A stretch of DNA of 51,511 nucleotides. Source: Faecalibacterium sp. UBA7177 (GTDB taxonomy: Bacteria > Bacillota > Clostridia > Oscillospirales > Ruminococcaceae). This document shows positions 1-51,511 of the stretch, in pieces; within the stretch, counting starts at the first letter, position 1, and the number at the start of each line of letters is the position of its first letter. The stretch lies in NCBI GenBank assembly GCA_002491225.1, contig DKVN01000108.1, positions 5,249 to 56,759 on the forward strand, given 5' to 3'. Position numbers and translations under genes: made by a program. The notes beneath the pieces were generated by a model. That model made no database searches and was not told the DNA's origin. It was given only the letters and a program-made list of their open reading frames with translations.

Positions 1-476
1 GCAGCGAGGTGCCGGTGATCATGCTGACCGCCAAGGGCGAGACCTTCGACAAGGTGCTGGGGCTCGAGCTCGGGGCGGACGACTATGTGGTCAAGCCGTT
101 TGACACCAAGGAGGTGGTGGCCCGCATCAAGGCGGTGCTGCGCCGCTGCGCCGCCGCCCAGAAGAGCCCGGACGGGGTGCTCAACTACGACAACCTCAGC
201 CTCGACATGAGCCGGTACGAGCTGAAGGTCAAGGGCAAGGTGGTGGAAGCGCCCCCCAAGGAGCTCGAGCTGCTCAGCTATCTGGCCGGGCACCCCAACC
301 GGGTGTTTACCCGGGACCAGCTGCTGGACGAGGTGTGGGGCTTTGAGTATTACGGCGACTCCCGCACCATCGACGTGCACATCAAGCGGCTGCGCGAAAA
401 ACTGGAGGGCGCGTCCGACCAGTGGGGCCTCAAGACGGTCTGGGGCGTGGGCTACAAGTTTGAAGTGAAAGAGTGA
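1..476 (+). CDS. OmpR/PhoB-family response regulator, C-terminal part (5' end outside window)
   Basis: Frame is open to the window edge. End of a receiver domain (MLTAKGE..GADDYVVKPF) is followed by winged-helix output motifs (ELELLSYLAGHPNRVFTRDQLLDEVWG, RTIDVHIKRLREKL). A histidine kinase gene follows 8 nt downstream. Confidence 0.9.
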   Translation, partial: SEVPVIMLTAKGETFDKVLGLELGADDYVVKPFDTKEVVARIKAVLRRCAAAQKSPDGVLNYDNLSLDMSRYELKVKGKVVEAPPKELELLSYLAGHPNRVFTRDQLLDEVWGFEYYGDSRTIDVHIKRLREKLEGASDQWGLKTVWGVGYKFEVKE

Positions 477-483
477 GGGAGCC

Positions 484-1989
484 TTGCGCAAAAGCATCAG
501 CACCATGTACTTTACCACCACCGCGGTGCTGCTGATCGCCAGCATCCTGGTGATGGGGCTGATCCAGATGTATCTGGTGATGGAATACTTTGCCGGCGAG
601 CGGGAGGAGGCGCTGGGCGGGGTGGCGGACCTTGCCGCCAGCCAGCCGCAGGGCCTCGCACCCGAGGAGGCGCTGGCCCAGGGCTCGGCCCTGCGCCAGG
701 CGCTGGCCGACCGGCCCGAGCTGGCCGAAAAGCTGCGCCAGAGCATCGCGCTGATCAGCCGCACCAGCAGCACGGTGGTCATGTTCGTCTCGGCGGACGG
801 GCGGCTGCTGCTCTGCAGCGAGGGGCCGGGCTGCGTGCACGAAGAGATCACCATCCCCGAGAGCGTGCTGGCCGAGGTGCGCGCGGATCCCAACTGGTTC
901 GAGCTGGGGACCTTGGGCGGCGCGCTGGAAAAAAGCTGCTACACCGCCGCCCGGACCCTCGGCGAAGGGGACGGGATCGGCTATGTCTTTGCCAGCGACA
1001 CCTCCGAGGCGCTGGGGGTCTTTTTTGGGGATATGTTCTCGAGCTTCGTGCTCAGCGCCGGGATGATGCTGCTCATCTCGAGCATCCTCAGCATCCTCTT
1101 CACCAACCGGCTCACCGGCCCGCTGCGCCGGATCGCCGAGGCCGCAAGGCGGTTCGGCAACGGGGATTTCAGCGTCCGGGTGCCGGTGGCGGGGGACGAT
1201 GAGGTGGCGCAGCTGGCGGTCACCTTCAACGCGATGGCCCGCAACCTGGAGGCGATCGACTCGAGCCGGTCCAGCTTTATGGGCAACATCGCGCACGAGC
1301 TGCGCACCCCCATGACCACCATCAAGGGCTTTATCGACGGGATGCTGGACGGCACCATCCCCCCCGAGCTGCAGCAGCACTACCTCAGCCTGGTCAGCCA
1401 GGAGGTGGGGCGGCTGGCCCGGCTGACCCAGAACATGCTGGACATTACCAAGCTGGAGGCGGGAGAGTACCAGGTCAACGCCCGCAGCTACGACGTCTGG
1501 GAGACCCTGACCAGCGTCGTCTTTGCGGCCGAGCAGCGGATCGAGGAGGCGGGGGTCGAGATCCAGGGCCTCGCCCCCACCCGCACCCCGGTCTACGCCG
1601 ACCCGGATCTTGTCTATCAGGTGGTGTATAACCTTTTGGACAACGCCCTCAAGTTCACCCCCAAAGGCGGCGAGATCCGGCTGGGGGTGCAAAAGAACGG
1701 CGGCGAGGTGACCGTGAGCATCCACAACACCGGCGCGGGCATCGCCGCCGACTCGCTGCCCTTCGTCTTTGACCGCTTTTATAAAGAGGACAAGAGCCGC
1801 GGCCTCAACACCAGGGGCAGCGGGCTGGGGCTGCACATCTGCAAGGTGCTGGTGGGGCTGTCCGGCGGCAAGATCTGGGCCGAGAGCACCGAGGGCGAGT
1901 TCTGCCGCTTCAGCTTCACCCTGCCCTGCAACGGCCCGGACGAGGGAAAGAACAAAAAGCACCGAAAGAACGATTCGCAGGTATCCTGA
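484..1989 (+). CDS. Sensor histidine kinase (TM sensor, HAMP, HisKA, HATPase_c)
   Basis: N-terminal TM segment, H-box FMGNIAHELRTPMTTIKG, N-box VYNLLDNALKFTP, G-box GSGLGLHICK. TTG start just after GAGGGAG. Paired with the upstream response regulator. Confidence 0.9.
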   Translation: MRKSISTMYFTTTAVLLIASILVMGLIQMYLVMEYFAGEREEALGGVADLAASQPQGLAPEEALAQGSALRQALADRPELAEKLRQSIALISRTSSTVVMFVSADGRLLLCSEGPGCVHEEITIPESVLAEVRADPNWFELGTLGGALEKSCYTAARTLGEGDGIGYVFASDTSEALGVFFGDMFSSFVLSAGMMLLISSILSILFTNRLTGPLRRIAEAARRFGNGDFSVRVPVAGDDEVAQLAVTFNAMARNLEAIDSSRSSFMGNIAHELRTPMTTIKGFIDGMLDGTIPPELQQHYLSLVSQEVGRLARLTQNMLDITKLEAGEYQVNARSYDVWETLTSVVFAAEQRIEEAGVEIQGLAPTRTPVYADPDLVYQVVYNLLDNALKFTPKGGEIRLGVQKNGGEVTVSIHNTGAGIAADSLPFVFDRFYKEDKSRGLNTRGSGLGLHICKVLVGLSGGKIWAESTEGEFCRFSFTLPCNGPDEGKNKKHRKNDSQVS

Positions 1990-2014
1990 GAAAACAAGGC
2001 AGCAAGGCAAAGAA

Positions 2015-2054
2015 ACAGCGGCCCCCTTGCCCCAAAGGGCAGGAGGGCCGCTGT
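2015..2054. terminator. GC-rich hairpin between convergent HK and HD-protein genes
   Basis: acagcggccc (2015..2024) pairs with gggccgctgt (2045..2054), with an inner cccc/gggg-type stem, followed by gcgtttgggtttg. Confidence 0.45.
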
Positions 2055-2171
2055 GCGTTTGGGTTTGCGGATGGCCGGGAGCGGGGGAGGAGCCGCGGGC
2101 TTGGCTGGCCGTTTGGGGCAGCGGATGGCAGGCACGCACGGTCGAAGCGGCCCGGGCCCGCCGCGCTCGCC

Positions 2172-4022
2172 TCAAAACGCCCCGCGGTAGGCGTGGAGGT
2201 AGGCGTTCCAGCGGCTTTGGGCCAAAAAGTCCCTGGTGGCGGCAAAAAAGTCCGGGTCGTCCAATAGATCCACCACCTCGGGCGCGTAGCGGGTGCCCTT
2301 GCCGGAGCGCAGCTCGCCCACCAGTGCCTCAAAGGTCTTGGCGGCGGCGTAGCTGCGGCCGACATTGTCGGTGCCCGCGTCCAGCGCGTCCACCACCGTG
2401 ATGATGTCCACCATCAGCCGGGCGCGGACCGGGCAGCTGGGCCGCCCGCCGGGGTAGCCGCCCCGCAGGTCATAGGTGCAGTGGTGGCAGTGGGCGACAT
2501 TGGCGTGGTCCTCAAGGCCGAGGTTTTCCAGCAGGATGCGGCCAAACTGCGGGTGCAGCTTGATGCAGGAGAACTCCTCGTCCAGCAGCCGGCGGCTGTA
2601 CTGGCCCACATAGCTCAGCAGCATCCCCTTGCCCGCGTCGTGGTAGAGCCCGGCGCGGTAGGCCTGCTCGAGCAACTCGGCGTAGCCGCCCGGCTGGCTG
2701 GCCAGGTCGTGCATCCCAAACAGCCCCTCCAGCCGCTCGGGCTCGACCTCGGCGAACCGGGCGCAGAACCAGCGGGCCATGCAGCCCACCACCTCCGAGT
2801 GGACGTAGGTGGGCGGGTGGCAGGCCAGAATGTAGCGGAGCACCCGGTCGGCAAAGAGGTCATCGGTGCGGGAGGAGTGCGCGATCACGGTGCGCAGCAG
2901 GTGGGACACCTGCCCGGCGTTCTCGCTCACCGGCAGGTGGAAGAGGTAATCGAGCCGCCGGGCGGCGGCCTTGTCCAGATAGGCGCGGATGACGGCCTGC
3001 TCGTCGGGCGGCAGGAGCAGCGCGTAGTAGCTGAGGTACTCCAGCCCGGCCAGGTTGGCCCAGATGCCGTCGCCCGAGTGATCCCGCGGGTCGCACTCGG
3101 CGCAGATGCCCCACAGCACCTTGACGACCTCCTGCAGCGGCAGAACCCCCGCGTGGTAGCGGGCGGCCGCGTAGACATACTGGGTGCGCACCCCCACCGC
3201 CTTTTCGCCCGCCGCGGCGATCTGCTCCTGATGGCGGTAGACATACTCGGCCGATTCCAGCACCGCCGCGGCGATCTCGGGATCCTGCTGGCTGCGCAAA
3301 ACGCTCAAAAACTGGGTGCGGTCGTAATGCATGGTGTAGCAGAAAGAATCCCACGGGATCTCGGGGTTCATCTCGCGGTAGTGGGGATCCTGCACCACCG
3401 ACATGGTCTGCGCAAAAACCTCCTGGTACGCCTGCCAGAGCGAGCGGACATCCTCGGTGCTGCCGTCCAGCCTTTCGAGCGGCAGGCCGTACTTGGCGTT
3501 GCCCATGCAGCGGATGATGTAGGCGCGGGTTTCGGGGCTTTTCAGCTGCTCATACTGGGCAAACCAGGCCGCCCCGGCCCGGAAACAGGCGCCGATCTGG
3601 TCGCCAAACAGGTTGATCTGGCCGTTCGACTCCCGCACGTTGAGGTAGAAAAGGGTGATGCCCTGAAAATAGAGCTCCCGCACCATGCCGTCGGGGTCCT
3701 CCAGCCGCTCGGCGTAGGCGTAGAGCAGCTGGTGGATGCGGTAGGCGATGCCCACGTCGGGGCTGCGGTTGTAGTTGAAGAGCGCGTCGGCCAGCTCGCG
3801 CAGGGCGGCGGCCTCCTCTTCGGTCAGGGTGTCGGCCGAGCGGGAATAGAGGATCTCGCCGAGGATCGCGTCGTTCTCCCGGTGCAGGCGGGCGAGCTCC
3901 TCCGCGTTGCTGCGGATGACGGCGATCATCGCCTCCTCCGGCATGTTGGCCGAAAACTGCGGCTTGACCAGGGCGCGGGCGGCAGCGAGATTCTCCAGGT
4001 AGGTCCGATGGGGGGCTTGCAT
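2172..4022 (-). CDS. HD / HD-GYP-like domain protein with a large N-terminal domain of unknown function
   Basis: C-terminal LYHDAGKG (HD) and HCHHCTYDLRGGYPGG, a variant of the HHExxDGxGYP signature. ATG at 4022 is preceded by GGAAAGGA. Confidence 0.7.
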   Translation of the reverse strand: MQAPHRTYLENLAAARALVKPQFSANMPEEAMIAVIRSNAEELARLHRENDAILGEILYSRSADTLTEEEAAALRELADALFNYNRSPDVGIAYRIHQLLYAYAERLEDPDGMVRELYFQGITLFYLNVRESNGQINLFGDQIGACFRAGAAWFAQYEQLKSPETRAYIIRCMGNAKYGLPLERLDGSTEDVRSLWQAYQEVFAQTMSVVQDPHYREMNPEIPWDSFCYTMHYDRTQFLSVLRSQQDPEIAAAVLESAEYVYRHQEQIAAAGEKAVGVRTQYVYAAARYHAGVLPLQEVVKVLWGICAECDPRDHSGDGIWANLAGLEYLSYYALLLPPDEQAVIRAYLDKAAARRLDYLFHLPVSENAGQVSHLLRTVIAHSSRTDDLFADRVLRYILACHPPTYVHSEVVGCMARWFCARFAEVEPERLEGLFGMHDLASQPGGYAELLEQAYRAGLYHDAGKGMLLSYVGQYSRRLLDEEFSCIKLHPQFGRILLENLGLEDHANVAHCHHCTYDLRGGYPGGRPSCPVRARLMVDIITVVDALDAGTDNVGRSYAAAKTFEALVGELRSGKGTRYAPEVVDLLDDPDFFAATRDFLAQSRWNAYLHAYRGAF

Positions 4023-4460
4023 GGAAACATCCTTTCCGGCATACGCCTCATTGTAAGGTGCGTAAGATGCAGCAGGAAACTTATTGCAAAGACAGGGGAA
4101 GGGCGCGGAAAAACCGCCGCCCAGCGAGAAAAACAGGCGCGCAGCGAATATATGCGGCGGCTATTTTTCTGCGCAGACAGCGCTAAACTCCTACGATATA
4201 TCATAGCACAGCCGCCGCGGGGATACAAGTGCGCGAAACGCGGAAAAATCGCCCCGGAACGGGCCTCATTTTTGGGCTGCGCGACAAGAGCGAGACAATT
4301 TGCTTTTTGCGCCCGCTTGCGGTATAATAATGTGCGTATATTGCTTTCGGCAGCGGCGGCCCGGCGTCCGGCCGGGGGTGTGAGGCCCAAAACCCGCGCC
4401 ATACGGCCCCTTTGCCCTGCCAAATAATCGCCCAAAATCCCAAAAGGAGGCAAGCCCCTG

Positions 4461-5114
4461 ATGGCCCAGATCAGCCCCTCGCTGCTCGCGGCGAACTTTG
4501 CCGCCCTTGGGCAGGACTGCCGCACCGTGCTCGACGCCGGTGCGAAGATGCTGCACTTTGACGTGATGGACGGGCAGTTTGTGCCCAATATCAGCATGGG
4601 CGTTCCGGTGCTGGCCGGGCTGCACAGGGCCCTGCCCGAGGCGTATTTTGACGTACACCTGATGATCTGCCGCCCGCTCGATTACATCGGGGCCTTTGCC
4701 AAAGCCGGGGCGGGGATCATCACGATCCACCTCGAGGCCGAGAGCCCGGTCGGCCCCACCCTCGCGGCCATCCGCGCCGCGGGCTGCGCGGCGGGGCTCT
4801 CGATCCGGCCCGGCACCCCGGCCGAGGCGCTCGCGCCCTATCTTGACCAGCTGGACCTCGTGCTGGTGATGAGCGTTGAGCCGGGCTTTGGGGGCCAGAG
4901 CTTCCAGCCCGCCGCGCTCGAAAAGCTGCGGGCGGTCAAACAGATGGCTGACGCGGCGGGCCGCAGCGACCTCTGGATCGAGGTGGACGGCGGGGTGGAT
5001 CTGCGCACCGCCCCCGGCTGCGTGGCGGCGGGGGCCAACCTGCTGGTGGCGGGCAGCGCGGTGTTCGGCTCGGCCGACCCGGCCGCCGCCGTGCGCGCGC
5101 TCGGCGCGCTGTGA
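4461..5114 (+). CDS. rpe: Ribulose-phosphate 3-epimerase
   Basis: ISPSLLAANFAALG..LHFDVMDGQFVPNISMG..VMSVEPGFGGQSF..EVDGG are canonical Rpe motifs. AAGGAGG RBS. Confidence 0.95.
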   Translation: MAQISPSLLAANFAALGQDCRTVLDAGAKMLHFDVMDGQFVPNISMGVPVLAGLHRALPEAYFDVHLMICRPLDYIGAFAKAGAGIITIHLEAESPVGPTLAAIRAAGCAAGLSIRPGTPAEALAPYLDQLDLVLVMSVEPGFGGQSFQPAALEKLRAVKQMADAAGRSDLWIEVDGGVDLRTAPGCVAAGANLLVAGSAVFGSADPAAAVRALGAL

Positions 5115-5215
5115 GGCGCTGCCCTGCGGAGCCAGACCGCCGCAAAGAGGGGCCGCCCGACGAGGGCCCCAAACGGCATACCGGCCGCGCGCCGCGCGGC
5201 TTTGGAGGATGATCG

Positions 5216-6220
5216 ATGGAACAACAAGGAGAAGTTTTGCGCCCCGGCCCGCCGCGCCAGAACGCGGCGATGCACCGGGACATCTGCCTGATGATGCTGC
5301 CGCTGCTGGCGATGGCCGTCTACCTGTACGGCCTGCGCCCGGCGGTGCTCTGCCTGGCGGCGGTGGTGGCCGCCAACCTCTGCGACCGCTTTGTGGCGGT
5401 GATCCGCCGCCGCCCGTATGAAAAGGACGAGGTGAGCAGCGAGGCCTTTGCGCTGCTGGTGGCCATGCTGCTGCCCGCCTCGGTGGGCTATGAGGTGCTG
5501 ATCACCGCGGTGCTGGTGGCGGTGCTGGTGGGCAAGGAGGCCTTTGGCGGCTACGGGTCCTATCCCTTCCACCCGGCGGCGGTGGGCTACGCGGTGGCCG
5601 CGGTCAGCTGGCCGGAGCAGGTCTTCCGCTATCCGCAGCCCTTTGCCGCCCTGCCGCTGGGCAGCGTGGCGGAGGTGCCGCTGGCCGACTCGATCGACCA
5701 CATCCTGCGGGCGGGGGGTGTGCCCTCCACCTCGGACCTCAACCTCGTGCTGGGCAACTACGCCGGCCCGATGGGCACCAGCGCGGCGCTGATCATCTGC
5801 GCCTGCTCGCTCTATCTGCTGGCCCAAAAGCGGATCACCCCCACCGCGCCCCTCTGCTTTTTGGGGGCCGCGGCGCTGGTGGCCTACTGCTTCCCGCGGC
5901 TGGGCAGCATCCCGCTCTCCTTCCCGTGGGAGTATGCGGCCGACCGGCTCGGGGTGCTCAAGTACGAGATGCTCTCGGGCGGCATGCTCTACACCGCCGT
6001 CTTTTTGATCAACGAGCCGGTCACCCTGCCCAAAAACGAGCTGGCCCGGGCGGCCTACGGGCTGCTGCTGGGGCTGTTCGCCATGATGTTCCGCTACCAC
6101 GGCAGCTATGAGACCGGGGTCTGCTTCGCGCTGCTGGCGATCAACTCGCTGTCCGGCTGGCTGGACGGCATCCTGCGGTGGCAACTCCCCCGCAAACAGA
6201 AAGGGGGCGCTGCGGCATGA
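5216..6220 (+). CDS. RnfD/NqrB-family polytopic membrane protein (divergent)
   Basis: Multi-TM protein with RnfD-like blocks (LLPASVGYEVL.., GKEAFGGYGSYPFHPAAVGYA, NEPVT). GGAGGA RBS. Its stop overlaps the next start as ATGA. Confidence 0.75.
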   Translation: MEQQGEVLRPGPPRQNAAMHRDICLMMLPLLAMAVYLYGLRPAVLCLAAVVAANLCDRFVAVIRRRPYEKDEVSSEAFALLVAMLLPASVGYEVLITAVLVAVLVGKEAFGGYGSYPFHPAAVGYAVAAVSWPEQVFRYPQPFAALPLGSVAEVPLADSIDHILRAGGVPSTSDLNLVLGNYAGPMGTSAALIICACSLYLLAQKRITPTAPLCFLGAAALVAYCFPRLGSIPLSFPWEYAADRLGVLKYEMLSGGMLYTAVFLINEPVTLPKNELARAAYGLLLGLFAMMFRYHGSYETGVCFALLAINSLSGWLDGILRWQLPRKQKGGAAA

Positions 6221-6876
6221 ATCTGGAACAGGCGCGCCGCCGCGCCGATGAGTTGGAGGTCACCGCCCGGCGGGACCGCATCTTTTTGAATAACCCGGTC
6301 GTCATGCAGGGGCTGGGCCTCGCGCCGCTGGTGGTGGCCGCCACCAGCGGGATCAACGCGCTGCGCCTCTGCGTCGCGGTGACCCTGCTGCTGACCCCCA
6401 CCCGCATGCTGGGCGGCCAGATCAGCCGGGCGGCCAGGCTCGGCCTCGCCGCAAGAGGGTTTGTCTACTGCCTCATCGCCTCGCTGCTCTATGTCGGGGT
6501 CTACCCGGTCATGACCATGCTGTTCGGGGTCGATGTCATCCAGCTGGGGCTCTACCTGCCGCTGCTGGTGGTCGAGCCGCTGATCATCAAGCGGTACGAG
6601 CGGCCGGATCAAAAGGAGCGGCTGCGCACCGCCCTGCGCAAGGGGCTGCGCACCACCATCGGCTACGCGATCATCCTGCTGCTGCTGGGCTGCGGGCGGG
6701 AGCTGCTGGCCAGCGGCACCGTCTTTGGCAAGGTGGTCATGGAGCGGGCGCTGCTGCCGATGGCCTCGCTGCCCGCGGGCGGGTTTATCCTGCTGGGCAT
6801 CCTCTGCGCGCTCTGGCGGGGCGCGGTGTCGGCCTACAAGCATCATGTCAGGATGGAGGCGAGGCGCGGCGTATGA
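6217..6876 (+). CDS. RnfE/NqrD-like membrane protein (divergent)
   Basis: NNPVVMQGLGLAPLVVAAT and REL..SG motifs of the Rnf-Nqr family. ATG at 6217 overlaps the rnfD-like stop (ATGA). The ORF-track start at 6178 was rejected. Confidence 0.65.
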   Translation: MNLEQARRRADELEVTARRDRIFLNNPVVMQGLGLAPLVVAATSGINALRLCVAVTLLLTPTRMLGGQISRAARLGLAARGFVYCLIASLLYVGVYPVMTMLFGVDVIQLGLYLPLLVVEPLIIKRYERPDQKERLRTALRKGLRTTIGYAIILLLLGCGRELLASGTVFGKVVMERALLPMASLPAGGFILLGILCALWRGAVSAYKHHVRMEARRGV

Positions 6877-7493
6877 GTACGGTATTGCAGGGCCTTGGGG
6901 CCTTTTTCCTCAGCGCGGTGCTGGCCATCTTTGCCCAAAACGCGGTGCTCAGCCGGGCGCTGGGGGTCTCGCGGCTGGTCAAGCTGGTGCGGGACGGCAG
7001 CTCCTTTTTGCAGTTTGCCGGGCTGCTCACGGTCATCCAGCTGCTGTGCGTGCCGGTGGTGTATTACGCCAATGGGCTGTTGGCGGATTTTGCGCTGCGC
7101 AGCGCTGTGCGCCCGCTCGTGATGGTGCTGGCCAGCGGCGCGGCGCTGGGGCTGATCTGGCTGGTGCTCAACCGGCTGCTCGTCCGGGTGATCAGTGCCG
7201 AGCGGGTGCGGCTGCTCAGTGAGGCGCTGCCGCTGGCCGCCTTCAACTGCGCGGTGCTGGGCACCCTGCTGGTCACGGTTACCCAAAGCTACACCCTGGT
7301 GCAGAGCCTCGGCTTTGCACTGGGCAGCGGGGTGGGCTACGCCGGGGCCCTGGCGGTGGTGGGCCAGGCGCAGGACCGGCTCAATGACCGGGACGTCCCC
7401 TCCAGCTTCCGGGGGCTGCCCATCACCCTGGTGTATCTGGGCATCCTGGCCCTCGCGATCTACGGGTTTACCGGGCATATGGTCGTTATCTAA
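6873..7493 (+). CDS. RnfA/NqrE-like membrane protein (divergent)
   Basis: AQNAVLSRALG, PLAAFNCAVLG and FRGLPITLVYLGILALAIYGF blocks. ATGA overlap with the upstream gene. Confidence 0.7.
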   Translation: MSTVLQGLGAFFLSAVLAIFAQNAVLSRALGVSRLVKLVRDGSSFLQFAGLLTVIQLLCVPVVYYANGLLADFALRSAVRPLVMVLASGAALGLIWLVLNRLLVRVISAERVRLLSEALPLAAFNCAVLGTLLVTVTQSYTLVQSLGFALGSGVGYAGALAVVGQAQDRLNDRDVPSSFRGLPITLVYLGILALAIYGFTGHMVVI

Positions 7494-7614
7494 AAGACAG
7501 CATTTTCTAAAAAATTCTAAAAAATTGGCATTTTCCATTTTCGTGTCAAAAAGGGGCGCGGCCCTCTTTCCCGGCTCTGAGCTCCTGCCCTGCGGGGCGG
7601 TAAGGCGGTGTGGT

Positions 7615-8709
7615 ATGGCAAAAAAGAATCTTGGCAAGGTCAAGCATTACCGGCGCGGCAGCGTGGTCAACCGCAATCAGCTGCGGCAGCTGCTGCTGGG
7701 GCTGGTGGCCGTGGCGGCCCTCTTTGCGCTGGGCTGGTTCATCGGGCCCACCATCCTCGACTTCGGCACCCGCACCTGGTATTCGCTCAAGAACGGCCCG
7801 GCCGCGAGCGGCCCCGAGGCGAACCTGCCCGAGGCCACCCCGACCCCCGCCCCTACGCCGGAGCCGACCCCGGAGCCCACCCCCGAGCCCACCATCGAGG
7901 AGGGCGACTGGGCCTACCTCTCCTTCTCGGCGGTGGCGAGCCCCGAAAAGGCGGCCGAGACGGCCCAGGAGCTGGCGGCCCAGGGGGTGCGCTACGCGGT
8001 GGTGCCGCTCAAGGACGCGCAGGGGTATCTGTATTATGACTCCCGCGTCGAGGCGGCGGCCCAGAGCATCGCCGCCACCACCCTCGACGCCGCCGGGGCC
8101 GCCGAGGCCCTGCGCGCCGCCGGCATCGAGCCGGTGGGCGGCATCTGCGCCTTCCAGGACCCCACCGCCCCGTATGCCGACCGCAGCATGGGGGTCTACT
8201 ATGAGGACACCGACTACTTCTGGCTCGACGCCGCGCGGGACGCGGGCGGCAAGCCCTGGCTCAACCCCTGCTCGGAGACGGCGGTCGCCTTCCTCACCGC
8301 TTTGATGGAGGAGGCGCGGGGGCTTGGGTACCGGCAGCTGCTGCTCACCGCGGTCAACTACCCGCCCAGCACCACCGCCCGCGCCAACTACGGGGCGGCG
8401 GCCGAGGAGCTGCCCGCCCGGCTCACCGCCCTGATCGGCCAGTGGCAGCAGGAGGCCGAGGCCGCGGGCGGCGCGATTTGGTTTGAGTACCCGCTCAGCG
8501 CCGTCCGGCCGCCGCAGAACCGGTTCGGCGGCGGCAGCCTGGCCGGGCTGGGGGTCAAAAATCTGGTGCTGCAGCTGCCTGACGAGGCCGACCCCGAGGA
8601 GCTCGAGGCCCTGCTGGCCGACGGCCGCGGCGCGGCCCGGGAGGGCGGCGCGGAGCATCTGGTGCTGCGCGAGGGCGGCACCGCCCGGTTTGACGGGGCG
8701 TACTCCTGA
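7615..8709 (+). CDS. Membrane-anchored protein with a PTPEPT linker and a DUF4015-like putative glycoside-hydrolase domain
   Basis: Internal ATG at 7615 after AAGGCGG. N-terminal TM segment, (P/T/E)-rich linker. Pattern VVPLKDAQGYLYYDS..ICAFQDP..WLNP..EEARGLGY resembles the putative glycosyl hydrolase DUF4015 family. Confidence 0.5.
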   Translation: MAKKNLGKVKHYRRGSVVNRNQLRQLLLGLVAVAALFALGWFIGPTILDFGTRTWYSLKNGPAASGPEANLPEATPTPAPTPEPTPEPTPEPTIEEGDWAYLSFSAVASPEKAAETAQELAAQGVRYAVVPLKDAQGYLYYDSRVEAAAQSIAATTLDAAGAAEALRAAGIEPVGGICAFQDPTAPYADRSMGVYYEDTDYFWLDAARDAGGKPWLNPCSETAVAFLTALMEEARGLGYRQLLLTAVNYPPSTTARANYGAAAEELPARLTALIGQWQQEAEAAGGAIWFEYPLSAVRPPQNRFGGGSLAGLGVKNLVLQLPDEADPEELEALLADGRGAAREGGAEHLVLREGGTARFDGAYS

Positions 8710-8878
8710 GGCCAGGCGGCAAAGCGCCCCAAACAAAGGGGCCGCGCCGGGCCGGCACACCCGATGAGGCCCCCTGTAAGGGCAGCACCGCATAATTCCA
8801 AACGCAGGCGGAAATGGCGCTCAGGGCACCGGCCGCAGGCTGGCGGTGCGGCCCGGAATGCGAGAAAGGATGCTGACC

Positions 8879-10171
8879 ATGCAGCACTGCTTTGGCCCGG
8901 CGAAAATTCTGCTGCCGGACCCCGCCATCCCCCTGCAGCAATGGGCCTGCCTCGCCTGCGACCAGTTTACCAGCCAGCCCGAGTACTGGCAGGCGGCCGA
9001 GGCCGAGGTGGGCAGCAGCCCCAGCGCCCTGCGGCTGGTGCTGCCCGAGGTGTATCTCGGCGCGCCGGACGAGGCGGAGCGGATCGTGGCCATCCACGCG
9101 GCGATGCGGCAGTACCGCGATACTGTGCTCACCCGCAGCGTGGAGGGCTACCTCTACCTCGAGCGCCGCACCACAAGCGGCACCCGGCAGGGGCTGGTGG
9201 GGGTGGTGGACCTCGAGGCCTACCGCTACGAGCCGGGGGCCGAGAGCCCGGTGCGCCCCACCGAGCAGACGGTGCCCGAGCGGATCCCGCCCCGGCTGGC
9301 GGTGCGCCGGGGCGCGGCACTCGAATGTCCCCATGTGATGCTGCTGCTCGACGACGCGGCCGCCCCGGTGCTCGCCCCGCTGGCGGACGAGACGGCGGCG
9401 ATGCGCCGGGTCTACGGCGGGCCGCTGATGCTGGGCGGCGGCGAAATCGAGGGCTGGGCCATCGAGGATCCCGCGCGGGTGCGCGCCCTCACCGAGGCCA
9501 TCGCGGCTTTAGGCAGCCAGGCCGCCTTTGACACGCGATGGCCTGCCGCGGCCGGCCGCCCGCCGCTGGCCATCGCGGTGGGGGATGGCAACCACAGCCT
9601 CGCCACCGCCAAGGCGTACTGGGAGGAGCTCAAGGCGGGCCTGCCCGCGGCGCAGCAGGCGGATCACCCCGCCCGCTACTGCCTGGTGGAGCTGTGCAGC
9701 CTGCACAGCCCGGCCATCCAGATCGAGCCGATCCACCGGGTGCTGTTTGGGACAAGCGGCCCCGCGGTGCGGCAGGCGCTGGCCGCCTATGCCGAAAAGA
9801 CCGGCGCGGGCCTTTGCACCGGGGCGGCGGCCGAAACCTGCCCCCAGCGGCTGCGGCTGCTCTGGGGCGAGGAGGAGCTTACGCTCGGCTTTGCCAGCCC
9901 CCGCCAGGCGTTGACAGTGGGCATGGTCGAGGCCTTTGTGCAGCAGTACCTCGCGGAGCACGCCGGGGCGCGGGTGGATTACATCCACGGTGAGGCGGCC
10001 TGCCGCCAGCTGGCAAGCAACGGCGGGGTCGGGTTTTTGCTGCCGCCGCTTGCCAAGAGCGACCTTTTCAAGGGCGTGGTGCTGGGGGGCGTTTTGCCCC
10101 GCAAGACCTTCAGCATGGGGCACGCCGAGGAAAAGCGATACTATCTCGAGTGCCGCAGCCTCGAGCCCTGA
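8879..10171 (+). CDS. DUF1015-like protein
   Basis: ACDQFTSQPEYW near the N-terminus and a VRPTEQTVPERIPPRL block are typical of DUF1015 proteins as I recall them. ATG at 8879 lies 8 nt after GAAAGGA. Confidence 0.6.
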   Translation: MQHCFGPAKILLPDPAIPLQQWACLACDQFTSQPEYWQAAEAEVGSSPSALRLVLPEVYLGAPDEAERIVAIHAAMRQYRDTVLTRSVEGYLYLERRTTSGTRQGLVGVVDLEAYRYEPGAESPVRPTEQTVPERIPPRLAVRRGAALECPHVMLLLDDAAAPVLAPLADETAAMRRVYGGPLMLGGGEIEGWAIEDPARVRALTEAIAALGSQAAFDTRWPAAAGRPPLAIAVGDGNHSLATAKAYWEELKAGLPAAQQADHPARYCLVELCSLHSPAIQIEPIHRVLFGTSGPAVRQALAAYAEKTGAGLCTGAAAETCPQRLRLLWGEEELTLGFASPRQALTVGMVEAFVQQYLAEHAGARVDYIHGEAACRQLASNGGVGFLLPPLAKSDLFKGVVLGGVLPRKTFSMGHAEEKRYYLECRSLEP

Positions 10172-10212
10172 GCCTGACGGTCTGAACCATCCGGCCGCCC
10201 GCGCCATCCGGG

Positions 10213-10279
10213 CCCGCGCCGAAAGGAAGCGCGGGCCTGCACCGAAAGCCGCGCGGCCCCGCGCCGAAAGGAAGCGCGG
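10213..10279 (+). repeat. Two perfect copies of a 22-bp hairpin-forming repeat in the helicase leader
   Basis: cccgcgccgaaaggaagcgcgg occurs at 10213..10234 and 10258..10279. Each copy can fold as CCGCGC-loop-GCGCGG. Confidence 0.8.
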
Positions 10280-10404
10280 CCTCCAAAAACAAGCAAAGAA
10301 AACGGAATGCCGCGCCCACTCCGGGCCGCGCAGCGCCGGGCCCGGCCCGGCAGCGCCCCGGCGGGCGGACGGCACAAGGAGAAACAGAAAAGAATGGGAA
10401 GCAA

Positions 10405-12243
10405 ATGACATTTCATGACCTGGATTTGATCCCGCAGCTGCTCAAGGCAGTGGAAAAGGCGGGCTACGAGACCCCCTCGCCCATCCAGCAAAAGGCCATC
10501 CGGCCGGTGCTGGCCGGGCGGGATCTGCTGGGCTGCGCCCAGACCGGCACCGGCAAGACCGCCGCCTTCGCCCTGCCCATCCTGCAGCGGCTGGCGGCGG
10601 CCCGCCCGGCCAGGCGCCAGGTGCGGGCGCTGATCCTCACCCCCACCCGGGAGCTCGCGCTGCAGATCGACGAGAGCTTTGCCGAGTACGGGCGGTACCT
10701 GCCGCTGCGCCACGCGGTCATCTTTGGCGGGGTGGGGCAGGGACCGCAGGTAGCGGCATTGCAGCACGGGGTGGATATCCTCGTGGCCTGCCCCGGCCGC
10801 CTCAACGACCTCATCGGACAGGGCTTTGTCGAGCTGGGCGGGGTCGAGATCTTTGTGCTGGACGAGGCCGACCGGATGCTGGACATGGGCTTTGTGCAGG
10901 ATGTCAAAAAGGTCATCCGGCACCTGCCCCAAAAGCGGCAGACCCTGCTTTTCAGTGCCACCATGCCCGCCGAGATCGAGCAGCTGGCCGAGAGCATCCT
11001 GCGTGACCCCGTCGAGGTCAAGGTCGACCCGGTCTCGAGCACGGTGGACAAGATCGAGCAGAGCCTCTACTATGTGAGCAAGGCGGACAAACCCGCCCTG
11101 CTGGCAAAATTAGTGGGCCAGCCGCAGGTGAAAAACGCCCTCATCTTCAGCCGCACCAAGCACGGGGCGGACAAGATCGCCCGCATCCTCAACAAGGAGG
11201 GCATCCCGGCGGCGGCCATCCACGGCAACAAGAGCCAGAACGCCCGGGTCGCCGCCCTCGAGAGCTTCAAGGCCGGCAAGGTCAAGGCGCTGGTCGCCAC
11301 CGACATCGCCGCCCGCGGCATCGACATCAGCGACCTCTCGCACGTCTTCAACTACGACCTGCCCGAGGTGGCCGAGACCTATGTCCACCGCATCGGGCGC
11401 ACCGCCCGCGCCGGGCAGAGCGGCTACGCCGTCAGCTTCTGCACCCCCGAGGAGCAGGAGTATCTGGCCGGCATCGAAAAGCTCAACCGCAAAAAGATCC
11501 CGGTGGCGGGCGGGCAGCCGGTCTCGGCCGCTGAGGCAAAGCAGGCCGCCGCCGAGCTGGCCCGGGCCAAGGCCGAGGCGATCCAGGCGCGGGTTGCCGC
11601 GAAGCGCGGCGGGATGCCCGCGCGGCCTGCGGCGCAGGCCGCCGCAAAGCCCGCGGCGAAATCCGCCGTAAAACCTGCCCCAAAAACCGCTGCCCCCGCC
11701 GAGGCGGCCGAGCCCTACCATGGGCCGAAGCCCTTCTGGATGCCGGCCGAACAAGAACAAGGAAAAGAGGGATCCCCTGTGGAAAAGGACCGTTCCGCCA
11801 ACGGCGAGGGCCTGTCGGCCAGCGCCAAGCGCCGCCGTCGCCGCCGCCGCGCCGCGGCAGACTCCGGCGCGCAGGCCGCCGCGCCGCAGACCCGCACCCC
11901 CGCCGCGGACAAATCCGCCAAGGCCGCCCCTGCCCGCCCCGCCGCGAATCGGGAGCGGGAGGATCGCCGCCGCGCCCCGCAGCCCGCACAGCCCCGGCAG
12001 GGCGCGAAGCAGAGCGCCCCGCAGAGCAGCGGCCCGCAGCAGGGCAAACAGCGCCAGCAGGAGCGGGCGGCCAGGCCCGCCAAAGCGCCCCAGGCCCGCC
12101 GCCCCGCGCAGGAGGAGGATCCCGGCCTGCTGCTGATCGCCCGCAAGCCCCCGCAGCAAAAGTTCACCAGCTTTGAGGAGTATATGAAAAGCCACGGCGG
12201 TGCCACCGAGCCGATCCCCGATCCCGAGGACTCGAAGGATTGA
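10405..12243 (+). CDS. DEAD-box ATP-dependent RNA helicase with a long basic low-complexity tail
   Basis: Q-motif (TPSPIQ), [30 protein letters not shown] and [10 protein letters not shown] motifs. C-terminal ~230 aa are A/P/Q/R-rich. Confidence 0.92.
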
Positions 12244-12336
12244 ATCTGCGCCGCGCTGCGCACAGTACGCATATGATTTTATAAAGCCCGCACAAAGCCG
12301 TCCGGCGGTTTTTGTGCAGGCTGCCGCATAAAAAAG

Positions 12337-12376
12337 CAAGGCCGCGAAGCCCCGTTTTGAGGGTCTCGCGGCCTTG
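12337..12376. terminator. Bidirectional hairpin between the helicase gene and the small minus-strand ORF
   Basis: caaggccgcga (12337..12347) pairs with tcgcggccttg (12366..12376). An A-run lies upstream and a T-rich run downstream. Confidence 0.5.
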
Positions 12377-12458
12377 TTGGCGTTTTGCCGCCCGGTTTTG
12401 GCGGCAGGGAGGGGTTATGGCGGCTTTGAGCCGCGGGCAGCAGAGTGCGTCCTCGCGC

Positions 12459-12653
12459 TCACAGGTCGTCGGCGTCCTGTACCGGCTGCTCTCCGGCGTC
12501 CGGGGCGGGCAAGCCGGTCCAGCTGCCCTGCGGGTCGGTCTTGCTGGGGTGCATCCCGGCGATCATACCGGGCAGCGGGGCGGGCAGGTCGATCCAGAAC
12601 TCCTCGTTTTCCTGCCGGGCGGCGGTCTCTTTCGGATCCTCTTTCGGCGGCAT
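12459..12653 (-). CDS. Small acidic hypothetical protein (64 aa)
   Basis: ATG at 12653 is preceded by AAAGGAGGAG with a 5-nt spacer. Translation is MPPKEDPKETAARQENEEFWIDLPAPLPGMIAGMH.. and a terminator follows. It is hidden inside the C-terminus of the spurious 456-aa ORF 12459..13829. Confidence 0.45.
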   Translation of the reverse strand: MPPKEDPKETAARQENEEFWIDLPAPLPGMIAGMHPSKTDPQGSWTGLPAPDAGEQPVQDADDL

Positions 12654-12773
12654 GGCGTCTCCTCCTTTGGTGATGGCTTCGTTCTGTATACAGCATCGCC
12701 GGGTTGCCCAAGCTGTATGCAGTTCCGGTGCGAATTTTTTCACTCCCGCACCGGCCCAAAGGAGACGAATGCC

Positions 12774-13790
12774 ATGCGAACGACCGGCCCACGGGCCTTT
12801 TGGCTTGCCTTTTTCATCACCCTCGGGGTGGTGGTGCCGCTGCTGGGCAGCTTTGCGCTCACCGCCGTCTGGCAAAAGCAGGACGCCGCCCCCGCCCAGC
12901 AGCCCCAGAGCGGGGTGCCCATCCGCACCCCCGGGCCCCGGCACAGCGGCACCGCGCTGGTGGCCGTGGCCGGGCAGCGCCCGGCCTTTGTGCTGCTGCG
13001 GCTGGACGCGCGGGAGAACGCCGTCACCCTGCAAGCGGTGCCGGGCGAGAGCGTGCTGCAGGGGCAGAGCGGCCCGGTGCTGCTGGCCGAGAGCTATGCC
13101 GCCGCCGGGCCCGCCCGCGCCTGCGCCCTGCTGAGCGAGACGCTCGGCATCCCGATCGACCGGTACCTCGCCCTCACCCCGGACACCCTCGCCGCGGCGC
13201 TCGAGGGGGCGGGCAGCGTCCGGCTCAACCTCACCGGGCTGCTCAGCGAGGCCGAGCAGGCCGCCCTCGGCCTCGCCGGGCCGGTGCAGGAGTACGACCC
13301 CGCCGCGGCCGCCGCCTTTCTGGCCGGGCAGGATGGCGCCCTCCCGCCCGACCGGGCGGGCAGCCTGCGGGCCGGATTGTGGGAGGCGTACCTGCGCCAG
13401 AATCTCGAACGGCTGCCCGCCGCCCTGCCGGACGGCCTGCGCGGGGTGAGCGGCCGCCTGCTCACCGACCTCTCGGCCGAGGACCTCTACACCCTGGCCC
13501 AGACCCTCGACTTTCTGGCCGGGGCCGGGCAGGCCCAGCGCACCGACACCGGCGACGCCCTGCCCGGGGACGGTGACCCCGCGCAGGACGGCCTGCGGAT
13601 CACCGCCGGGGTGCTGCCCGGCCATTGGGACGAGCGGGCCGGGCGGTACGAGTTCACCGAGGAGACCGTCGCCCTCGCGGCCCAGCTGTTCGGCGCGGCG
13701 GGGGAGGCGGAGCCGGAAGAGACGCCGGAACCGACCCAGACGCCACAACCGGTGCCTGGCCAACCATCCGGGCAAACGCCCGCCGCGTGA
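12774..13790 (+). CDS. Membrane-anchored LytR-CpsA-Psr (LCP)-like protein, degenerate
   Basis: ATG at 12774 after AAAGGAG. N-terminal TM segment. FVLLRLDARENAVTLQAVPGESVL...LGIPIDRYLALTPDTLAAALEGAGSVRLNL resembles the LCP core. Confidence 0.45.
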   Translation: MRTTGPRAFWLAFFITLGVVVPLLGSFALTAVWQKQDAAPAQQPQSGVPIRTPGPRHSGTALVAVAGQRPAFVLLRLDARENAVTLQAVPGESVLQGQSGPVLLAESYAAAGPARACALLSETLGIPIDRYLALTPDTLAAALEGAGSVRLNLTGLLSEAEQAALGLAGPVQEYDPAAAAAFLAGQDGALPPDRAGSLRAGLWEAYLRQNLERLPAALPDGLRGVSGRLLTDLSAEDLYTLAQTLDFLAGAGQAQRTDTGDALPGDGDPAQDGLRITAGVLPGHWDERAGRYEFTEETVALAAQLFGAAGEAEPEETPEPTQTPQPVPGQPSGQTPAA

Positions 13791-13797
13791 GGCCCGT

Positions 13798-15264
13798 TCA
13801 CCCCCACGCCCCGGCCAGCGTCCCGGCAAGCAGCGGGATGTCCCCCGGCGGGAGCCCGGCGTAGCCCACCACCACCGTGCGGGGCGGGCAGCGCTCGGGG
13901 CGGGCCATGTAGTAGCTGCTCAGCCCGGCCAGCCGCACCCCCGCCGCCGCGGCCCGCGCCACCATCTGCCGCTCATCCGGCCCATCGGTCAGGCTCAGCA
14001 GCAGGTGCAGCCCGCTGTGCCGCCCCTGCAGCCGCAGCCGCCCCGGGCCAAAGGCCGCTTCGAGCGCCGCGGCCAGCGTCTCCATCCGCAGCCGGTAGGC
14101 CTTGCGCAGCCGGGCCAGATGCCGGGTGAAGAGCCCGTCCTCCAAAAAGCGGGTGAGGGTCTGCTGCTCAAACCGGCTCACCGTGCTGGCGTAGGCCCCG
14201 TACATCGCCCGGTAGCGGGGCAGCAGCGGCCGCGGCAGCACCATGCAGGCGATGCGGATGCTCGGGGCCAGGCTCTTGGAAAAGGTGGTCAGGTAGATCA
14301 CCGGCCCGTCCGGCCCGGCCATGCCCTGCAGGCTCGGCAGCGGGCGGATGTCGTACCGGAATTCGGAATCGTAGTCGTCCTCCAAAATCAGCCGGTCCGG
14401 CCCGCCGCGGGCCCAGGCGAGCAGCTCGGCCCGCCGCCCGGCCGGCATGGTCACCCCGGTGGGAAACTGGTGGCTCGGGGTCACATAGGCGATCCGCGCC
14501 CCGCACCCGGTCAGCGCCGGCACCGGCAGCCCGCCCCGGTCGATGTCCAGCGGGATACAGGGGATGCCGTTGTTCTCCAGCACGGTGCGGCTGCGGGCGT
14601 AGCCGGGGTTTTCCACAGCCGCGCTGCCGCCCACCAGCAGCCTTGCCAGCAGCCCCAGCAGGTACTCCAGCCCCGCGCCCACCACCACCTGTTCGGGCCC
14701 GCACTGCACCCCGCGGTAGGCCCGCAGATAGGCCGCGATCGCCCCGCGCAGGTTTTCATCCCCCTGCCGGTGCCCGTGGCCCAGCAGCTCGGGGGCCGAG
14801 TAGAGCAGCTCCTTCTGGATCCGCCCCCAGCTGCGAAAGGGGAAGAGCGCGGTGTCCACCCCGCTGGTCGAGAGGTCGAACCGCACCGGCGCGCCGCCGG
14901 GGGCCGTCGCCGCGGTTTGGTCCGCCGCCGCCCCTTCCGCTGCGCTGCCCTCCGCCGCGCCGGGCAGCCCGCCCGCGGGCGGCGGGGCTGTGCCGCCTTC
15001 CGCCGCGCGCAGCGGCTGCATCTGCTGCACCACAAAGCCGCTGCGGGGGCGGCTCTCGAGATACCCCTCGGCGGCCAGCATCTGGTAGGCGGTGTCCACC
15101 GTGTTCACGCTCACCCCCAGCGCCTCGGCCAGGCTGCGCTTGCCCGGCAGGCGACTGCCCGCCGCAAGGCCTCCGGTGCGGATCAGCCGGGCCAGATGCC
15201 CGTACAGCTGCTCGTACAGCGGCAGCGTGCCCCCCGGCTCGAGCGTAAAGGGAAGTTCTAGCAT
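13798..15264 (-). CDS. MocR/PdxR-type regulator (GntR HTH fused to a fold-type I aminotransferase-like domain)
   Basis: N-terminal PLYEQLYGHLARLIRTGGL..LPGKRSLAEALGVSVNTVDTAYQMLAAEGYLESRPRSGFVV, then an aminotransferase-like domain (TFSKSLAPSIR). ATG at 15264 after AAAGGAGGGGG. Confidence 0.85.
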   Translation of the reverse strand: MLELPFTLEPGGTLPLYEQLYGHLARLIRTGGLAAGSRLPGKRSLAEALGVSVNTVDTAYQMLAAEGYLESRPRSGFVVQQMQPLRAAEGGTAPPPAGGLPGAAEGSAAEGAAADQTAATAPGGAPVRFDLSTSGVDTALFPFRSWGRIQKELLYSAPELLGHGHRQGDENLRGAIAAYLRAYRGVQCGPEQVVVGAGLEYLLGLLARLLVGGSAAVENPGYARSRTVLENNGIPCIPLDIDRGGLPVPALTGCGARIAYVTPSHQFPTGVTMPAGRRAELLAWARGGPDRLILEDDYDSEFRYDIRPLPSLQGMAGPDGPVIYLTTFSKSLAPSIRIACMVLPRPLLPRYRAMYGAYASTVSRFEQQTLTRFLEDGLFTRHLARLRKAYRLRMETLAAALEAAFGPGRLRLQGRHSGLHLLLSLTDGPDERQMVARAAAAGVRLAGLSSYYMARPERCPPRTVVVGYAGLPPGDIPLLAGTLAGAWG

Positions 15265-15445
15265 CGTTGCCCCCTCCTTTGTTCTCACAAAAGCCCATCT
15301 GCGCCAGACTGAACCCATAAAAAAGTTGTATACTGGATATTTTCATAGGGTCAGAATCGGCTATAATGGAAGCATAGAACAGCGGAGCGCGCTTGTCAAG
15401 GGCTTTATCGGCCCGCCGCGCACCCCGCGGGGGGAGGAACCGTCC

Positions 15446-16036
15446 ATGCAAACCAAACAGCCCTACTTTACCGCCCGGCGGCTGGCCGCCTTTGGGGTGA
15501 TGAGCGCGCTGGTCTTTGTCTCCAGCTGGATGCAGATCCCGATCGGGGAGGTCACCCGCATCCATCTGGGCAACGGCTTCTGCGCCCTCACCGGCCTGCT
15601 CTTCGGCCCGGCCATCGGGGGGCTCGCCAGCGGGGTGGGCAGCATGCTCTTTGATTTTACCAACCCGCTCTACATCGCGGAGAGCTGGATCACCTTTATC
15701 CTCAAGTTCTTCATCGGCTTTCTGGCCGGGGCCATCAGCCACTACCGGGCGGCCGAGGAGGGCTTTTCCAAGGCCAAGGATATCCTCGGCGCGGCGGTGG
15801 GCGCTGTAGCCTATGTCCTGCTCTATCTCGGCAAAACCCTCGTCATCAAGCTGTATCTTGAGCATCAGGCCCTCGGCGCGGTGCAGGCGCAGCTGGTCAC
15901 CAAGGCCATCGCCTCCGGCATCAACGCGGCGGCGGCGGTGGTGGTGTCGGTGCTGCTGGCCGCGGCTTTGCGCCCCGCCCTCTCCCGCGCGGGTCTCTTC
16001 GGCAGCCTCACCGGCCCAAGGCCAGGCGAGGCGTGA
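15446..16036 (+). CDS. ECF transporter S component (substrate unknown; vitamin B6-type suspected from context)
   Basis: 196-aa, ~6-TM protein with an ECF-S style N-terminus (LAAFGVMSALVFVSSWMQIPIG). Divergent from the MocR/PdxR-like regulator. ATG at 15446 after GGGGGAGGA. Confidence 0.7.
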   Translation: MQTKQPYFTARRLAAFGVMSALVFVSSWMQIPIGEVTRIHLGNGFCALTGLLFGPAIGGLASGVGSMLFDFTNPLYIAESWITFILKFFIGFLAGAISHYRAAEEGFSKAKDILGAAVGAVAYVLLYLGKTLVIKLYLEHQALGAVQAQLVTKAIASGINAAAAVVVSVLLAAALRPALSRAGLFGSLTGPRPGEA

Positions 16037-16074
16037 GCGGGGCGGGGAACAGGAAAACGGTATGACAACAAAAA

Positions 16075-16107
16075 GCCGCGGCGCACAGACGAGCGCCGCG
16101 GCTTTTT
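16075..16107. terminator. Bidirectional rho-independent terminator
   Basis: gccgcggcgc (16075..16084), 8-nt loop, gcgccgcggc (16093..16102), then TTTTT. An A-run lies on the 5' side. Confidence 0.8.
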
Positions 16108-16129
16108 GTGTGGTTTGCTGGGAGAAGAT

Positions 16130-16477
16130 TCAGCCCCCGGACGCACTGTGCGTCGGGTGATTCGCCGTGTCCCCAGCCGACGCGGTCAGCATGTTCCGGC
16201 AGACCTGCGCGGCAAGGATCGCCCCCAACTGAAGCCCGACCTCCATCGAGACGGCCTCCAGCTCACTGCCGTAGTCCCACACAAAGCGGGTGACCTCCTC
16301 GTATTCCTCCGCTCGTGGGAACGCCCTGTGCAGCCGGGCTGTCATGGGCTGCTCCACCCGCGCCATCCGCTCATTGTAACCGCACGGACGGTCGGCGTAT
16401 TCCTCCGTCCCATACAGCAAAAAGGATCGGATCTGCCCCAAATCGGCCCTTGCAAAAACCTCGCCCCAGTTGTTCAT
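16130..16477 (-). CDS. Hypothetical protein (115 aa)
   Basis: Non-repetitive translation (MNNWGEVFARADLGQIRSFLLYGTEEYADRP..). AAAGGAG upstream. Lower GC than its surroundings. No family recognised. Confidence 0.5.
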   Translation of the reverse strand: MNNWGEVFARADLGQIRSFLLYGTEEYADRPCGYNERMARVEQPMTARLHRAFPRAEEYEEVTRFVWDYGSELEAVSMEVGLQLGAILAAQVCRNMLTASAGDTANHPTHSASGG

Positions 16478-16561
16478 AAAAAATTTACATCTCCTTTGTT
16501 CGCTTATTGATTGAAAGAATTCGCTAAAAACCGTATACTGCCAAGCATAGGGGGTGATCGG

Positions 16562-16774
16562 TTGACCGCCGCAAAAAAGATTCGGCTGCTTTTGGTGGAG
16601 CGCGATATGACATTGACCGAGTTATCCAAGCTGCTGAACAAAAGCCTCTCGACCATGAGCGGGAAGATGAAGCGCGATAACTTTTCTGAAAAAGACCTGA
16701 GGCAGATCGCAGACCTGCTCAACTGTGACTATGAGCCTGTTTTTACCGACAGGGATACCGGCAAAAAGGTTTGA
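16562..16774 (+). CDS. XRE-family HTH protein (70 aa), paralog 1
   Basis: TTG at 16562 after AGGGGGTGA gives a 70-aa product, MTAAKKIRLLLVERDMTLTELSKLL..RDTGKKV. It is colinear with the 70-aa paralog at 16962. Confidence 0.65.
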   Translation: MTAAKKIRLLLVERDMTLTELSKLLNKSLSTMSGKMKRDNFSEKDLRQIADLLNCDYEPVFTDRDTGKKV

Positions 16775-16894
16775 CCATAGTGCACAGGAAAATAGTGTTT
16801 TAGTTCCATATCAAATTATTTTATTTGATAATACACTATTTAGTGTGATTTGTAAAGTGAATTATCATTTTTTTGTAAGATTAACTACTTTGGA

Positions 16895-16923
16895 TTGATG
16901 AAAATGCTGCTTTCGTGTATAAT
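16895..16923 (+). promoter_or_regulatory. Sigma-70-type promoter for XRE paralog 2
   Basis: TTGATG (16895..16900), 17-nt spacer, TATAAT (16918..16923), inside a very AT-rich 187-bp intergenic region. Confidence 0.6.
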
Positions 16924-16961
16924 AACACAATACTATACTGAATGAAAAAGAGGAACGGATC

Positions 16962-17174
16962 ATGGGAATGGCGCTGAAAATACGAACCATTCTGCTGGAG
17001 CGGCATATGACCATCAAAGAACTGGCCGAAAAAATCGGTACAACGGGGAATAACCTGAGCAACAAATTTGCCCGCGATAACCTGTCCGAGAAAGAACTGC
17101 GGGTCATCGCTGACGCGCTGGACTGCGACTACGACGGCATCTTCACCTTTCGGGATACTGGCAAAAAGGTTTGA
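16962..17174 (+). CDS. XRE-family HTH protein (70 aa), paralog 2
   Basis: MGMALKIRTILLERHMTIKELAEKIGTTGNNLSNKF..FRDTGKKV. Roughly half its residues are identical to paralog 1 by eye. AAGAGGAA RBS. Confidence 0.7.
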   Translation: MGMALKIRTILLERHMTIKELAEKIGTTGNNLSNKFARDNLSEKELRVIADALDCDYDGIFTFRDTGKKV

Positions 17175-17286
17175 CCATAACGCTGCGCGGAAGCTGTGCC
17201 TGCCGCGGCGGATCACAACAAAAGCACCCTGTAAGTTTTTACCGCTTACAGGGTGCTTTGCTGTTGATACCGGAACGGGGCGGCCG

Positions 17287-18573
17287 TCACATGATCTGCG
17301 CCCCGGAGAGATAGCCGAAGAGAAAAACTCCCAAAAAGACCGCCTCGCCCGCGGCGACATAGGCCCGGCCCAGCGGGCGGTTTTTCAAAAGCGCGGCCAG
17401 CAAAATAAAGAATACGAACCCGCAGGAGAGATAGCGCCCGCCGCTCAGCAGCCAGGCGAGGGAGTAGTTGGCGATCAGATAGCAAAAGGCATACACCAAC
17501 AGGCTGACAGGGTGTTTGCGGAAGCGCAGCGAAACCGCGAGGATGCCGAAAAAGGCAGCAAACAGCAGCAGCTCCGGCAGAAAAACCGCCCAGCCGAGCG
17601 AGGTGGCGCGATTTGCGTGAAAGTAAGCAAGCAGGTACCGCAGCACCTCCGAGACCCACATCCCGCCCTGGCTCCAATGCTGGTGATGGGTCAGGTAGGC
17701 AAAGGGGTCGCCGTCGATGCAGGCGTTCAGCAGCCAGTACCCCAGCGTCCCCAGACAGGGGGCGGCGAGCAGCGGCAGCGCGGCGGCAAACTTTTTGACG
17801 GCGTTGAGCAAAGAGGTTTTGACCGGCGGCGCAAAGGGTTTGGCCTCCTCCAAAAACTCGATCACCGCCACAAGGATCACCAAAACCCCGGTCATCCGGG
17901 TGAGGGCGGCCAGCACCCCCCAAATGGCAAACGGCAGCCACCGGCGGTTGAGCGCGTAATAGCAGGCGGCAGAGGTGGTCAGCAGAAAGAGCCCCTCGGT
18001 CATCACCGCGCCGAAGAAGAAGGAAAAGGGAAACACCGACAAAAACAGCACCGCGTCGTCAGCCACCTGAGGGTCATAGCGCTCGCAGGCGATCCGGTGG
18101 ACCCAGCAGCACCCCCACGAGAAGCAGACGGCCGAGAGCAGCATCCCCGCCAGCGCAGTGTGCGGGATCAGCAGCGCTACGGCCCGGACAAGCCAGACAT
18201 AGCCGGGGAAAAAGACCAGAAAGAGGTGCGCGCCGTCCTCCTGATAGGCGGCGTACCCCTGCTCGATCAGGTTGATGTAATGCCTCGCGTCCCAGAGGGT
18301 GAGCTTGTCCAGACAGTCCGCGAGCGAGACCGTGCCCTGGGCCCGCAGCATGATGCAGAAAACGGCGGCGAGGAGCACGAGGGCCCGGATGCCGAGCGCG
18401 AACCGGAAGGTTCTCCACTCGCGCGGGGCGGGCGCTTTGGAGGCGGGCGGCGCTTCCGGCAGGAGCCATCGCCCCGCGGCGTTGGGCTGCAGGCCAAACG
18501 CGAGCAGGCATTTGTACAGCAGCAGGCAAAACATCAGGATGACCGGGAGGGACAAAACCACGGATAAAGCCAA
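17287..18573 (-). CDS. Polytopic membrane glycosyltransferase-like protein (PIG-V / Mannosyl_trans2-like, GT-C fold)
   Basis: At least 9 predicted TM segments. WDARHYINLIEQGY motif is typical of PIG-V-like mannosyltransferases. TTG start is uncertain. Confidence 0.55.
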   Translation of the reverse strand: MALSVVLSLPVILMFCLLLYKCLLAFGLQPNAAGRWLLPEAPPASKAPAPREWRTFRFALGIRALVLLAAVFCIMLRAQGTVSLADCLDKLTLWDARHYINLIEQGYAAYQEDGAHLFLVFFPGYVWLVRAVALLIPHTALAGMLLSAVCFSWGCCWVHRIACERYDPQVADDAVLFLSVFPFSFFFGAVMTEGLFLLTTSAACYYALNRRWLPFAIWGVLAALTRMTGVLVILVAVIEFLEEAKPFAPPVKTSLLNAVKKFAAALPLLAAPCLGTLGYWLLNACIDGDPFAYLTHHQHWSQGGMWVSEVLRYLLAYFHANRATSLGWAVFLPELLLFAAFFGILAVSLRFRKHPVSLLVYAFCYLIANYSLAWLLSGGRYLSCGFVFFILLAALLKNRPLGRAYVAAGEAVFLGVFLFGYLSGAQIM

Positions 18574-18723
18574 TTTCTCCCCATCCCCTTTCTACGGCGC
18601 GGCCGGTTTGCGCTTTGCGGCGGCGCGCCCTGCGCGCGCAGGGGGCCGCCCGCGCGCGGCATCCCCGCGCAAAGCGGCGACGGGCGGCCTTCCGGGCGGC
18701 GCGGCCTTCCGGGCGGCGGCGCC

Positions 18724-19929
18724 TTACCCCTCGAACTGGTCGGCCAGGCGCATCGCCTTGTCGAGGATGCGCATCGCCGTCTCCTCCTTGCTCAGCAGGG
18801 GCAGCGGCTCGGTGTCTTTGGCGGTGATGAGGGTGACGACGTTGGTGTCTCCGCCAAAGCCGGCCCCCTCTACCCGGAGGCTGTTGGCGCAGACGAGGTC
18901 GAGATGCTTTTTCTCCAGCTTGGCCCGGCTGTTCTCCACAAGGTCCCGGGTCTCCATCGAAAAGCCGCAGAGCAGCTGCCCCGGCCGCCGGTGCTCGCCC
19001 AGCCAGCCTAAGATGTCGGTGGTGCGGCGCAAGGAGAGGCTTAGTTCGCCGTCCTGCTTTTTGATCTTGTCGCCGCTCACCTCGGCGGGGGTGTAGTCGG
19101 CCACCGCGGCCGCCTTGAAGATCAAATCGGCCTGCTCGGCCCCGGCGCGCACCGCCCGGAACATCTCCTCGGCGCTGGTTACCTGTACCGTGCGCACAAA
19201 GTCCGGCGGGGTCAGGGCGGTGGGGCCGGAGATGAGGGTCACCTCGGCCCCGCGCAGCATCGCCATCCTGGCCAGCGCGTAGCCCATCTTGCCGGTCGAG
19301 TGGTTGGTCAGATAGCGCACCGGGTCCAGCGCCTCCCGGGTGGGCCCGGCGGTCACCAGCACCCGCTTGCCGGCCATATCGTGGGGCAGGGCGATCTCGC
19401 GCAGGATGTATTGCACCAGCGTCTCGGGCTCGGGCATCTTGCCCTTGCCCACCGCGCCGCAGGCCAGCCGCCCGCTGGCCGGTTCGATCACCCGCCAGCC
19501 GTACCCCCGCAGGATGCCGAGGTTGTTCTGGGTGACCGGGTTTTCGTACATCTTGGTGTTCATGGCCGGGGCCACCAGCTTGGGGCAGCGGCAGGCCAGC
19601 ACGGTGGTGGTGAGCATATCGTCGGCCAGCCCGTGGGCCAGCTTGGCGCAGACGTTGGCGGTGGCCGGGGCGATCAGCACGAGATCGGTGCGGTCAGCCA
19701 GGGCGATATGCTCGACCTGATGGGCGAAGTTGCGGTCGAAGGTGTCGACCATCGTGCGGTTGCCGGTCAGCTCTTCAAAGGTCAGCGGGGTGATGAACTG
19801 GGTGGCGTTGGCGGTCATCACCACCTCGACCGAGGCGTGCAGCTTGACCAGCGCCGAGGCCAGCGCCGCCGCCTTGTAGGCGGCAATGCCGCCGGTGACG
19901 CCGAGCAGAATGGTTTTTCCTTTCAGCAT
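18724..19929 (-). CDS. coaBC: Bifunctional phosphopantothenoylcysteine decarboxylase / phosphopantothenate-cysteine ligase
   Basis: KTILLGVTGGIAAYKA, PATANVCAKLAHGLADDMLTT and VTAGPTREALDPVRYLTNHSTGKMGYALA motifs. ATG at 19929 after GGGAGGAAG. The ORF-track N-terminal extension was rejected. Confidence 0.93.
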   Translation of the reverse strand: MLKGKTILLGVTGGIAAYKAAALASALVKLHASVEVVMTANATQFITPLTFEELTGNRTMVDTFDRNFAHQVEHIALADRTDLVLIAPATANVCAKLAHGLADDMLTTTVLACRCPKLVAPAMNTKMYENPVTQNNLGILRGYGWRVIEPASGRLACGAVGKGKMPEPETLVQYILREIALPHDMAGKRVLVTAGPTREALDPVRYLTNHSTGKMGYALARMAMLRGAEVTLISGPTALTPPDFVRTVQVTSAEEMFRAVRAGAEQADLIFKAAAVADYTPAEVSGDKIKKQDGELSLSLRRTTDILGWLGEHRRPGQLLCGFSMETRDLVENSRAKLEKKHLDLVCANSLRVEGAGFGGDTNVVTLITAKDTEPLPLLSKEETAMRILDKAMRLADQFEG

Positions 19930-20064
19930 AATGTGCTTCCTCCCTCGCCGGGCCGCCCGCGGCCCGATTGTCCCCCTCATTATAGCCAATTTGCGGCGGG
20001 GTGTAAAGCGGCAGCCCGCGCGGACGGATGGGATTTGCGCTCTGGGAACTTCCGAACAAATATC

Positions 20065-20093
20065 TTGCAATCCAGCGCATGATACACTATAAT
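20065..20093 (+). promoter_or_regulatory. Near-consensus sigma-70 promoter upstream of the panT-like gene
   Basis: TTGCAA (20065..20070), 17-nt spacer, TATAAT (20088..20093). It is followed by a ~120-nt GC-rich leader. Confidence 0.6.
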
Positions 20094-20213
20094 GAAGCGC
20101 GGAGGGCGGGCGCGGCGGATCCCTGCGCGCAAAAACCCCGCCCCGTCCTCACTTTATTGCGCTGCATCCCCATGAGAGGGAGCGGCAGCAGGAGGGAATT
20201 GCATATGAAAACC

Positions 20214-20843
20214 CGCAAACACGACACCCACTGGATGGTGGGGGTGGCGCTGATGGCCGCCATCGTGGTGGTCCTGGCCAACACCCCGCTGGGGCTGATC
20301 CCGTTGCCGATGATCAAGGCGACCACCACCCACATCCCGGTGATTCTGGGCGCTGTCCTCTTTGGGCCGCTGGCCGGGGGCATTCTGGGGGCGGTGTTCG
20401 GCATCTGTTCGATGATCAGCAACACGGTCACCCCGGCGCTGCTCTCGTTCGCCTTTTCGCCCTTTTTGGCCGCCAGCGCCGCGGGGGCGGTCAAGGCGGT
20501 CTGGGTCTCGGTGGGCTGCCGGGCCATGATCGGCATCGTGGCCGGCTGGCTCTGGCTCGGGCTCAAAAAGCTGGGCACCAAAGACCTCATCGCCCTGCCC
20601 ATCGTCGGCTTTGTCGGCTCGATGACCAACACGGTGTTTGTGATGGGCAGCATCTACTTTTTGCTGCGGCCCGAGTACGCCGAGGCCATGGGGGTGGCGG
20701 TGGACGCGGTGTTCGGGCTGGTGATGGGGGTCATCACCGGCTCGAGCGTGCTGGAGGCGCTGGTAGCGCTGGTGCTGGTCACCGCCATCGGCAAGGCGCT
20801 TTTGCAGCTGCACTTCGCCGCGGCCCGCCCGCGCCGGGCCTGA
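20214..20843 (+). CDS. ECF transporter S component, pantothenate-type suspected from context
   Basis: 209-aa multi-TM protein (THIPVILGAVLFGPLAGGILGAVFG). Located between coaBC and coaX. ATG at 20214 after AGGAGGGA. Confidence 0.65.
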   Translation, partial: RKHDTHWMVGVALMAAIVVVLANTPLGLIPLPMIKATTTHIPVILGAVLFGPLAGGILGAVFGICSMISNTVTPALLSFAFSPFLAASAAGAVKAVWVSVGCRAMIGIVAGWLWLGLKKLGTKDLIALPIVGFVGSMTNTVFVMGSIYFLLRPEYAEAMGVAVDAVFGLVMGVITGSSVLEALVALVLVTAIGKALLQLHFAAARPRRA

Positions 20844-20925
20844 AAACCTAAACATCCGGGGCCGTCTCCGCATCCAAAGCCGGGGGCGGCCCTGCCTGCT
20901 TTTGAAAAAAGAGGGGGAACACACC

Positions 20926-21693
20926 ATGCTTTTGGCCATTGACATCGGCAATACCAACATCGTGATGGGCGGCATCGAACAGGATAAAATCGTCTTTCAG
21001 GTGCGGCTGGCCACCGACGCGATCAAGACCTCGGACCAGTACGCCGTGGACATCAAAAACCTGCTCTGGCTCTCGGACATCCCGACCAGCGCCATCGACG
21101 GCTGCATCATCTCGTCGGTGGTGCCGCCGGTCTTCAACTCGATCCACACCGGGGTGCGCAAGGTGATCGGGCAGGAGCCGCTGGTGGTGGGCCCCGGCAT
21201 CAAAACCGGCCTCAACATCCGCATGGACAACCCCGCCGCGGTGGGCAGCGACCTCATCGTGGCGGCGGTGGGCGCGCTGCAGAGCTACACCCCGCCGCTG
21301 ATCCTCATCGACATGGGCACCGCCACCACCATGACCGTGGTACTCGAAAACAACACCTATGTGGGCGGGGTCATCATCCCGGGAATCCGCATCTCGGCCG
21401 AGGCCCTCTCCACACGGGCGGCTCAGCTGCCCGGCATCCAGCTGGACACCCCCCGCCGGGTGATCGGCAAGAACACGGTCGAGTCGATGCGCAGCGGCAT
21501 CATGTACGGCGCGGCCTGCATGCTGGACGGCATGATCGAGCGGATCGAGGCCGAGCTGGGCCGCCCCGCCACCGTGGTGGCCACCGGCGGCATGGCGCAG
21601 TTCATCATCCCGCTCTGCCGCCGCCCGATGAATCTCGAGCACGACCTGCTGCTCGAGGGGCTCAACGCCATTTACAAGAAGAACCAGCGGTAA
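20926..21693 (+). CDS. coaX: Type III pantothenate kinase
   Basis: MLLAIDIGNTNIVMG, LILIDMGTATT and GKNTVESMRSGIMYG motifs. ATG at 20926 after GAGGGGGAA. Confidence 0.92.
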   Translation: MLLAIDIGNTNIVMGGIEQDKIVFQVRLATDAIKTSDQYAVDIKNLLWLSDIPTSAIDGCIISSVVPPVFNSIHTGVRKVIGQEPLVVGPGIKTGLNIRMDNPAAVGSDLIVAAVGALQSYTPPLILIDMGTATTMTVVLENNTYVGGVIIPGIRISAEALSTRAAQLPGIQLDTPRRVIGKNTVESMRSGIMYGAACMLDGMIERIEAELGRPATVVATGGMAQFIIPLCRRPMNLEHDLLLEGLNAIYKKNQR

Positions 21694-21759
21694 AACGCGG
21701 CGGACGGGGCCGCACCGAAAAGCCCGCCCCGCCGCAGCGCAGCGCAAAATAACAGAAGC

Positions 21760-21809
21760 CACCGCCCCCGCGGGATGCCGGAACAGCCGGACAGCCCGCG
21801 GGGGCGGTG
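21760..21809 (+). terminator. Long perfect hairpin after coaX
   Basis: caccgcccccgcggg (21760..21774) pairs with cccgcgggggcggtg (21795..21809), followed by tgcttatttg. Confidence 0.6.
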
Positions 21810-21897
21810 TGCTTATTTGATGCCTGCTTTGCTTTGAGGCAAGCGCGGGAAGACGCGCCAAAACAACGGCCTGCCGCGCCCTGATCGAACCGCCGCG

Positions 21898-23691
21898 TTA
21901 CTCCTTATACCCGAAATCCGGGATGCAGTGCCAGCGGCGGCGGAAGTAGTGGGCGGCCAGCTTGGGGCGGCGGTCGCGGGTCAACAGGCCCTTCTTGTTG
22001 CCGTCCACCCGCATGGGGCCCTGGATGGTGGCGAAATCGGCAAAGTTCCACACCTGCTCCCCGATGAAGAAGGGGCGCTTGTCCAGCTCGGCGTTCAGCC
22101 GGGCGTAGTAGTCCATCTGGTACTCCTCGCTGAACATCTCGCCGTTCGTGTTGTGGATGCCGGGGTAGGTGTCGGCCCCGTACTCGGTCAGCATCAGGGG
22201 CTTGCCGAGCGCGGCCCAGAAATCCAGCTCGGTGTTGAGCGCGTCGCAGGCGGCGTCGAGGTCGCCGCTCAGGTTGTACCAGCCGTAGTAGCGGTTGACA
22301 CAGCAGACATCCATCGTGCGGGTGATGAGGTCGCGGGTGTAGTCGTTCTGGCAGGCCACCAGGGTCACCGGGCGGCTTTGCGGGTCGCAGGCGTGGGCCA
22401 GCTCGTACAGCGGGCGGAAATAGTCGTAGGCGGACTGCGGAAAATGCTCGGTGTCCGGCTCGTTGGCGATCGACCACATGACGACGCTGGGGTGGTTTTT
22501 GTCCCGCGCGATCATCTCCCGGAGTACCTGCTCGTGGTGCTCCCTGATCCGCATGGTCTTGTAGGGGTCGGTGTCCGGCCCCGCGCCGATGCCCACCGCC
22601 GGGACCTCGTCGATGATCACGATGCCCTCGCGGTCGCACAGATCGTACATCTCCTCGGCGTAGGGGTAGTGGCTGGTGCGGAAGGAGTTGGCCCCGAGCC
22701 ACCGGATCATCGAGAGATCCTTGACATTGAGGCACTCGTCCATGCCGCGGCCGCGGAAAAAGCTGTCCTCATGCTTGCCAAAGCCCTTGAAGTAGAAGGG
22801 CCGCCCGTTGATGAGAAAGCGGGTGCCCTCCACCTGCACCGTGCGCACCCCGAACGGCTGCTCGTAAACATCCTCGCCCATCGTCACCCGCAGCCGGTAG
22901 AGGTAGGCGCTGCCGGGCTGCCAGAGGGTCACGTCCGGGATGGCGATCCGCCCGCTGGCCCCCTCGGCCTCGGTCACCGTCTTGCCCGCGGCGTCCAGCA
23001 CCGCCGTATGGACGGGCGCGCTGCCCACCGCGGTCACCGTGTAATCGGCGTAGCCGGTACTGCCCTCATAGGAGGGGACGATCGCGATGTCCTCGATGTA
23101 CGCGGCGGGGGTGGTGTAGATGCGCACCGGGCGGATGATGCCGGCGTAGTTGAAAAAGTCAAAGTTGGGGCGGTTTTGGGGCTTGGCCCGGCTCTTGGCC
23201 AGCTCGATCGAGGGGATGCCGGGGTTGTCCGAGCCGAAAAAGGCGATGCTGTTCTCATTGCCCACCGGCAGGGTGGAATAGTTGACCCGGTTGTCTACCG
23301 CCACGGTCAGCCGGTTTTCGCCGGGCTGCACAGCCTCGGAAATCTCAAACTCAAAGGGCAGAAAGCCGCCCTTGTGCTGGCCCAGGCGCTGGCCGTTCAA
23401 AAACACCTCGGCCGCGTGGGTCACCGCCGCAAACCGCAGCACCATCCGCTGCCCGGCCATCGCGCGGGGCAGGGTGAACACCCGCTGGTAGACCGCCCAG
23501 CCGTAGTGGCTGCGCAGGTCGATGTCGTCCTTCTGGTCGTTGTAGGCGGCGGGCACCGCCATCGAGAGGGGCGCGGGCAGCGGCGCGCTGGCCCAGCCCT
23601 CGGGCCAGCTGTCCGGCCCGGCGGGCTGAAAATCCCACACCCCGCCAAGCTCCAGCAGCATGCGGGCCTCGTTCATCTTAGGGTACAGCAT
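21898..23691 (-). CDS. uidA: Beta-glucuronidase (GH2)
   Basis: Colinear with E. coli GusA as I remember it: LRFAAVTHAAEVFLNG, FFNYAGIIRPV, RTSHYPYAEEMYDLCDREGIVIIDE, KNHPSVVMWSIANEP, NRYYGWY, TEYGADT, WNFADFAT, GNKKGLLTRDRRPK. Confidence 0.93.
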   Translation of the reverse strand: MLYPKMNEARMLLELGGVWDFQPAGPDSWPEGWASAPLPAPLSMAVPAAYNDQKDDIDLRSHYGWAVYQRVFTLPRAMAGQRMVLRFAAVTHAAEVFLNGQRLGQHKGGFLPFEFEISEAVQPGENRLTVAVDNRVNYSTLPVGNENSIAFFGSDNPGIPSIELAKSRAKPQNRPNFDFFNYAGIIRPVRIYTTPAAYIEDIAIVPSYEGSTGYADYTVTAVGSAPVHTAVLDAAGKTVTEAEGASGRIAIPDVTLWQPGSAYLYRLRVTMGEDVYEQPFGVRTVQVEGTRFLINGRPFYFKGFGKHEDSFFRGRGMDECLNVKDLSMIRWLGANSFRTSHYPYAEEMYDLCDREGIVIIDEVPAVGIGAGPDTDPYKTMRIREHHEQVLREMIARDKNHPSVVMWSIANEPDTEHFPQSAYDYFRPLYELAHACDPQSRPVTLVACQNDYTRDLITRTMDVCCVNRYYGWYNLSGDLDAACDALNTELDFWAALGKPLMLTEYGADTYPGIHNTNGEMFSEEYQMDYYARLNAELDKRPFFIGEQVWNFADFATIQGPMRVDGNKKGLLTRDRRPKLAAHYFRRRWHCIPDFGYKE

Positions 23692-23738
23692 AGTGTCTTC
23701 CTCACTTTCTGTTCCCGGTTCGGGAGCGGGTCATATCG

Positions 23739-26105
23739 TCAGGGGGCGGGCTCGATCGTCAGGGCCGCGGGCTGGCCGGGCACGGGCTTTTCCACCCGCA
23801 GCCGCCGGCCGCGGAAGGGCACGGTCAGGGCAAAGCCGCCCAAGGCGTCGGGCAGGCGGGGGGCAAAGACGAAGCCCTCCGGGGCGGCGGGGTCGGGCCG
23901 CAGCCCGGCCAGCGCCTCGACCAGCACCGGCAGCGCCCCGGCCGCCCAGGGGTGGCAGAGGCTGGTGTTCCATTTCTGCTCCTTGCCAAAGGCCTCAAAG
24001 CAGCTGGTTGCCCCCTCGCGCAGCATGTTGCGCCAGCCGTGGGGGTCGGTGCGGGTCAGGTAGCGGTAGACGGCGTCGAACCGGCCCAGCCGGGCCAGCC
24101 CCCACAGGGCAAAGGTTGCGGCGTAGGGCCCGCAGTACCGGCCCGGCGCAAAGAGCAGCGCCTCGTAGGCGTCGGCCATCCCGGCATCCTCCGGGCGCAT
24201 CAGCCCAAAGCAGGCCGCAAAGGCGTTGGCGTGGATCGAGCAGTGGCGGCTCGTTTCACTGTCCGCAAACAGCCGCTGCTCCGGCCGGTAAAAGGCCCGG
24301 CGGAAGGCCGCGGCGGCCGCCTCGCTGCGGGGCAGGGGGGCTGCGGGGGTTCCGGTTCCGGCTCCATCGGCCGTTTCTGCCGCCCCCGCGCCCGCCGGGT
24401 CAAGGCCGAGCAGCCGGGCCATCTGCTCCCGCATGGCGAGCATGCCCACCCAGAGGGCGTTGATGACATTGTGGCAGCCGGGGGCCACCGCCGGGCGGGT
24501 GAGGGCAAAGTCGTAGCCGTCCCGCGAAGGTTCGGGCCAGTCGACCATGTTCCAGGCGTGGGTCACCGTTTCGAGCAGGCCGTCCGGCCGCTGGTAGGCG
24601 GCAAACCGCTCAGCCACCCCGCAGACCACCGGCCAGCAGCTTCGCAAAAAGGCGAGGTCGCCGGTAAAGGCGTAATCGGTCAGGGGCAGGGCGGCAAAGA
24701 GCAGCGAATAATCCGCCACCTCCTGCCGCAGCGCGCCCGGCGCCACCGCCAGCAGGCCGGGGGCGAGCTCTGCCGTGGCGGCAAAGTCCCCGATGCACTT
24801 GCGTAAGAGGTCGGTCTTGCCGGTCAGCCAGACCTGCGCGCGGGCGGTGATCACCGCGTCCCCGAGGTACTGGCTCTTTTCGCGGGTGGGGCAGTCGAGA
24901 TAGCCCTCCTGGCTGCCGCAGCGCACCGCGTTTTTGCAGAGGGTGAAGATCTGTTCCAGCTCGTCCGTCTCGCAGCGCAGGGTGCAGGCGTCCTCGGGCA
25001 GGGGGTAGTGCCGCTCCCACACCCAGCACTCGGTGAGTGTTGGGGCGGCTTCTTCGGCCAGTGTCGGGGCGGCCGCTTCGGCCAGGGGCAGGGCCGCCGT
25101 TTCGGTCGGCGTGAGAGCGGGCTCGGCCAGCAGCTCGACATACCGGAAGCCCTTGTAGTCAAAGGCGTGCAGCCGGTTTTTCCCCTCGGCAAGGGTCCAG
25201 CCGTCCTCATAATCGCAGCCGCAGCGCAGCGGGCAGAGCACCCGGCCCGCCTCGTCCAGCTCCTCGCCGTAGCGCAGGGTCAGCCGCTGGCCCGCATGGC
25301 CGCGCACCACCGCGTGCAGGGTGCCGGTGCGTTCGCGGCCAAGGTCCAGCTGCACCCCGCCCGGCACGGCGCGGCGGGACACCGGGTCGGCCCGGCCCCG
25401 CCAGAGCGGCGCGGTGGGCTGGCGGCGCATCGCCCGGCCCCAGCCCGCCGGGCAGAGGGTGGGCCAACCGGCATCGTCATACCCCGGCTGCTCCCAGCCC
25501 TCGGGCCAGAGGCGGCTGTCGAACTGCTCGGTAAACTGGGTGTCGTAGCCGGTGGGCTGGCCGGTGTAGGCGCGGCAGCGCTGATACCGCCAGCCCTCGG
25601 TCAGATCGCGGGCCTCCCCGCCCGATGGGCCCGGCGCGTCGGGGCTGTCCGGCGTAGCTGCCCCAGCCGCCCCAGCCGTCCGGCTCGGGCAGAGCTGCGC
25701 CCAGACCCCGCAGCGGCCGTCCCCGCTCTGCCACACCCGGTTGAGCAGCCCCTGATAGTAGAGGTGCACCGCCAGCAGCCGCCGCCCGGCGGGCAGCGGG
25801 TATTCCTGATACCAGGCCATCCCCGGCCGCCCCGGGGCCGGGCCCTGGCCCAGCCACCGGCCGTCGAGCCAGGCGTGGGCGTAGTCGTCAGCGCTGAGCC
25901 GCAGTACCCCGCCGCCCTCGGGAACCTCGATCCAGAGCCGGGCCAGCAGATGCAGGTTCTGTGGGATCCCGTCAAGCGGCGCGGGGCAGGGCTCTCCCTC
26001 GGTGCGGAAGAGAGTAACGGGCGTCCGCCCCGCCAGCGCGGGCAGGGTCATCCAGACCCCGTCATCCGCCTTGGGCGCGGCGGGGCCGCCGCAAACGGCC
26101 CTCAT
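23739..26105 (-). CDS. Alpha-L-rhamnosidase-like (GH78-type six-hairpin) glycoside hydrolase
   Basis: GYLDCPTREKSQYLGDA and SLCHPWAAG blocks resemble the Bac_rhamnosid6H domain. The start is uncertain: ATG at 26105 overlaps the upstream stop as ATGA; alternatives are GTG 26114 or ATG 26051. Confidence 0.55.
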   Translation of the reverse strand: MRAVCGGPAAPKADDGVWMTLPALAGRTPVTLFRTEGEPCPAPLDGIPQNLHLLARLWIEVPEGGGVLRLSADDYAHAWLDGRWLGQGPAPGRPGMAWYQEYPLPAGRRLLAVHLYYQGLLNRVWQSGDGRCGVWAQLCPSRTAGAAGAATPDSPDAPGPSGGEARDLTEGWRYQRCRAYTGQPTGYDTQFTEQFDSRLWPEGWEQPGYDDAGWPTLCPAGWGRAMRRQPTAPLWRGRADPVSRRAVPGGVQLDLGRERTGTLHAVVRGHAGQRLTLRYGEELDEAGRVLCPLRCGCDYEDGWTLAEGKNRLHAFDYKGFRYVELLAEPALTPTETAALPLAEAAAPTLAEEAAPTLTECWVWERHYPLPEDACTLRCETDELEQIFTLCKNAVRCGSQEGYLDCPTREKSQYLGDAVITARAQVWLTGKTDLLRKCIGDFAATAELAPGLLAVAPGALRQEVADYSLLFAALPLTDYAFTGDLAFLRSCWPVVCGVAERFAAYQRPDGLLETVTHAWNMVDWPEPSRDGYDFALTRPAVAPGCHNVINALWVGMLAMREQMARLLGLDPAGAGAAETADGAGTGTPAAPLPRSEAAAAAFRRAFYRPEQRLFADSETSRHCSIHANAFAACFGLMRPEDAGMADAYEALLFAPGRYCGPYAATFALWGLARLGRFDAVYRYLTRTDPHGWRNMLREGATSCFEAFGKEQKWNTSLCHPWAAGALPVLVEALAGLRPDPAAPEGFVFAPRLPDALGGFALTVPFRGRRLRVEKPVPGQPAALTIEPAP

Positions 26106-27889
26106 CCCTGCCACCCCGCGGCGTTTGCGGGAGCTGAGCCCACCTCGCCCGCCGGGCCCGCCGCCGGGCGCAGATAGTCAAACCGCGTCTGCACCCGCTG
26201 GCGCCCCTTGTGGATGGCGTACACCGCCATCGGGATCGCCGTCTTGGGGCAGATGAGGTTGGTGTTGGGGTCGGGGATCAGCACCTCGCCCCGGCCGCCC
26301 CCCTCAAGGGAGACGGCGGTGCAAAAGTCCCTCTCGCAGCGCACGGTAGCGGCGGGGCCCTCGGCGGCGCGGGCGGTCTCTTGCCGGTCGTCCGCCGGGA
26401 GGGCAAAGCCGCAGTCGTAGGCCTCGCAGGCAAACTCGCTCTCGATGGTGTGCTCCCGGAGATGCCCCTCCGGGGTGGGCAGGATCCGGGTGGTCACCCG
26501 GATGCCCTCGAGGGGGGACCAGCGGACCGTGATCCCCTCCTCCCCGATGATGTAGTCCGGCTCGGCCACATCCTTGACATAGAAAAGCCGCCCCACCTTG
26601 AAGCAGAGCATGCTGTCCGGCGCGGTCTGGGCCAGGGTGTAGGGCGCGCGGCTCACCGAGAAGCCGAACCGGCTGGAATAGGCGAACTTGCAGTACTTTT
26701 CCACCGTGTGGCTGTGCTCGTCCAGTTCGGTGCGGCCGGGCACCAGGGCCACCACATTGCCCGCGTCCCGCTGCAAAATCATGTTGGCGTGGGGCAGGTA
26801 GCGGCAGGGGGACAGCGCGGGCAGCGGCGCGCACGCGGCCGCCCAGAAGGGGTGATCGTCCGGCAAAGCCAGAAAGGCGAAGCTGAAAAAGGCCCAGTAG
26901 GGGCTGCCCGGCGCGTTGTAGCTCTCGGCCATCTGCAGGTTGGGGTAGCCGTAGCCGATGCTCAGCACCCCGGCGTTGTCAAAAATGGGCCGATTGAGCC
27001 ACCAGACGAGATGCCGCACCAAAAGCCCTTTCAGCACCGGCAGCGGCAGCACCTCCTCACCCGCCAAAAGGCTCACCGCAAAAAAAGACGCCTGCGCAAA
27101 CCGGTAGGTCATCGAGCGCCCGTAGGCGATGGCCGCGCCGTCGTTTGCGAACCAGTGCAGGAAGTCCTGCGCAAATTCGTGCGCCCGCTGGCGAAACTGC
27201 GCGCAGCGCTCAGGATCCTCCCGCTGCATAAAGATGGCGTAGAGCAGCCCGAAGGACACCATTACAAAGGGGTTGTAATAGTCCTTTTCGCCGCCCGCGC
27301 CGTCCCGGTACCAGCCGCCCGCGTCGTAGTAGTCCTCCATCATGGCAAGGCCGCTCTCGATCCGCTCCCGGCTGTAGGGGCGGCCCACCACCTTTAATGC
27401 CAGGTTGGTCAGCACCGCGAACCACTGCCAGTTGCAGGCGCAGCACTCATGCCGGTCGATCTCCCACAGCCACTCGGTCAAATCGTCCTTCGCCCTGGCC
27501 GAGAGCGGGTCCCACACCCGCTTTTGCGCAAACAGCAGCCCGTAGGCGATGGCCGGCATCTCGCAGAACTTCTGGTCAAAGTCCCGGCAGGTGTGCCAGT
27601 AGTCGGGGTGGGCGGGGTCGGGGCCGTGGGTCAGCCCGGCGGCGATCAGCGCTTCAAACCCGGCGTCCCGCCCGCCGCCCGCCCAAAAGGGGACCAGCCC
27701 CCAGAGCGGCCGGGCAAAGGCCTCCATCGGCATCGCGTCGTTCTCGTAGTGGGCGCTGGTGGCCCCCAGCTCCACCCGCGCGCCGCCGGGGCTGTAAAAG
27801 GGCTTCAGGGGGTCCAGCAGCCGCAACAGGCTTGTTTGGGCCGCGGATTTTGAGGCGAAGTCCGCCTCGGTATAATGGTAGCGTTCCAT
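26102..27889 (-). CDS. DUF2264-like protein (glycan-utilisation context)
   Basis: MERYHYTEADFASK..LLDPLKPFYSPGGARVELGATSAHYENDAMPMEAFARPLWGL is DUF2264-like. ATG at 27889 after AAGGGGGA. The ORF-track extension to 28051 was rejected. Confidence 0.6.
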   Translation of the reverse strand: MERYHYTEADFASKSAAQTSLLRLLDPLKPFYSPGGARVELGATSAHYENDAMPMEAFARPLWGLVPFWAGGGRDAGFEALIAAGLTHGPDPAHPDYWHTCRDFDQKFCEMPAIAYGLLFAQKRVWDPLSARAKDDLTEWLWEIDRHECCACNWQWFAVLTNLALKVVGRPYSRERIESGLAMMEDYYDAGGWYRDGAGGEKDYYNPFVMVSFGLLYAIFMQREDPERCAQFRQRAHEFAQDFLHWFANDGAAIAYGRSMTYRFAQASFFAVSLLAGEEVLPLPVLKGLLVRHLVWWLNRPIFDNAGVLSIGYGYPNLQMAESYNAPGSPYWAFFSFAFLALPDDHPFWAAACAPLPALSPCRYLPHANMILQRDAGNVVALVPGRTELDEHSHTVEKYCKFAYSSRFGFSVSRAPYTLAQTAPDSMLCFKVGRLFYVKDVAEPDYIIGEEGITVRWSPLEGIRVTTRILPTPEGHLREHTIESEFACEAYDCGFALPADDRQETARAAEGPAATVRCERDFCTAVSLEGGGRGEVLIPDPNTNLICPKTAIPMAVYAIHKGRQRVQTRFDYLRPAAGPAGEVGSAPANAAGWQG

Positions 27890-27992
27890 CGTGATGGCAT
27901 CCCCCTTTTGTGGTGGTCGTTTGATTTGAATCATATGGCCTTTGGTGCCGCTTGTCAAGGACAAAAACAGCAAGATGGCGTGAGCGGCGCTC

Positions 27993-28021
27993 TTGTGCAA
28001 TCGGGGCCGGTATGCTACAAT
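27993..28021 (+). promoter_or_regulatory. Extended -10 promoter, probably the native ychF promoter, now separated from ychF by the island
   Basis: TTGTGC (27993..27998), 17-nt spacer, TGcTACAAT (28013..28021). Downstream are GAGGAGA and ATGAAATTAGGTATCG (28097), a copy of the ychF start. Confidence 0.55.
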
Positions 28022-28096
28022 GAGCAGGTACATCCACGGTGAAAACCGCAACGATAAACCGAACCACCGACCAGATCGAGGAGACGTGAGAAAACC

Positions 28097-28112
28097 ATGA
28101 AATTAGGTATCG
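28097..28112 (+). repeat. Left copy of the putative att core (ychF start codon region); opens a 12-codon remnant ORF
   Basis: 15 of 16 nt match 41862..41877. Reads MKLGIGVSEPVS-stop (28097..28135). Confidence 0.7.
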
Positions 28113-28241
28113 GCGTATCCGAGCCGGTTTCATAAGGATCTCCGCCTCTGTGATGAAAGCCGCTGACGCTTGAAAACATTGACTTTTATAGAAGACCGGG
28201 CAGAATAAAACCCACCGGTTTTCACTGCGGATCCATACGCC

Positions 28242-28263
28242 AATGGCGTAAAAATGGAGTAGA
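28242..28263 (+). repeat. Perfect 22-bp direct repeat, left copy (partner at 41776..41797)
   Basis: aatggcgtaaaaatggagtaga is present at both island ends, inside the ychF-start repeats. Confidence 0.9.
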
Positions 28264-28320
28264 AAATTTAACGGATTTACAGGGCAAAAAGGCCACCACT
28301 ACACAAGCGAAAATGAACGA

Positions 28321-28354
28321 CAACAGGCATGACTGGCTTTGGTCATGCCTGTTG
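28321..28354. terminator. 13-bp perfect hairpin at the left island end
   Basis: caacaggcatgac (28321..28333), 8-nt loop, gtcatgcctgttg (28342..28354). T-rich tracts follow on both strands. It lies ~150 nt downstream of the last gene of the minus-strand defence block. Confidence 0.6.
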
Positions 28355-28506
28355 CTTTGTTGCCTTTCGGGGAGAATATAGATGAAACCACCTTCGCGCC
28401 GTTTGTTTTTGCTTGTGCGTATTTATGACAAGACTAATAGCTTAAATCCCGTTGGGATAGTTTAGAGCCTCTGGGGTTCTTAATTTAACCATCGAAGTCT
28501 TTTAAC

Positions 28507-28986
28507 TTATACGGATTTTGTCATGGAGTTTATCAAAAAGACCAGTATCAGCCAAATGAAAAAAACATTGACAGCAAATAGAGCGCACGACAATGCGGAT
28601 AAGACTTTTGGTATAATCGCAAGCCAAAATGTACCGTACTGCCATTGAACGAGCATTTCCTGTATTGCTTGAAAGTCCATATCTAGAAGATAGACAGCAC
28701 TGATTGCTATGGTTGCTAAACCGCAAAAACCTGCTATGCGTAAATAGGATGCCAAGACACCCAAACCAGTTTTCGTCTTAATTTCAATATCCCGTTGCCG
28801 CTTTAATTTGTCCGCGAAGTCACTTCCGAGGATGACAGATGCGGCACCGATATACACTGCCAGAGCAATGGAAACTACAGAAATTGCAGCCTCGGATATT
28901 TTTGAATAATCTGCATCCAATAAAAACGCTACAACCAAGATTGTCACAAATATGGAGGCTCCAGCATTTCGATGTCGTTTATACAT
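28507..28986 (-). CDS. Unknown multi-pass membrane protein (159 aa), candidate effector
   Basis: 4-5 hydrophobic segments (SIFVTILVVAFLL; AISVVSIALAVYIGAASVIL; GVLASYLRIAGFCGLATIAISAVYLL; FWLAIIPKVLSALSCALFAVNVFFIWLILVFLI). GAGGAA RBS 6 nt upstream. The ATG lies 2 nt after the upstream stop. Confidence 0.75.
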   Translation of the reverse strand: MYKRHRNAGASIFVTILVVAFLLDADYSKISEAAISVVSIALAVYIGAASVILGSDFADKLKRQRDIEIKTKTGLGVLASYLRIAGFCGLATIAISAVYLLDMDFQAIQEMLVQWQYGTFWLAIIPKVLSALSCALFAVNVFFIWLILVFLINSMTKSV

Positions 28987-28988
28987 GC

Positions 28989-29774
28989 TTACTTCCTCAA
29001 TTCTGCCAACAACAGTTGCTGGATCTCCGGTGGATCATAGTGCTCGTTTTCGTCTTTGCGTGGAAAAATCTCGACACGCTTGATCACGGAAGAGAAGTCG
29101 AAAGTTTGCTCAACGCCAGCATCGTCACACCCGATGATAATGACATCCTCAAATTGGTTCTTGTCCCGATGAAAACGATCAATTAGGGCGCGCCCGGTAT
29201 GTACAGGAATATCGCCATAGGTAATTTTCAGCTGAATTTTTTCAGGAGTGTCCAGTCCCCAGAGGTCTGATACTTGGTTGAAAATATCGCCATTTTGAGA
29301 AAACAGATTGCGAACTTGCGTATATCGGAACCCACGGATAAATTTTACATGATTGCAAAATTCATCAACTGATGCGTAGACATTGTTGATTTCAAATTCT
29401 TTCTGTAGTGCATATGAGAGGTAGTCCTTCAGCGTTTTCCGCCGCGTGAGGTCATTGATATACAGGAAATGTGTATGAGTGTCATAGCACGCAAAAAATT
29501 GTTGCCGAGGCTCCACTTGGCTCTTGTTTCGTGGATTTGGCTCCAATTCGCCGGTATCCTGATTTACCACATAATCGCGAAAACTGACTGCATCATCATA
29601 ATCACATGCCAACCAGAAAAAACGTTCATCAATGACACATGTATCAATGACATACAGATTTTTCTGACCGTCCGGCTGAAACGTTTTGGGTCCTATATCA
29701 CATACTCGCTTTAGGTCATCCAACTCGGCCTCTCTTGTGCCGTCAATACGAAGTAAAAATGTGCCAAATCGCAT
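28989..29774 (-). CDS. Unknown soluble protein (261 aa), no recognisable family
   Basis: ATG at 29774 lies 6 nt after GAGGTG (preferred over the track GTG at 29783) and 29 nt after the hsdR stop. No P-loop, HD, HNH or obvious PD-(D/E)xK motif seen. Non-repetitive, globular-looking sequence. Confidence 0.75.
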   Translation of the reverse strand: MRFGTFLLRIDGTREAELDDLKRVCDIGPKTFQPDGQKNLYVIDTCVIDERFFWLACDYDDAVSFRDYVVNQDTGELEPNPRNKSQVEPRQQFFACYDTHTHFLYINDLTRRKTLKDYLSYALQKEFEINNVYASVDEFCNHVKFIRGFRYTQVRNLFSQNGDIFNQVSDLWGLDTPEKIQLKITYGDIPVHTGRALIDRFHRDKNQFEDVIIIGCDDAGVEQTFDFSSVIKRVEIFPRKDENEHYDPPEIQQLLLAELRK

Positions 29775-29803
29775 GCTATACACCTCGCTCTTTGCTTGGC
29801 CGT

Positions 29804-32800
29804 TTATGAAATATCAAATCCGCCTTCAAGAATAAACCTTCTCAGCATTTGGTCAATCTTCATGTTGATCTGGAATTTCTTGATAGGTTTGCCCTCCATC
29901 ATTTCAAGGAAAGCTTTCGCCTTTTCCTGATCCACGGTTGCCTTCAATGTGTCAAATTTACCAAACTCATTGATATTGGCTTCTGTGATCTTCGACTGCA
30001 TAAAACTACGCAGTATCGTTTCATCAACTCCGATGGCAGTAGAAAAACGATGGATTTGGTCATTTTTAGCACTGGTCATATACTCTGTAATATAATCACG
30101 GAGCGTTCTTCCTTCGTCAACTACCACATCACCGTTCTGGACATCGTGGAGGAAGATGTTTGCATATTTCTGCTCCTCTTGCGTGAGCGTTGCAAACGAC
30201 TTGTGAAGCTCATACAGCACAGCGGCAGTTTCCGCGCCATCCTGCAAAGCCTTGATGTACTTTTTGAACCGAGAGTTCATATAGTTTGCATCAATTACAC
30301 CGGTATTGATTTCCGTCAGGTAGGAGTCGATTTCATACGGCACATCCTCAACACCAGCTCCTCCGCTACCACCGGAGAACAATTCCTTATAACGCAAAGC
30401 AAGAATCAAGTAGGTGGTTTCATCGAAGTGCAGATCAACGGTCACTTTGCTGCCAGCGTTCTTAAATTCATAGGACAGCTTATCCCAAGTGAAGCCCTGT
30501 ATCTTAGCAGCCTCGAGATAGTTGTTAAGCTGTTTAAACAGTTTGGCGAATTGTCCCCGTTCCGCATGATCAACAGGCAGTTTTTCGAAGTTTTCAATTC
30601 CGGCGGCTCGGAAAATTGCCTCTATATCATCAAACAAGTCGTTCATCTTTCCGAGGTTATATTCCAATTTATCTGCAAACAAGCCAAGAGGCTTATCACC
30701 GGAATACAGCTTGAACGCTTCTTCGATGTTTCTCTGCATTGTATACGGCTTACGATAATAACGAATCGTGCCAAAGGGCTTCTCCGGACCGTAGAGGCGG
30801 TTAGTGCGGGAAAATGCCTGAATCAGCTTTTCGTAAACCAAAATCTTATCCAAGTATAGCGTGTTGATCCACTTGGAGTCAAAACCTGTCAGCATCTGAT
30901 CGACAACGATCAGCAAATCGATTTGCTGGTCGGGAGTGTGTTCAATTCCCTTGTACTGTTCTTTGTGTGCCAGACGATAGGAAATGTCCTTTTTGAAGGT
31001 TGCATAAGTCGCCATCTGGAACTTCATACCGTATCTGGTATTGTAATCTTCGATGATTTCAACAATGCCCTCTTCTTTGAAAAGCCCATTGCCATTGTTA
31101 TCGATACTGGGGTCAAACAAAGCGGTAACCTTCAGATTGCCCTTCGCTTTAAACAGCTTATAATACTGGATTGCCTCCGGAATGCTGCTGGTAGCAAAAA
31201 TCGCATGGAACTTGCTGCCATGGCTTAGGGTTGTCCAATTATCCAGAATATCATCCACTACGGCGCACTGATGCTCTTCGCGTTCGTACTGAGAAATAGG
31301 CAGATAATCTTCAATACCTTTCAAATAGTTGCCATCCGCCTGGACATATCCAGCCATCGGCACTTTTGTGTGATCCATATAATGCAGATAGACTTTTTTC
31401 TTTTTAGGATCTGCCAACGCTTCTGCCTCAGTCATTGCCTTAGCTCTTTCAAGTGCAACGGCTTTCCGAAGATCACGCTCTTTGTATGTTGGCACCATGT
31501 ATGGATCAAAGCCCAGGACATTCTTGTCCCGGATGCCGTCTGCAATACTGTACCTGTGCAGCTCATTGCCGAACACATCCGAAGTAGTGCTCATTTTCTT
31601 CTGATTTTCATCATGGATTGGTGTGCCGGTAAAGCCAAAAAACATGGCGTTCGGGAAAGTTGCTTTGATAGTACGCAGCATTTCGCCAAATACATCGCGA
31701 TGAGCTTCATCAATGATGAATACGACCCGTTTGTTCTGGATCAATTCGATGTCGTGCGCATTGAAGCCGTTTTCTTCTTCCACACGGCTCATTTTCTGAA
31801 TGGAGGTGACAATCAACGTGTTTGCGGGGTCATCGCTCCGCAGTTTTGCCACGAGAATATCCGTGTTTTCTGTGGCCTGTACAGAGTCCGTATCGTCAGC
31901 AAACCCGCGATAATCCAACAGGGACTGCGTGCCCAGTTCGACTCTGTCCATCAGGAATACAACCTTGTCGGCATCCTTGGAAGCCGCAATCAACTGTGCG
32001 GATTTGAAGCTGGTCAATGTTTTTCCGGAACCGGTGGTGTGCCAGATGTAGCCGCCCATCTGATCTTTATCAGCCCAACGGCGCATAGCAACGCGGCTGG
32101 TAATACGAGAAGTCGCATAATACTGATAGCTGCGCATAACCTTCAAAATGCCGTCGGTATCATCGGCAACGGTATAGAAGCCGATCAGCTGGTGCGCCAT
32201 AGGGATGGAAAGCAGATACTGTGCAATGTCCTTCCAGTTATTCAATGGCTCATTGTTGGCGTCCGCCCAGTGGAAGTAAAAGTCTTTGTTGAACTTTCCG
32301 TCTGGGCCGGGGTTGGCAAAATAGACCGTTTCATCCGGCTGCATGGCAATAAAAATCTGCACAAGGGAAAACAATCCGGAGAAAACACCCTCGTGTGCAT
32401 ATTTTTCGATCTGGTTGTAGGCTTGGCTGACATCCACACCGCTGCGTTTCAGTTCACAGTGAATCAACGGCATACCGTTGATCAACAGCATAAAGTCGCC
32501 ACGGCGGTTGGGCAAAACAGAGTTTCTTGCCTTGAACACCGGCTGTTCGGCAATCTGATAACGGCTTTGACCGGCGGCGATTTCCTGACGGTCATAGATT
32601 TTCAGACTGACTTCCTTACCAAAATGCAGTTCGTCCGCAGGATTGTCGCGCTTGACAGCAACGGTTTTACCATTGATAAAACCGTTGAGTTTCAGCGGCG
32701 TGCGCAGCCGGGTAATCTGGTCAAGAATCTGCTGCATTTCTCCGTCGGTCAGCGGAACATCGTTCAGCCGATCCACATCCCGGTTGTTTTCAAAGAGGAT

Positions 32801-32926
32801 CTGTTTCCAGTTCTGGATCAGCTCCTCTTCCGTTTTGTAGCGCAGAATTTCCAGCTCCCAGCCATATTTTTCTGTCAGTAAGTTGATAAGCGCCGTTTCA
32901 AAAACAGCTTCCTGTTCAAAAACCAT
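29804..32926 (-). CDS. hsdR: Type I restriction endonuclease, R subunit
   Basis: 1040 aa. HsdR N-terminal nuclease region, SF2 motor motifs (HTTGSGKTLTSF, FIIDEAHRD, FGFTGTP, LTGFDSKWINTLYLDK, QAFSRTNR). CAGGAGG RBS. Confidence 0.95.
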   Translation of the reverse strand: MVFEQEAVFETALINLLTEKYGWELEILRYKTEEELIQNWKQILFENNRDVDRLNDVPLTDGEMQQILDQITRLRTPLKLNGFINGKTVAVKRDNPADELHFGKEVSLKIYDRQEIAAGQSRYQIAEQPVFKARNSVLPNRRGDFMLLINGMPLIHCELKRSGVDVSQAYNQIEKYAHEGVFSGLFSLVQIFIAMQPDETVYFANPGPDGKFNKDFYFHWADANNEPLNNWKDIAQYLLSIPMAHQLIGFYTVADDTDGILKVMRSYQYYATSRITSRVAMRRWADKDQMGGYIWHTTGSGKTLTSFKSAQLIAASKDADKVVFLMDRVELGTQSLLDYRGFADDTDSVQATENTDILVAKLRSDDPANTLIVTSIQKMSRVEEENGFNAHDIELIQNKRVVFIIDEAHRDVFGEMLRTIKATFPNAMFFGFTGTPIHDENQKKMSTTSDVFGNELHRYSIADGIRDKNVLGFDPYMVPTYKERDLRKAVALERAKAMTEAEALADPKKKKVYLHYMDHTKVPMAGYVQADGNYLKGIEDYLPISQYEREEHQCAVVDDILDNWTTLSHGSKFHAIFATSSIPEAIQYYKLFKAKGNLKVTALFDPSIDNNGNGLFKEEGIVEIIEDYNTRYGMKFQMATYATFKKDISYRLAHKEQYKGIEHTPDQQIDLLIVVDQMLTGFDSKWINTLYLDKILVYEKLIQAFSRTNRLYGPEKPFGTIRYYRKPYTMQRNIEEAFKLYSGDKPLGLFADKLEYNLGKMNDLFDDIEAIFRAAGIENFEKLPVDHAERGQFAKLFKQLNNYLEAAKIQGFTWDKLSYEFKNAGSKVTVDLHFDETTYLILALRYKELFSGGSGGAGVEDVPYEIDSYLTEINTGVIDANYMNSRFKKYIKALQDGAETAAVLYELHKSFATLTQEEQKYANIFLHDVQNGDVVVDEGRTLRDYITEYMTSAKNDQIHRFSTAIGVDETILRSFMQSKITEANINEFGKFDTLKATVDQEKAKAFLEMMEGKPIKKFQINMKIDQMLRRFILEGGFDIS

Positions 32927-32941
32927 AGCTTGCCTCCTGTA

Positions 32942-34183
32942 TCAGACAAACATTTTCTCAAGCAGAGCTTTTTTGACAGATTGTAATTTATCAAGCTCTT
33001 GCTGACAAAGAACAATCAAATTCTCGATGTTCTCAAAATACTCTGCAATTCTATCCTGCTCATCCCGCTCGGGCAACTGAATAGTTACGGTTGTATATTC
33101 TTCGTATGAAATATTAAGCAAACCATCCATTCGTGCTCCCGAGGTAACGAGCTTACGTAACTGCTTTTCTGTTTCTTTATTGTTCAAAACCCTGGATACA
33201 AAATAGGGGTTGTGCTCGCTTATAGTAAAACAATGATACACATATGGTATTCTTGCTTCATCCACTTCTAAAGCAAAACACGAACCATACGGACGAAGCT
33301 TTGATGCGCCATGATTATAAGCCAGCTCACCTTTCTTCAAAACGATATACTTAGCAAGGCTTTGTCCAGCATTATTGAACGAGTATCTATCTGATTGATC
33401 AATAAAACCATTTGCCGCTGTTATCATCATAATTGGAGCTTTAGAAGTCTTATCCGTACGGATTATCTCGGAAGCGATATCTTTAAGGAATATAGTTCTC
33501 CATGGTTTATCGAATCCCTTAAAACGCACTTCCGGTACATCTGCACCACCTTTCGGGAACATCTTTTCCAGCATAGAGGCTTTTAGAGCATGGAGTTTTT
33601 CGAGTTTAGATTTACTTTGAACGATTAGTTTTTCCAGATTTGAAAAAATGTTTGTAACAGCTTGTTGTTCGTCGTATTCTGGAAAACATACTGTACCGAG
33701 TAAGACAGCATCATCACCAACGTTAATAGTGTTTTTTGCTCCTTTGCTAACAACAGGGAGCAAATAACCATTTAATCTTTTATCCAGGTTAAAATAGGTT
33801 TGGACAAACGGTGCATATACGGTGTCTTTCGGATGGTATACTGCATACAAGGCGGAAACAATTCCCGGTTTTCCTATGTTCGTTTTTATAATTCCGTAAG
33901 GTTGATATCTAAGAGGAGATTTTGTGTAAACTACATCATCGGTTGATACGACTCCATAATTAGTAAGAGAAGCTCCGGCAAAGCTCTTCCCTTGGTATTC
34001 CATCTGGTTAACAACACCAGCATCTCCGGAGACAGAAAGCACATCCTCTTTTTTGAAAGACTCATCAAAATTTTTGGTCTTTGATGTTTCCAGATAATAG
34101 CTCAATAATGCATTATTCCATTCTTTAGTAAACCGCGATATTCGTATCTGTGGTGCGTTATTTTTCTCTACCATATCATTCAC
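32942..34183 (-). CDS. hsdS: Type I R-M specificity subunit with two target-recognition domains
   Basis: Two variable halves separated and terminated by conserved helices (LEKLIVQSKSKLEKLHALKASMLEKMFP and IENLIVLCQQELDKLQSVKKALLEKMFV). Overlaps the hsdM stop by 8 nt. Confidence 0.9.
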   Translation of the reverse strand: MNDMVEKNNAPQIRISRFTKEWNNALLSYYLETSKTKNFDESFKKEDVLSVSGDAGVVNQMEYQGKSFAGASLTNYGVVSTDDVVYTKSPLRYQPYGIIKTNIGKPGIVSALYAVYHPKDTVYAPFVQTYFNLDKRLNGYLLPVVSKGAKNTINVGDDAVLLGTVCFPEYDEQQAVTNIFSNLEKLIVQSKSKLEKLHALKASMLEKMFPKGGADVPEVRFKGFDKPWRTIFLKDIASEIIRTDKTSKAPIMMITAANGFIDQSDRYSFNNAGQSLAKYIVLKKGELAYNHGASKLRPYGSCFALEVDEARIPYVYHCFTISEHNPYFVSRVLNNKETEKQLRKLVTSGARMDGLLNISYEEYTTVTIQLPERDEQDRIAEYFENIENLIVLCQQELDKLQSVKKALLEKMFV

Positions 34184-36953
34184 CCGTTAAAAGAGACTTG
34201 AATTGCTCCAACCCCTTCATGTCATACTCGTTTCCTGTCAGTTCATCAATCATGGAAGAAAGCGCTTCCTCGGATTTCTGAATCTGCTCGTCCAATTCCA
34301 AATAAGTGACGACATACTTGTCCGCCAACGCCTGTACCGCCTTTTCCAGTGTGTCAATGATTGCCTCCGGCATGGCACGGAGAGACGCGCACAGCGGAAC
34401 AATCCATTTCAGGCGCAGGAGGTCAAGAACCTGCTCATCACTCAGCCCTTCAATGGTTTCTTTGGTTTTCATGTGGAGCGTATAGGATCTTTCCTTGACA
34501 TCCTTTTTGACGGCTTTTTCTTCTGCCATCAGCTTATCGGCACAGACCATCTTCGCCTCAAAGGACTCTTCCGGGAAGGAATATGCCTCGCGCAGCGTTT
34601 TCATATATGCCGCGACTTTGCCCTTGGCATACGGGGCATTTCCATCTACGGACTCCCAGTTCACTTCCTTATGCTCAAAGATATATTGCAGTTTGGCCGC
34701 CTTTCCGGCTTTAGCATCTATCAATGCAACATATCCCTGCAGGGCAGTAAGTTCCGGAGAAGAAATATCTGCATAGATTTCCGCAAGTTTTGCTGCAAAC
34801 TCTTTAGGTACAAATGCAGTATTGTCATCATTCAGGAACTCGCCGCGATCACCCTCATCAATGGAATCTATGATTTCTGTCAGCTCGGCGGCTATTTCGT
34901 CCAATCTGGATTCTTTTGCCTTGAGTGCTTCATAATCTTCCCGCAGAAGCGTAGTCTGCACCAGATCAAAGGGAATGACATGGCCTACCCAGCCGTTCTG
35001 TACTTCTTCTTCCTTATCGTCTTTCTTTTTGATGACCATATTGGGGTCTACCTGCTTTGTGGCGGCAAAACCTTCCGTCTGGATAATTTCAAGATCGGTG
35101 GAAATCATGTTCCACTTGTCATCCAACAGTTGATAAGCCTGATACTTGTCTATCAGAGGAAGCGGTGCAACACGGACAAAGATATTTTGTGTAATGGTAT
35201 CCTCGGCCTTGGAGACATTCAGGTCCATCATTTTTTCGATCAGTTCGCCATCCAGATATGTATCAAAATCCGCGAACGCCGACTGATGTGCTGCAATGAA
35301 CGCTTGCACATCGGCACTGCCTTCGATGGCTTCTTTTATATTTTTAACTGTCAAAGCTGAATATGGGGTTACATCGGTGGCAAACAGAACACTCCTCAGC
35401 TGTGGGAACGCAGTCCAATACTGTTCCAGAAGATCAATTTCATGGTTGGGAATGCCGCCGAACATGGTGGCGTAAATATCCCAAGTTTCTGTCGCTTCGG
35501 ATGAATCGATATAACGGGGAATGTTCAGATTATATCCATTGCGGCGAATCTCTTCCTTGGAGACCAGCCGGGCAAATTTTTCAATACTTTCAGGACGGGC
35601 AGCAACAGCGTCCACAATCCTCTTGATATCGGATGCCATCAGTTTGTTGGTCTTACCAACTTTGGTGAATCCCTTGGAAGCGTCGATAAAAAGCACATCA
35701 GAAGCTTCGCGTTTTTGCCGTAAAACCATAATGATGGTGGGAATGCCCGTGCCATAGAAAATATTTGCGGGCAGTCCGATAATTGCTTCGATGTTGTTAT
35801 TTTCGATCAGATTTCGGCGCATACGCCCCTCGCCTTCGCCCAGTCCATCAGCACCTCCAACAGCATCACCACGGAACAGGACACCATGAGGGAGGACGAT
35901 GGTCATAATACCATCTGGTTTTACATGGTACAGGTCATGAAGCAGGAAGGCATAGTCCGCTTTTCCTTTTGGTGCCATACCATAGCGATAACGGGGATCG
36001 GTTTCCTTGTGAGACGGGTCCCAGTGCTGTGAATAAGGCGGGTTGGAAACCACAGCATCCAGATACAACGGGTTATATGTCTGCGTGACATCATCGTACA
36101 TAGGCCAGTCCTGCTCCAGCGTATCGCCACAGCGAGTGAAGATATTGGCCGGATTGATGCCGCGCATAACAAGATTCATACGGGTCAGATTGTATGTGTT
36201 TTCTTTTAGCTCCTGCGCATAGTACATGATGCTGTCTTTGTTCTTCAGGTACTTGGCAGTACTCTTGCCGATGGTGATCAAAAGAGAGCCGGAACCGCTC
36301 GTAGGATCATATATTTCGATTTTCTCGCGATCCTTCAAGTGATTTGCGACAATCTCGGACATAAGCTGAGACACTTCATGAGGTGTATAGAACTCACCGG
36401 CCTTCTTTCCGGCATTTGCAGCAAAGTTGCTGATTAGATATTCGTAGATGAAGCCCAAAATATCATAGTCCTGTCTGCCGTCGGTGGGAATATCCTTGAT
36501 CAGCTGAATCAAATCGCGGATAGCTTTTGTCTGATTGCTGGTGCTGTCACCGAGTTTGCTCAGACCAGTTTCCAGTGTATTAAAGATTTTGCTGAACACC
36601 TTTTTCTGCGTATCGCTGATTAAACGATTGAATGCAGAGAGAGCGGTTCTCACATTGTCAACGGTAAAGCTATTTCCCTTATCCAGCCATGTCGAGAAAA
36701 GATTATCATAGGCGATGAAATATCCCAGATGCTGCTGACAATAATCAACAAGTTCCTCGTTGTTTTCATGTACATGTTCCTGGAGGTCAGCTTCTTCATA
36801 TCCGTCCTTTTTTAGAAAATTCACTTCTTTGTCAGAGAGAAACTTATAGAAGATAAAACCGAGAATGTAGTCTTTATATTCGTTAGCCTCAATTTTGGAA
36901 CGCATTTTATTTGCGGATTCCCAGATTTTATTGGCAAGCTGTTGTTTGTTCAT
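34176..36953 (-). CDS. hsdM: Type I R-M methyltransferase subunit with a long C-terminal extension (925 aa)
   Basis: HsdM_N start (LANKIWESANKMRSKIEANEYKDYILGFIFYKFLSD), AdoMet motif (YDPTSGSGSLL), catalytic VVSNPPYS, NLNIPRYID. ATG at 36953 lies 7 nt after AAAGGAG. The track start at 37046 was rejected. Confidence 0.93.
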   Translation of the reverse strand: MNKQQLANKIWESANKMRSKIEANEYKDYILGFIFYKFLSDKEVNFLKKDGYEEADLQEHVHENNEELVDYCQQHLGYFIAYDNLFSTWLDKGNSFTVDNVRTALSAFNRLISDTQKKVFSKIFNTLETGLSKLGDSTSNQTKAIRDLIQLIKDIPTDGRQDYDILGFIYEYLISNFAANAGKKAGEFYTPHEVSQLMSEIVANHLKDREKIEIYDPTSGSGSLLITIGKSTAKYLKNKDSIMYYAQELKENTYNLTRMNLVMRGINPANIFTRCGDTLEQDWPMYDDVTQTYNPLYLDAVVSNPPYSQHWDPSHKETDPRYRYGMAPKGKADYAFLLHDLYHVKPDGIMTIVLPHGVLFRGDAVGGADGLGEGEGRMRRNLIENNNIEAIIGLPANIFYGTGIPTIIMVLRQKREASDVLFIDASKGFTKVGKTNKLMASDIKRIVDAVAARPESIEKFARLVSKEEIRRNGYNLNIPRYIDSSEATETWDIYATMFGGIPNHEIDLLEQYWTAFPQLRSVLFATDVTPYSALTVKNIKEAIEGSADVQAFIAAHQSAFADFDTYLDGELIEKMMDLNVSKAEDTITQNIFVRVAPLPLIDKYQAYQLLDDKWNMISTDLEIIQTEGFAATKQVDPNMVIKKKDDKEEEVQNGWVGHVIPFDLVQTTLLREDYEALKAKESRLDEIAAELTEIIDSIDEGDRGEFLNDDNTAFVPKEFAAKLAEIYADISSPELTALQGYVALIDAKAGKAAKLQYIFEHKEVNWESVDGNAPYAKGKVAAYMKTLREAYSFPEESFEAKMVCADKLMAEEKAVKKDVKERSYTLHMKTKETIEGLSDEQVLDLLRLKWIVPLCASLRAMPEAIIDTLEKAVQALADKYVVTYLELDEQIQKSEEALSSMIDELTGNEYDMKGLEQFKSLLTGE

Positions 36954-37097
36954 GATCACTGCTCCTTTGTAGAATGCTGTCGTAGTCTGTCGAAAAGACG
37001 ATTTAGGAAGCGTTGTAAACCAAGGGGTTAGTACGCCCATTCGCACCCCTGAGGTGGAACCTGCTCCACAATTTCGAGTTGGGGTCGCTGATAATAA

Positions 37098-37922
37098 TTA
37101 CCCGACCAAGGTCCTCACAGCATCCATAATCTGCTCGTAGGTAATATCCTGCGCGTAAGCGAACTGCTTGCGGTATTTATCCCACATGGCGCGGAGTTCC
37201 GGGCTTTCTTCGATGTTGTGCAGTATTCCGGGGACATCTGCGATCTGCTCTGCAGTGCCGCGATGCTTGGCCGTTGCACTCAGCGCCTCAGCAAACACAG
37301 CTTTATCAAATTTCTGTGTTGTGGTCAGTATGTAGGCATCATAAAAATCTCTGGGGCGGGTATTGAACACACCGCGCCGCAGGATGGTTTCCACTTTTTC
37401 CGCCATGACGGTTTCAATGTTATACGCCCACAGTTCGTAGGACTTCTCATCATCAAAAATCTCGGAGAAGTTGTACTGCACCGCGTGAGGCGTGATGGCA
37501 TCGCCGGTGGACACATCAATACTCATCGGAGTCAGCATAGTGTCGAACCGGGCCTTCAGCATGACGCGGTAGCCGCCGTAAATGTCATCCTCTCGGATGG
37601 GCGATATGGTCCCGATTTCAAATACCACGCCGTCGTCAAGAGGAATTGCACAAATCTGCTCCAACGCACTGCGGATCGCATCCGGTGTGAGGGGCAGGTT
37701 TTTCAATGTGGTGTCCAAGTCCATCGTTGCCCGGTTGTCCAGACCGACGATGGCCGCCACCAGCATACCGCCCTTCAAAACAAACTTCTCTTTGTATTCA
37801 GAGGCGGACAAGCGCACCAGCAAACGCTCGAACATATAGTTCTGCAGAATGACCTGTGCCGGAATATTCTTCTGTTTTGCGATGTTGCGGATCTTCGCTT
37901 TCAGACTCATTGCTTTGCTCAC
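37098..37922 (-). CDS. abiEii: AbiEii/AbiGii-family nucleotidyltransferase toxin (DUF1814)
   Basis: SLKAKIRNIAKQKNIPAQVILQNYMFERLLVRLS..FVLKGGMLV..ATMDLD is typical of AbiEii. Its GTG start overlaps the abiEi stop (GTGA). Confidence 0.85.
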   Translation of the reverse strand: MSKAMSLKAKIRNIAKQKNIPAQVILQNYMFERLLVRLSASEYKEKFVLKGGMLVAAIVGLDNRATMDLDTTLKNLPLTPDAIRSALEQICAIPLDDGVVFEIGTISPIREDDIYGGYRVMLKARFDTMLTPMSIDVSTGDAITPHAVQYNFSEIFDDEKSYELWAYNIETVMAEKVETILRRGVFNTRPRDFYDAYILTTTQKFDKAVFAEALSATAKHRGTAEQIADVPGILHNIEESPELRAMWDKYRKQFAYAQDITYEQIMDAVRTLVG

Positions 37923-38512
37923 AGAAGCACCTCCAAATACTGCCGCAGGACATTTGCCACGCGCATTTTCTTCGCATAAGAGTGAAGTTTATTCAAATCC
38001 TTTTTAGGGCTGGCGGCGTAGAGCTTCAAAGCGGCAAGAAATGTTTCCGTACCGACTTTGTTGCGGCTGCGGATCATGTCGCAGATTGTGCGCTCAAGGT
38101 CATACACCGGCACTTCGTTTCCGGCAGGTGTGTTCAGTGTAGTCCGGCCAAGATCAAACAACTCTGGTTTGATGTAATAGACCTTGCACTCGTTCTTGAT
38201 TGCTGCCGATACCGTGTAATCGGACGGCACCGTGATCGTATGCTCAAAGGGTGTCCGATCCGAAATGCCATGAAGGAACAGGGCGGTTTCGTGGGAAAGA
38301 ATGATCTGATTGGAACGCTTGCTGATGGACAACAGCTCATCCTGCATATCGTCAGGAAGAATGTACTGTCCCTGAACGATTCTATGAATTTTATCTTCTC
38401 TGCACAGTTTATAAAGCATAGCTTTAGAGATGCCGTGCGCTATGGCAGTTTTCGTTTCAATGATGCCGCCATGTTCCTGAGCAATGGCGGCAAGCTCGGC
38501 CATGTAATCCAT
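37919..38512 (-). CDS. abiEi: AbiEi-family antitoxin / transcriptional regulator
   Basis: N-terminal wHTH pattern GGIIETKTAIAHGISKAMLYKLCREDKIHRIVQGQYILPDD. ATG at 38512 after GAGGTG. The track start at 38572 was rejected. Confidence 0.8.
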   Translation of the reverse strand: MDYMAELAAIAQEHGGIIETKTAIAHGISKAMLYKLCREDKIHRIVQGQYILPDDMQDELLSISKRSNQIILSHETALFLHGISDRTPFEHTITVPSDYTVSAAIKNECKVYYIKPELFDLGRTTLNTPAGNEVPVYDLERTICDMIRSRNKVGTETFLAALKLYAASPKKDLNKLHSYAKKMRVANVLRQYLEVLL

Positions 38513-38543
38513 TTCGATCACCTCACGATACCAACTCAAAGAT

Positions 38544-38572
38544 ATTATAGACAATTTCGTTGTCAAAGTCAA
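38544..38572 (-). promoter_or_regulatory. Consensus sigma-70 promoter for abiEi-abiEii
   Basis: On the minus strand: TTGACT (38572..38567), 17-nt spacer, TATAAT (38549..38544). It lies ~30 nt upstream of the abiEi ATG. Confidence 0.7.
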
Positions 38573-38628
38573 CAGAGCAAGAAAACTTTTGCTATGAAAC
38601 TAATTACGATTTCGTTATCAAAGTAAAC
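38554..38628 (-). promoter_or_regulatory. Two 20-bp direct repeats (18 of 20 identical), candidate AbiEi operators
   Basis: atttcgttgtcaaagtcaac (38554..38573) and atttcgttatcaaagtaaac (38609..38628) have starts 55 bp apart. The proximal copy covers the -35 box and spacer of the abiE promoter. Confidence 0.6.
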
Positions 38629-38778
38629 ATTATAAGGGCTTGGGATATTCCCAAAATCTCCGAGTGTACGGACACCGGATTTGCTTGCTATTCTCTAAAA
38701 AACTGAATCATCTTCGTTATCACGCGCTCTCGATTTCAAAACCGAGGGTGCTTTTTATTTTCAAAATGGGGGAATTGA

Positions 38779-39117
38779 ATGATGAAAAATCGTACCAGAC
38801 CAGTCCGCATTGAGTTCCGTGTCACCGAGCAGGAACGTCAACTAATCCAGAAAAAGATGGAGCAGCTTGGCACCAAAAACATGGGAGCCTATCTTCGCAA
38901 GATGGCGATTGACGGCTACATCATCAAGGTGGATTACACCGAGCAGAAAAAGCTGGCCGCTGCCGTCAGCAACGCGGCTGCTAACATCAATCACATCTGC
39001 CGCCGTATCAATCAGACCGGGCGATTCTATGCAGACGATGTTGCCGAGCTGAAAGCCAGACAAGCCGAGATCTGGCAGCTGCTGAAACAGAGCCAGAAAG
39101 ATGAAATTCCGCCATAA
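38779..39117 (+). CDS. mobC: MobC-family relaxosome accessory protein
   Basis: RIEFRVTEQERQLIQKKMEQLG..YLRKMAIDGYI and LAAAVSNAAANINHICRRINQTG match the MobC pattern (ribbon-helix-helix plus NxNQ-type helix). Confidence 0.8.
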   Translation: MMKNRTRPVRIEFRVTEQERQLIQKKMEQLGTKNMGAYLRKMAIDGYIIKVDYTEQKKLAAAVSNAAANINHICRRINQTGRFYADDVAELKARQAEIWQLLKQSQKDEIPP

Positions 39118-39119
39118 CG

Positions 39120-39223
39120 GGATTTTCCGTGTGTGGATTTTCCGTCACCGGATTTTCAGACGATGGATAATCTGACACTCCGGAGCGTTCCGTGATTGGA
39201 TTTCTGGACATCGGTTTTTGGAA
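39120..39223 (+). repeat. Iteron-like array with a 15-bp period
   Basis: GGATTTTCCGT at 39120 and 39135. Degenerate copies at 39150 (ggattttcaga), 39165 (ggataatctga), 39198 (ggatttctgga) and 39213 (ggtttttggaa). Followed by the AT-rich tract taataaataagaaataaataaa (39251..39272). Confidence 0.75.
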
Positions 39224-39340
39224 CGGCCACCGGGGATGAAATTCAGTCCCTAATAAATAAGAAATAAATAAACTCTCAAGAGAATCATCCATCAATCCAA
39301 TCAATACCGGATTAGATAGGATGGATGGGATGGAGGCGTT

Positions 39341-39724
39341 ATGAAAAGTTTTTACAAGTTTACTGTGAAAAGCCCGGCGGCTTCTTACATACCGCTGCCA
39401 CGATTTCTGCTGCAGGATGAACAGCTGCGGGGCATCAGCAACGATGCCAAGGTGTTATATGCGCTCCTGCTGGACAGAGCAAGCGTATCCCGGCAAAACG
39501 GATATGTTGAGCCGGATGGGACGATTCGTCTGTACTTTACGCTGGAACAGGCGCAGAAGAAGCTGCACCGCAGCCGACAGTGTGCTACCCGGATTTTCCG
39601 CGAGCTGGAATACAGCGGCCTGATCAATCGAAAGAAGCAAGGGCTTGGCAAACCGGCGGTTATCACGCTGAACTACCCGGCAGACGCCAAGCTCATCACG
39701 AAGGAGGAAACCGATGAAAAGTGA
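39341..39724 (+). CDS. Replication initiator protein A N-terminal domain (RepA_N) protein
   Basis: YIPLPRFLLQDEQLRGISNDAKVLYALLLDRASVSRQNGYVEPDGTIRLYFTLEQAQKKL..TRIFRELEYSGLINRKKQGLGKP is the RepA_N signature. Confidence 0.75.
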   Translation: MKSFYKFTVKSPAASYIPLPRFLLQDEQLRGISNDAKVLYALLLDRASVSRQNGYVEPDGTIRLYFTLEQAQKKLHRSRQCATRIFRELEYSGLINRKKQGLGKPAVITLNYPADAKLITKEETDEK

Positions 39725-40109
39725 AGTTACAAATACGAAATACCCGGCGAATACGCTGCCGCGGCTCACCCCCGGACAAGCCCGAAGTGTCCGAAGACTC
39801 ACCAGCCAATGCTGCAACAACGACAATGGAAACTGCCTTTTGCTGGACGATGGCGATCCCTGCGTCTGTCCGCAGACAATATCCTACAGTCTGATCTGCA
39901 AGCACTTCCGGCGCGGAGTTCTCCCGCTGGAGCCGGAATTGGAGGACGCGATCCTCCGTCCCAAAGGGAACCGCCGCTGCAAGGTCTGCGGTGCATACTT
40001 TATGGCCGGTTCCGGACGAGCTAAATACTGTGCGGAATGTGCCGCCGAAGTACACCGAAAGCAAAAGGCAGCACACGCCCGAAAAAAGAGGTCGGGCGTA
40101 GACAATTAA
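39714..40109 (+). CDS. Cysteine-rich VLP-domain protein
   Basis: CCNNDNGNCLLLDDGDPCVCPQ..LICKHF..VLP..CKVCGAYF..YCAECAAEV matches the Cys_rich_VLP pattern common in clostridial integrative elements. Confidence 0.7.
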   Translation: MKSEVTNTKYPANTLPRLTPGQARSVRRLTSQCCNNDNGNCLLLDDGDPCVCPQTISYSLICKHFRRGVLPLEPELEDAILRPKGNRRCKVCGAYFMAGSGRAKYCAECAAEVHRKQKAAHARKKRSGVDN

Positions 40110-40240
40110 CCCCTCGCAAACCCTTTGTATACAAGGCTTTCCAAAAGCCACTTTTCAAGAGTGCGTGTGTTTTTACTTACCCCCTGAAAAAACCGATTCA
40201 AACCGTCTACGTTTTTTGATTGATGAAAGGAGTCAAAACC

Positions 40241-40450
40241 ATGGAAAACAATAAGATCGAAAGAGTTCCCATTCACCTCAAGCTGGCCCTCACCTCCAAG
40301 GAGGCCGCCGAGTACAGCAACATCGGTATCAACAAGATCGACAGTATGCTCCGCGCTCCCAAGTGCCCCTTCGTCCTGTTCGTTGGTACGAAGAAGCTGG
40401 TCAAGCGCAAGGAGTTTGAGCAGTACATCAGCTCCAAACTGGTGATCTGA
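40241..40450 (+). CDS. xis: Excisionase-type HTH DNA-binding protein
   Basis: 69 aa. LTSKEAAEYSNIGINKIDSML..VGTKKLVKRKEFEQYI (HTH_17/excisionase-like). ATG at 40241 lies 8 nt after GAAAGGAG. Sits immediately upstream of int. Confidence 0.7.
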   Translation: MENNKIERVPIHLKLALTSKEAAEYSNIGINKIDSMLRAPKCPFVLFVGTKKLVKRKEFEQYISSKLVI

Positions 40451-40569
40451 GCGAAAAACGGCGATACGCTACAAGAAGTTTTCAAATTCACCTTGAGAGA
40501 AAGAGCACATTGTGATATACTTAAAGTGTAGTGGTGTGCTCTTTTCTCTCTGGGGAAAGGAGTTCATAC

Positions 40570-41751
40570 ATGGGAAAGAATCTCAAAGGCAGAGAATGCG
40601 GTAAGGGTATCTACCAGAGGAAGGACGGATTGTACAGCGCCCGGTTCGTAGACAGAGCCGGTAAGCGGCACGAGAAATACTTCCAGACGGTTCCCGAAGC
40701 AAGAAACTGGATCGCGGATGCAAAGTATGCGGATGCACACGCGGAGGTTTTTGTCGGCACCGATATTACGGTGGATGAGTGGTTTGATTTCTGGATCGAG
40801 AATATTGTCGGAGATTTGGCTCCCAATACGCTCCGCAACTACCGTGACAGATACAAACACAACATCCAGCCGGTGATCGGCAGGATAAAACTTACGGATG
40901 TGAAACCCATGCACTGCAAAAAGGTATTCATCGAAATGGATGCCGATTATTCCGGCTCCACCATCCGTCAGGCGTACATCACCATGGGGACGATGCTGAA
41001 AGCGGCGAAGATGAACGATCTCATCTCCAAGCATCCCATGGACGGTGTTCGATTTACCAAGCCTGTCCGTGCGGCAAACGACATCAAGTTCCTCACCCGC
41101 GAAGAACAGCGTATCTTTCTGGAAACGGCCAGACGCTCTCATAATTATAACCAATATGCGCTGATCCTCGAAACGGGACTGCGCACCGGCGAGCTGATCG
41201 GCCTGACATGGGATGCCGTTGACTTCGAGAAACGGACGCTGACGGTGAACAAAACGCTGGAGTTCCGGCACGGTACAAAATCGTGGCGGGCGGGGCCTCC
41301 CAAAACGCCCAACAGCTATCGTACCATTCCGCTGACAGACACGGCCTATGGTATTCTCCGTGAAGTGTGGGACAGCCGGGAAGAACGAAAATCTTCTCCT
41401 GTGCTGGAACAGACTTTGGAGTACATGGATCGTCGAAGCGGCAGCATGGCAAAGCTGGTGATGCGTGATCTGGTCTTTATCAACTGGCGCACCGGAGAAC
41501 CGGCAAAGAACAGCTCCTATGACACCCACCTCTACAAGCTCTGCGACGAAGCAGGGATACCCCGCTTTTGTATGCATGCGCTGCGCCACACCTATGCTAC
41601 GCGGGCGATTGAGAGCGGTATGCAGCCCAAGGTGCTGCAAAAGCTGCTGGGACACGGCAGCATCAAAACCACCATGGATCGGTACGTCCATGTGACCACC
41701 GAATCTCTGGACCAAGCGGTACGGCAATTTGAAATGAATGGGGTTATCTGA
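40570..41751 (+). CDS. int: Tyrosine site-specific integrase with an N-terminal arm-binding-type domain
   Basis: N-terminus [26 protein letters not shown]. Catalytic residues in [44 protein letters not shown] at 40570 after GGAAAGGAG. Confidence 0.93.
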
Positions 41752-41775
41752 ATGAGAGCCGCGGTTCTGCACCAA

Positions 41776-41797
41776 AATGGCGTAAAAATGGAGTAGA
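41776..41797 (+). repeat. Perfect 22-bp direct repeat, right copy (partner at 28242..28263)
   Basis: aatggcgtaaaaatggagtaga, 25 nt after the int stop. Confidence 0.9.
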
Positions 41798-41861
41798 CAC
41801 CGAAGACCCCAAACCCGGAAACCCTTGAAAATACAGAGAAAACAAAGGAGAATGAAGATAT

Positions 41862-41877
41862 ATGAAATTAGGCATCG
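41862..41877 (+). repeat. Right copy of the putative att core, which is the functional ychF start
   Basis: ATGAAATTAGGCATCG. It differs from the left copy only at a synonymous Gly codon position. Confidence 0.7.
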
Positions 41878-42974
41878 TCGGGCTGCCCAACGTGGGCAAG
41901 AGCACCCTGTTCAACGCCATCACCAGCACCAAAAACGCGGCGGCGGCCAACTATCCCTTCTGCACCATCGACCCCAACACCGGCATCGTCCCGGTGCCGG
42001 ACGCGCGGCTGGACAAGCTGGCCGACATCTGGCAGACCAACAAAAAAACGCCCGCCATCGTCGAGTTTGTCGATATCGCGGGCCTTGTCAAGGGGGCCTC
42101 CAAGGGCGAGGGGCTGGGCAACAAGTTCCTGGGAAACATCCGGGAGTGCGATGCCATCGTGCATGTGGTGCGCTGCTTTGAGGGCACCGACGTGGTGCAC
42201 GTCGAGGGCGCGGTGGACCCGCTGCGGGACATCGAGACGATCGACACCGAGCTGATTTTGAGCGACCTCGAGGTGGTGTCGAACCGCGCCGCCAAGTTTG
42301 CCAAGGCGGCCAAGACCGGGGACAAAAAGGCCGCCCCCGCCGCCGCGATGCTCGCCGCGCTCGAGGAGCACCTCGGCCGCGGCGAGAACGCCCGCACCTT
42401 TACGCCGGAGGACGACTCGGACGAGAACCTCGCCCTGCTGCGGGAGATGGGCCTTTTGAGCGGCAAGCCGATCATCTACGCCGCCAACCTCAGCGAGGAC
42501 GACCTGATGGACGGCATGGAGCAGAACCCCCACTACCAGGCGGTGCGGGCCCTGGCCGAAAAGGAGGGGGCCGAGTGCATCCCCATCTGCGCCAAGACCG
42601 AGGAGGACATCGCCGACTACCCCCCCGAGGAAAAGCGGGCCTTTCTGGCCGAGATGGGCATCGAGGCCACCGGCCTCGACAACCTCATCCAGGCCAGCTA
42701 CCACCTGTTGGGCCTGATCAGCTTTTTGACCGACGGCAAAAAGGAGTGCCGCGCCTGGACCATCCGCCGCGGCACCAGGGCCCCGCAGGCCGCCGGCAAG
42801 ATCCACTCGGATTTTGAGCGCGGCTTCATCCGGGCCAGCGTGGTGGCCTACGAGGACTTTGCCGCCTGCGATTACAGCATGGCCGCCGTCAAGGCCAAGG
42901 GCCTGCAGCGCACCGAGGGCAAGGAGTATGTGGTGCAGGACGGGGATATCATCGAGTTCTTGTTCAATGTGTAA
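41862..42974 (+). CDS. ychF: Redox-regulated ribosome-binding ATPase YchF
   Basis: [54 protein letters not shown]-terminal TGS-like domain ([12 protein letters not shown]). Confidence 0.97.
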
Positions 42975-43069
42975 TCTAAGATGTAACGCGAATCTTCTAT
43001 AAGGCCCCGCGGCCCGCGCCGGGCGGTGGGACAACAACGAAAAACAAGCGTTTCAAGGAGGAAACACCA

Positions 43070-43753
43070 ATGGTATATGGCATCATGGGCGCAATGCCCG
43101 AGGAAGTGACCCAGCTCTGTGCAAAGCTGACCGACCGCACCGAGGAGGAGTACGCCGGGGTGCGCTACCACAAGGGGCGCTTGGGCGACAAGCAGCTGGT
43201 GGTCTGCTGCGCCGGGATGGGCAAGGCCAACGCGGCCTCCACCACCCAGGTGCTGATCACCCGGTACGAGGCCGAGCGGATCATCTTTTCCGGCATCGCG
43301 GGCAACATGAGCAGCGAGATCGGCATCGGGGATGTGGTCATCGGCGGCACGGTGGTTTACCACGACGCCGAGGTCGAGATGATCTGCCAGAGCGCCCCCT
43401 TCCTCAAGGAATACACCGGCGACCCGGAGATGGTGAAAGCGGCGATGGAGGCCTGCGAGGCGGCGGATACGGTGTATCTGGTGGGCAAGATCGCCACCGG
43501 CGACCGCTTTGTGGGGGACGCCGCCACCAAAAACGCCATCGCCGCGGCGGTGGAGCCGGACTGCGTTGAGATGGAGGGCGCGGCGGTCAGCCAGGTCGCG
43601 GCCCGCAATGGGGTGCCCTGCGTGATTCTGCGCGCCATGAGCGACGAGGCGGACGAGGAGGGCCGCGAGCGGATCGTGGAAAAGGACTTCAGCATCGACG
43701 AGTATATCAAGACGGCCACCGCGATCGTGGCCGGGATGCTCGAACGGCTGTAA
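43070..43753 (+). CDS. mtnN: 5'-methylthioadenosine/S-adenosylhomocysteine nucleosidase
   Basis: GIMGAMPEEV, CAGMGKANAASTTQVLI, FSGIAGN, VEMEGAAVSQVA and LRAMSDEAD motifs. Confidence 0.92.
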   Translation: MVYGIMGAMPEEVTQLCAKLTDRTEEEYAGVRYHKGRLGDKQLVVCCAGMGKANAASTTQVLITRYEAERIIFSGIAGNMSSEIGIGDVVIGGTVVYHDAEVEMICQSAPFLKEYTGDPEMVKAAMEACEAADTVYLVGKIATGDRFVGDAATKNAIAAAVEPDCVEMEGAAVSQVAARNGVPCVILRAMSDEADEEGRERIVEKDFSIDEYIKTATAIVAGMLERL

Positions 43754-43809
43754 CCGGGGTAAAAGCGCCCTACGATACGCCCAAAAACGCACAAAAGGAG
43801 GCGGCGACA

Positions 43810-44151
43810 TTGGCCGAACAGCCGCAGTTTGTCAAGCTGACCGGGTTTTCTTTTATGAAGGCGAACAGGCACTACAGCGGCTCGCGCGGGGGGCTGCAGT
43901 ACTGCGTGGATGTGGTAGACGGCGAGGACGGGGCCGCCTTTGAGGCGTCGGTCTGGCCGGGGCCCTACTGTAAGGAGCAGACCGACCCCGCCCAGTGCCA
44001 GACCGCCCGCTTCGCCTTTGACGAGGCGGGGATGCACGCCGCCGAGCGCTGGGTGGAGGAGCGGTACTACACCGAACCGGAGCGCTGGGATGCGGCGGCG
44101 AAGTGCTCGATCCTTGATGCCGAGCCGTGGCAGCAGGAGCAGCCGGAATAG
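43810..44151 (+). CDS. Hypothetical protein (113 aa)
   Basis: TTG start 9 nt after AAGGAG. Non-repetitive translation. Terminator downstream. No family recognised. Confidence 0.5.
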   Translation: MAEQPQFVKLTGFSFMKANRHYSGSRGGLQYCVDVVDGEDGAAFEASVWPGPYCKEQTDPAQCQTARFAFDEAGMHAAERWVEERYYTEPERWDAAAKCSILDAEPWQQEQPE

Positions 44152-44224
44152 AACAAGGCGCTTTTGGGCGCTTTTGCACAAAGACAGCCCGCTAAATTTG
44201 TGCGGGATGCCAGCATAAAAGCGA

Positions 44225-44269
44225 CCCGCCGGGCCCTCCCTGATGGCAGGGGAGGCCCGGCGGGTTTTT
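44225..44269. terminator. Bidirectional rho-independent terminator
   Basis: cccgccgggccctccc (44225..44240) pairs with gggaggcccggcggg (to 44264), then TTTTT. An A-rich run lies 5' for the opposite strand. Confidence 0.8.
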
Positions 44270-44382
44270 GTGTGGTTGGGTCAGTTCGCAGGTCGGCTGG
44301 CGGGGCGCTGGCAAGGATGCGGGCGCGGGCCGCGGCTGCAATGCGCAGGATCGCGGGGCGCTTCTGTCAGGCGGGCATGCGC

Positions 44383-44835
44383 TCAGAGATACCTGCGCAG
44401 CTCCTCCGCGCCCTGCTGCTCGAGGCGGCAGAGCTCGTCGGCCAGCTGTTTGGCCCCGACGCTGGCGTGGGGGCAGTCCTTCTGGGCGGCGGCGCAGTCG
44501 GCGTTGCCCAGGTCCGCCCCCTGGATCAGCATCTCGGCCAGGTGGTGGGTGCTGCGGTCGGTCAGGGTGTCGGCGGCGATGCCCATGTGGGTGGCCATCC
44601 GGGCCCACGGGGTCTGGCCTTTGGCCTCGCTGTCCAGCGCGGCCAGGGCGGTGTGGGCCTTCTGGTTGATGGCCCGGTACTCCTTTTGCTGGCGGTACAG
44701 TTCGGCCTTAAAGGCGCGGTCCTCAGCCATGGGCAGCAGCTGGCCGAGGGTGTTCTTGCCCATCTCGCTGCCCCGCACCACCGCCTGCAGCAGCGCCTCG
44801 TTCTGGGCCTGCGGGCTGTGTTCCGGTCGTGTCAC
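44383..44835 (-). CDS. Hypothetical helical protein (150 aa)
   Basis: GTG start after AAAGGGGGA. Helix-rich translation (AFKAELYRQQKEYRAINQKAHTALAALD..). No confident family call. Confidence 0.55.
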   Translation of the reverse strand: MTRPEHSPQAQNEALLQAVVRGSEMGKNTLGQLLPMAEDRAFKAELYRQQKEYRAINQKAHTALAALDSEAKGQTPWARMATHMGIAADTLTDRSTHHLAEMLIQGADLGNADCAAAQKDCPHASVGAKQLADELCRLEQQGAEELRRYL

Positions 44836-44991
44836 GGTGTTGTTTTCCCCCTTTGTTGGGGCGGCGGGGCGGGCCGGGGGCCCGCCGGGTACTGCCGCCC
44901 GCGGTTCCTGCCGCCGGGCGGCGGTTTTGCGGCCCGGCAGGCGGTTGTCCGGTTTTTTCGGCAGGATTAGTATATGGGGAAAACGGGCGTT

Positions 44992-46665
44992 TTATACGGT
45001 GTGGGCCGCGGCATTGTTGGCGGGCGGTGTGGGTGCCCTATCGGCCGCGCCTGCCGCGGCGGGCGGCTCTTTGCACGCATCCGGGCCCTCCTCCGGGCGC
45101 TCGATCGGCTCGTCCGGTTTCTCCGGTTCCTCCGGCAGCGGCTCGGCCCGGCCAAAGACGGCGCAGAGGGCGCGGATCTCTTTTGCCAGCGCCGGGGTGC
45201 AGACGCCGTCTTTGGCCCGCCAGCCCCAGTTGCCGCCCAGCACGCCGGGCTGGTTGATCCGCGCCTCGGCCCCGAGGGCGAGCCAGTCGGCCAGGGGGAT
45301 CACCGCGATCCGGGCCGGGCTGGCCAGCGCCCCGCGCACAAAGCCGCGCACCTGGGTCTCGAGGGAGTCGTGCTCGGTAAGGCCCAGATAGGCCAGCGCC
45401 TTGGCCCGCTCGCCGGGGGCGGCGGTGTCGGTCAGCCAGCCGGCGATGGTGGTGTTGTCGTGGGTGCCGGGGTAGACCACAAAGTTCTTCTCGTGGTTGT
45501 GGGGCAGGTACTCGCTGTCCTGCCCGGGGGTAAAGGCGAACTGCAGCACCTTCATGCCGGGGAAGCCGCTCTCGCGCAGCAAAACCCGCACGCTGTCGAA
45601 CAGTTCGCCCAGGTCCTCGGCCACGATCGGCAGCTCGCCCAGCTGGCGGCGCAGCGCCTCAAACAGCTCCATGCCGGGGCCCTGCTCCCAGCGGCCCACC
45701 CGGGCGGTGGGGCTCTCGGCCGGGATGGCCCAGTAGGTGTCAAAGCCACGGAAATGGTCAATCCTCACGATGTCATAGAGCCGCAGCGCGCAGCGCAGCC
45801 GCTCGGCCCACCAGGCGTAGCCGGTCTCGCGGTGGTGGGGCCAGTGGTAGAGCGGGTTGCCCCAGAGCTGGCCGTCCGCCGAGAAGTAGTCCGGCGGGCA
45901 TCCGGCCACACGGGTGGGGCGGCCCTCCCCGTCCATCTCGAACAGGCTGCGCCCGGCCCAGGCGTCGGCCGAGTCGGCCGAGACATAGATCGGCAGGTCC
46001 CCCATGATCCGCACGCCCTTTGCGTTGGCGTAGCCTTTCAGCGCCGCCCACTGGCGGCTGAAGGTGAACTGCACAAACTTCCAAAAGCCGATCTCGTCCG
46101 CCCGGCGCTCGGCCAGTTCGGCCATCGCCTGCGGCTCCCGGCGGCGCAGCGGGGCGGGCCACTCGAGGTAGGAGCGCATGCCGCACTCCTCCTTGGCGGC
46201 CATGTAGAGGGCGTAGTCCTCGAGCCAGGAGTCGTTCAAAAAGCAAAAGCGGTAGGATTCGTCCGAACAGGGGGTCTCGCAGCCGGGTACGGGGCGCCGG
46301 GCCTTCCAGCGGGCGTAGGCGGCGCGCAGCACCCCAAAGCGGTGGGTGTACACCGCTTCATAATCCACCTGACCGGCGTTTTTGCCCCAGGGCAGGGCCT
46401 CGTACTCCTCCGGGCGCAGCAGGCCCTCGGCGGCGAGGGTGTCGAGGTCGATGAAATAGGGGTTGCCCGCAAAGGCCGAGCAGCTCTGGTAGGGGCTGTC
46501 CCCGTAGCCGGTGGGGCCCAGCGGCAGCAGCTGCCAGATGCTCTGCCCGGCCTCGGCGAGGAAATCCACAAAGGCATACGCCTCTTTGCCAAAGCAGCCG
46601 ATGCCGCCCGGGCCGGGCAGGCTGGCTAAAGGCATGAGGATGCCGCATTCCCGTTTTGTCTGCAT
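44992..46665 (-). CDS. malQ: 4-alpha-glucanotransferase (amylomaltase, GH77) with a P/E/A-rich C-terminal tail
   Basis: CGILMPLASLPGPGGIGCFGKEAYAFVDFLAEAGQSIWQLLPLGPTGYGDSPYQSCSAFAGNPYFIDLD, RIDHFRGF, VAEDLG, TGTHDN-like PGTHDN. ATG at 46665 after CAGGAG. The track extension was rejected. Confidence 0.93.
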   Translation of the reverse strand: MQTKRECGILMPLASLPGPGGIGCFGKEAYAFVDFLAEAGQSIWQLLPLGPTGYGDSPYQSCSAFAGNPYFIDLDTLAAEGLLRPEEYEALPWGKNAGQVDYEAVYTHRFGVLRAAYARWKARRPVPGCETPCSDESYRFCFLNDSWLEDYALYMAAKEECGMRSYLEWPAPLRRREPQAMAELAERRADEIGFWKFVQFTFSRQWAALKGYANAKGVRIMGDLPIYVSADSADAWAGRSLFEMDGEGRPTRVAGCPPDYFSADGQLWGNPLYHWPHHRETGYAWWAERLRCALRLYDIVRIDHFRGFDTYWAIPAESPTARVGRWEQGPGMELFEALRRQLGELPIVAEDLGELFDSVRVLLRESGFPGMKVLQFAFTPGQDSEYLPHNHEKNFVVYPGTHDNTTIAGWLTDTAAPGERAKALAYLGLTEHDSLETQVRGFVRGALASPARIAVIPLADWLALGAEARINQPGVLGGNWGWRAKDGVCTPALAKEIRALCAVFGRAEPLPEEPEKPDEPIERPEEGPDACKEPPAAAGAADRAPTPPANNAAAHTV

Positions 46666-46738
46666 AACAAGGACACTCCTGTTCTCGAAAAAGATGGGGC
46701 GGGGCGCGCCCGGAATGCTTGCGATTTGAAAAATCCGC

Positions 46739-48202
46739 TCAGCTCTGCCCCAATGCCGCCAGCACCGCCTCGACATAGGCGGGCCGCTGGGAGGGGCTCC
46801 ACTGGGCCTGGGGCAGCCAATCCCCGGTGAGCACCGCGCTGACCGCGGCGTGCGCGGCGGGGGAGAAGGCGGCGGCAAGGTCGGGCAGGATCTCGCCCGA
46901 GGCGATCGCCGCGGCGAGCGAGACCTGCGCGGGGCTCTCGCCCGCAGCCCCGGCGATGCCCAAAAGGCCGGTGCAGCGGGTCAGCGCCTGCTGGCCCTCG
47001 GCCGAAAAGGAGAGCCAGAGCAAAAAGCTCTCGGCCCCGAGCCGCTGGGCCTCGCTGGCCCCGGCCGGGATGGCCAGCCAGCCCGGCGTGGCCGCCACCG
47101 GCCAGCTGGTCAGCTGTTCGAGGGTAAAAGCAGCGGCGGACGAAAGGTCGGTCTCGTCCAGCGAGTACTTGAGCGGGATCAGCACCAGCCGCGCGGCAAA
47201 CTCCGGTTCGCAAAGGGCGGCGAGCGCCCCGCTGCCCGCCCGGCAAAAGACCGCGCGGCCCTCCTGCAAGAGGGCGGCGGCGTCCGCCAAGGTCTGCGCG
47301 GCGGCCGCATCGCTGCCATTGCCGCCATTGTCACCGCTGCCCGCCCCGCGCAGCAGCGGGCCGGACGGCCCGGCCATCCAGCCCGTTTCCAGCCGGAGGG
47401 CGGCCCAGAGGCTGTTCAGCGGGCCGGTCAGCAGGGCGGGGTCGGGCTGTACCGTGTCCAGCCCGGCAAAGGCGGCGCAGAGCAGCGGGCTGAGCGCGCT
47501 GCCAGCAAAGGCGTTTGGCGCGGCGGCGGGCACCGCGAACACCCCGGTCAGGTTTTGGGCGGCGGCGGGCGGTTCGGCGGGCAGGGAGAAGGCCTGCCCC
47601 GCGAGGGTGACCGTCTGTTCGGACGGCTGTTCGATCCAGCCGCCGAGGGCCTCGATGAAGGCCTCCCACTCCGCCCAGCTGGCCCGCTGCAAAAGCTCTG
47701 GGGTGAAGCCCTCGCCCAGCAGCGCGGCGAGCAGTTCGCCATCGGCAAGGTAGCCGTAGCCCTCAAGACCCAGCGGCAGGGCGCAGCAGCCCTCCGCCTC
47801 ACTTTGGCCGGGCAGGGCGCTGGCCGACTGCGCCAGCACCCCGAGCAGCGGCTCGGCCGAGAGGTCGGCATAGTTTTCGGCGTTTGGGCGGCGGGCCAGC
47901 AGCGCCAGCCCGGCCTCCTCGGCCGAGCTGACCCACTCGACCGCGGCCCCCTGCCCGGCGCACCAGGCCTCGATCAGGGCGGAAAACCCGGCGGGCGCGG
48001 CCTCCTCCGCGACAAAAAGGCGCAGCGGCTCGGGCTGCGGCGTGGCCGAGGGGGCGGGGGCCTCCGGGCCGGGGGTCGGCTGGGGCAGCAGCGAGAGCCC
48101 CGGCAGGGAGCAGCCGGCCAGCAGGCAGGCCGCCAGCAGGGCGGACAGCAGCCGGATGCCGCGACGCGCAAACACGCGGCGGCGCAGGGCGGTGCGGCGC
48201 AT
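46739..48202 (-). CDS. Lipoprotein, possibly an extracellular solute-binding protein
   Basis: ATG at 48202 lies 7 nt after GAAAGGAGG. Signal peptide with lipobox LLAGC, then a P-rich linker. Upstream of malQ on the same strand. The function call is weak. Confidence 0.6.
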   Translation of the reverse strand: MRRTALRRRVFARRGIRLLSALLAACLLAGCSLPGLSLLPQPTPGPEAPAPSATPQPEPLRLFVAEEAAPAGFSALIEAWCAGQGAAVEWVSSAEEAGLALLARRPNAENYADLSAEPLLGVLAQSASALPGQSEAEGCCALPLGLEGYGYLADGELLAALLGEGFTPELLQRASWAEWEAFIEALGGWIEQPSEQTVTLAGQAFSLPAEPPAAAQNLTGVFAVPAAAPNAFAGSALSPLLCAAFAGLDTVQPDPALLTGPLNSLWAALRLETGWMAGPSGPLLRGAGSGDNGGNGSDAAAAQTLADAAALLQEGRAVFCRAGSGALAALCEPEFAARLVLIPLKYSLDETDLSSAAAFTLEQLTSWPVAATPGWLAIPAGASEAQRLGAESFLLWLSFSAEGQQALTRCTGLLGIAGAAGESPAQVSLAAAIASGEILPDLAAAFSPAAHAAVSAVLTGDWLPQAQWSPSQRPAYVEAVLAALGQS

Positions 48203-48457
48203 GGCAGAGCCTCCTTTCCGGGACGTGTGAGTCGATTTTGGATTATCATACCATATTTCAGAGCGTTTTTCCACCCGTGCGGGCGAACGGGATGCCGCCC
48301 GGCCCAAACCCGGCCTTTGCGCTTGACACGCGCGGCGCGGGTGGCTATCATGGTAGGCATACCGATTTCGGACAAGAACAAATTTCGGACAGGAACAAAA
48401 AAGGCCGGGCCGCGCAGCGAAAAAATGCGGGCCCGGCAGGAGGACGCGAAAAACAAG

Positions 48458-49657
48458 ATGGACGCACTGCATTGCGAGACAAAAAAGCTGTATTATGACC
48501 AGCCCTGGATCACCCGCTTCACCGCCCGGGTGCTGGGGTGCGAACCCGCGGAGGGCGGCTGGCAGGTGATGCTGGACGAGACCGCCTTTTACCCCGAGGG
48601 GGGCGGCCAGCCCGCCGACCATGGCGTTTTGGGCGACGCGCAGGTGCTGGACGTGCACGAGCGGGAGGGCCGCATCCTGCACCGCACCGACGCCCCGCTG
48701 CCGGTGGGCGGCAGGGTGGATGGCGCGATCGACGAGGCGCGGCGGCTCGAACTAAGCCAGCAGCACACCGGCGAGCACATCCTCAGCGGCATTTTGCACG
48801 AGATGTTCGGGGCCGAGAATGTCGGCTTCCACATCGGGGAGGAGATTGTCACCCTCGACACCAGCCTGCCCATCCCGCCCGAGGGGCTGGCCGAGGCCGA
48901 GCGCCGGGCCAACGCCGTGATCTGGGCGGACATCCCGGTGCGCGATTTCTGGCCCAGCCCGGAGGAACTGGCAGCCCTCACCTACCGCAGCAAAAAGGCG
49001 CTCGAGGGCCCGGTGCGGATCGTCGAGATCGCCGGGGCCGACCGCTGCGCCTGCTGCGGCACCCATCTGGCCCGGGCCGGGCAGGTGGGCATGATCAAGA
49101 TCGTGGCGGCCCAGAACTACAAGCGCGGCACCCGCATCACCATCGCCTGCGGCGTGCGGGCGCTGGCCGATTACCGGACCAAGTGCGCCGAGCAGGCCGG
49201 GATCAGCGTCCAGCTCAGCGCAAAGCCGGGCCGGTTGGCCGAGGCGGTCGGGCGGCTGGCGGCCGAGGCCGACGCCCTCAAGGCAAAGCTGGCCGAGCGG
49301 GAGAACCGCCTCTTCGCCCTGCTGGCCGCCGAGGTGGCCCCCGGCAGCGCCCCGGCGCTGCTCTGCGAGGGGCTGAACCCGGACGGGCTGCGGCGGCTCT
49401 GCGGCGCCCTCTGCGAGCGGACGGACGCCCCCTGCGCGGCCTTCAGCCCGGCGGCGGGCGGCGGCTTTGCCTACGCCCTCGGCTGGGCCGGGCAGGACGC
49501 GGCGGGGCGGCCCGGCGACATCCGCCCGCTGGGCAGGGCGCTCAACGAGGCCTTTGCGGGCCGGGGCGGCGGCAAGCCGGGGCTGGTGCAGGGCAGCATC
49601 GCCGCGCCGGATTTTGCGGCCATCGAACAATTCTGGAAGGAGCGGACAGGCCAATGA
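48458..49657 (+). CDS. alaX: Alanyl-tRNA editing protein (AlaX-L-like; tRNA_SAD domain)
   Basis: TAFYPEGGGQPAD, HTGEHIL (HxxxH) and CCGTH zinc-site motifs, plus a C-terminal DHHA1-like region. Confidence 0.8.
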   Translation: MDALHCETKKLYYDQPWITRFTARVLGCEPAEGGWQVMLDETAFYPEGGGQPADHGVLGDAQVLDVHEREGRILHRTDAPLPVGGRVDGAIDEARRLELSQQHTGEHILSGILHEMFGAENVGFHIGEEIVTLDTSLPIPPEGLAEAERRANAVIWADIPVRDFWPSPEELAALTYRSKKALEGPVRIVEIAGADRCACCGTHLARAGQVGMIKIVAAQNYKRGTRITIACGVRALADYRTKCAEQAGISVQLSAKPGRLAEAVGRLAAEADALKAKLAERENRLFALLAAEVAPGSAPALLCEGLNPDGLRRLCGALCERTDAPCAAFSPAAGGGFAYALGWAGQDAAGRPGDIRPLGRALNEAFAGRGGGKPGLVQGSIAAPDFAAIEQFWKERTGQ

Positions 49658-50505
49658 GGATGCGGTTCAAACCCTACGCGCGGGCCGAGCTGCTGGCCTG
49701 CCCCTTCCACGCGCACGCCCCGCTCGAGCAGCGCGGGCACTGGCGGGAGCGGTTCGCCCGGCCGGAGCAGCCGCTGCATCTCGAGCTCGGCTGCGGCAAG
49801 GGCGGCTTTCTGGCGGCGGTCGCCAGCGCCCACCCCGAGAACAACTACATGGGCATCGACATCACCGACAAGGTGCTGGTGCTGGCCAAGCGCAAGATCG
49901 AGGCCGCCTATGCCGAAAAGGGGCTTGCGCCGGACAATGTGGCCATCCTGAGCCTCGACATCGAGCGGATCGCGAACGCCCTCGCGCCCGAGGACACGGT
50001 CGAGCGGATCTACATCAACTTCTGCAACCCCTGGAACCGCAAGGCCAGCCACAAAAAGCACCGGCTCACCCACACCCGCCAGCTGGCGGCCTACCGGGCG
50101 TTTCTGCGGGACGGGGGCGAGGTGTACTTCAAAACCGACGACGACGGCCTCTTTGCGGACAGTCTCGCGTACTTCCCCGAGGCGGGCTACGAGATCCTCT
50201 GGCAGACCCGCGACCTGCACGCCGACGAGCCCGCCTGGAACATCCGCACCGAGCACGAGGCGATGTTCACCGCCGAGGGCATCCCCACCAAGGCGCTGAT
50301 CGCCCGAAAAAAGCCGGTGAGCGAGGCCGAGCTCGCCGCGGGCCTCGCCCGGCGCACCGCGCTGGAAAAGGCGGCCGCGGCGGCGCGGCGGGCGGCGGCG
50401 GAGGGGCAGAGCGCAGAGGCCGCAGATTCGAAAACCGCCGCGCGGGCGGCAGACCCGGCCGAGAAAAGGGCCGATGGGCCCAAAGGAGGGCTGAGATGCC
50501 GATGA
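49654..50505 (+). CDS. trmB: tRNA (guanine46-N7)-methyltransferase
   Basis: LELGCGKGGFL, MGIDI, INFCNPWNRKASHKKHRLT and FKTDD motifs. ATGA overlap with alaX. Ala-rich C-terminal tail. Confidence 0.9.
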   Translation: MRMRFKPYARAELLACPFHAHAPLEQRGHWRERFARPEQPLHLELGCGKGGFLAAVASAHPENNYMGIDITDKVLVLAKRKIEAAYAEKGLAPDNVAILSLDIERIANALAPEDTVERIYINFCNPWNRKASHKKHRLTHTRQLAAYRAFLRDGGEVYFKTDDDGLFADSLAYFPEAGYEILWQTRDLHADEPAWNIRTEHEAMFTAEGIPTKALIARKKPVSEAELAAGLARRTALEKAAAAARRAAAEGQSAEAADSKTAARAADPAEKRADGPKGGLRCR

Positions 50506-51356
50506 CCATGTATCAAATCTTCTGGTTTTTCTTTCTCTATGCGTTTCTGGGCTGGTGCAGCGAGGTGGCCTTTGTGGCGGTGAACACCGGCGAGCTGGTC
50601 AACCGCGGGTTCCTCAACGGGCCGGTCTGCCCCATCTACGGGGTGGGCATGGTGCTGGTGCTGCTGCTGACCGCCCCGCTGGCCGACAACCTCTTTTTCC
50701 TCTTCGTGGGCGGCATGCTGGTGACCAGCGCGCTCGAGTTCGTCACCGGCTGGGCGCTGAAAAAGCTCTTCCACACCTCCTGGTGGGATTACTCGGACAA
50801 GCCCTTCAACCTTGGCGGCTACATCTGCCTCTCCTTCAGCCTTTTGTGGGGGCTGGGGGTCGTGGGGGTGGTGCGGCTGGTGCACCCGATGATCGCGAGG
50901 CTGGTCGAGGCGGTGCCCTACCGGCTCGGGCTCGGGCTGATGATCCCGTTCGGGCTGGTCTTTCTGGCCGACCTCGTGGTGACCGTGCGGACCATCATCG
51001 GGCTCAACCGGGATCTCGGCGAACTCGACCGGGTGGCCGAGGCGCTGCACCGCGGCAGCGACGCGATAGCCATCCGGCTGGGCAGCGCGGCCCAGCTGGC
51101 GGATGAAGAACTGGACGAGGGCAAGGAGAAGCTGGACGCCGCCCTCGGGGAGGGCAAGGAGAAGCTGGCCGCCCGCCGCGCCGCGCTCGAGGCGAGGCGG
51201 GATTTGCTGCGCGGGCAGATCCTGGACAGCCGCCTCTTCGGCTCGGCCCGTCTGCTGCGGGCCTTCCCCGAGATGAAGCATCTGCAGCACAGTGAGCGGC
51301 TGGCCGAGCTGCAGCAGCGGATGAAGGAGCAGCTGAAGGAGCGGCTGGGGCGGTAA
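50496..51356 (+). CDS. Membrane protein of the putative ABC-transporter type IV (DUF1113) family with a coiled-coil tail
   Basis: FWFFFLYAFLGWCSEVAF..NRGFLNGPVCPIYGVG..HTSWWDYS signature. ATG at 50496 lies 5 nt after AAAGGAGGG. Confidence 0.7.
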   Translation: MPMTMYQIFWFFFLYAFLGWCSEVAFVAVNTGELVNRGFLNGPVCPIYGVGMVLVLLLTAPLADNLFFLFVGGMLVTSALEFVTGWALKKLFHTSWWDYSDKPFNLGGYICLSFSLLWGLGVVGVVRLVHPMIARLVEAVPYRLGLGLMIPFGLVFLADLVVTVRTIIGLNRDLGELDRVAEALHRGSDAIAIRLGSAAQLADEELDEGKEKLDAALGEGKEKLAARRAALEARRDLLRGQILDSRLFGSARLLRAFPEMKHLQHSERLAELQQRMKEQLKERLGR

Positions 51357-51511
51357 AAAGAGCGTTCGCCCACCCCTGCGCGGGCCGACTGAGCAGAAAA
51401 AGAAGCGCCCCGGCGTTTCCACTTTCCCCAAACGGGGGAGGGAACGCCGGGGCGCTTTGGCATCTGTGGGGCGAAAGGAACGCTTGAGCGCCGTCCGCTG
51501 CCGACACAGGG

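Follow-up and report, generated by a model that had tools for sequence, protein, structure and literature searches.

Organisation of the locus

The window, i.e. the whole stretch of 51,511 nucleotides that was analysed, carries an island between two nearly identical 16-nt cores at the start of ychF. The island DNA between the cores comprises 13,765 bp with a GC content of 46.6% compared to 67–69% in the host (0.466 for positions 28113–41861 versus 0.674 in the left and 0.688 in the right flank), which bears out the sharp GC drop described in an earlier sequence-only reading. That reading also listed int, xis, Cys-rich VLP, RepA_N, MobC, AbiE, Type I R-M and two unknowns as the gene content, and the same set was obtained with Pfam and PADLOC.

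On the minus strand the island begins with two proteins without family match, a membrane-like protein of 159 aa (28507–28986) and a protein of 264 aa (28989–29783) that has a 62% identical homologue in an element of Gemmiger sp. An50. They are followed by the defence cargo, consisting of a Type I R-M and an AbiE system on the same strand. The former is composed of the restriction subunit HsdR (29804–32926; PADLOC REase_I, E = 1.4e-148, and Pfam domains), the specificity subunit HsdS (32942–34183; PADLOC Specificity_I, E = 4.8e-74), the length of which differs among island copies, and the methyltransferase HsdM (34176–36953; PADLOC MTase_I, 1239 bits; 925 aa as called in relatives). The latter consists of the AbiEii toxin, a nucleotidyltransferase (37098–37922; Pfam PF08843, E = 4.8e-46; PADLOC E = 1.5e-104), and the AbiEi antitoxin/regulator (37919–38512; PADLOC AbiEi, E = 1.8e-72; 197-aa gene call). 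The remaining genes are read from the plus strand. A NikA/MobC-like relaxosome accessory protein (38779–39117; PF21983, E = 1.1e-14; PF05713, E = 6.2e-06) is followed by three GGATTTTC direct repeats (39120–39157), putative iterons upstream of the gene for a 127-aa RepA_N-domain protein (39341–39724; PF06970, E = 2.7e-20), and by a Cys_rich_VLP protein (39714–40109; PF14194, E = 1.6e-23). The element contains no recognisable relaxase, coupling protein or oriT. Since a mobilisation-type accessory module is present and conjugation machinery is absent, this 13,765-bp site-specific integrative element with defence genes is IME-like.

The right end is occupied by a Tn916-Xis-type excisionase of 69 aa (40241–40450, plus strand; PF09035, E = 6.7e-33) and a tyrosine integrase of 393 aa belonging to the Tn916/Tn1549 class (40570–41751, plus strand; PF00589, E = 6.8e-28; PF14659). 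Among solved structures, Int is most similar to entry 6EN0 ('Int protein'), which we take to be the Tn1549 integrase; the catalytic region of Int aligns to this chain with a clear, not close match (E = 2.5e-19). The N-terminus matches the Tn916 arm-binding domain PF02920 weakly and below threshold (E = 0.019).

Att cores and empty sites

The left core ATGAAATTAGGTATCG (28097–28112) fuses the host start codon to the left end of the element, and the right core ATGAAATTAGGCATCG (41862–41877) is the working start of ychF, both on the plus strand. As stated in the sequence-only reading, the two 16-mers agree in 15 of 16 positions, the single difference being T in the left and C in the right core at position 12. 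When the 51.5-kb window was searched for ATGAAATTAGGYATCG with at most one mismatch, only these two cores were found, with none expected from 100 shuffles. The right copy was correctly taken for the real start, as it opens an intact ychF of 370 aa (41862–42974, plus strand; PF01926, PF06071) with the first 114 nt identical to the empty site. From the left copy a 12-codon orphan frame, MKLGIGVSEPVS followed by a stop (28097–28135, plus strand), is read directly, again as described.

The junction predicted for island-free relatives, namely promoter, RBS, core and ychF, is matched exactly by the same-species contig L189, in which the native promoter and Shine-Dalgarno sequence (SD) are followed by ATGAAATTAGGCATCGTCGGG and ychF. 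Over the 400 nt preceding the ATG this contig has two mismatches to the window, and the 114 nt compared downstream are all identical (114/114). The same arrangement without the island is found in L004 from a sister species (YchF 95% identity), where the reconstructed empty site matches with 89.9% over 158 nt, beginning 18 nt ahead of the ATG; a comparison with the island ends gave nothing significant there (best E = 0.49). Each of the two empty sites has one ychF start, at which the junction lies, and neither contains the duplicated start or the 22-bp repeat discussed below.

In L189 attB reads ATGAAATTAGG-C-ATCG-T-CGG, so that position 12 is C in attB, T in attL and C in attR. Judged by this comparison, the T in attL is derived from the element and the C in attR from the host, which places the exchange 5' of position 12, within the first 11 nt ATGAAATTAGG. 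T at this position is shared by the window and all 11 same-species attL contigs compared, one of which is the same contig taken a second time. Among element groups sharing an identical right end, positions 12, 15 and 18 of attR depend on the host. In the same-species contig L003, attR carries T instead of C at position 12, and attR positions 6–7 are occasionally non-canonical in other elements; the cleavage positions are thus bounded rather than mapped.

Arm repeats and joined ends

Two identical copies of a 22-bp repeat, each composed of the tandem 11-mers AATGGCGTAA-AAATGGAGTAGA, are located at 28242–28263, 130 nt past the left core, and at 41776–41797, 86 nt before the ychF ATG (both plus strand), within a 37-nt repeat of 81% identity. 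The offsets of these repeats are conserved at both ends among relatives and their sequence varies with the element lineage, variants being AAATGGCGTAA, AAATGGTGTAA, AATTGGTGCGG, GGTACAG and AAAGGGCGTAA. In L126, L175 and L179 paired repeats occur at the matching left offset (+124 to +130). The unusual GGAGTAG unit of the window is found in both of its arms. By position and sequence the tandem 11-mers are probably best read as arm-type sites to which Int would bind. Joined element ends, which had been proposed as a further check, were found as junction contigs in which the right end of an element is connected to a left end via the 16-mer; they could be attP or tandem copies. Terminal overlap was present in none of these contigs, so no circular contig was found among them.

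Expression of ychF

The sequence-only reading placed the left core behind a good promoter and a GAGGAGA RBS. Both elements are present, the promoter as TTGTGC-17-TGcTACAAT (27993–28021, plus strand) and the SD at 28078–28084 (plus strand), identical in the same-species empty site. The promoter was not flagged by a consensus promoter scan because its −35 element matches in only 3/6 positions. However, its TGcTACAAT element is also located upstream of ychF in L189 and L004, consistent with a role as native ychF promoter, from which the gene is now parted by the island. Facing this displaced promoter is an intrinsic terminator with a 15-bp stem (28321–28364, plus strand). Terminators with stems of 13–15 bp occur at +188 to +210 past the core in 7/13 left ends, the window's included.

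At the other end, the element brings the SD AAGGAGA for ychF (41845–41851, plus strand). An SD-like motif at conserved distance is found in 76/77 occupied right ends, which fits the earlier proposal that the element supplies the translation-initiation region of ychF. A conserved AAACCCTTGAAAAT box (41819–41832, plus strand) recurs in right ends across many lineages; as it stands at varying distances from the SD, a function as −35 element of ychF is unlikely. None of 73 int-ychF spacers contains a terminator, and ychF is therefore probably co-transcribed with int. A candidate driver of such a transcript is the promoter-like sequence TTGAGA-17-TG-TATACT (40493–40521, plus strand) upstream of int, with 10/12 matches and an extended −10 element.

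Distribution of the family

Homologues of the int/xis pair beside ychF, which the sequence-only reading had suggested to search for, occur in dozens of genomes and metagenome contigs. Int relatives with 65–100% identity are located about 115 nt upstream of ychF at 77 loci, with hosts across Oscillospirales including Vescimonas fastidiosa MM35. The hosts represent at least 53 ychF types (53 clusters at 95% nucleotide identity, from the 70 of 77 loci with enough ychF sequence). Among 80 species-representative genomes, int/xis homologues directly upstream of ychF are found in nine, in addition to two int fragments and two cut contigs with element-like right ends; most metagenome int matches have the same position. 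On the evidence of these sequences, the island is a member of a family of elements, widespread in gut bacteria, that always targets the ychF start. The family has spread horizontally: In L109 and L111 int and the right end are nearly identical to those of the window, yet the host YchF is only 59–63% identical. In L109, with an Int of 99.75% identity, an identical right end and a YchF of only 59% identity, this pattern marks a recent transfer.

Alternative explanations and proposed mechanism

Longer than any other direct repeat around the island, identical in 22/22 positions and adjoining int, the 22-bp repeat (or the 37-nt repeat around it) could itself be the true att site, with the duplicated ychF start as an incidental or older host feature. 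This is refuted by the empty sites and has a negligible probability. L189 has no match to the repeat around the junction, and the only match in L004 is located some 9 kb downstream from the start of ychF, has three mismatches and is at chance level. The segments between repeats and cores (28113–28241 and 41798–41861) are missing from both empty sites and have an island-like GC of 0.48 and 0.45. Further, the repeats of relatives always flank the core at about 125–130 nt on one side and 86–90 nt on the other, and in the junction contigs they flank the 16-mer, which corresponds to the arrangement of arm sites and not to that of a crossover site. The repeat is real and part of the system, and it was only its role as rival junction that had to be given up.

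With the same integration system, the element could also be carried in hijacked phage particles, as a phage satellite or phage-related chromosomal island, instead of being conjugatively mobilised. We regard this as unlikely, even though relatives occur in IMG/VR (L095–L101), satellite prophages are the elements known next to ychF in S. pneumoniae (PMC8637289, PMC10383233), a relaxase is lacking, and in PHROG the RepA_N protein matches DnaD-like helicase-loader families and the Cys_rich_VLP protein a family of unknown function. The element lacks genes for capsid, terminase, packaging or a phage repressor, the closest Int has only 34% identity among 50,697 phage records, Int and Xis belong to the Tn916/Tn1549 conjugative-transposon class, and a NikA/MobC-type relaxosome accessory protein is encoded. 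Considerably less probable still is a decayed, immobile relic that is fixed in the species, with the repeats as scars. In its favour, the island is present on every contig found with the exact YchF of the window, the exact 159-aa leftmost protein occurs in 116 blocks of the collection and at this ychF site in 10/10 places among the matches listed, and an excised form was not detected among the junction contigs. Against fixation and decay stand the same-species empty site, the intact int, xis, arm sites and cores, and the near-identical int and right ends in the distant hosts of L109 and L111.

We are highly confident in an Int/Xis island that is specific for the ychF start, with its own SD and putative arm-type sites, and with ychF likely read from int. 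It would be moved by a heterobivalent tyrosine integrase together with the excisionase. The predicted attP has the core ATGAAATTAGGTATCG with the tandem arm sites at about 86 nt towards int and at about 130 nt in the opposite direction, and the excised junction would read ...GAAGATAT-ATGAAATTAGGTATCG-GCGTATCC... Int would recombine this core with an attB formed by the ychF start codon and first five codons, the strand exchange presumably taking place inside ATGAAATTAGG. The right end provides the SD at native distance and the core re-creates codons 1–5, leaving the reading frame and protein unchanged. Severed from its native promoter, ychF would most likely be transcribed from the element by int read-through; attL keeps the native promoter, SD and first five codons, which would drive only the 12-codon frame, and the native-promoter transcript would be stopped by the strong terminator in the left end. 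The mode of cell-to-cell transfer is one that we infer.

Relation to known systems

As in Tn916 and Tn1549, xis and int are placed together at one end with outward orientation, and both the tyrosine recombinase and the Tn916-type excisionase are of that class. Tn916 has repeated arm-type sites about 90–150 bp inside its ends, a distance comparable to that of the repeats described here. Its Int and Xis bind at or near both ends; no homology is needed, AT-rich targets are preferred and heteroduplex coupling sequences are formed (PMC5812530). In contrast, the present family uses one fixed 16-bp site, no foreign coupling bases occur at the window junctions in the one attB/attL/attR set compared, and conjugation genes are lacking.

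Insertion at the 5' end of a gene of this kind was called unusual in the sequence-only reading, which is overstated, since integration into ychF or beside it is known for pneumococcal satellite prophages and pipolins. The former have their attB in the ychF promoter (PMC6375853, PMC8637289, PMC10383233), integration lowering and excision restoring ychF expression (PMC6375853). Among Firmicutes, ychF is used repeatedly for integration (PMC8637289, PMC10383233), and pipolins are defence-carrying islands for which it is reported as integration gene (PMC11551731). PPH005 and PhiBM6001.4, located between dnaN and ychF (Chen et al. 2019), resemble our element in having int at the ychF junction and in parting ychF from its promoter (in pneumococcus from a part of it). 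They differ in being phage-related and hosted by Streptococcus, and their attB CCCTTTTTGTGTTA, part of a 26-bp site, is intergenic, overlaps the −35 element and is clear of the coding sequence, whereas in the window the crossover falls into the region of the start codon, and SD and promoter are both replaced by the element. The ychF pipolins carry large serine recombinases and a primer-independent PolB, neither of which is present here.

In common with Firmicute IMEs, the element is small, combines an Int/Xis module with a MobC/NikA gene, a replication-type gene and cargo, and enters a conserved housekeeping gene while restoring its end; tandem accretions at the same site are a shared feature if the junction contigs are tandem arrays. 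The lack of a recognised relaxase or oriT sets it apart. As a site-specific Int/Xis island it is of an ordinary kind; its target was found undocumented in the literature searched, where ychF is not named as an IME target.

Firmicute elements are known for inserting at gene 5' ends. SpyCIM1 in mutL is a regulatory case with reversible excision ('active lysogeny'), and the gene downstream of SpyCI is silenced while the element is integrated. Similar to SpyCIM1, the element described here occupies the 5' end of a housekeeping gene, which is thereby uncoupled from its promoter. Unlike SpyCI, its family provides an SD and no terminator, a sequence arrangement which suggests that ychF stays expressed while the element is integrated.

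Results and Discussion

The duplicated ychF start claimed in a sequence-only reading was confirmed. ATGAAATTAGGTATCG occupies 28097-28112 and ATGAAATTAGGCATCG 41862-41877, and with one mismatch allowed these two copies are the only matches of the 16-mer in the window, with none in shuffled sequences. As had been described, the right copy (attR) opens an intact YchF of 370 aa (Pfam MMR_HSR1 and YchF-GTPase_C), the left copy (attL), preceded by GAGGAGA (28078-28084) and TTGTGC-17-TGcTACAAT (27993-28021), opens an ORF of 12 codons, MKLGIGVSEPVS, ending in a stop codon, and the GC content drops between the copies to 0.466 in comparison to 0.674 and 0.688 in the flanks.

The predicted empty site was found in the same species. 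The exact YchF protein occurs in four contigs, of which three were inspected as loci, and all three are occupied. The leftmost island protein, for which the assembly collection lists 116 blocks, adjoins the same left-flank gene at 10 of the 10 places shown, a gene for a DUF2264/BcGHD glycoside-hydrolase-like protein. For the exact left-flank protein one contig was found; the search with this protein led via a 96%-identical cluster representative to the only contig of the latter, L189 (Logan SRR19621106), which lacks the island. Over the 400 positions of window 27697-28096 it has 2 differences, and it continues as ATGAAATTAGGCATCGTCGGG..., identical to window 41862-41975 at 114 of 114 positions. 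A contig of a sister species (L004, mouse-gut Oscillospiraceae MAG, YchF 95% identical) likewise has a single ychF start without island, preceded by a homologous TGcTACAAT and a Shine-Dalgarno (SD) sequence. The island ends have no significant match in L004 (best E = 0.49), and the sole match there to the 22-bp repeat of the window (28242-28263 and 41776-41797) is at chance level, about 9 kb downstream. The 22-mer is excluded as att site by the empty sites. On the minus strand of the left flank, the divergent DUF2264/BcGHD gene follows a strong promoter-like TTGACA-17-TATGAT (27930-27958, 11 of 12 matches), and this site and the ychF promoter are arranged back to back.

The differences between the three junctions are parental SNPs only: attB reads ...GAGAAAACC-ATGAAATTAGG-C-ATCG-T-CGGGCTG, attL ...GAGAAAACC-ATGAAATTAGG-T-ATCG-G-CGTATCC and attR ...GAAGATAT-ATGAAATTAGG-C-ATCG-T-CGGGCTG. 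Together they imply an attP of the form ...GAAGATAT-ATGAAATTAGG-T-ATCG-G-CGTATCC. Upon excision, the attP junction would read ...GGAGAATGAAGATAT-ATGAAATTAGGTATCG-GCGTATCCGAGCC... and the repaired attB ...GAGAAAACC-ATGAAATTAGGCATCGTCGGG.... Since position 12 stays with the DNA on its right, strand exchange is placed inside the first 11 nt. Three comparisons agree with such an exchange: nearly all core copies that precede an element left end carry T at position 12; attL position 12 is T in 11 of 11 same-species contigs compared (one contig fetched twice); and in element groups with identical right end, attR positions 12, 15 and 18 differ by host while positions 1-11 are almost invariant. Some junctions do not fit, namely a T at attR position 12 in L003, a contig of the same species, AAGCTAGG at attR in two relatives, and non-canonical bases at positions 12-15 in the left junctions of contigs L126 and L157. 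Lineage-specific attP sequences, host polymorphism or heteroduplex resolution are possible origins of these bases.

Left ends of different lineages share a GAGCC/GACC ... TTTCATA motif approximately 8-25 nt past the core (window 28113-28140; left ends of L112, L146, L150, L153, L157 and L175), the TAA of which provides the stop of the orphan 12-codon ORF in the window. It could be a protein-binding site. An inverted repeat at 28032-28048 / 28216-28232 was treated as chance, being 1 of 137 similar pairs in 16 kb.

The int/xis pair, which the earlier reading had suggested to look for next to ychF elsewhere, is present in genomes of several other species. In a scan with YchF over one genome per species, homologues of int and xis (65-82% identical) immediately precede ychF in Anaerofilum sp., Gemmiger sp. 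An50, Faecalibacterium hattorii, a second Faecalibacterium sp., Ruminococcus sp., a MAG labelled Lachnospiraceae and several unclassified Clostridia MAGs. In L050, a truncated Acutalibacteraceae MAG contig, the int end lies directly upstream of ychF, and further finds of the scan were int fragments and cut contigs whose right ends are element-like. With Int as query, 80 metagenome loci of 80-100% identity were obtained; in most of those with enough sequence past int, ychF follows about 115 nt downstream. All 77 occupied loci obtained in total are at the ychF start and share the common 16-mer. Clustering of the 70 loci with sufficient ychF sequence gave 53 ychF clusters at 95% nucleotide identity, with YchF proteins 57-100% identical to that of the window. 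Core position 9 is other than A in 1/77 occupied vs 18/69 empty sites, and position 7 is C in 4/77 vs 20/69; this enrichment of the canonical core in occupied sites fits sequence-specific targeting, with the reservation that the samples are phylogenetically different.

At locus L109, Int is 99.75% identical and the right end identical to those of the window, but YchF is only 59% identical; the window's element has thus recently moved between distant hosts. Locus L111 combines an Int of 97.5% with a YchF of 63% identity. The family also occurs in an annotated, cultured isolate, Vescimonas fastidiosa MM35 (L192/L193, NZ_AP023417.1, 136216-138964), where excisionase, integrase and ychF are found on a 142-kb record labelled plasmid, with AAATGGTGCGG x2 arms and with arm repeats and SD laid out as in the family. 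No second core or arm copy was found within 43 kb upstream; the MM35 element is very large or its attL is lost. Genes in this upstream stretch include those for lambda exonuclease, a RecD-like helicase, an AcrIIA9-family protein, PcfJ and LigA. Similarly, a second core is absent from the 10-kb flank of the Gemmiger sp. An50 (L009) and F. hattorii (L017) loci, the elements of which are longer.

The integrase (393 aa, 40570-41751) matches PF00589 (Phage_integrase) with E = 6.8e-28, above the gathering score, and LRtgEl as well as two further stretches of 10 and 14 residues align with the 6EN0 chain. It is thereby a tyrosine recombinase, with the R...HxxR...H/W...Y catalytic domain of this class. 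The 'Int protein' of entry 6EN0, the Tn1549 integrase, is its best solved relative (E = 2.5e-19). Residues 1-71 match PF02920 (Tn916 Integrase_DNA) weakly (E = 0.019, 15.4 bits, cut-off 27). Two 11-mers in tandem make up the 22-bp repeat AATGGCGTAAAAATGGAGTAGA, which at the left end lies 130 nt past the core and at the right end 86 nt ahead of the ychF ATG. The pairs of the window arms are AAATGGCGTAA/AAATGGAGTAG, and the unusual second unit GGAGTAG is present in both arms. Arm offsets are +124 to +127 and -87 to -91 in L126, L175 and L179, and +124 to +130 and -86 to -91 with the window included; in these three contigs of relatives, arms could be read on both sides, either as two ends of one element (L126) or across a right-end/left-end junction (L175, L179). 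The arm sequence differs by element lineage (AAATGGCGTAA, AAATGGTGTAA, AAATGGTGCGG, AATTGGTGCGG, GGTACAG or AAAGGGCGTAA). The repeats flanking the core are predicted arm-type sites of a heterobivalent integrase, to which Int would bind; this reading fits the Tn916-type Xis, 6EN0 as best solved relative and the below-threshold match to PF02920.

YchF is a conserved translation- and stress-associated ATPase. The protein is unaltered by the insertion and its expression signals are replaced. An AGGA/GGAG-type SD stands at a fixed distance from the ATG in 76 of 77 right ends, and this distance matches the native ychF leaders of the clade, whose spacing is unusually long; this supports the proposed mimicry of ychF translation initiation. 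The same bases could double as Int recognition sequence. A conserved AAACCCTTGAAAAT box (41819-41832) includes TTGAAA (41825-41830). A promoter scan flags TTGAAA-17-GAGAAT, but the -10 would overlap the SD, and the spacing from TTGAAA to the SD varies between 3 and 18 nt across lineages, which counts against a promoter role; a general -35 element for ychF was rejected. An Rfam scan of the ychF leader gave no known riboswitch.

Terminators with a 13-15-bp stem at +188 to +210 were found in the left end of the window (28321-28364) and in 6 of 12 other left ends examined, a terminator-like hairpin is present in 0 of 73 int-ychF spacers, and a promoter-like site lies ahead of int (40493-40521). 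These signals lead us to infer insulation of the displaced native promoter and co-transcription of ychF with int; the model is at its least secure here. A complete takeover, with YchF made only from an element-driven int-ychF transcript and the element SD while the native promoter is shut off behind the terminator, is a tentative idea that we consider rather doubtful. If true, the host's need for YchF would be tied to transcription through int. Such a 'hostage' arrangement would stabilise the island and keep int expressed, and excision and integration would reversibly switch the regulation of ychF in many gut Oscillospirales.

All island genes named in the earlier reading were found. Besides int, the island encodes a Tn916-type excisionase (PF09035, E = 6.7e-33), a Cys_rich_VLP protein (on which the literature search returned nothing), a RepA_N protein of 127 aa, a NikA/MobC-like protein, AbiEi and AbiEii, a complete Type I R-M system (hsdR, hsdS, hsdM) and two proteins without family match. 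Three GGATTTTC direct repeats of iteron-like appearance (39120-39157) lie between the NikA/MobC-like and RepA_N genes, a hint that the excised form may replicate transiently or carry an origin. The window contains no tRNA and no Rfam family; with no tRNA, the insertion site is not of the tRNA type.

The excisionase gene adjoins int as in Tn916-family conjugative transposons. These carry their own conjugation module, whereas among all island ORFs of at least 50 aa no T4SS, T4CP (coupling protein) or relaxase was detected. Tn916 needs no homology and targets AT-rich DNA by way of heteroduplex coupling sequences (PMC5812530). Compared with this pattern of AT-rich sites and non-homologous 6-7-bp coupling sequences, the island family has a Tn916/Tn1549-class module but uses one fixed site and does not share the low target specificity. 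It shows the features of an IME in its site-specific integration/excision module, att repeats, demonstrable empty site and horizontal transfer between hosts (L109, L111). A search for a mobilisation module gave the NikA/MobC-like accessory protein only, and no convincing inverted repeat was found around its gene as oriT. A phage satellite would also account for relatives in IMG/VR, but structural, packaging, lysis and satellite hallmark genes are absent in Pfam, PHROGs and NCBIfam scans and the best phage Int is only 34% identical, so that we regard this lifestyle as quite improbable. By its gene content, the best description of the element is a site-specific defence island of IME-like type, with a putative transfer route.

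The target itself is less unusual than had been assumed. Pneumococcal satellite prophages integrate at the ychF promoter with int adjoining ychF and lower ychF expression (PMC6375853, PMC8637289, PMC10383233), and some pipolins with serine recombinases use ychF (PMC11551731). These were the only cases found in the literature on ychF with mobile elements, and no report was found in the literature searched of a Tn916-class integrase family at the ychF start codon in Oscillospirales. The observation was correct and its interpretation is supported by the tests proposed with it. The element is of an ordinary mobile kind, and its target is well defined and seemingly undocumented.

Right end, 16-mer and element left end are joined in about a dozen contigs. 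In some of these junctions the arm repeats on either side of the 16-mer differ, and they therefore read as tandem arrays of different elements. Right-end/left-end junctions would also be expected of the circular excised form that had been suggested as a check; terminal overlap as in a circular attP contig was seen in 0 of 14 junction contigs, and for the rest array and excised circle are indistinguishable. Tandem or hybrid arrays at the ychF site were observed at L112:2415, L113:3245, L149:1362, L152:4088 and L150:2613-11127 (contig and position), where L150 holds one 8.5-kb interval with GGTACAG arms at the left and AAATGGCGTAA arms at the right end.

Cargo turns over within the species. In contig L001 (positions 1-5200, same species, Logan SRR17406717) the AbiE-to-int part and attR are kept, but hsdM breaks off at about 199 aa; in place of hsdS and hsdR come genes for a PemK toxin and a PNP_UDP_1 protein, and numerous small ORFs. 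HsdS (window 32942-34183; L084-L093) is 296, 381, 387, 402, 404 or 413 aa long in island copies that are otherwise near-identical, which suggests shuffling of target-recognition domains.

Core, arms, SD, insulating terminator, tandem accretion and wide host range form a clear comparative picture. The first 16 nt of ychF serve as an integration hotspot that is widespread among major gut commensals (Faecalibacterium, Gemmiger, Ruminococcus, Vescimonas, Anaerofilum, Acutalibacteraceae) and for which we found no documenting paper; one integrase family shuttles defence cargo (Type I R-M, AbiE) between distant hosts and builds tandem arrays there. With its integrase, short conserved attB and recognisable arm sites, the system is a candidate landing-pad tool for gut anaerobes that are hard to engineer, and the int-ychF arrangement offers a testable model for how a mobile element may rewire expression of a conserved housekeeping gene. 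For annotation, insertion at the ychF start explains the frequent breaks of MAG contigs at ychF, and the orphan 12-codon start at attL should not be called a gene.

Three further observations were made. In contig L110 (11293-11913), a window-type right end (Int 99.3% identical) with the 16-mer is not at ychF; the 16-mer abuts the 3' end of a convergent 204-aa gene, the stop codon of which is formed by the reverse complement of the core, a possible secondary attachment site. In contig L117 (675-1880), an Int 90% identical to that of the window is followed by unrelated high-GC sequence without ychF-start core, which may reflect a different target, or a contig that is rearranged or chimeric. Finally, the window has a second, smaller GC dip at 16000-17500 (0.48-0.51 vs about 0.67 for the genome) with short ORFs only and no tRNA or Rfam match, which may represent a further small insertion or AT-rich intergenic DNA.

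Follow-up and report, generated by a model that had tools for sequence, protein, structure and literature searches.

A sequence-orphan gene pair behind a Type I restriction operon resembles the RexAB-type abortive-infection modules

What are two small genes doing directly behind the restriction subunit of a Type I operon, when no sequence library knows either of them? The question is raised by the window analysed here, a stretch of 51,511 nt from Faecalibacterium sp. UBA7177, whose minus strand carries gene A (28989..29774), coding for a soluble, acidic protein of 261 aa (pI 5.0), and gene B (28507..28986), coding for 159 aa with four TM helices. The first-pass annotation had proposed a candidate new defence or R-M guard system, with a soluble sensor and a membrane effector that might guard the adjacent restriction enzyme. 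Our analysis leads to a more familiar place, and we consider it reasonably probable that A-B is a previously unrecognised Rex-like (RexAB-type) two-gene abortive-infection module, orphan at the level of sequence, in which A would be a putative sensor or DNA-binding component and B, by analogy, a putative RexB-like membrane effector.

In the window the pair closes a block of minus-strand genes. At the head of the block stands an abiEi / abiEii pair (37098..38572, minus strand; Pfam AbiEii 4.8e-46, AbiEi_4 6e-5), followed by hsdM with a candidate hsdS (32942..37046, minus strand; gene calls in L048) and by hsdR, the Type I restriction subunit (29804..32926, minus strand; Pfam HSDR_N, SWI2_SNF2, T1R_D3-like, EcoR124_C), which lies directly upstream of A and has a C-terminus of the EcoR124 type. 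At 925-956 aa the hsdM product, recognised through HsdM_N and N6_Mtase, is unusually long, and no Pfam match exists for the hsdS candidate, an ORF of 413 aa; the abiE-hsdMSR order read at first pass is thus confirmed by Pfam for AbiEi, AbiEii, HsdM and HsdR, with HsdS as a candidate ORF. Between the end of the hsdR ORF at 29804 and A there is a spacer of 29 nt (29775..29803, minus strand), which carries a GAGGTG ribosome-binding site 6 nt 5' of the A ATG, and A itself ends on TAA, 2 nt ahead of the B ATG, with GAGGAA within its final codons. These spacings and ribosome-binding sites had been reported before, and direct reading of the sequence agrees with them. The ATG start of A is backed by its homologs, all of which open with M[RK]F; an alternative in-frame GTG at 29783, upstream of it, would give 264 aa. 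Together A and B form a cassette of 1.27 kb.

The operon is closed by an intrinsic-terminator-like hairpin (28320..28355, minus strand) with a stem of 14-15 bp, 7 GC pairs and a T-rich minus-strand tail, CGTTCATTTT; it had been described as strong, and it is indeed the strongest terminator-like site across 28.0-39.2 kb. A weak sigma-70-like site (9/12 matches) is found at 29856-29829, within the 3' end of hsdR, and promoter-like sites around A-B are not more frequent than in shuffled sequence, for which reasons we call read-through of the pair from hsdR, that is co-transcription, plausible rather than established.

The whole block, hairpin included, is held by an integrative mobilizable element of ~13.5 kb (28242..41797), which abuts ychF and is bounded by a 22-bp perfect direct repeat, AATGGCGTAAAAATGGAGTAGA, at 28242-28263 and 41776-41797. 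The element is of low GC (41-53% vs 64-72% across most of the flanking DNA), and its backbone includes an integrase (40531-41751, plus strand) and, by Pfam, Cys_rich_VLP, RepA_N and NikA/MobC genes. A-B are its final cargo genes, and related elements in two other loci (L026 and L013) are bordered by the same att-like sequence. In the window no repressor gene stands beside A-B, nor does the pair lie in a prophage immunity region next to cI.

A and B are genuine genes, far beyond chance, with 135 and 84 homologous 90%-identity clusters, respectively, and the A family as a whole amounts to ~500 clusters at 50% identity. Wherever enough DNA is available downstream of a full-length A, a B-like ORF comes next, and in the 22 loci with such an ORF the spacing from A to B is -22 to +6 nt. 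The pairing holds at 29-39% identity, in Clostridia, Bacteroidales, Acidaminococcus and Alphaproteobacteria MAGs; a conserved small four-TM protein directly downstream, as is expected of Rex-like systems, is present in all informative loci, and the prediction that homologs would be kept as a pair is therefore sustained down to ~30% identity. The carriers are mainly gut Bacillota (Oscillospiraceae and relatives), and Dysosmobacter sp. is the annotated source of one member of A's own 90%-identity cluster. Searched with tblastn, A had no match in 50,697 GenBank phage records or in 72,556 plasmid records (PLSDB), and a scan of IMG/VR with the A-family alignment returned a single locus. The lack of a prophage immunity region, of a GenBank phage or plasmid match and of more than this one IMG/VR locus counts against a Rex reading.

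Neither product could be placed in a sequence family at first pass, and profile searches lead to the same result. Pfam, NCBIfam, PHROGs and PADLOC return nothing consistent for A, B and their distant relatives; Pfam assigns A to no family at E<=1 and has none, RexA and RdgC included, for 67 A-family members, and PDB sequence-profile searches with the A-family and B-family alignments have no match. Direct alignment of profiles by hhalign gives Prob 0.2% for the 67 A-family against 23 RexA sequences and Prob 0.5% for the B family against RexB. The PADLOC RexA and RexB HMMs, which detect the lambda proteins at 9e-110 and 8.6e-61, do not match A, B or their relatives, and B accordingly falls outside the RexB sequence family by Pfam, PADLOC and hhalign alike. 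This missing connection in sequence counts against a Rex reading. One PADLOC match, 'Specificity_I' on residues 87-144 of A (E 2.6e-4), was dismissed because A is without S-subunit architecture, and we judge it to be noise or the product of a contaminated seed.

It is at the level of structure that A finds relatives. The structures of both proteins were modelled as AF2 monomers, and the model of A (pLDDT 77, pTM 0.62), compared with the PDB by Foldseek, has lambda RexA as its first match (8TWQ chain B, E 9.5e-8; chain A, 5.5e-7; prob 1.0), after which come RdgC (1.7e-4) and then Iml3/Chl4 (3.5e-3 to 1e-2). The same fold group, RexA / RdgC / Iml3/Chl4, is listed in the RexA structure paper (PMC11077077). 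The model shows an N-terminal beta-sheet domain at ~1-125, a middle domain at 127-226 with four or five strands and helices, and a C-terminal helix at 248-260; in RexA the globular domain is in two parts (1-139 and 248-279) that enclose a dimerisation domain at 143-234, and the order of secondary structure in A is colinear with it. At a TM of ~0.41 and an rmsd of ~10 A, on a model of pLDDT 77, the match to RexA is moderate, and we say of A that, as predicted, it looks like a two-domain protein of the RexA/RdgC-like fold. That RdgC, which is not a defence protein, uses the same fold counts against a Rex reading. When the models were searched against BFVD by Foldseek, the rank-2 matches of A and of B came from the same virus, Siphoviridae sp. 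ctylc9, which may give weak support to a Rex-like pair.

For B, the AF2 model (pLDDT 80) has helices at 2-23, 31-54, 74-101 and 118-158, and hydropathy gives four TM segments, the same number as in RexB; from the four or five helices and the basic N-terminus expected at first pass, the count of four and the basic N-terminus are retained and the fifth helix is not. According to the family alignment the TM2-TM3 loop is basic and conserved, and variation is greatest in the TM3-TM4 loop. Foldseek of the B model against BFVD gave no significant neighbour (best E 0.11), and this too counts against a Rex reading.

Taking these features together with what is described for lambda RexAB, Sbash gp30/31 and P. 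putida RexABpp, from which the mechanism is drawn by analogy, we propose that A, probably as a dimer of the RexA/RdgC fold, would sense, in the cytoplasm, a DNA or nucleoprotein cue specific to phage and act on B through the conserved basic cytoplasmic loop of the latter. B, as an oligomeric four-TM protein, may then depolarise or permeabilise the membrane, and this damage would stop growth and abort the infection. The cassette is autonomous and mobile; in the window it would be expressed from the tail of the abiE-hsdMSR unit, and it could back up restriction there as a second layer of defence. A sensor and membrane effector pair had been suggested at first pass; the conserved pair of a sensor-like soluble protein and a small membrane protein agrees with it, and its supposed lack of precedent does not survive the RexA/RdgC fold of the A model.

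The genomic neighbourhoods are those of defence islands, as had been anticipated: around A-B we find Type I, II, III and IV restriction, AbiE, AbiJ, AbiH, Hachiman, AAA_15/21, integrases and relaxases. A position directly behind R subunits is seen in four or five lineages, which cover three types of Type I HsdR as well as Type III Res. In the window A lies 29 nt behind an EcoR124-type HsdR on the same strand; in L058 it lies 51 nt behind the HsdR of a related hsdM-hsdS-hsdR block, for which no EcoR124_C match is listed; in L047 it follows a HindI-type HsdR, again on the same strand; and in L024/25, where HsdR is of the EcoEI type and A is 30% identical to that of the window, the order is hsdR-A-B-hsdS-AAA_15/21-DUF4276-hsdM and the B stop overlaps the hsdS start. 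This embedding between hsdR and hsdS is seen in one Alphaproteobacteria MAG. In a further thirteen loci A follows a Type III Res by ~6-40 nt. The 'unknown' ORFs of 312, 361 and 386 aa upstream of A in several loci, considered as new partners, are C-terminal pieces of Type III Res and were discarded.

Such an arrangement invites the reading of a restriction-coupled guard in the manner of PrrC/RloC, tied to ATP-dependent restriction enzymes, where A would keep watch on the R subunit or on the DNA states it produces (translocating complexes that have stalled or been inhibited, cleaved ends) and trigger B once restriction is defeated. The same-strand R subunits of differing families in several lineages speak for it, as do the L024/25 pair embedded between hsdR and hsdS and the R-M genes <=7 kb away in five further loci; a dedicated guard role is in this sense possible. 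However, many loci carry the pair without R-M in reach, namely one in the order AbiE-A-B, four in the order SRAP-A-B, one in the order AbiJ-A-B and nine others. The Type III res cases count as one event, because all of them come from one element family. Moreover, no defence genes are more common than those of R-M, and unrelated Abi genes are known to settle in Type I loci, in which this survey also finds AbiH, AAA_13 and AAA_15/DUF4276 embedded; and A has no domain of the nuclease or ATPase kind that PrrC/RloC carry. We regard this guard as unlikely, and see A-B as an autonomous cassette, since it also follows Type III res, AbiEii or AbiJ, adjoins GmrSD or Hachiman, or has no R-M nearby. The association with R-M is recurrent, yet not obligate: of the link drawn at first pass, the recurrence behind R subunits holds, and the tie to the hsd operon of the window does not, as the pair occurs elsewhere too.

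A bolder form of the same thought, to which we give a distinctly low probability, is that A-B is a Rex-like module turned dedicated partner of ATP-dependent Type I/III restriction, a 'restriction-failure alarm'. A would then read DNA or R-subunit states that arise from blocked or overwhelmed restriction, and would fire the membrane effector. If true, it would account for the recombination of the pair directly behind four R-subunit families and between hsdR and hsdS, and the Rex paradigm, now 70 years old, would gain a defined trigger.

The mobile setting could also be taken to mean that A-B has no defence role and serves the maintenance, transfer or recombination control of its element, as an RdgC-like RecA modulator with a membrane anchor, an entry exclusion system or an addiction module. 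One family of integrative mobilizable elements does carry many copies at its distal end, beside recombinases; proteins with the RdgC fold act as regulators of recombination (PMC11077077), and lambda RexA, apart from its part in exclusion, tunes the choice between lysis and lysogeny (PMC11077077). But the pair is found outside that element family as well, in hsd operons and, in one case, inside a polysaccharide biosynthesis cluster, adjoining AbiJ; the neighbours are overwhelmingly defence and not transfer genes, and the strictly conserved membrane partner is foreign to RdgC. We hold this explanation to be very improbable.

Rex is the oldest known abortive-infection system, and it is considered rare, with detection resting on narrow sequence models. 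The A family, mostly of gut Bacillota, is invisible to Pfam, to PADLOC and to NCBIfam, the library behind NCBI genome annotation. Because a family of ~500 clusters thus escapes the sequence libraries, Rex-like modules may be far more widespread than counted, and, if our reading is right, they would not be confined to prophages. The repeated fusion to R subunits offers a testable handle on what Rex-like sensors detect, and on layered defence (restriction first, suicide second) on small mobile islands. The A family could join the defence-finder libraries, and the cassette is small enough for direct testing.

Among known systems, PrrC and RloC, which are single ABC-ATPase anticodon nucleases, have in common with A-B the position within or at the end of hsd operons (in the window, L058, L047 and L024/25). 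A-B was rejected as a system of this type, as no ATPase or nuclease signature appears among Pfam, NCBIfam or PADLOC domains, and unlike them it does not reside obligately in a Type I hsd locus, being found without hsd genes too.

Kiwa (KwaA, four-TM, and KwaB, DUF4868) likewise joins a small multi-pass membrane protein to a soluble DNA-binding one. It suggests a reversed logic for A-B, with B as membrane-side sensor or sequestering anchor and A as the effector, which, once released or activated, would clamp phage DNA and stop its replication, its recombination or late transcription while the cell lives on. Kiwa has a TM sensor and a DNA-binding effector (PMC13276650), the RexA-like gp30 of mycobacteriophage Butters is an effector restrained by the membrane protein gp31 (PMC12894663), and A has the fold of a DNA clamp, with non-specific DNA binding in both RexA and RdgC (PMC11077077); the variable TM3-TM4 loop of B, which would point outward if the basic N-terminus is cytoplasmic, would suit an external sensor. 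Against this, A-B has no PADLOC KwaA/KwaB match and no Pfam family at all, hence no DUF4868 in A or B, and no Kiwa chain is among the top 50 Foldseek PDB matches of A. The soluble-first order is the reverse of Kiwa, as had been pointed out at first pass, but it is the normal order of Rex and so not unprecedented, and the effector role is ascribed to the membrane protein in lambda and, of four further published Rex-like systems, in three (Sbash, CarolAnn, P. putida). We think the reversed logic quite improbable and A-B was not accepted as Kiwa.

RdgC (PDB 2OWY), of up to ~300 aa on the same fold, is the second-best structural match of A (E 1.7e-4), and A matches RexA ~1000-fold better by E-value. 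As far as we know, RdgC stands alone as a housekeeping gene, with neither membrane partner nor defence-island context; A always comes with a TM partner, and Pfam lists no RdgC family for it.

Lambda RexAB (PDB 8TWQ) stands closest to the Rex-like module that we propose. A shares with RexA a soluble size of ~260-280 aa and, on its predicted model, the two-domain RexA/RdgC fold; RexB has 144 aa and four TM segments, B has 159 aa, four TM segments and putatively cytoplasm-facing basic segments; and rexA-rexB has the order of A-B, both tight, with a gap of 15 nt in lambda vs 2 nt in the window. Both sit on an integrated mobile element; lambda Rex is expressed in the host, as A-B would be. In contrast to lambda, A and B are without detectable sequence homology to RexA (Pfam PF15969) and RexB, A is acidic (pI 5.0) and RexA basic (8.6), and A-B is not beside a cI/cro switch; it is found on an integrative mobilizable element and in defence islands, often behind R subunits, whereas lambda Rex belongs to enterobacterial lambdoid prophages. 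RexAB-type systems have also been recognised by remote homology, namely PP_5643/PP_5644 of P. putida prophage P1 (PMC12894663) and Sbash gp30/31 and CarolAnn (PMC6426596, PMC6426606). Unlike A-B they are prophage-encoded, and A-B is set beside PP_5643 and gp30 by description; in them, as in A-B, the RexA-like protein is known only by remote or structural similarity and the adjacent four-helix membrane protein has no RexB homology. Sbash gp30 and RexA have a DUF4747 motif in common (PMC6426596), whereas A and the 67 family members have no Pfam family at all. With its fold, gene order, sizes and four-TM partner matching RexAB and the RexAB-type systems (PMC11077077, PMC12894663, PMC6426596), A-B has its precedents. 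The RexAB-type assignments were made on the same standard of evidence as ours, and defence was then confirmed experimentally (PMC12894663, PMC6426596, PMC6426606).

Genes A and B, which encode a soluble protein of 261 aa and a membrane protein of 159 aa, occupy positions 28989..29774 and 28507..28986 of the minus strand, and the two open reading frames that the first-pass annotation had described between 28.5 and 29.8 kb are present exactly as it read them. The hsdR gene ends at 29804, 29 nt from the start of A, whose ATG is backed by homologs, all beginning with M[RK]F, and has the ribosome-binding sequence GAGGTG 6 nt upstream; the ATG of B follows the stop of A after 2 nt, and GAGGAA lies within the final codons of A, so that both reported junctions hold. 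The hairpin noticed behind the pair (28320-28355; 14-15 bp with a T-rich tail) is indeed the strongest terminator-like site across 28.0-39.2 kb. On the same strand, 5' of A, lie abiEi, abiEii, a long hsdM, an hsdS candidate and hsdR. A promoter-like site in the 3' end of hsdR is weak (9/12 matches) and such sites are not more frequent in the region than in shuffled sequence, therefore co-transcription of A-B with the upstream block is plausible, although unproven. The AlphaFold2 model and hydropathy give B four long helices, where four or five transmembrane (TM) helices had been proposed, and the proposed basic N-terminus (MYKRHK) stands. Its TM2-TM3 loop is basic and strongly conserved (LGS..A.KLK.Q.D.EIKTKT.LGVL.YLR.AG), and the TM3-TM4 loop is hypervariable.

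We show that A and B are real genes and an obligate pair. Homologs of A form 135 clusters at 90% identity and those of B 84; wherever a name is given it is hypothetical, and the named sources are Oscillospiraceae, Faecalibacterium, Oscillibacter and other Clostridia. A profile search with A over 1.84 billion representative proteins returned 501 clusters at E<=1e-3, 388 of which reach E<=1e-10; the majority of the A-family matches listed are 250-290 aa long. By tblastn a B homolog stands directly behind A in 19 of 25 genome loci, and ORF inspection adds a four-TM ORF of 145-151 aa at three more, in one Clostridia MAG and two Alphaproteobacteria MAGs whose A is only 29-30% identical; the remaining three, where A is truncated or the downstream DNA absent, are uninformative. 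The same four-TM ORF occurs in divergent pairs of Acidaminococcus, Oscillospiraceae MAGs and Bacteroidales MAGs. Spacing from the A stop to the B start is -22 to +6 nt at the 22 loci, and the question whether homologs always occur as a pair is answered positively.

The view that neither product can be placed by sequence libraries was borne out: Pfam, NCBIfam and PHROGs gave no match to A or B, PADLOC gave none to B, and PDB sequence-profile searches with both family alignments were empty. Neither ten distant A members nor the 67 members of the broad alignment showed a consistent Pfam family, and RexA, DUF4747, RdgC and DUF4868 were absent among the Pfam matches of both sets. A matches the PADLOC model PDLC03200 'Specificity_I' weakly (E 2.6e-4, residues 87-144), which we discount; it could be noise, or else hsd loci may have contributed A-like ORFs to the model seed, in line with the R-M linkage. 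The PADLOC RexA and RexB models, which recognise the lambda proteins used as positive control (9e-110 and 8.6e-61), did not match the A and B families, and profile-profile comparison gave a Prob of 0.2% for A against the RexA family and 0.5% for B against RexB, so that any relationship to Rex is one of fold and architecture alone.

The idea of a new system that cannot be placed at all is overtaken by the structure prediction. Computed from an alignment of 34 sequences, the AlphaFold2 model of A (pLDDT 77, pTM 0.62) matched lambda RexA in a Foldseek search of the PDB (8TWQ chain B, E 9.5e-8, prob 1.0; chain A, E 5.5e-7), followed by RdgC (2OWY, E 1.7e-4) and Iml3/Chl4 (E 3.5e-3 to 1.1e-2), with no other target below 0.03. 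According to the RexA structure paper (PMC11077077), the RexA fold is common to RdgC and Iml3/Chl4. The A-RexA TM-score, ~0.41, is moderate, and the predicted secondary-structure order is colinear: A has an N-terminal beta-sheet domain, then a central domain in which four or five strands are joined by helices, then a C-terminal helix, and RexA has a dimerisation domain (143-234) inside a split globular domain (1-139 and 248-279). In BFVD the top matches of A were proteins of gut siphoviruses that have not been characterised (lowest E 5.5e-13), with phage proteins annotated RdgC next below. The B model (pLDDT 80) had no significant structural neighbour there; the rank-2 matches of both models come from one virus, Siphoviridae sp. 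ctylc9. RdgC itself was rejected as an identity for A, which always has a TM partner and stands in defence contexts.

The abiE-hsdMSR-A-B block is cargo of an integrative mobilizable element of ~13.5 kb (28242-41797), which has a perfect 22-bp direct repeat at its two ends (28242-28263 and 41776-41797) and a GC content of 41-53% vs 64-72% in most flanks. A tyrosine integrase adjoins ychF, and behind it come Cys_rich_VLP, RepA_N and NikA/MobC genes; A-B are the final genes, and the terminator-like hairpin lies inside the element. Just outside the left end, 28097-28116 agrees with the 5' start of ychF (41862-41881) at 17/20 positions (ATGAAATTAGGTATCGGCGT vs ATGAAATTAGGCATCGTCGG), which may be an integration-site remnant or a chance match, and a 159-aa ORF (27654-28133, minus strand), overlapping the DUF2264 5' region and having no Pfam match, is probably not a gene. 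The hsdM gene (34176-37046, minus strand; 925-956 aa) is unusually long, with no Pfam match over ~400 residues past its N6_Mtase domain; in another locus, L058, the hsdMSR-A-B block opens with an HsdM of comparable length (920 aa). The ORF in the hsdS position (32942-34183, minus strand; 387-413 aa), which lacks Methylase_S or any other Pfam match at E<=1e-3, could be a specificity subunit that has diverged strongly, or a different kind of protein. The att-like sequence of the window element also flanks related elements of Faecalibacterium duncaniae (L026) and Gemmiger (L013), which have the layout int-...-NikA-(abiE)-mod-res-A-B-serine recombinase; in family members from Faecalibacterium, Gemmiger and Pseudoflavonifractor (L026, L013, L020) the R-M cargo is Type III. 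Backbone and A-B are thus conserved, and the restriction cargo is exchanged between Type I and Type III. Such residence could also reflect a maintenance or recombination function for the element, which we regard as quite improbable given the defence contexts.

A-B show a notable, non-obligate tendency to sit 3' of restriction R genes on the same strand: the EcoR124-type HsdR in the window, the HsdR of a related hsdM-hsdS-hsdR block in L058 (51 nt gap; no EcoR124_C match listed), Type III Res in the ychF element family (~6-40 nt), an adjacent HindI-type HsdR in L047, and an EcoEI-type HsdR in Alphaproteobacteria MAGs (L024/25), ordered hsdR-A-B-hsdS-AAA_15/21-DUF4276-hsdM, with a 4-nt overlap between B and the start of hsdS. 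R-M genes lie within 7 kb at L043 (hsdR-hsdM-hsdS-232aa-A-B), L008, L030, L054 and L056. Other neighbours include AbiEii (L001), AbiJ (L052), GmrSD with a PLD-helicase (L030), Hachiman (L035), AAA_15/21 (L036-38), a helicase with AAA_23 (L046), SLFN/AlbA_2 (L017), Fic, NUDIX, integrases, serine recombinases and relaxases; six loci (L011, L012, L015, L018, L019, L023) have no recognisable defence neighbour. These varied neighbourhoods, with and without R-M, indicate that A-B is a mobile and autonomous cassette of the sort usual in defence islands. The proposed defence-island setting and the repeated position behind R subunits are therefore upheld, and the link to hsd is not obligate. A dedicated restriction-coupled guard, which that position would favour, seems unlikely to us. 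In Gemmiger sp. An50 (L009, 8319-9964) A-B stay intact beside a Type III mod-res decayed to a mod fragment and a 361-aa Res C-terminal piece, suggesting upkeep independent of the restriction system.

In other Type I loci near A-B, genes embedded between hsdS and hsdM (AAA_15/21 with DUF4276, L024 12575-14301; AAA_13, L030 327-1451) or between hsdS and hsdR (AbiH, L054 13008-14051) illustrate hsd operons as landing pads for Abi-type genes. Unannotated proteins without a Pfam family also recur beside the pair and may be additional uncharacterised defence genes: one of 464 aa ~600 nt downstream of B, after SRAP-A-B (L035-L038 and L006), and two of 232 and 363 aa flanking A-B, ~590 nt downstream of B (L043-45).

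The best-supported reading, and in our opinion a fairly probable one, is that A-B is a RexAB-type abortive-infection module, and the sensor and membrane-effector idea of the first-pass annotation is reasonable. To the anatomy, predicted fold, topology and contexts established here we would add, by analogy with lambda, Sbash and P. putida, that A, a RexA/RdgC-fold protein and probably a dimer, may sense a phage-specific DNA or nucleoprotein cue and work via the conserved cytoplasmic loop of B, which as an oligomeric four-TM protein would depolarise or permeabilise the membrane, so that growth stops. Against this stand the lack of sequence homology, the only moderate TM-score, the acidity of A (pI 5.0, vs 8.6 for RexA) and the lack of prophage context: tblastn of A against GenBank phages and plasmids gave no matches, and an IMG/VR scan with the A family found one locus. 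A reversed, Kiwa- or Butters-like logic with A as DNA-binding effector would agree with the Butters system, which according to PMC12894663 shows that the two proteins can have their roles reversed; we consider it less likely still than the guard.

We thus describe a new sequence-orphan Rex-like system. It is widespread among Bacillota of the gut, travels on small integrative elements and has repeatedly come to lie behind restriction R subunits. It enlarges the classic, supposedly rare Rex system, and the link that it provides between R-M and Abi is a tractable one, whose significance would rise if the coupling proves functional. Among known systems, Kiwa was rejected, as the pair has no Pfam family (hence no DUF4868) and no KwaA/KwaB match, the gene order is wrong and no Kiwa chain is among the top 50 PDB fold matches of A; PrrC and RloC were rejected because A-B has no ATPase or nuclease domain and its residence in hsd loci is not obligate. 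A-B falls outside the lambda RexA/RexB sequence families, and shares with the broader Rex-like kind two features, a predicted RexA fold and, encoded next to it, a conserved four-TM partner. Similar evidence led to the recognition of the published Rex-like systems: Sbash gp30/31 are tied to RexAB by a DUF4747 motif in common and by their four-TM partner (PMC6426596), and for the P. putida system DNA binding, phage defence and RexB-dependent membrane damage were afterwards demonstrated (PMC12894663).
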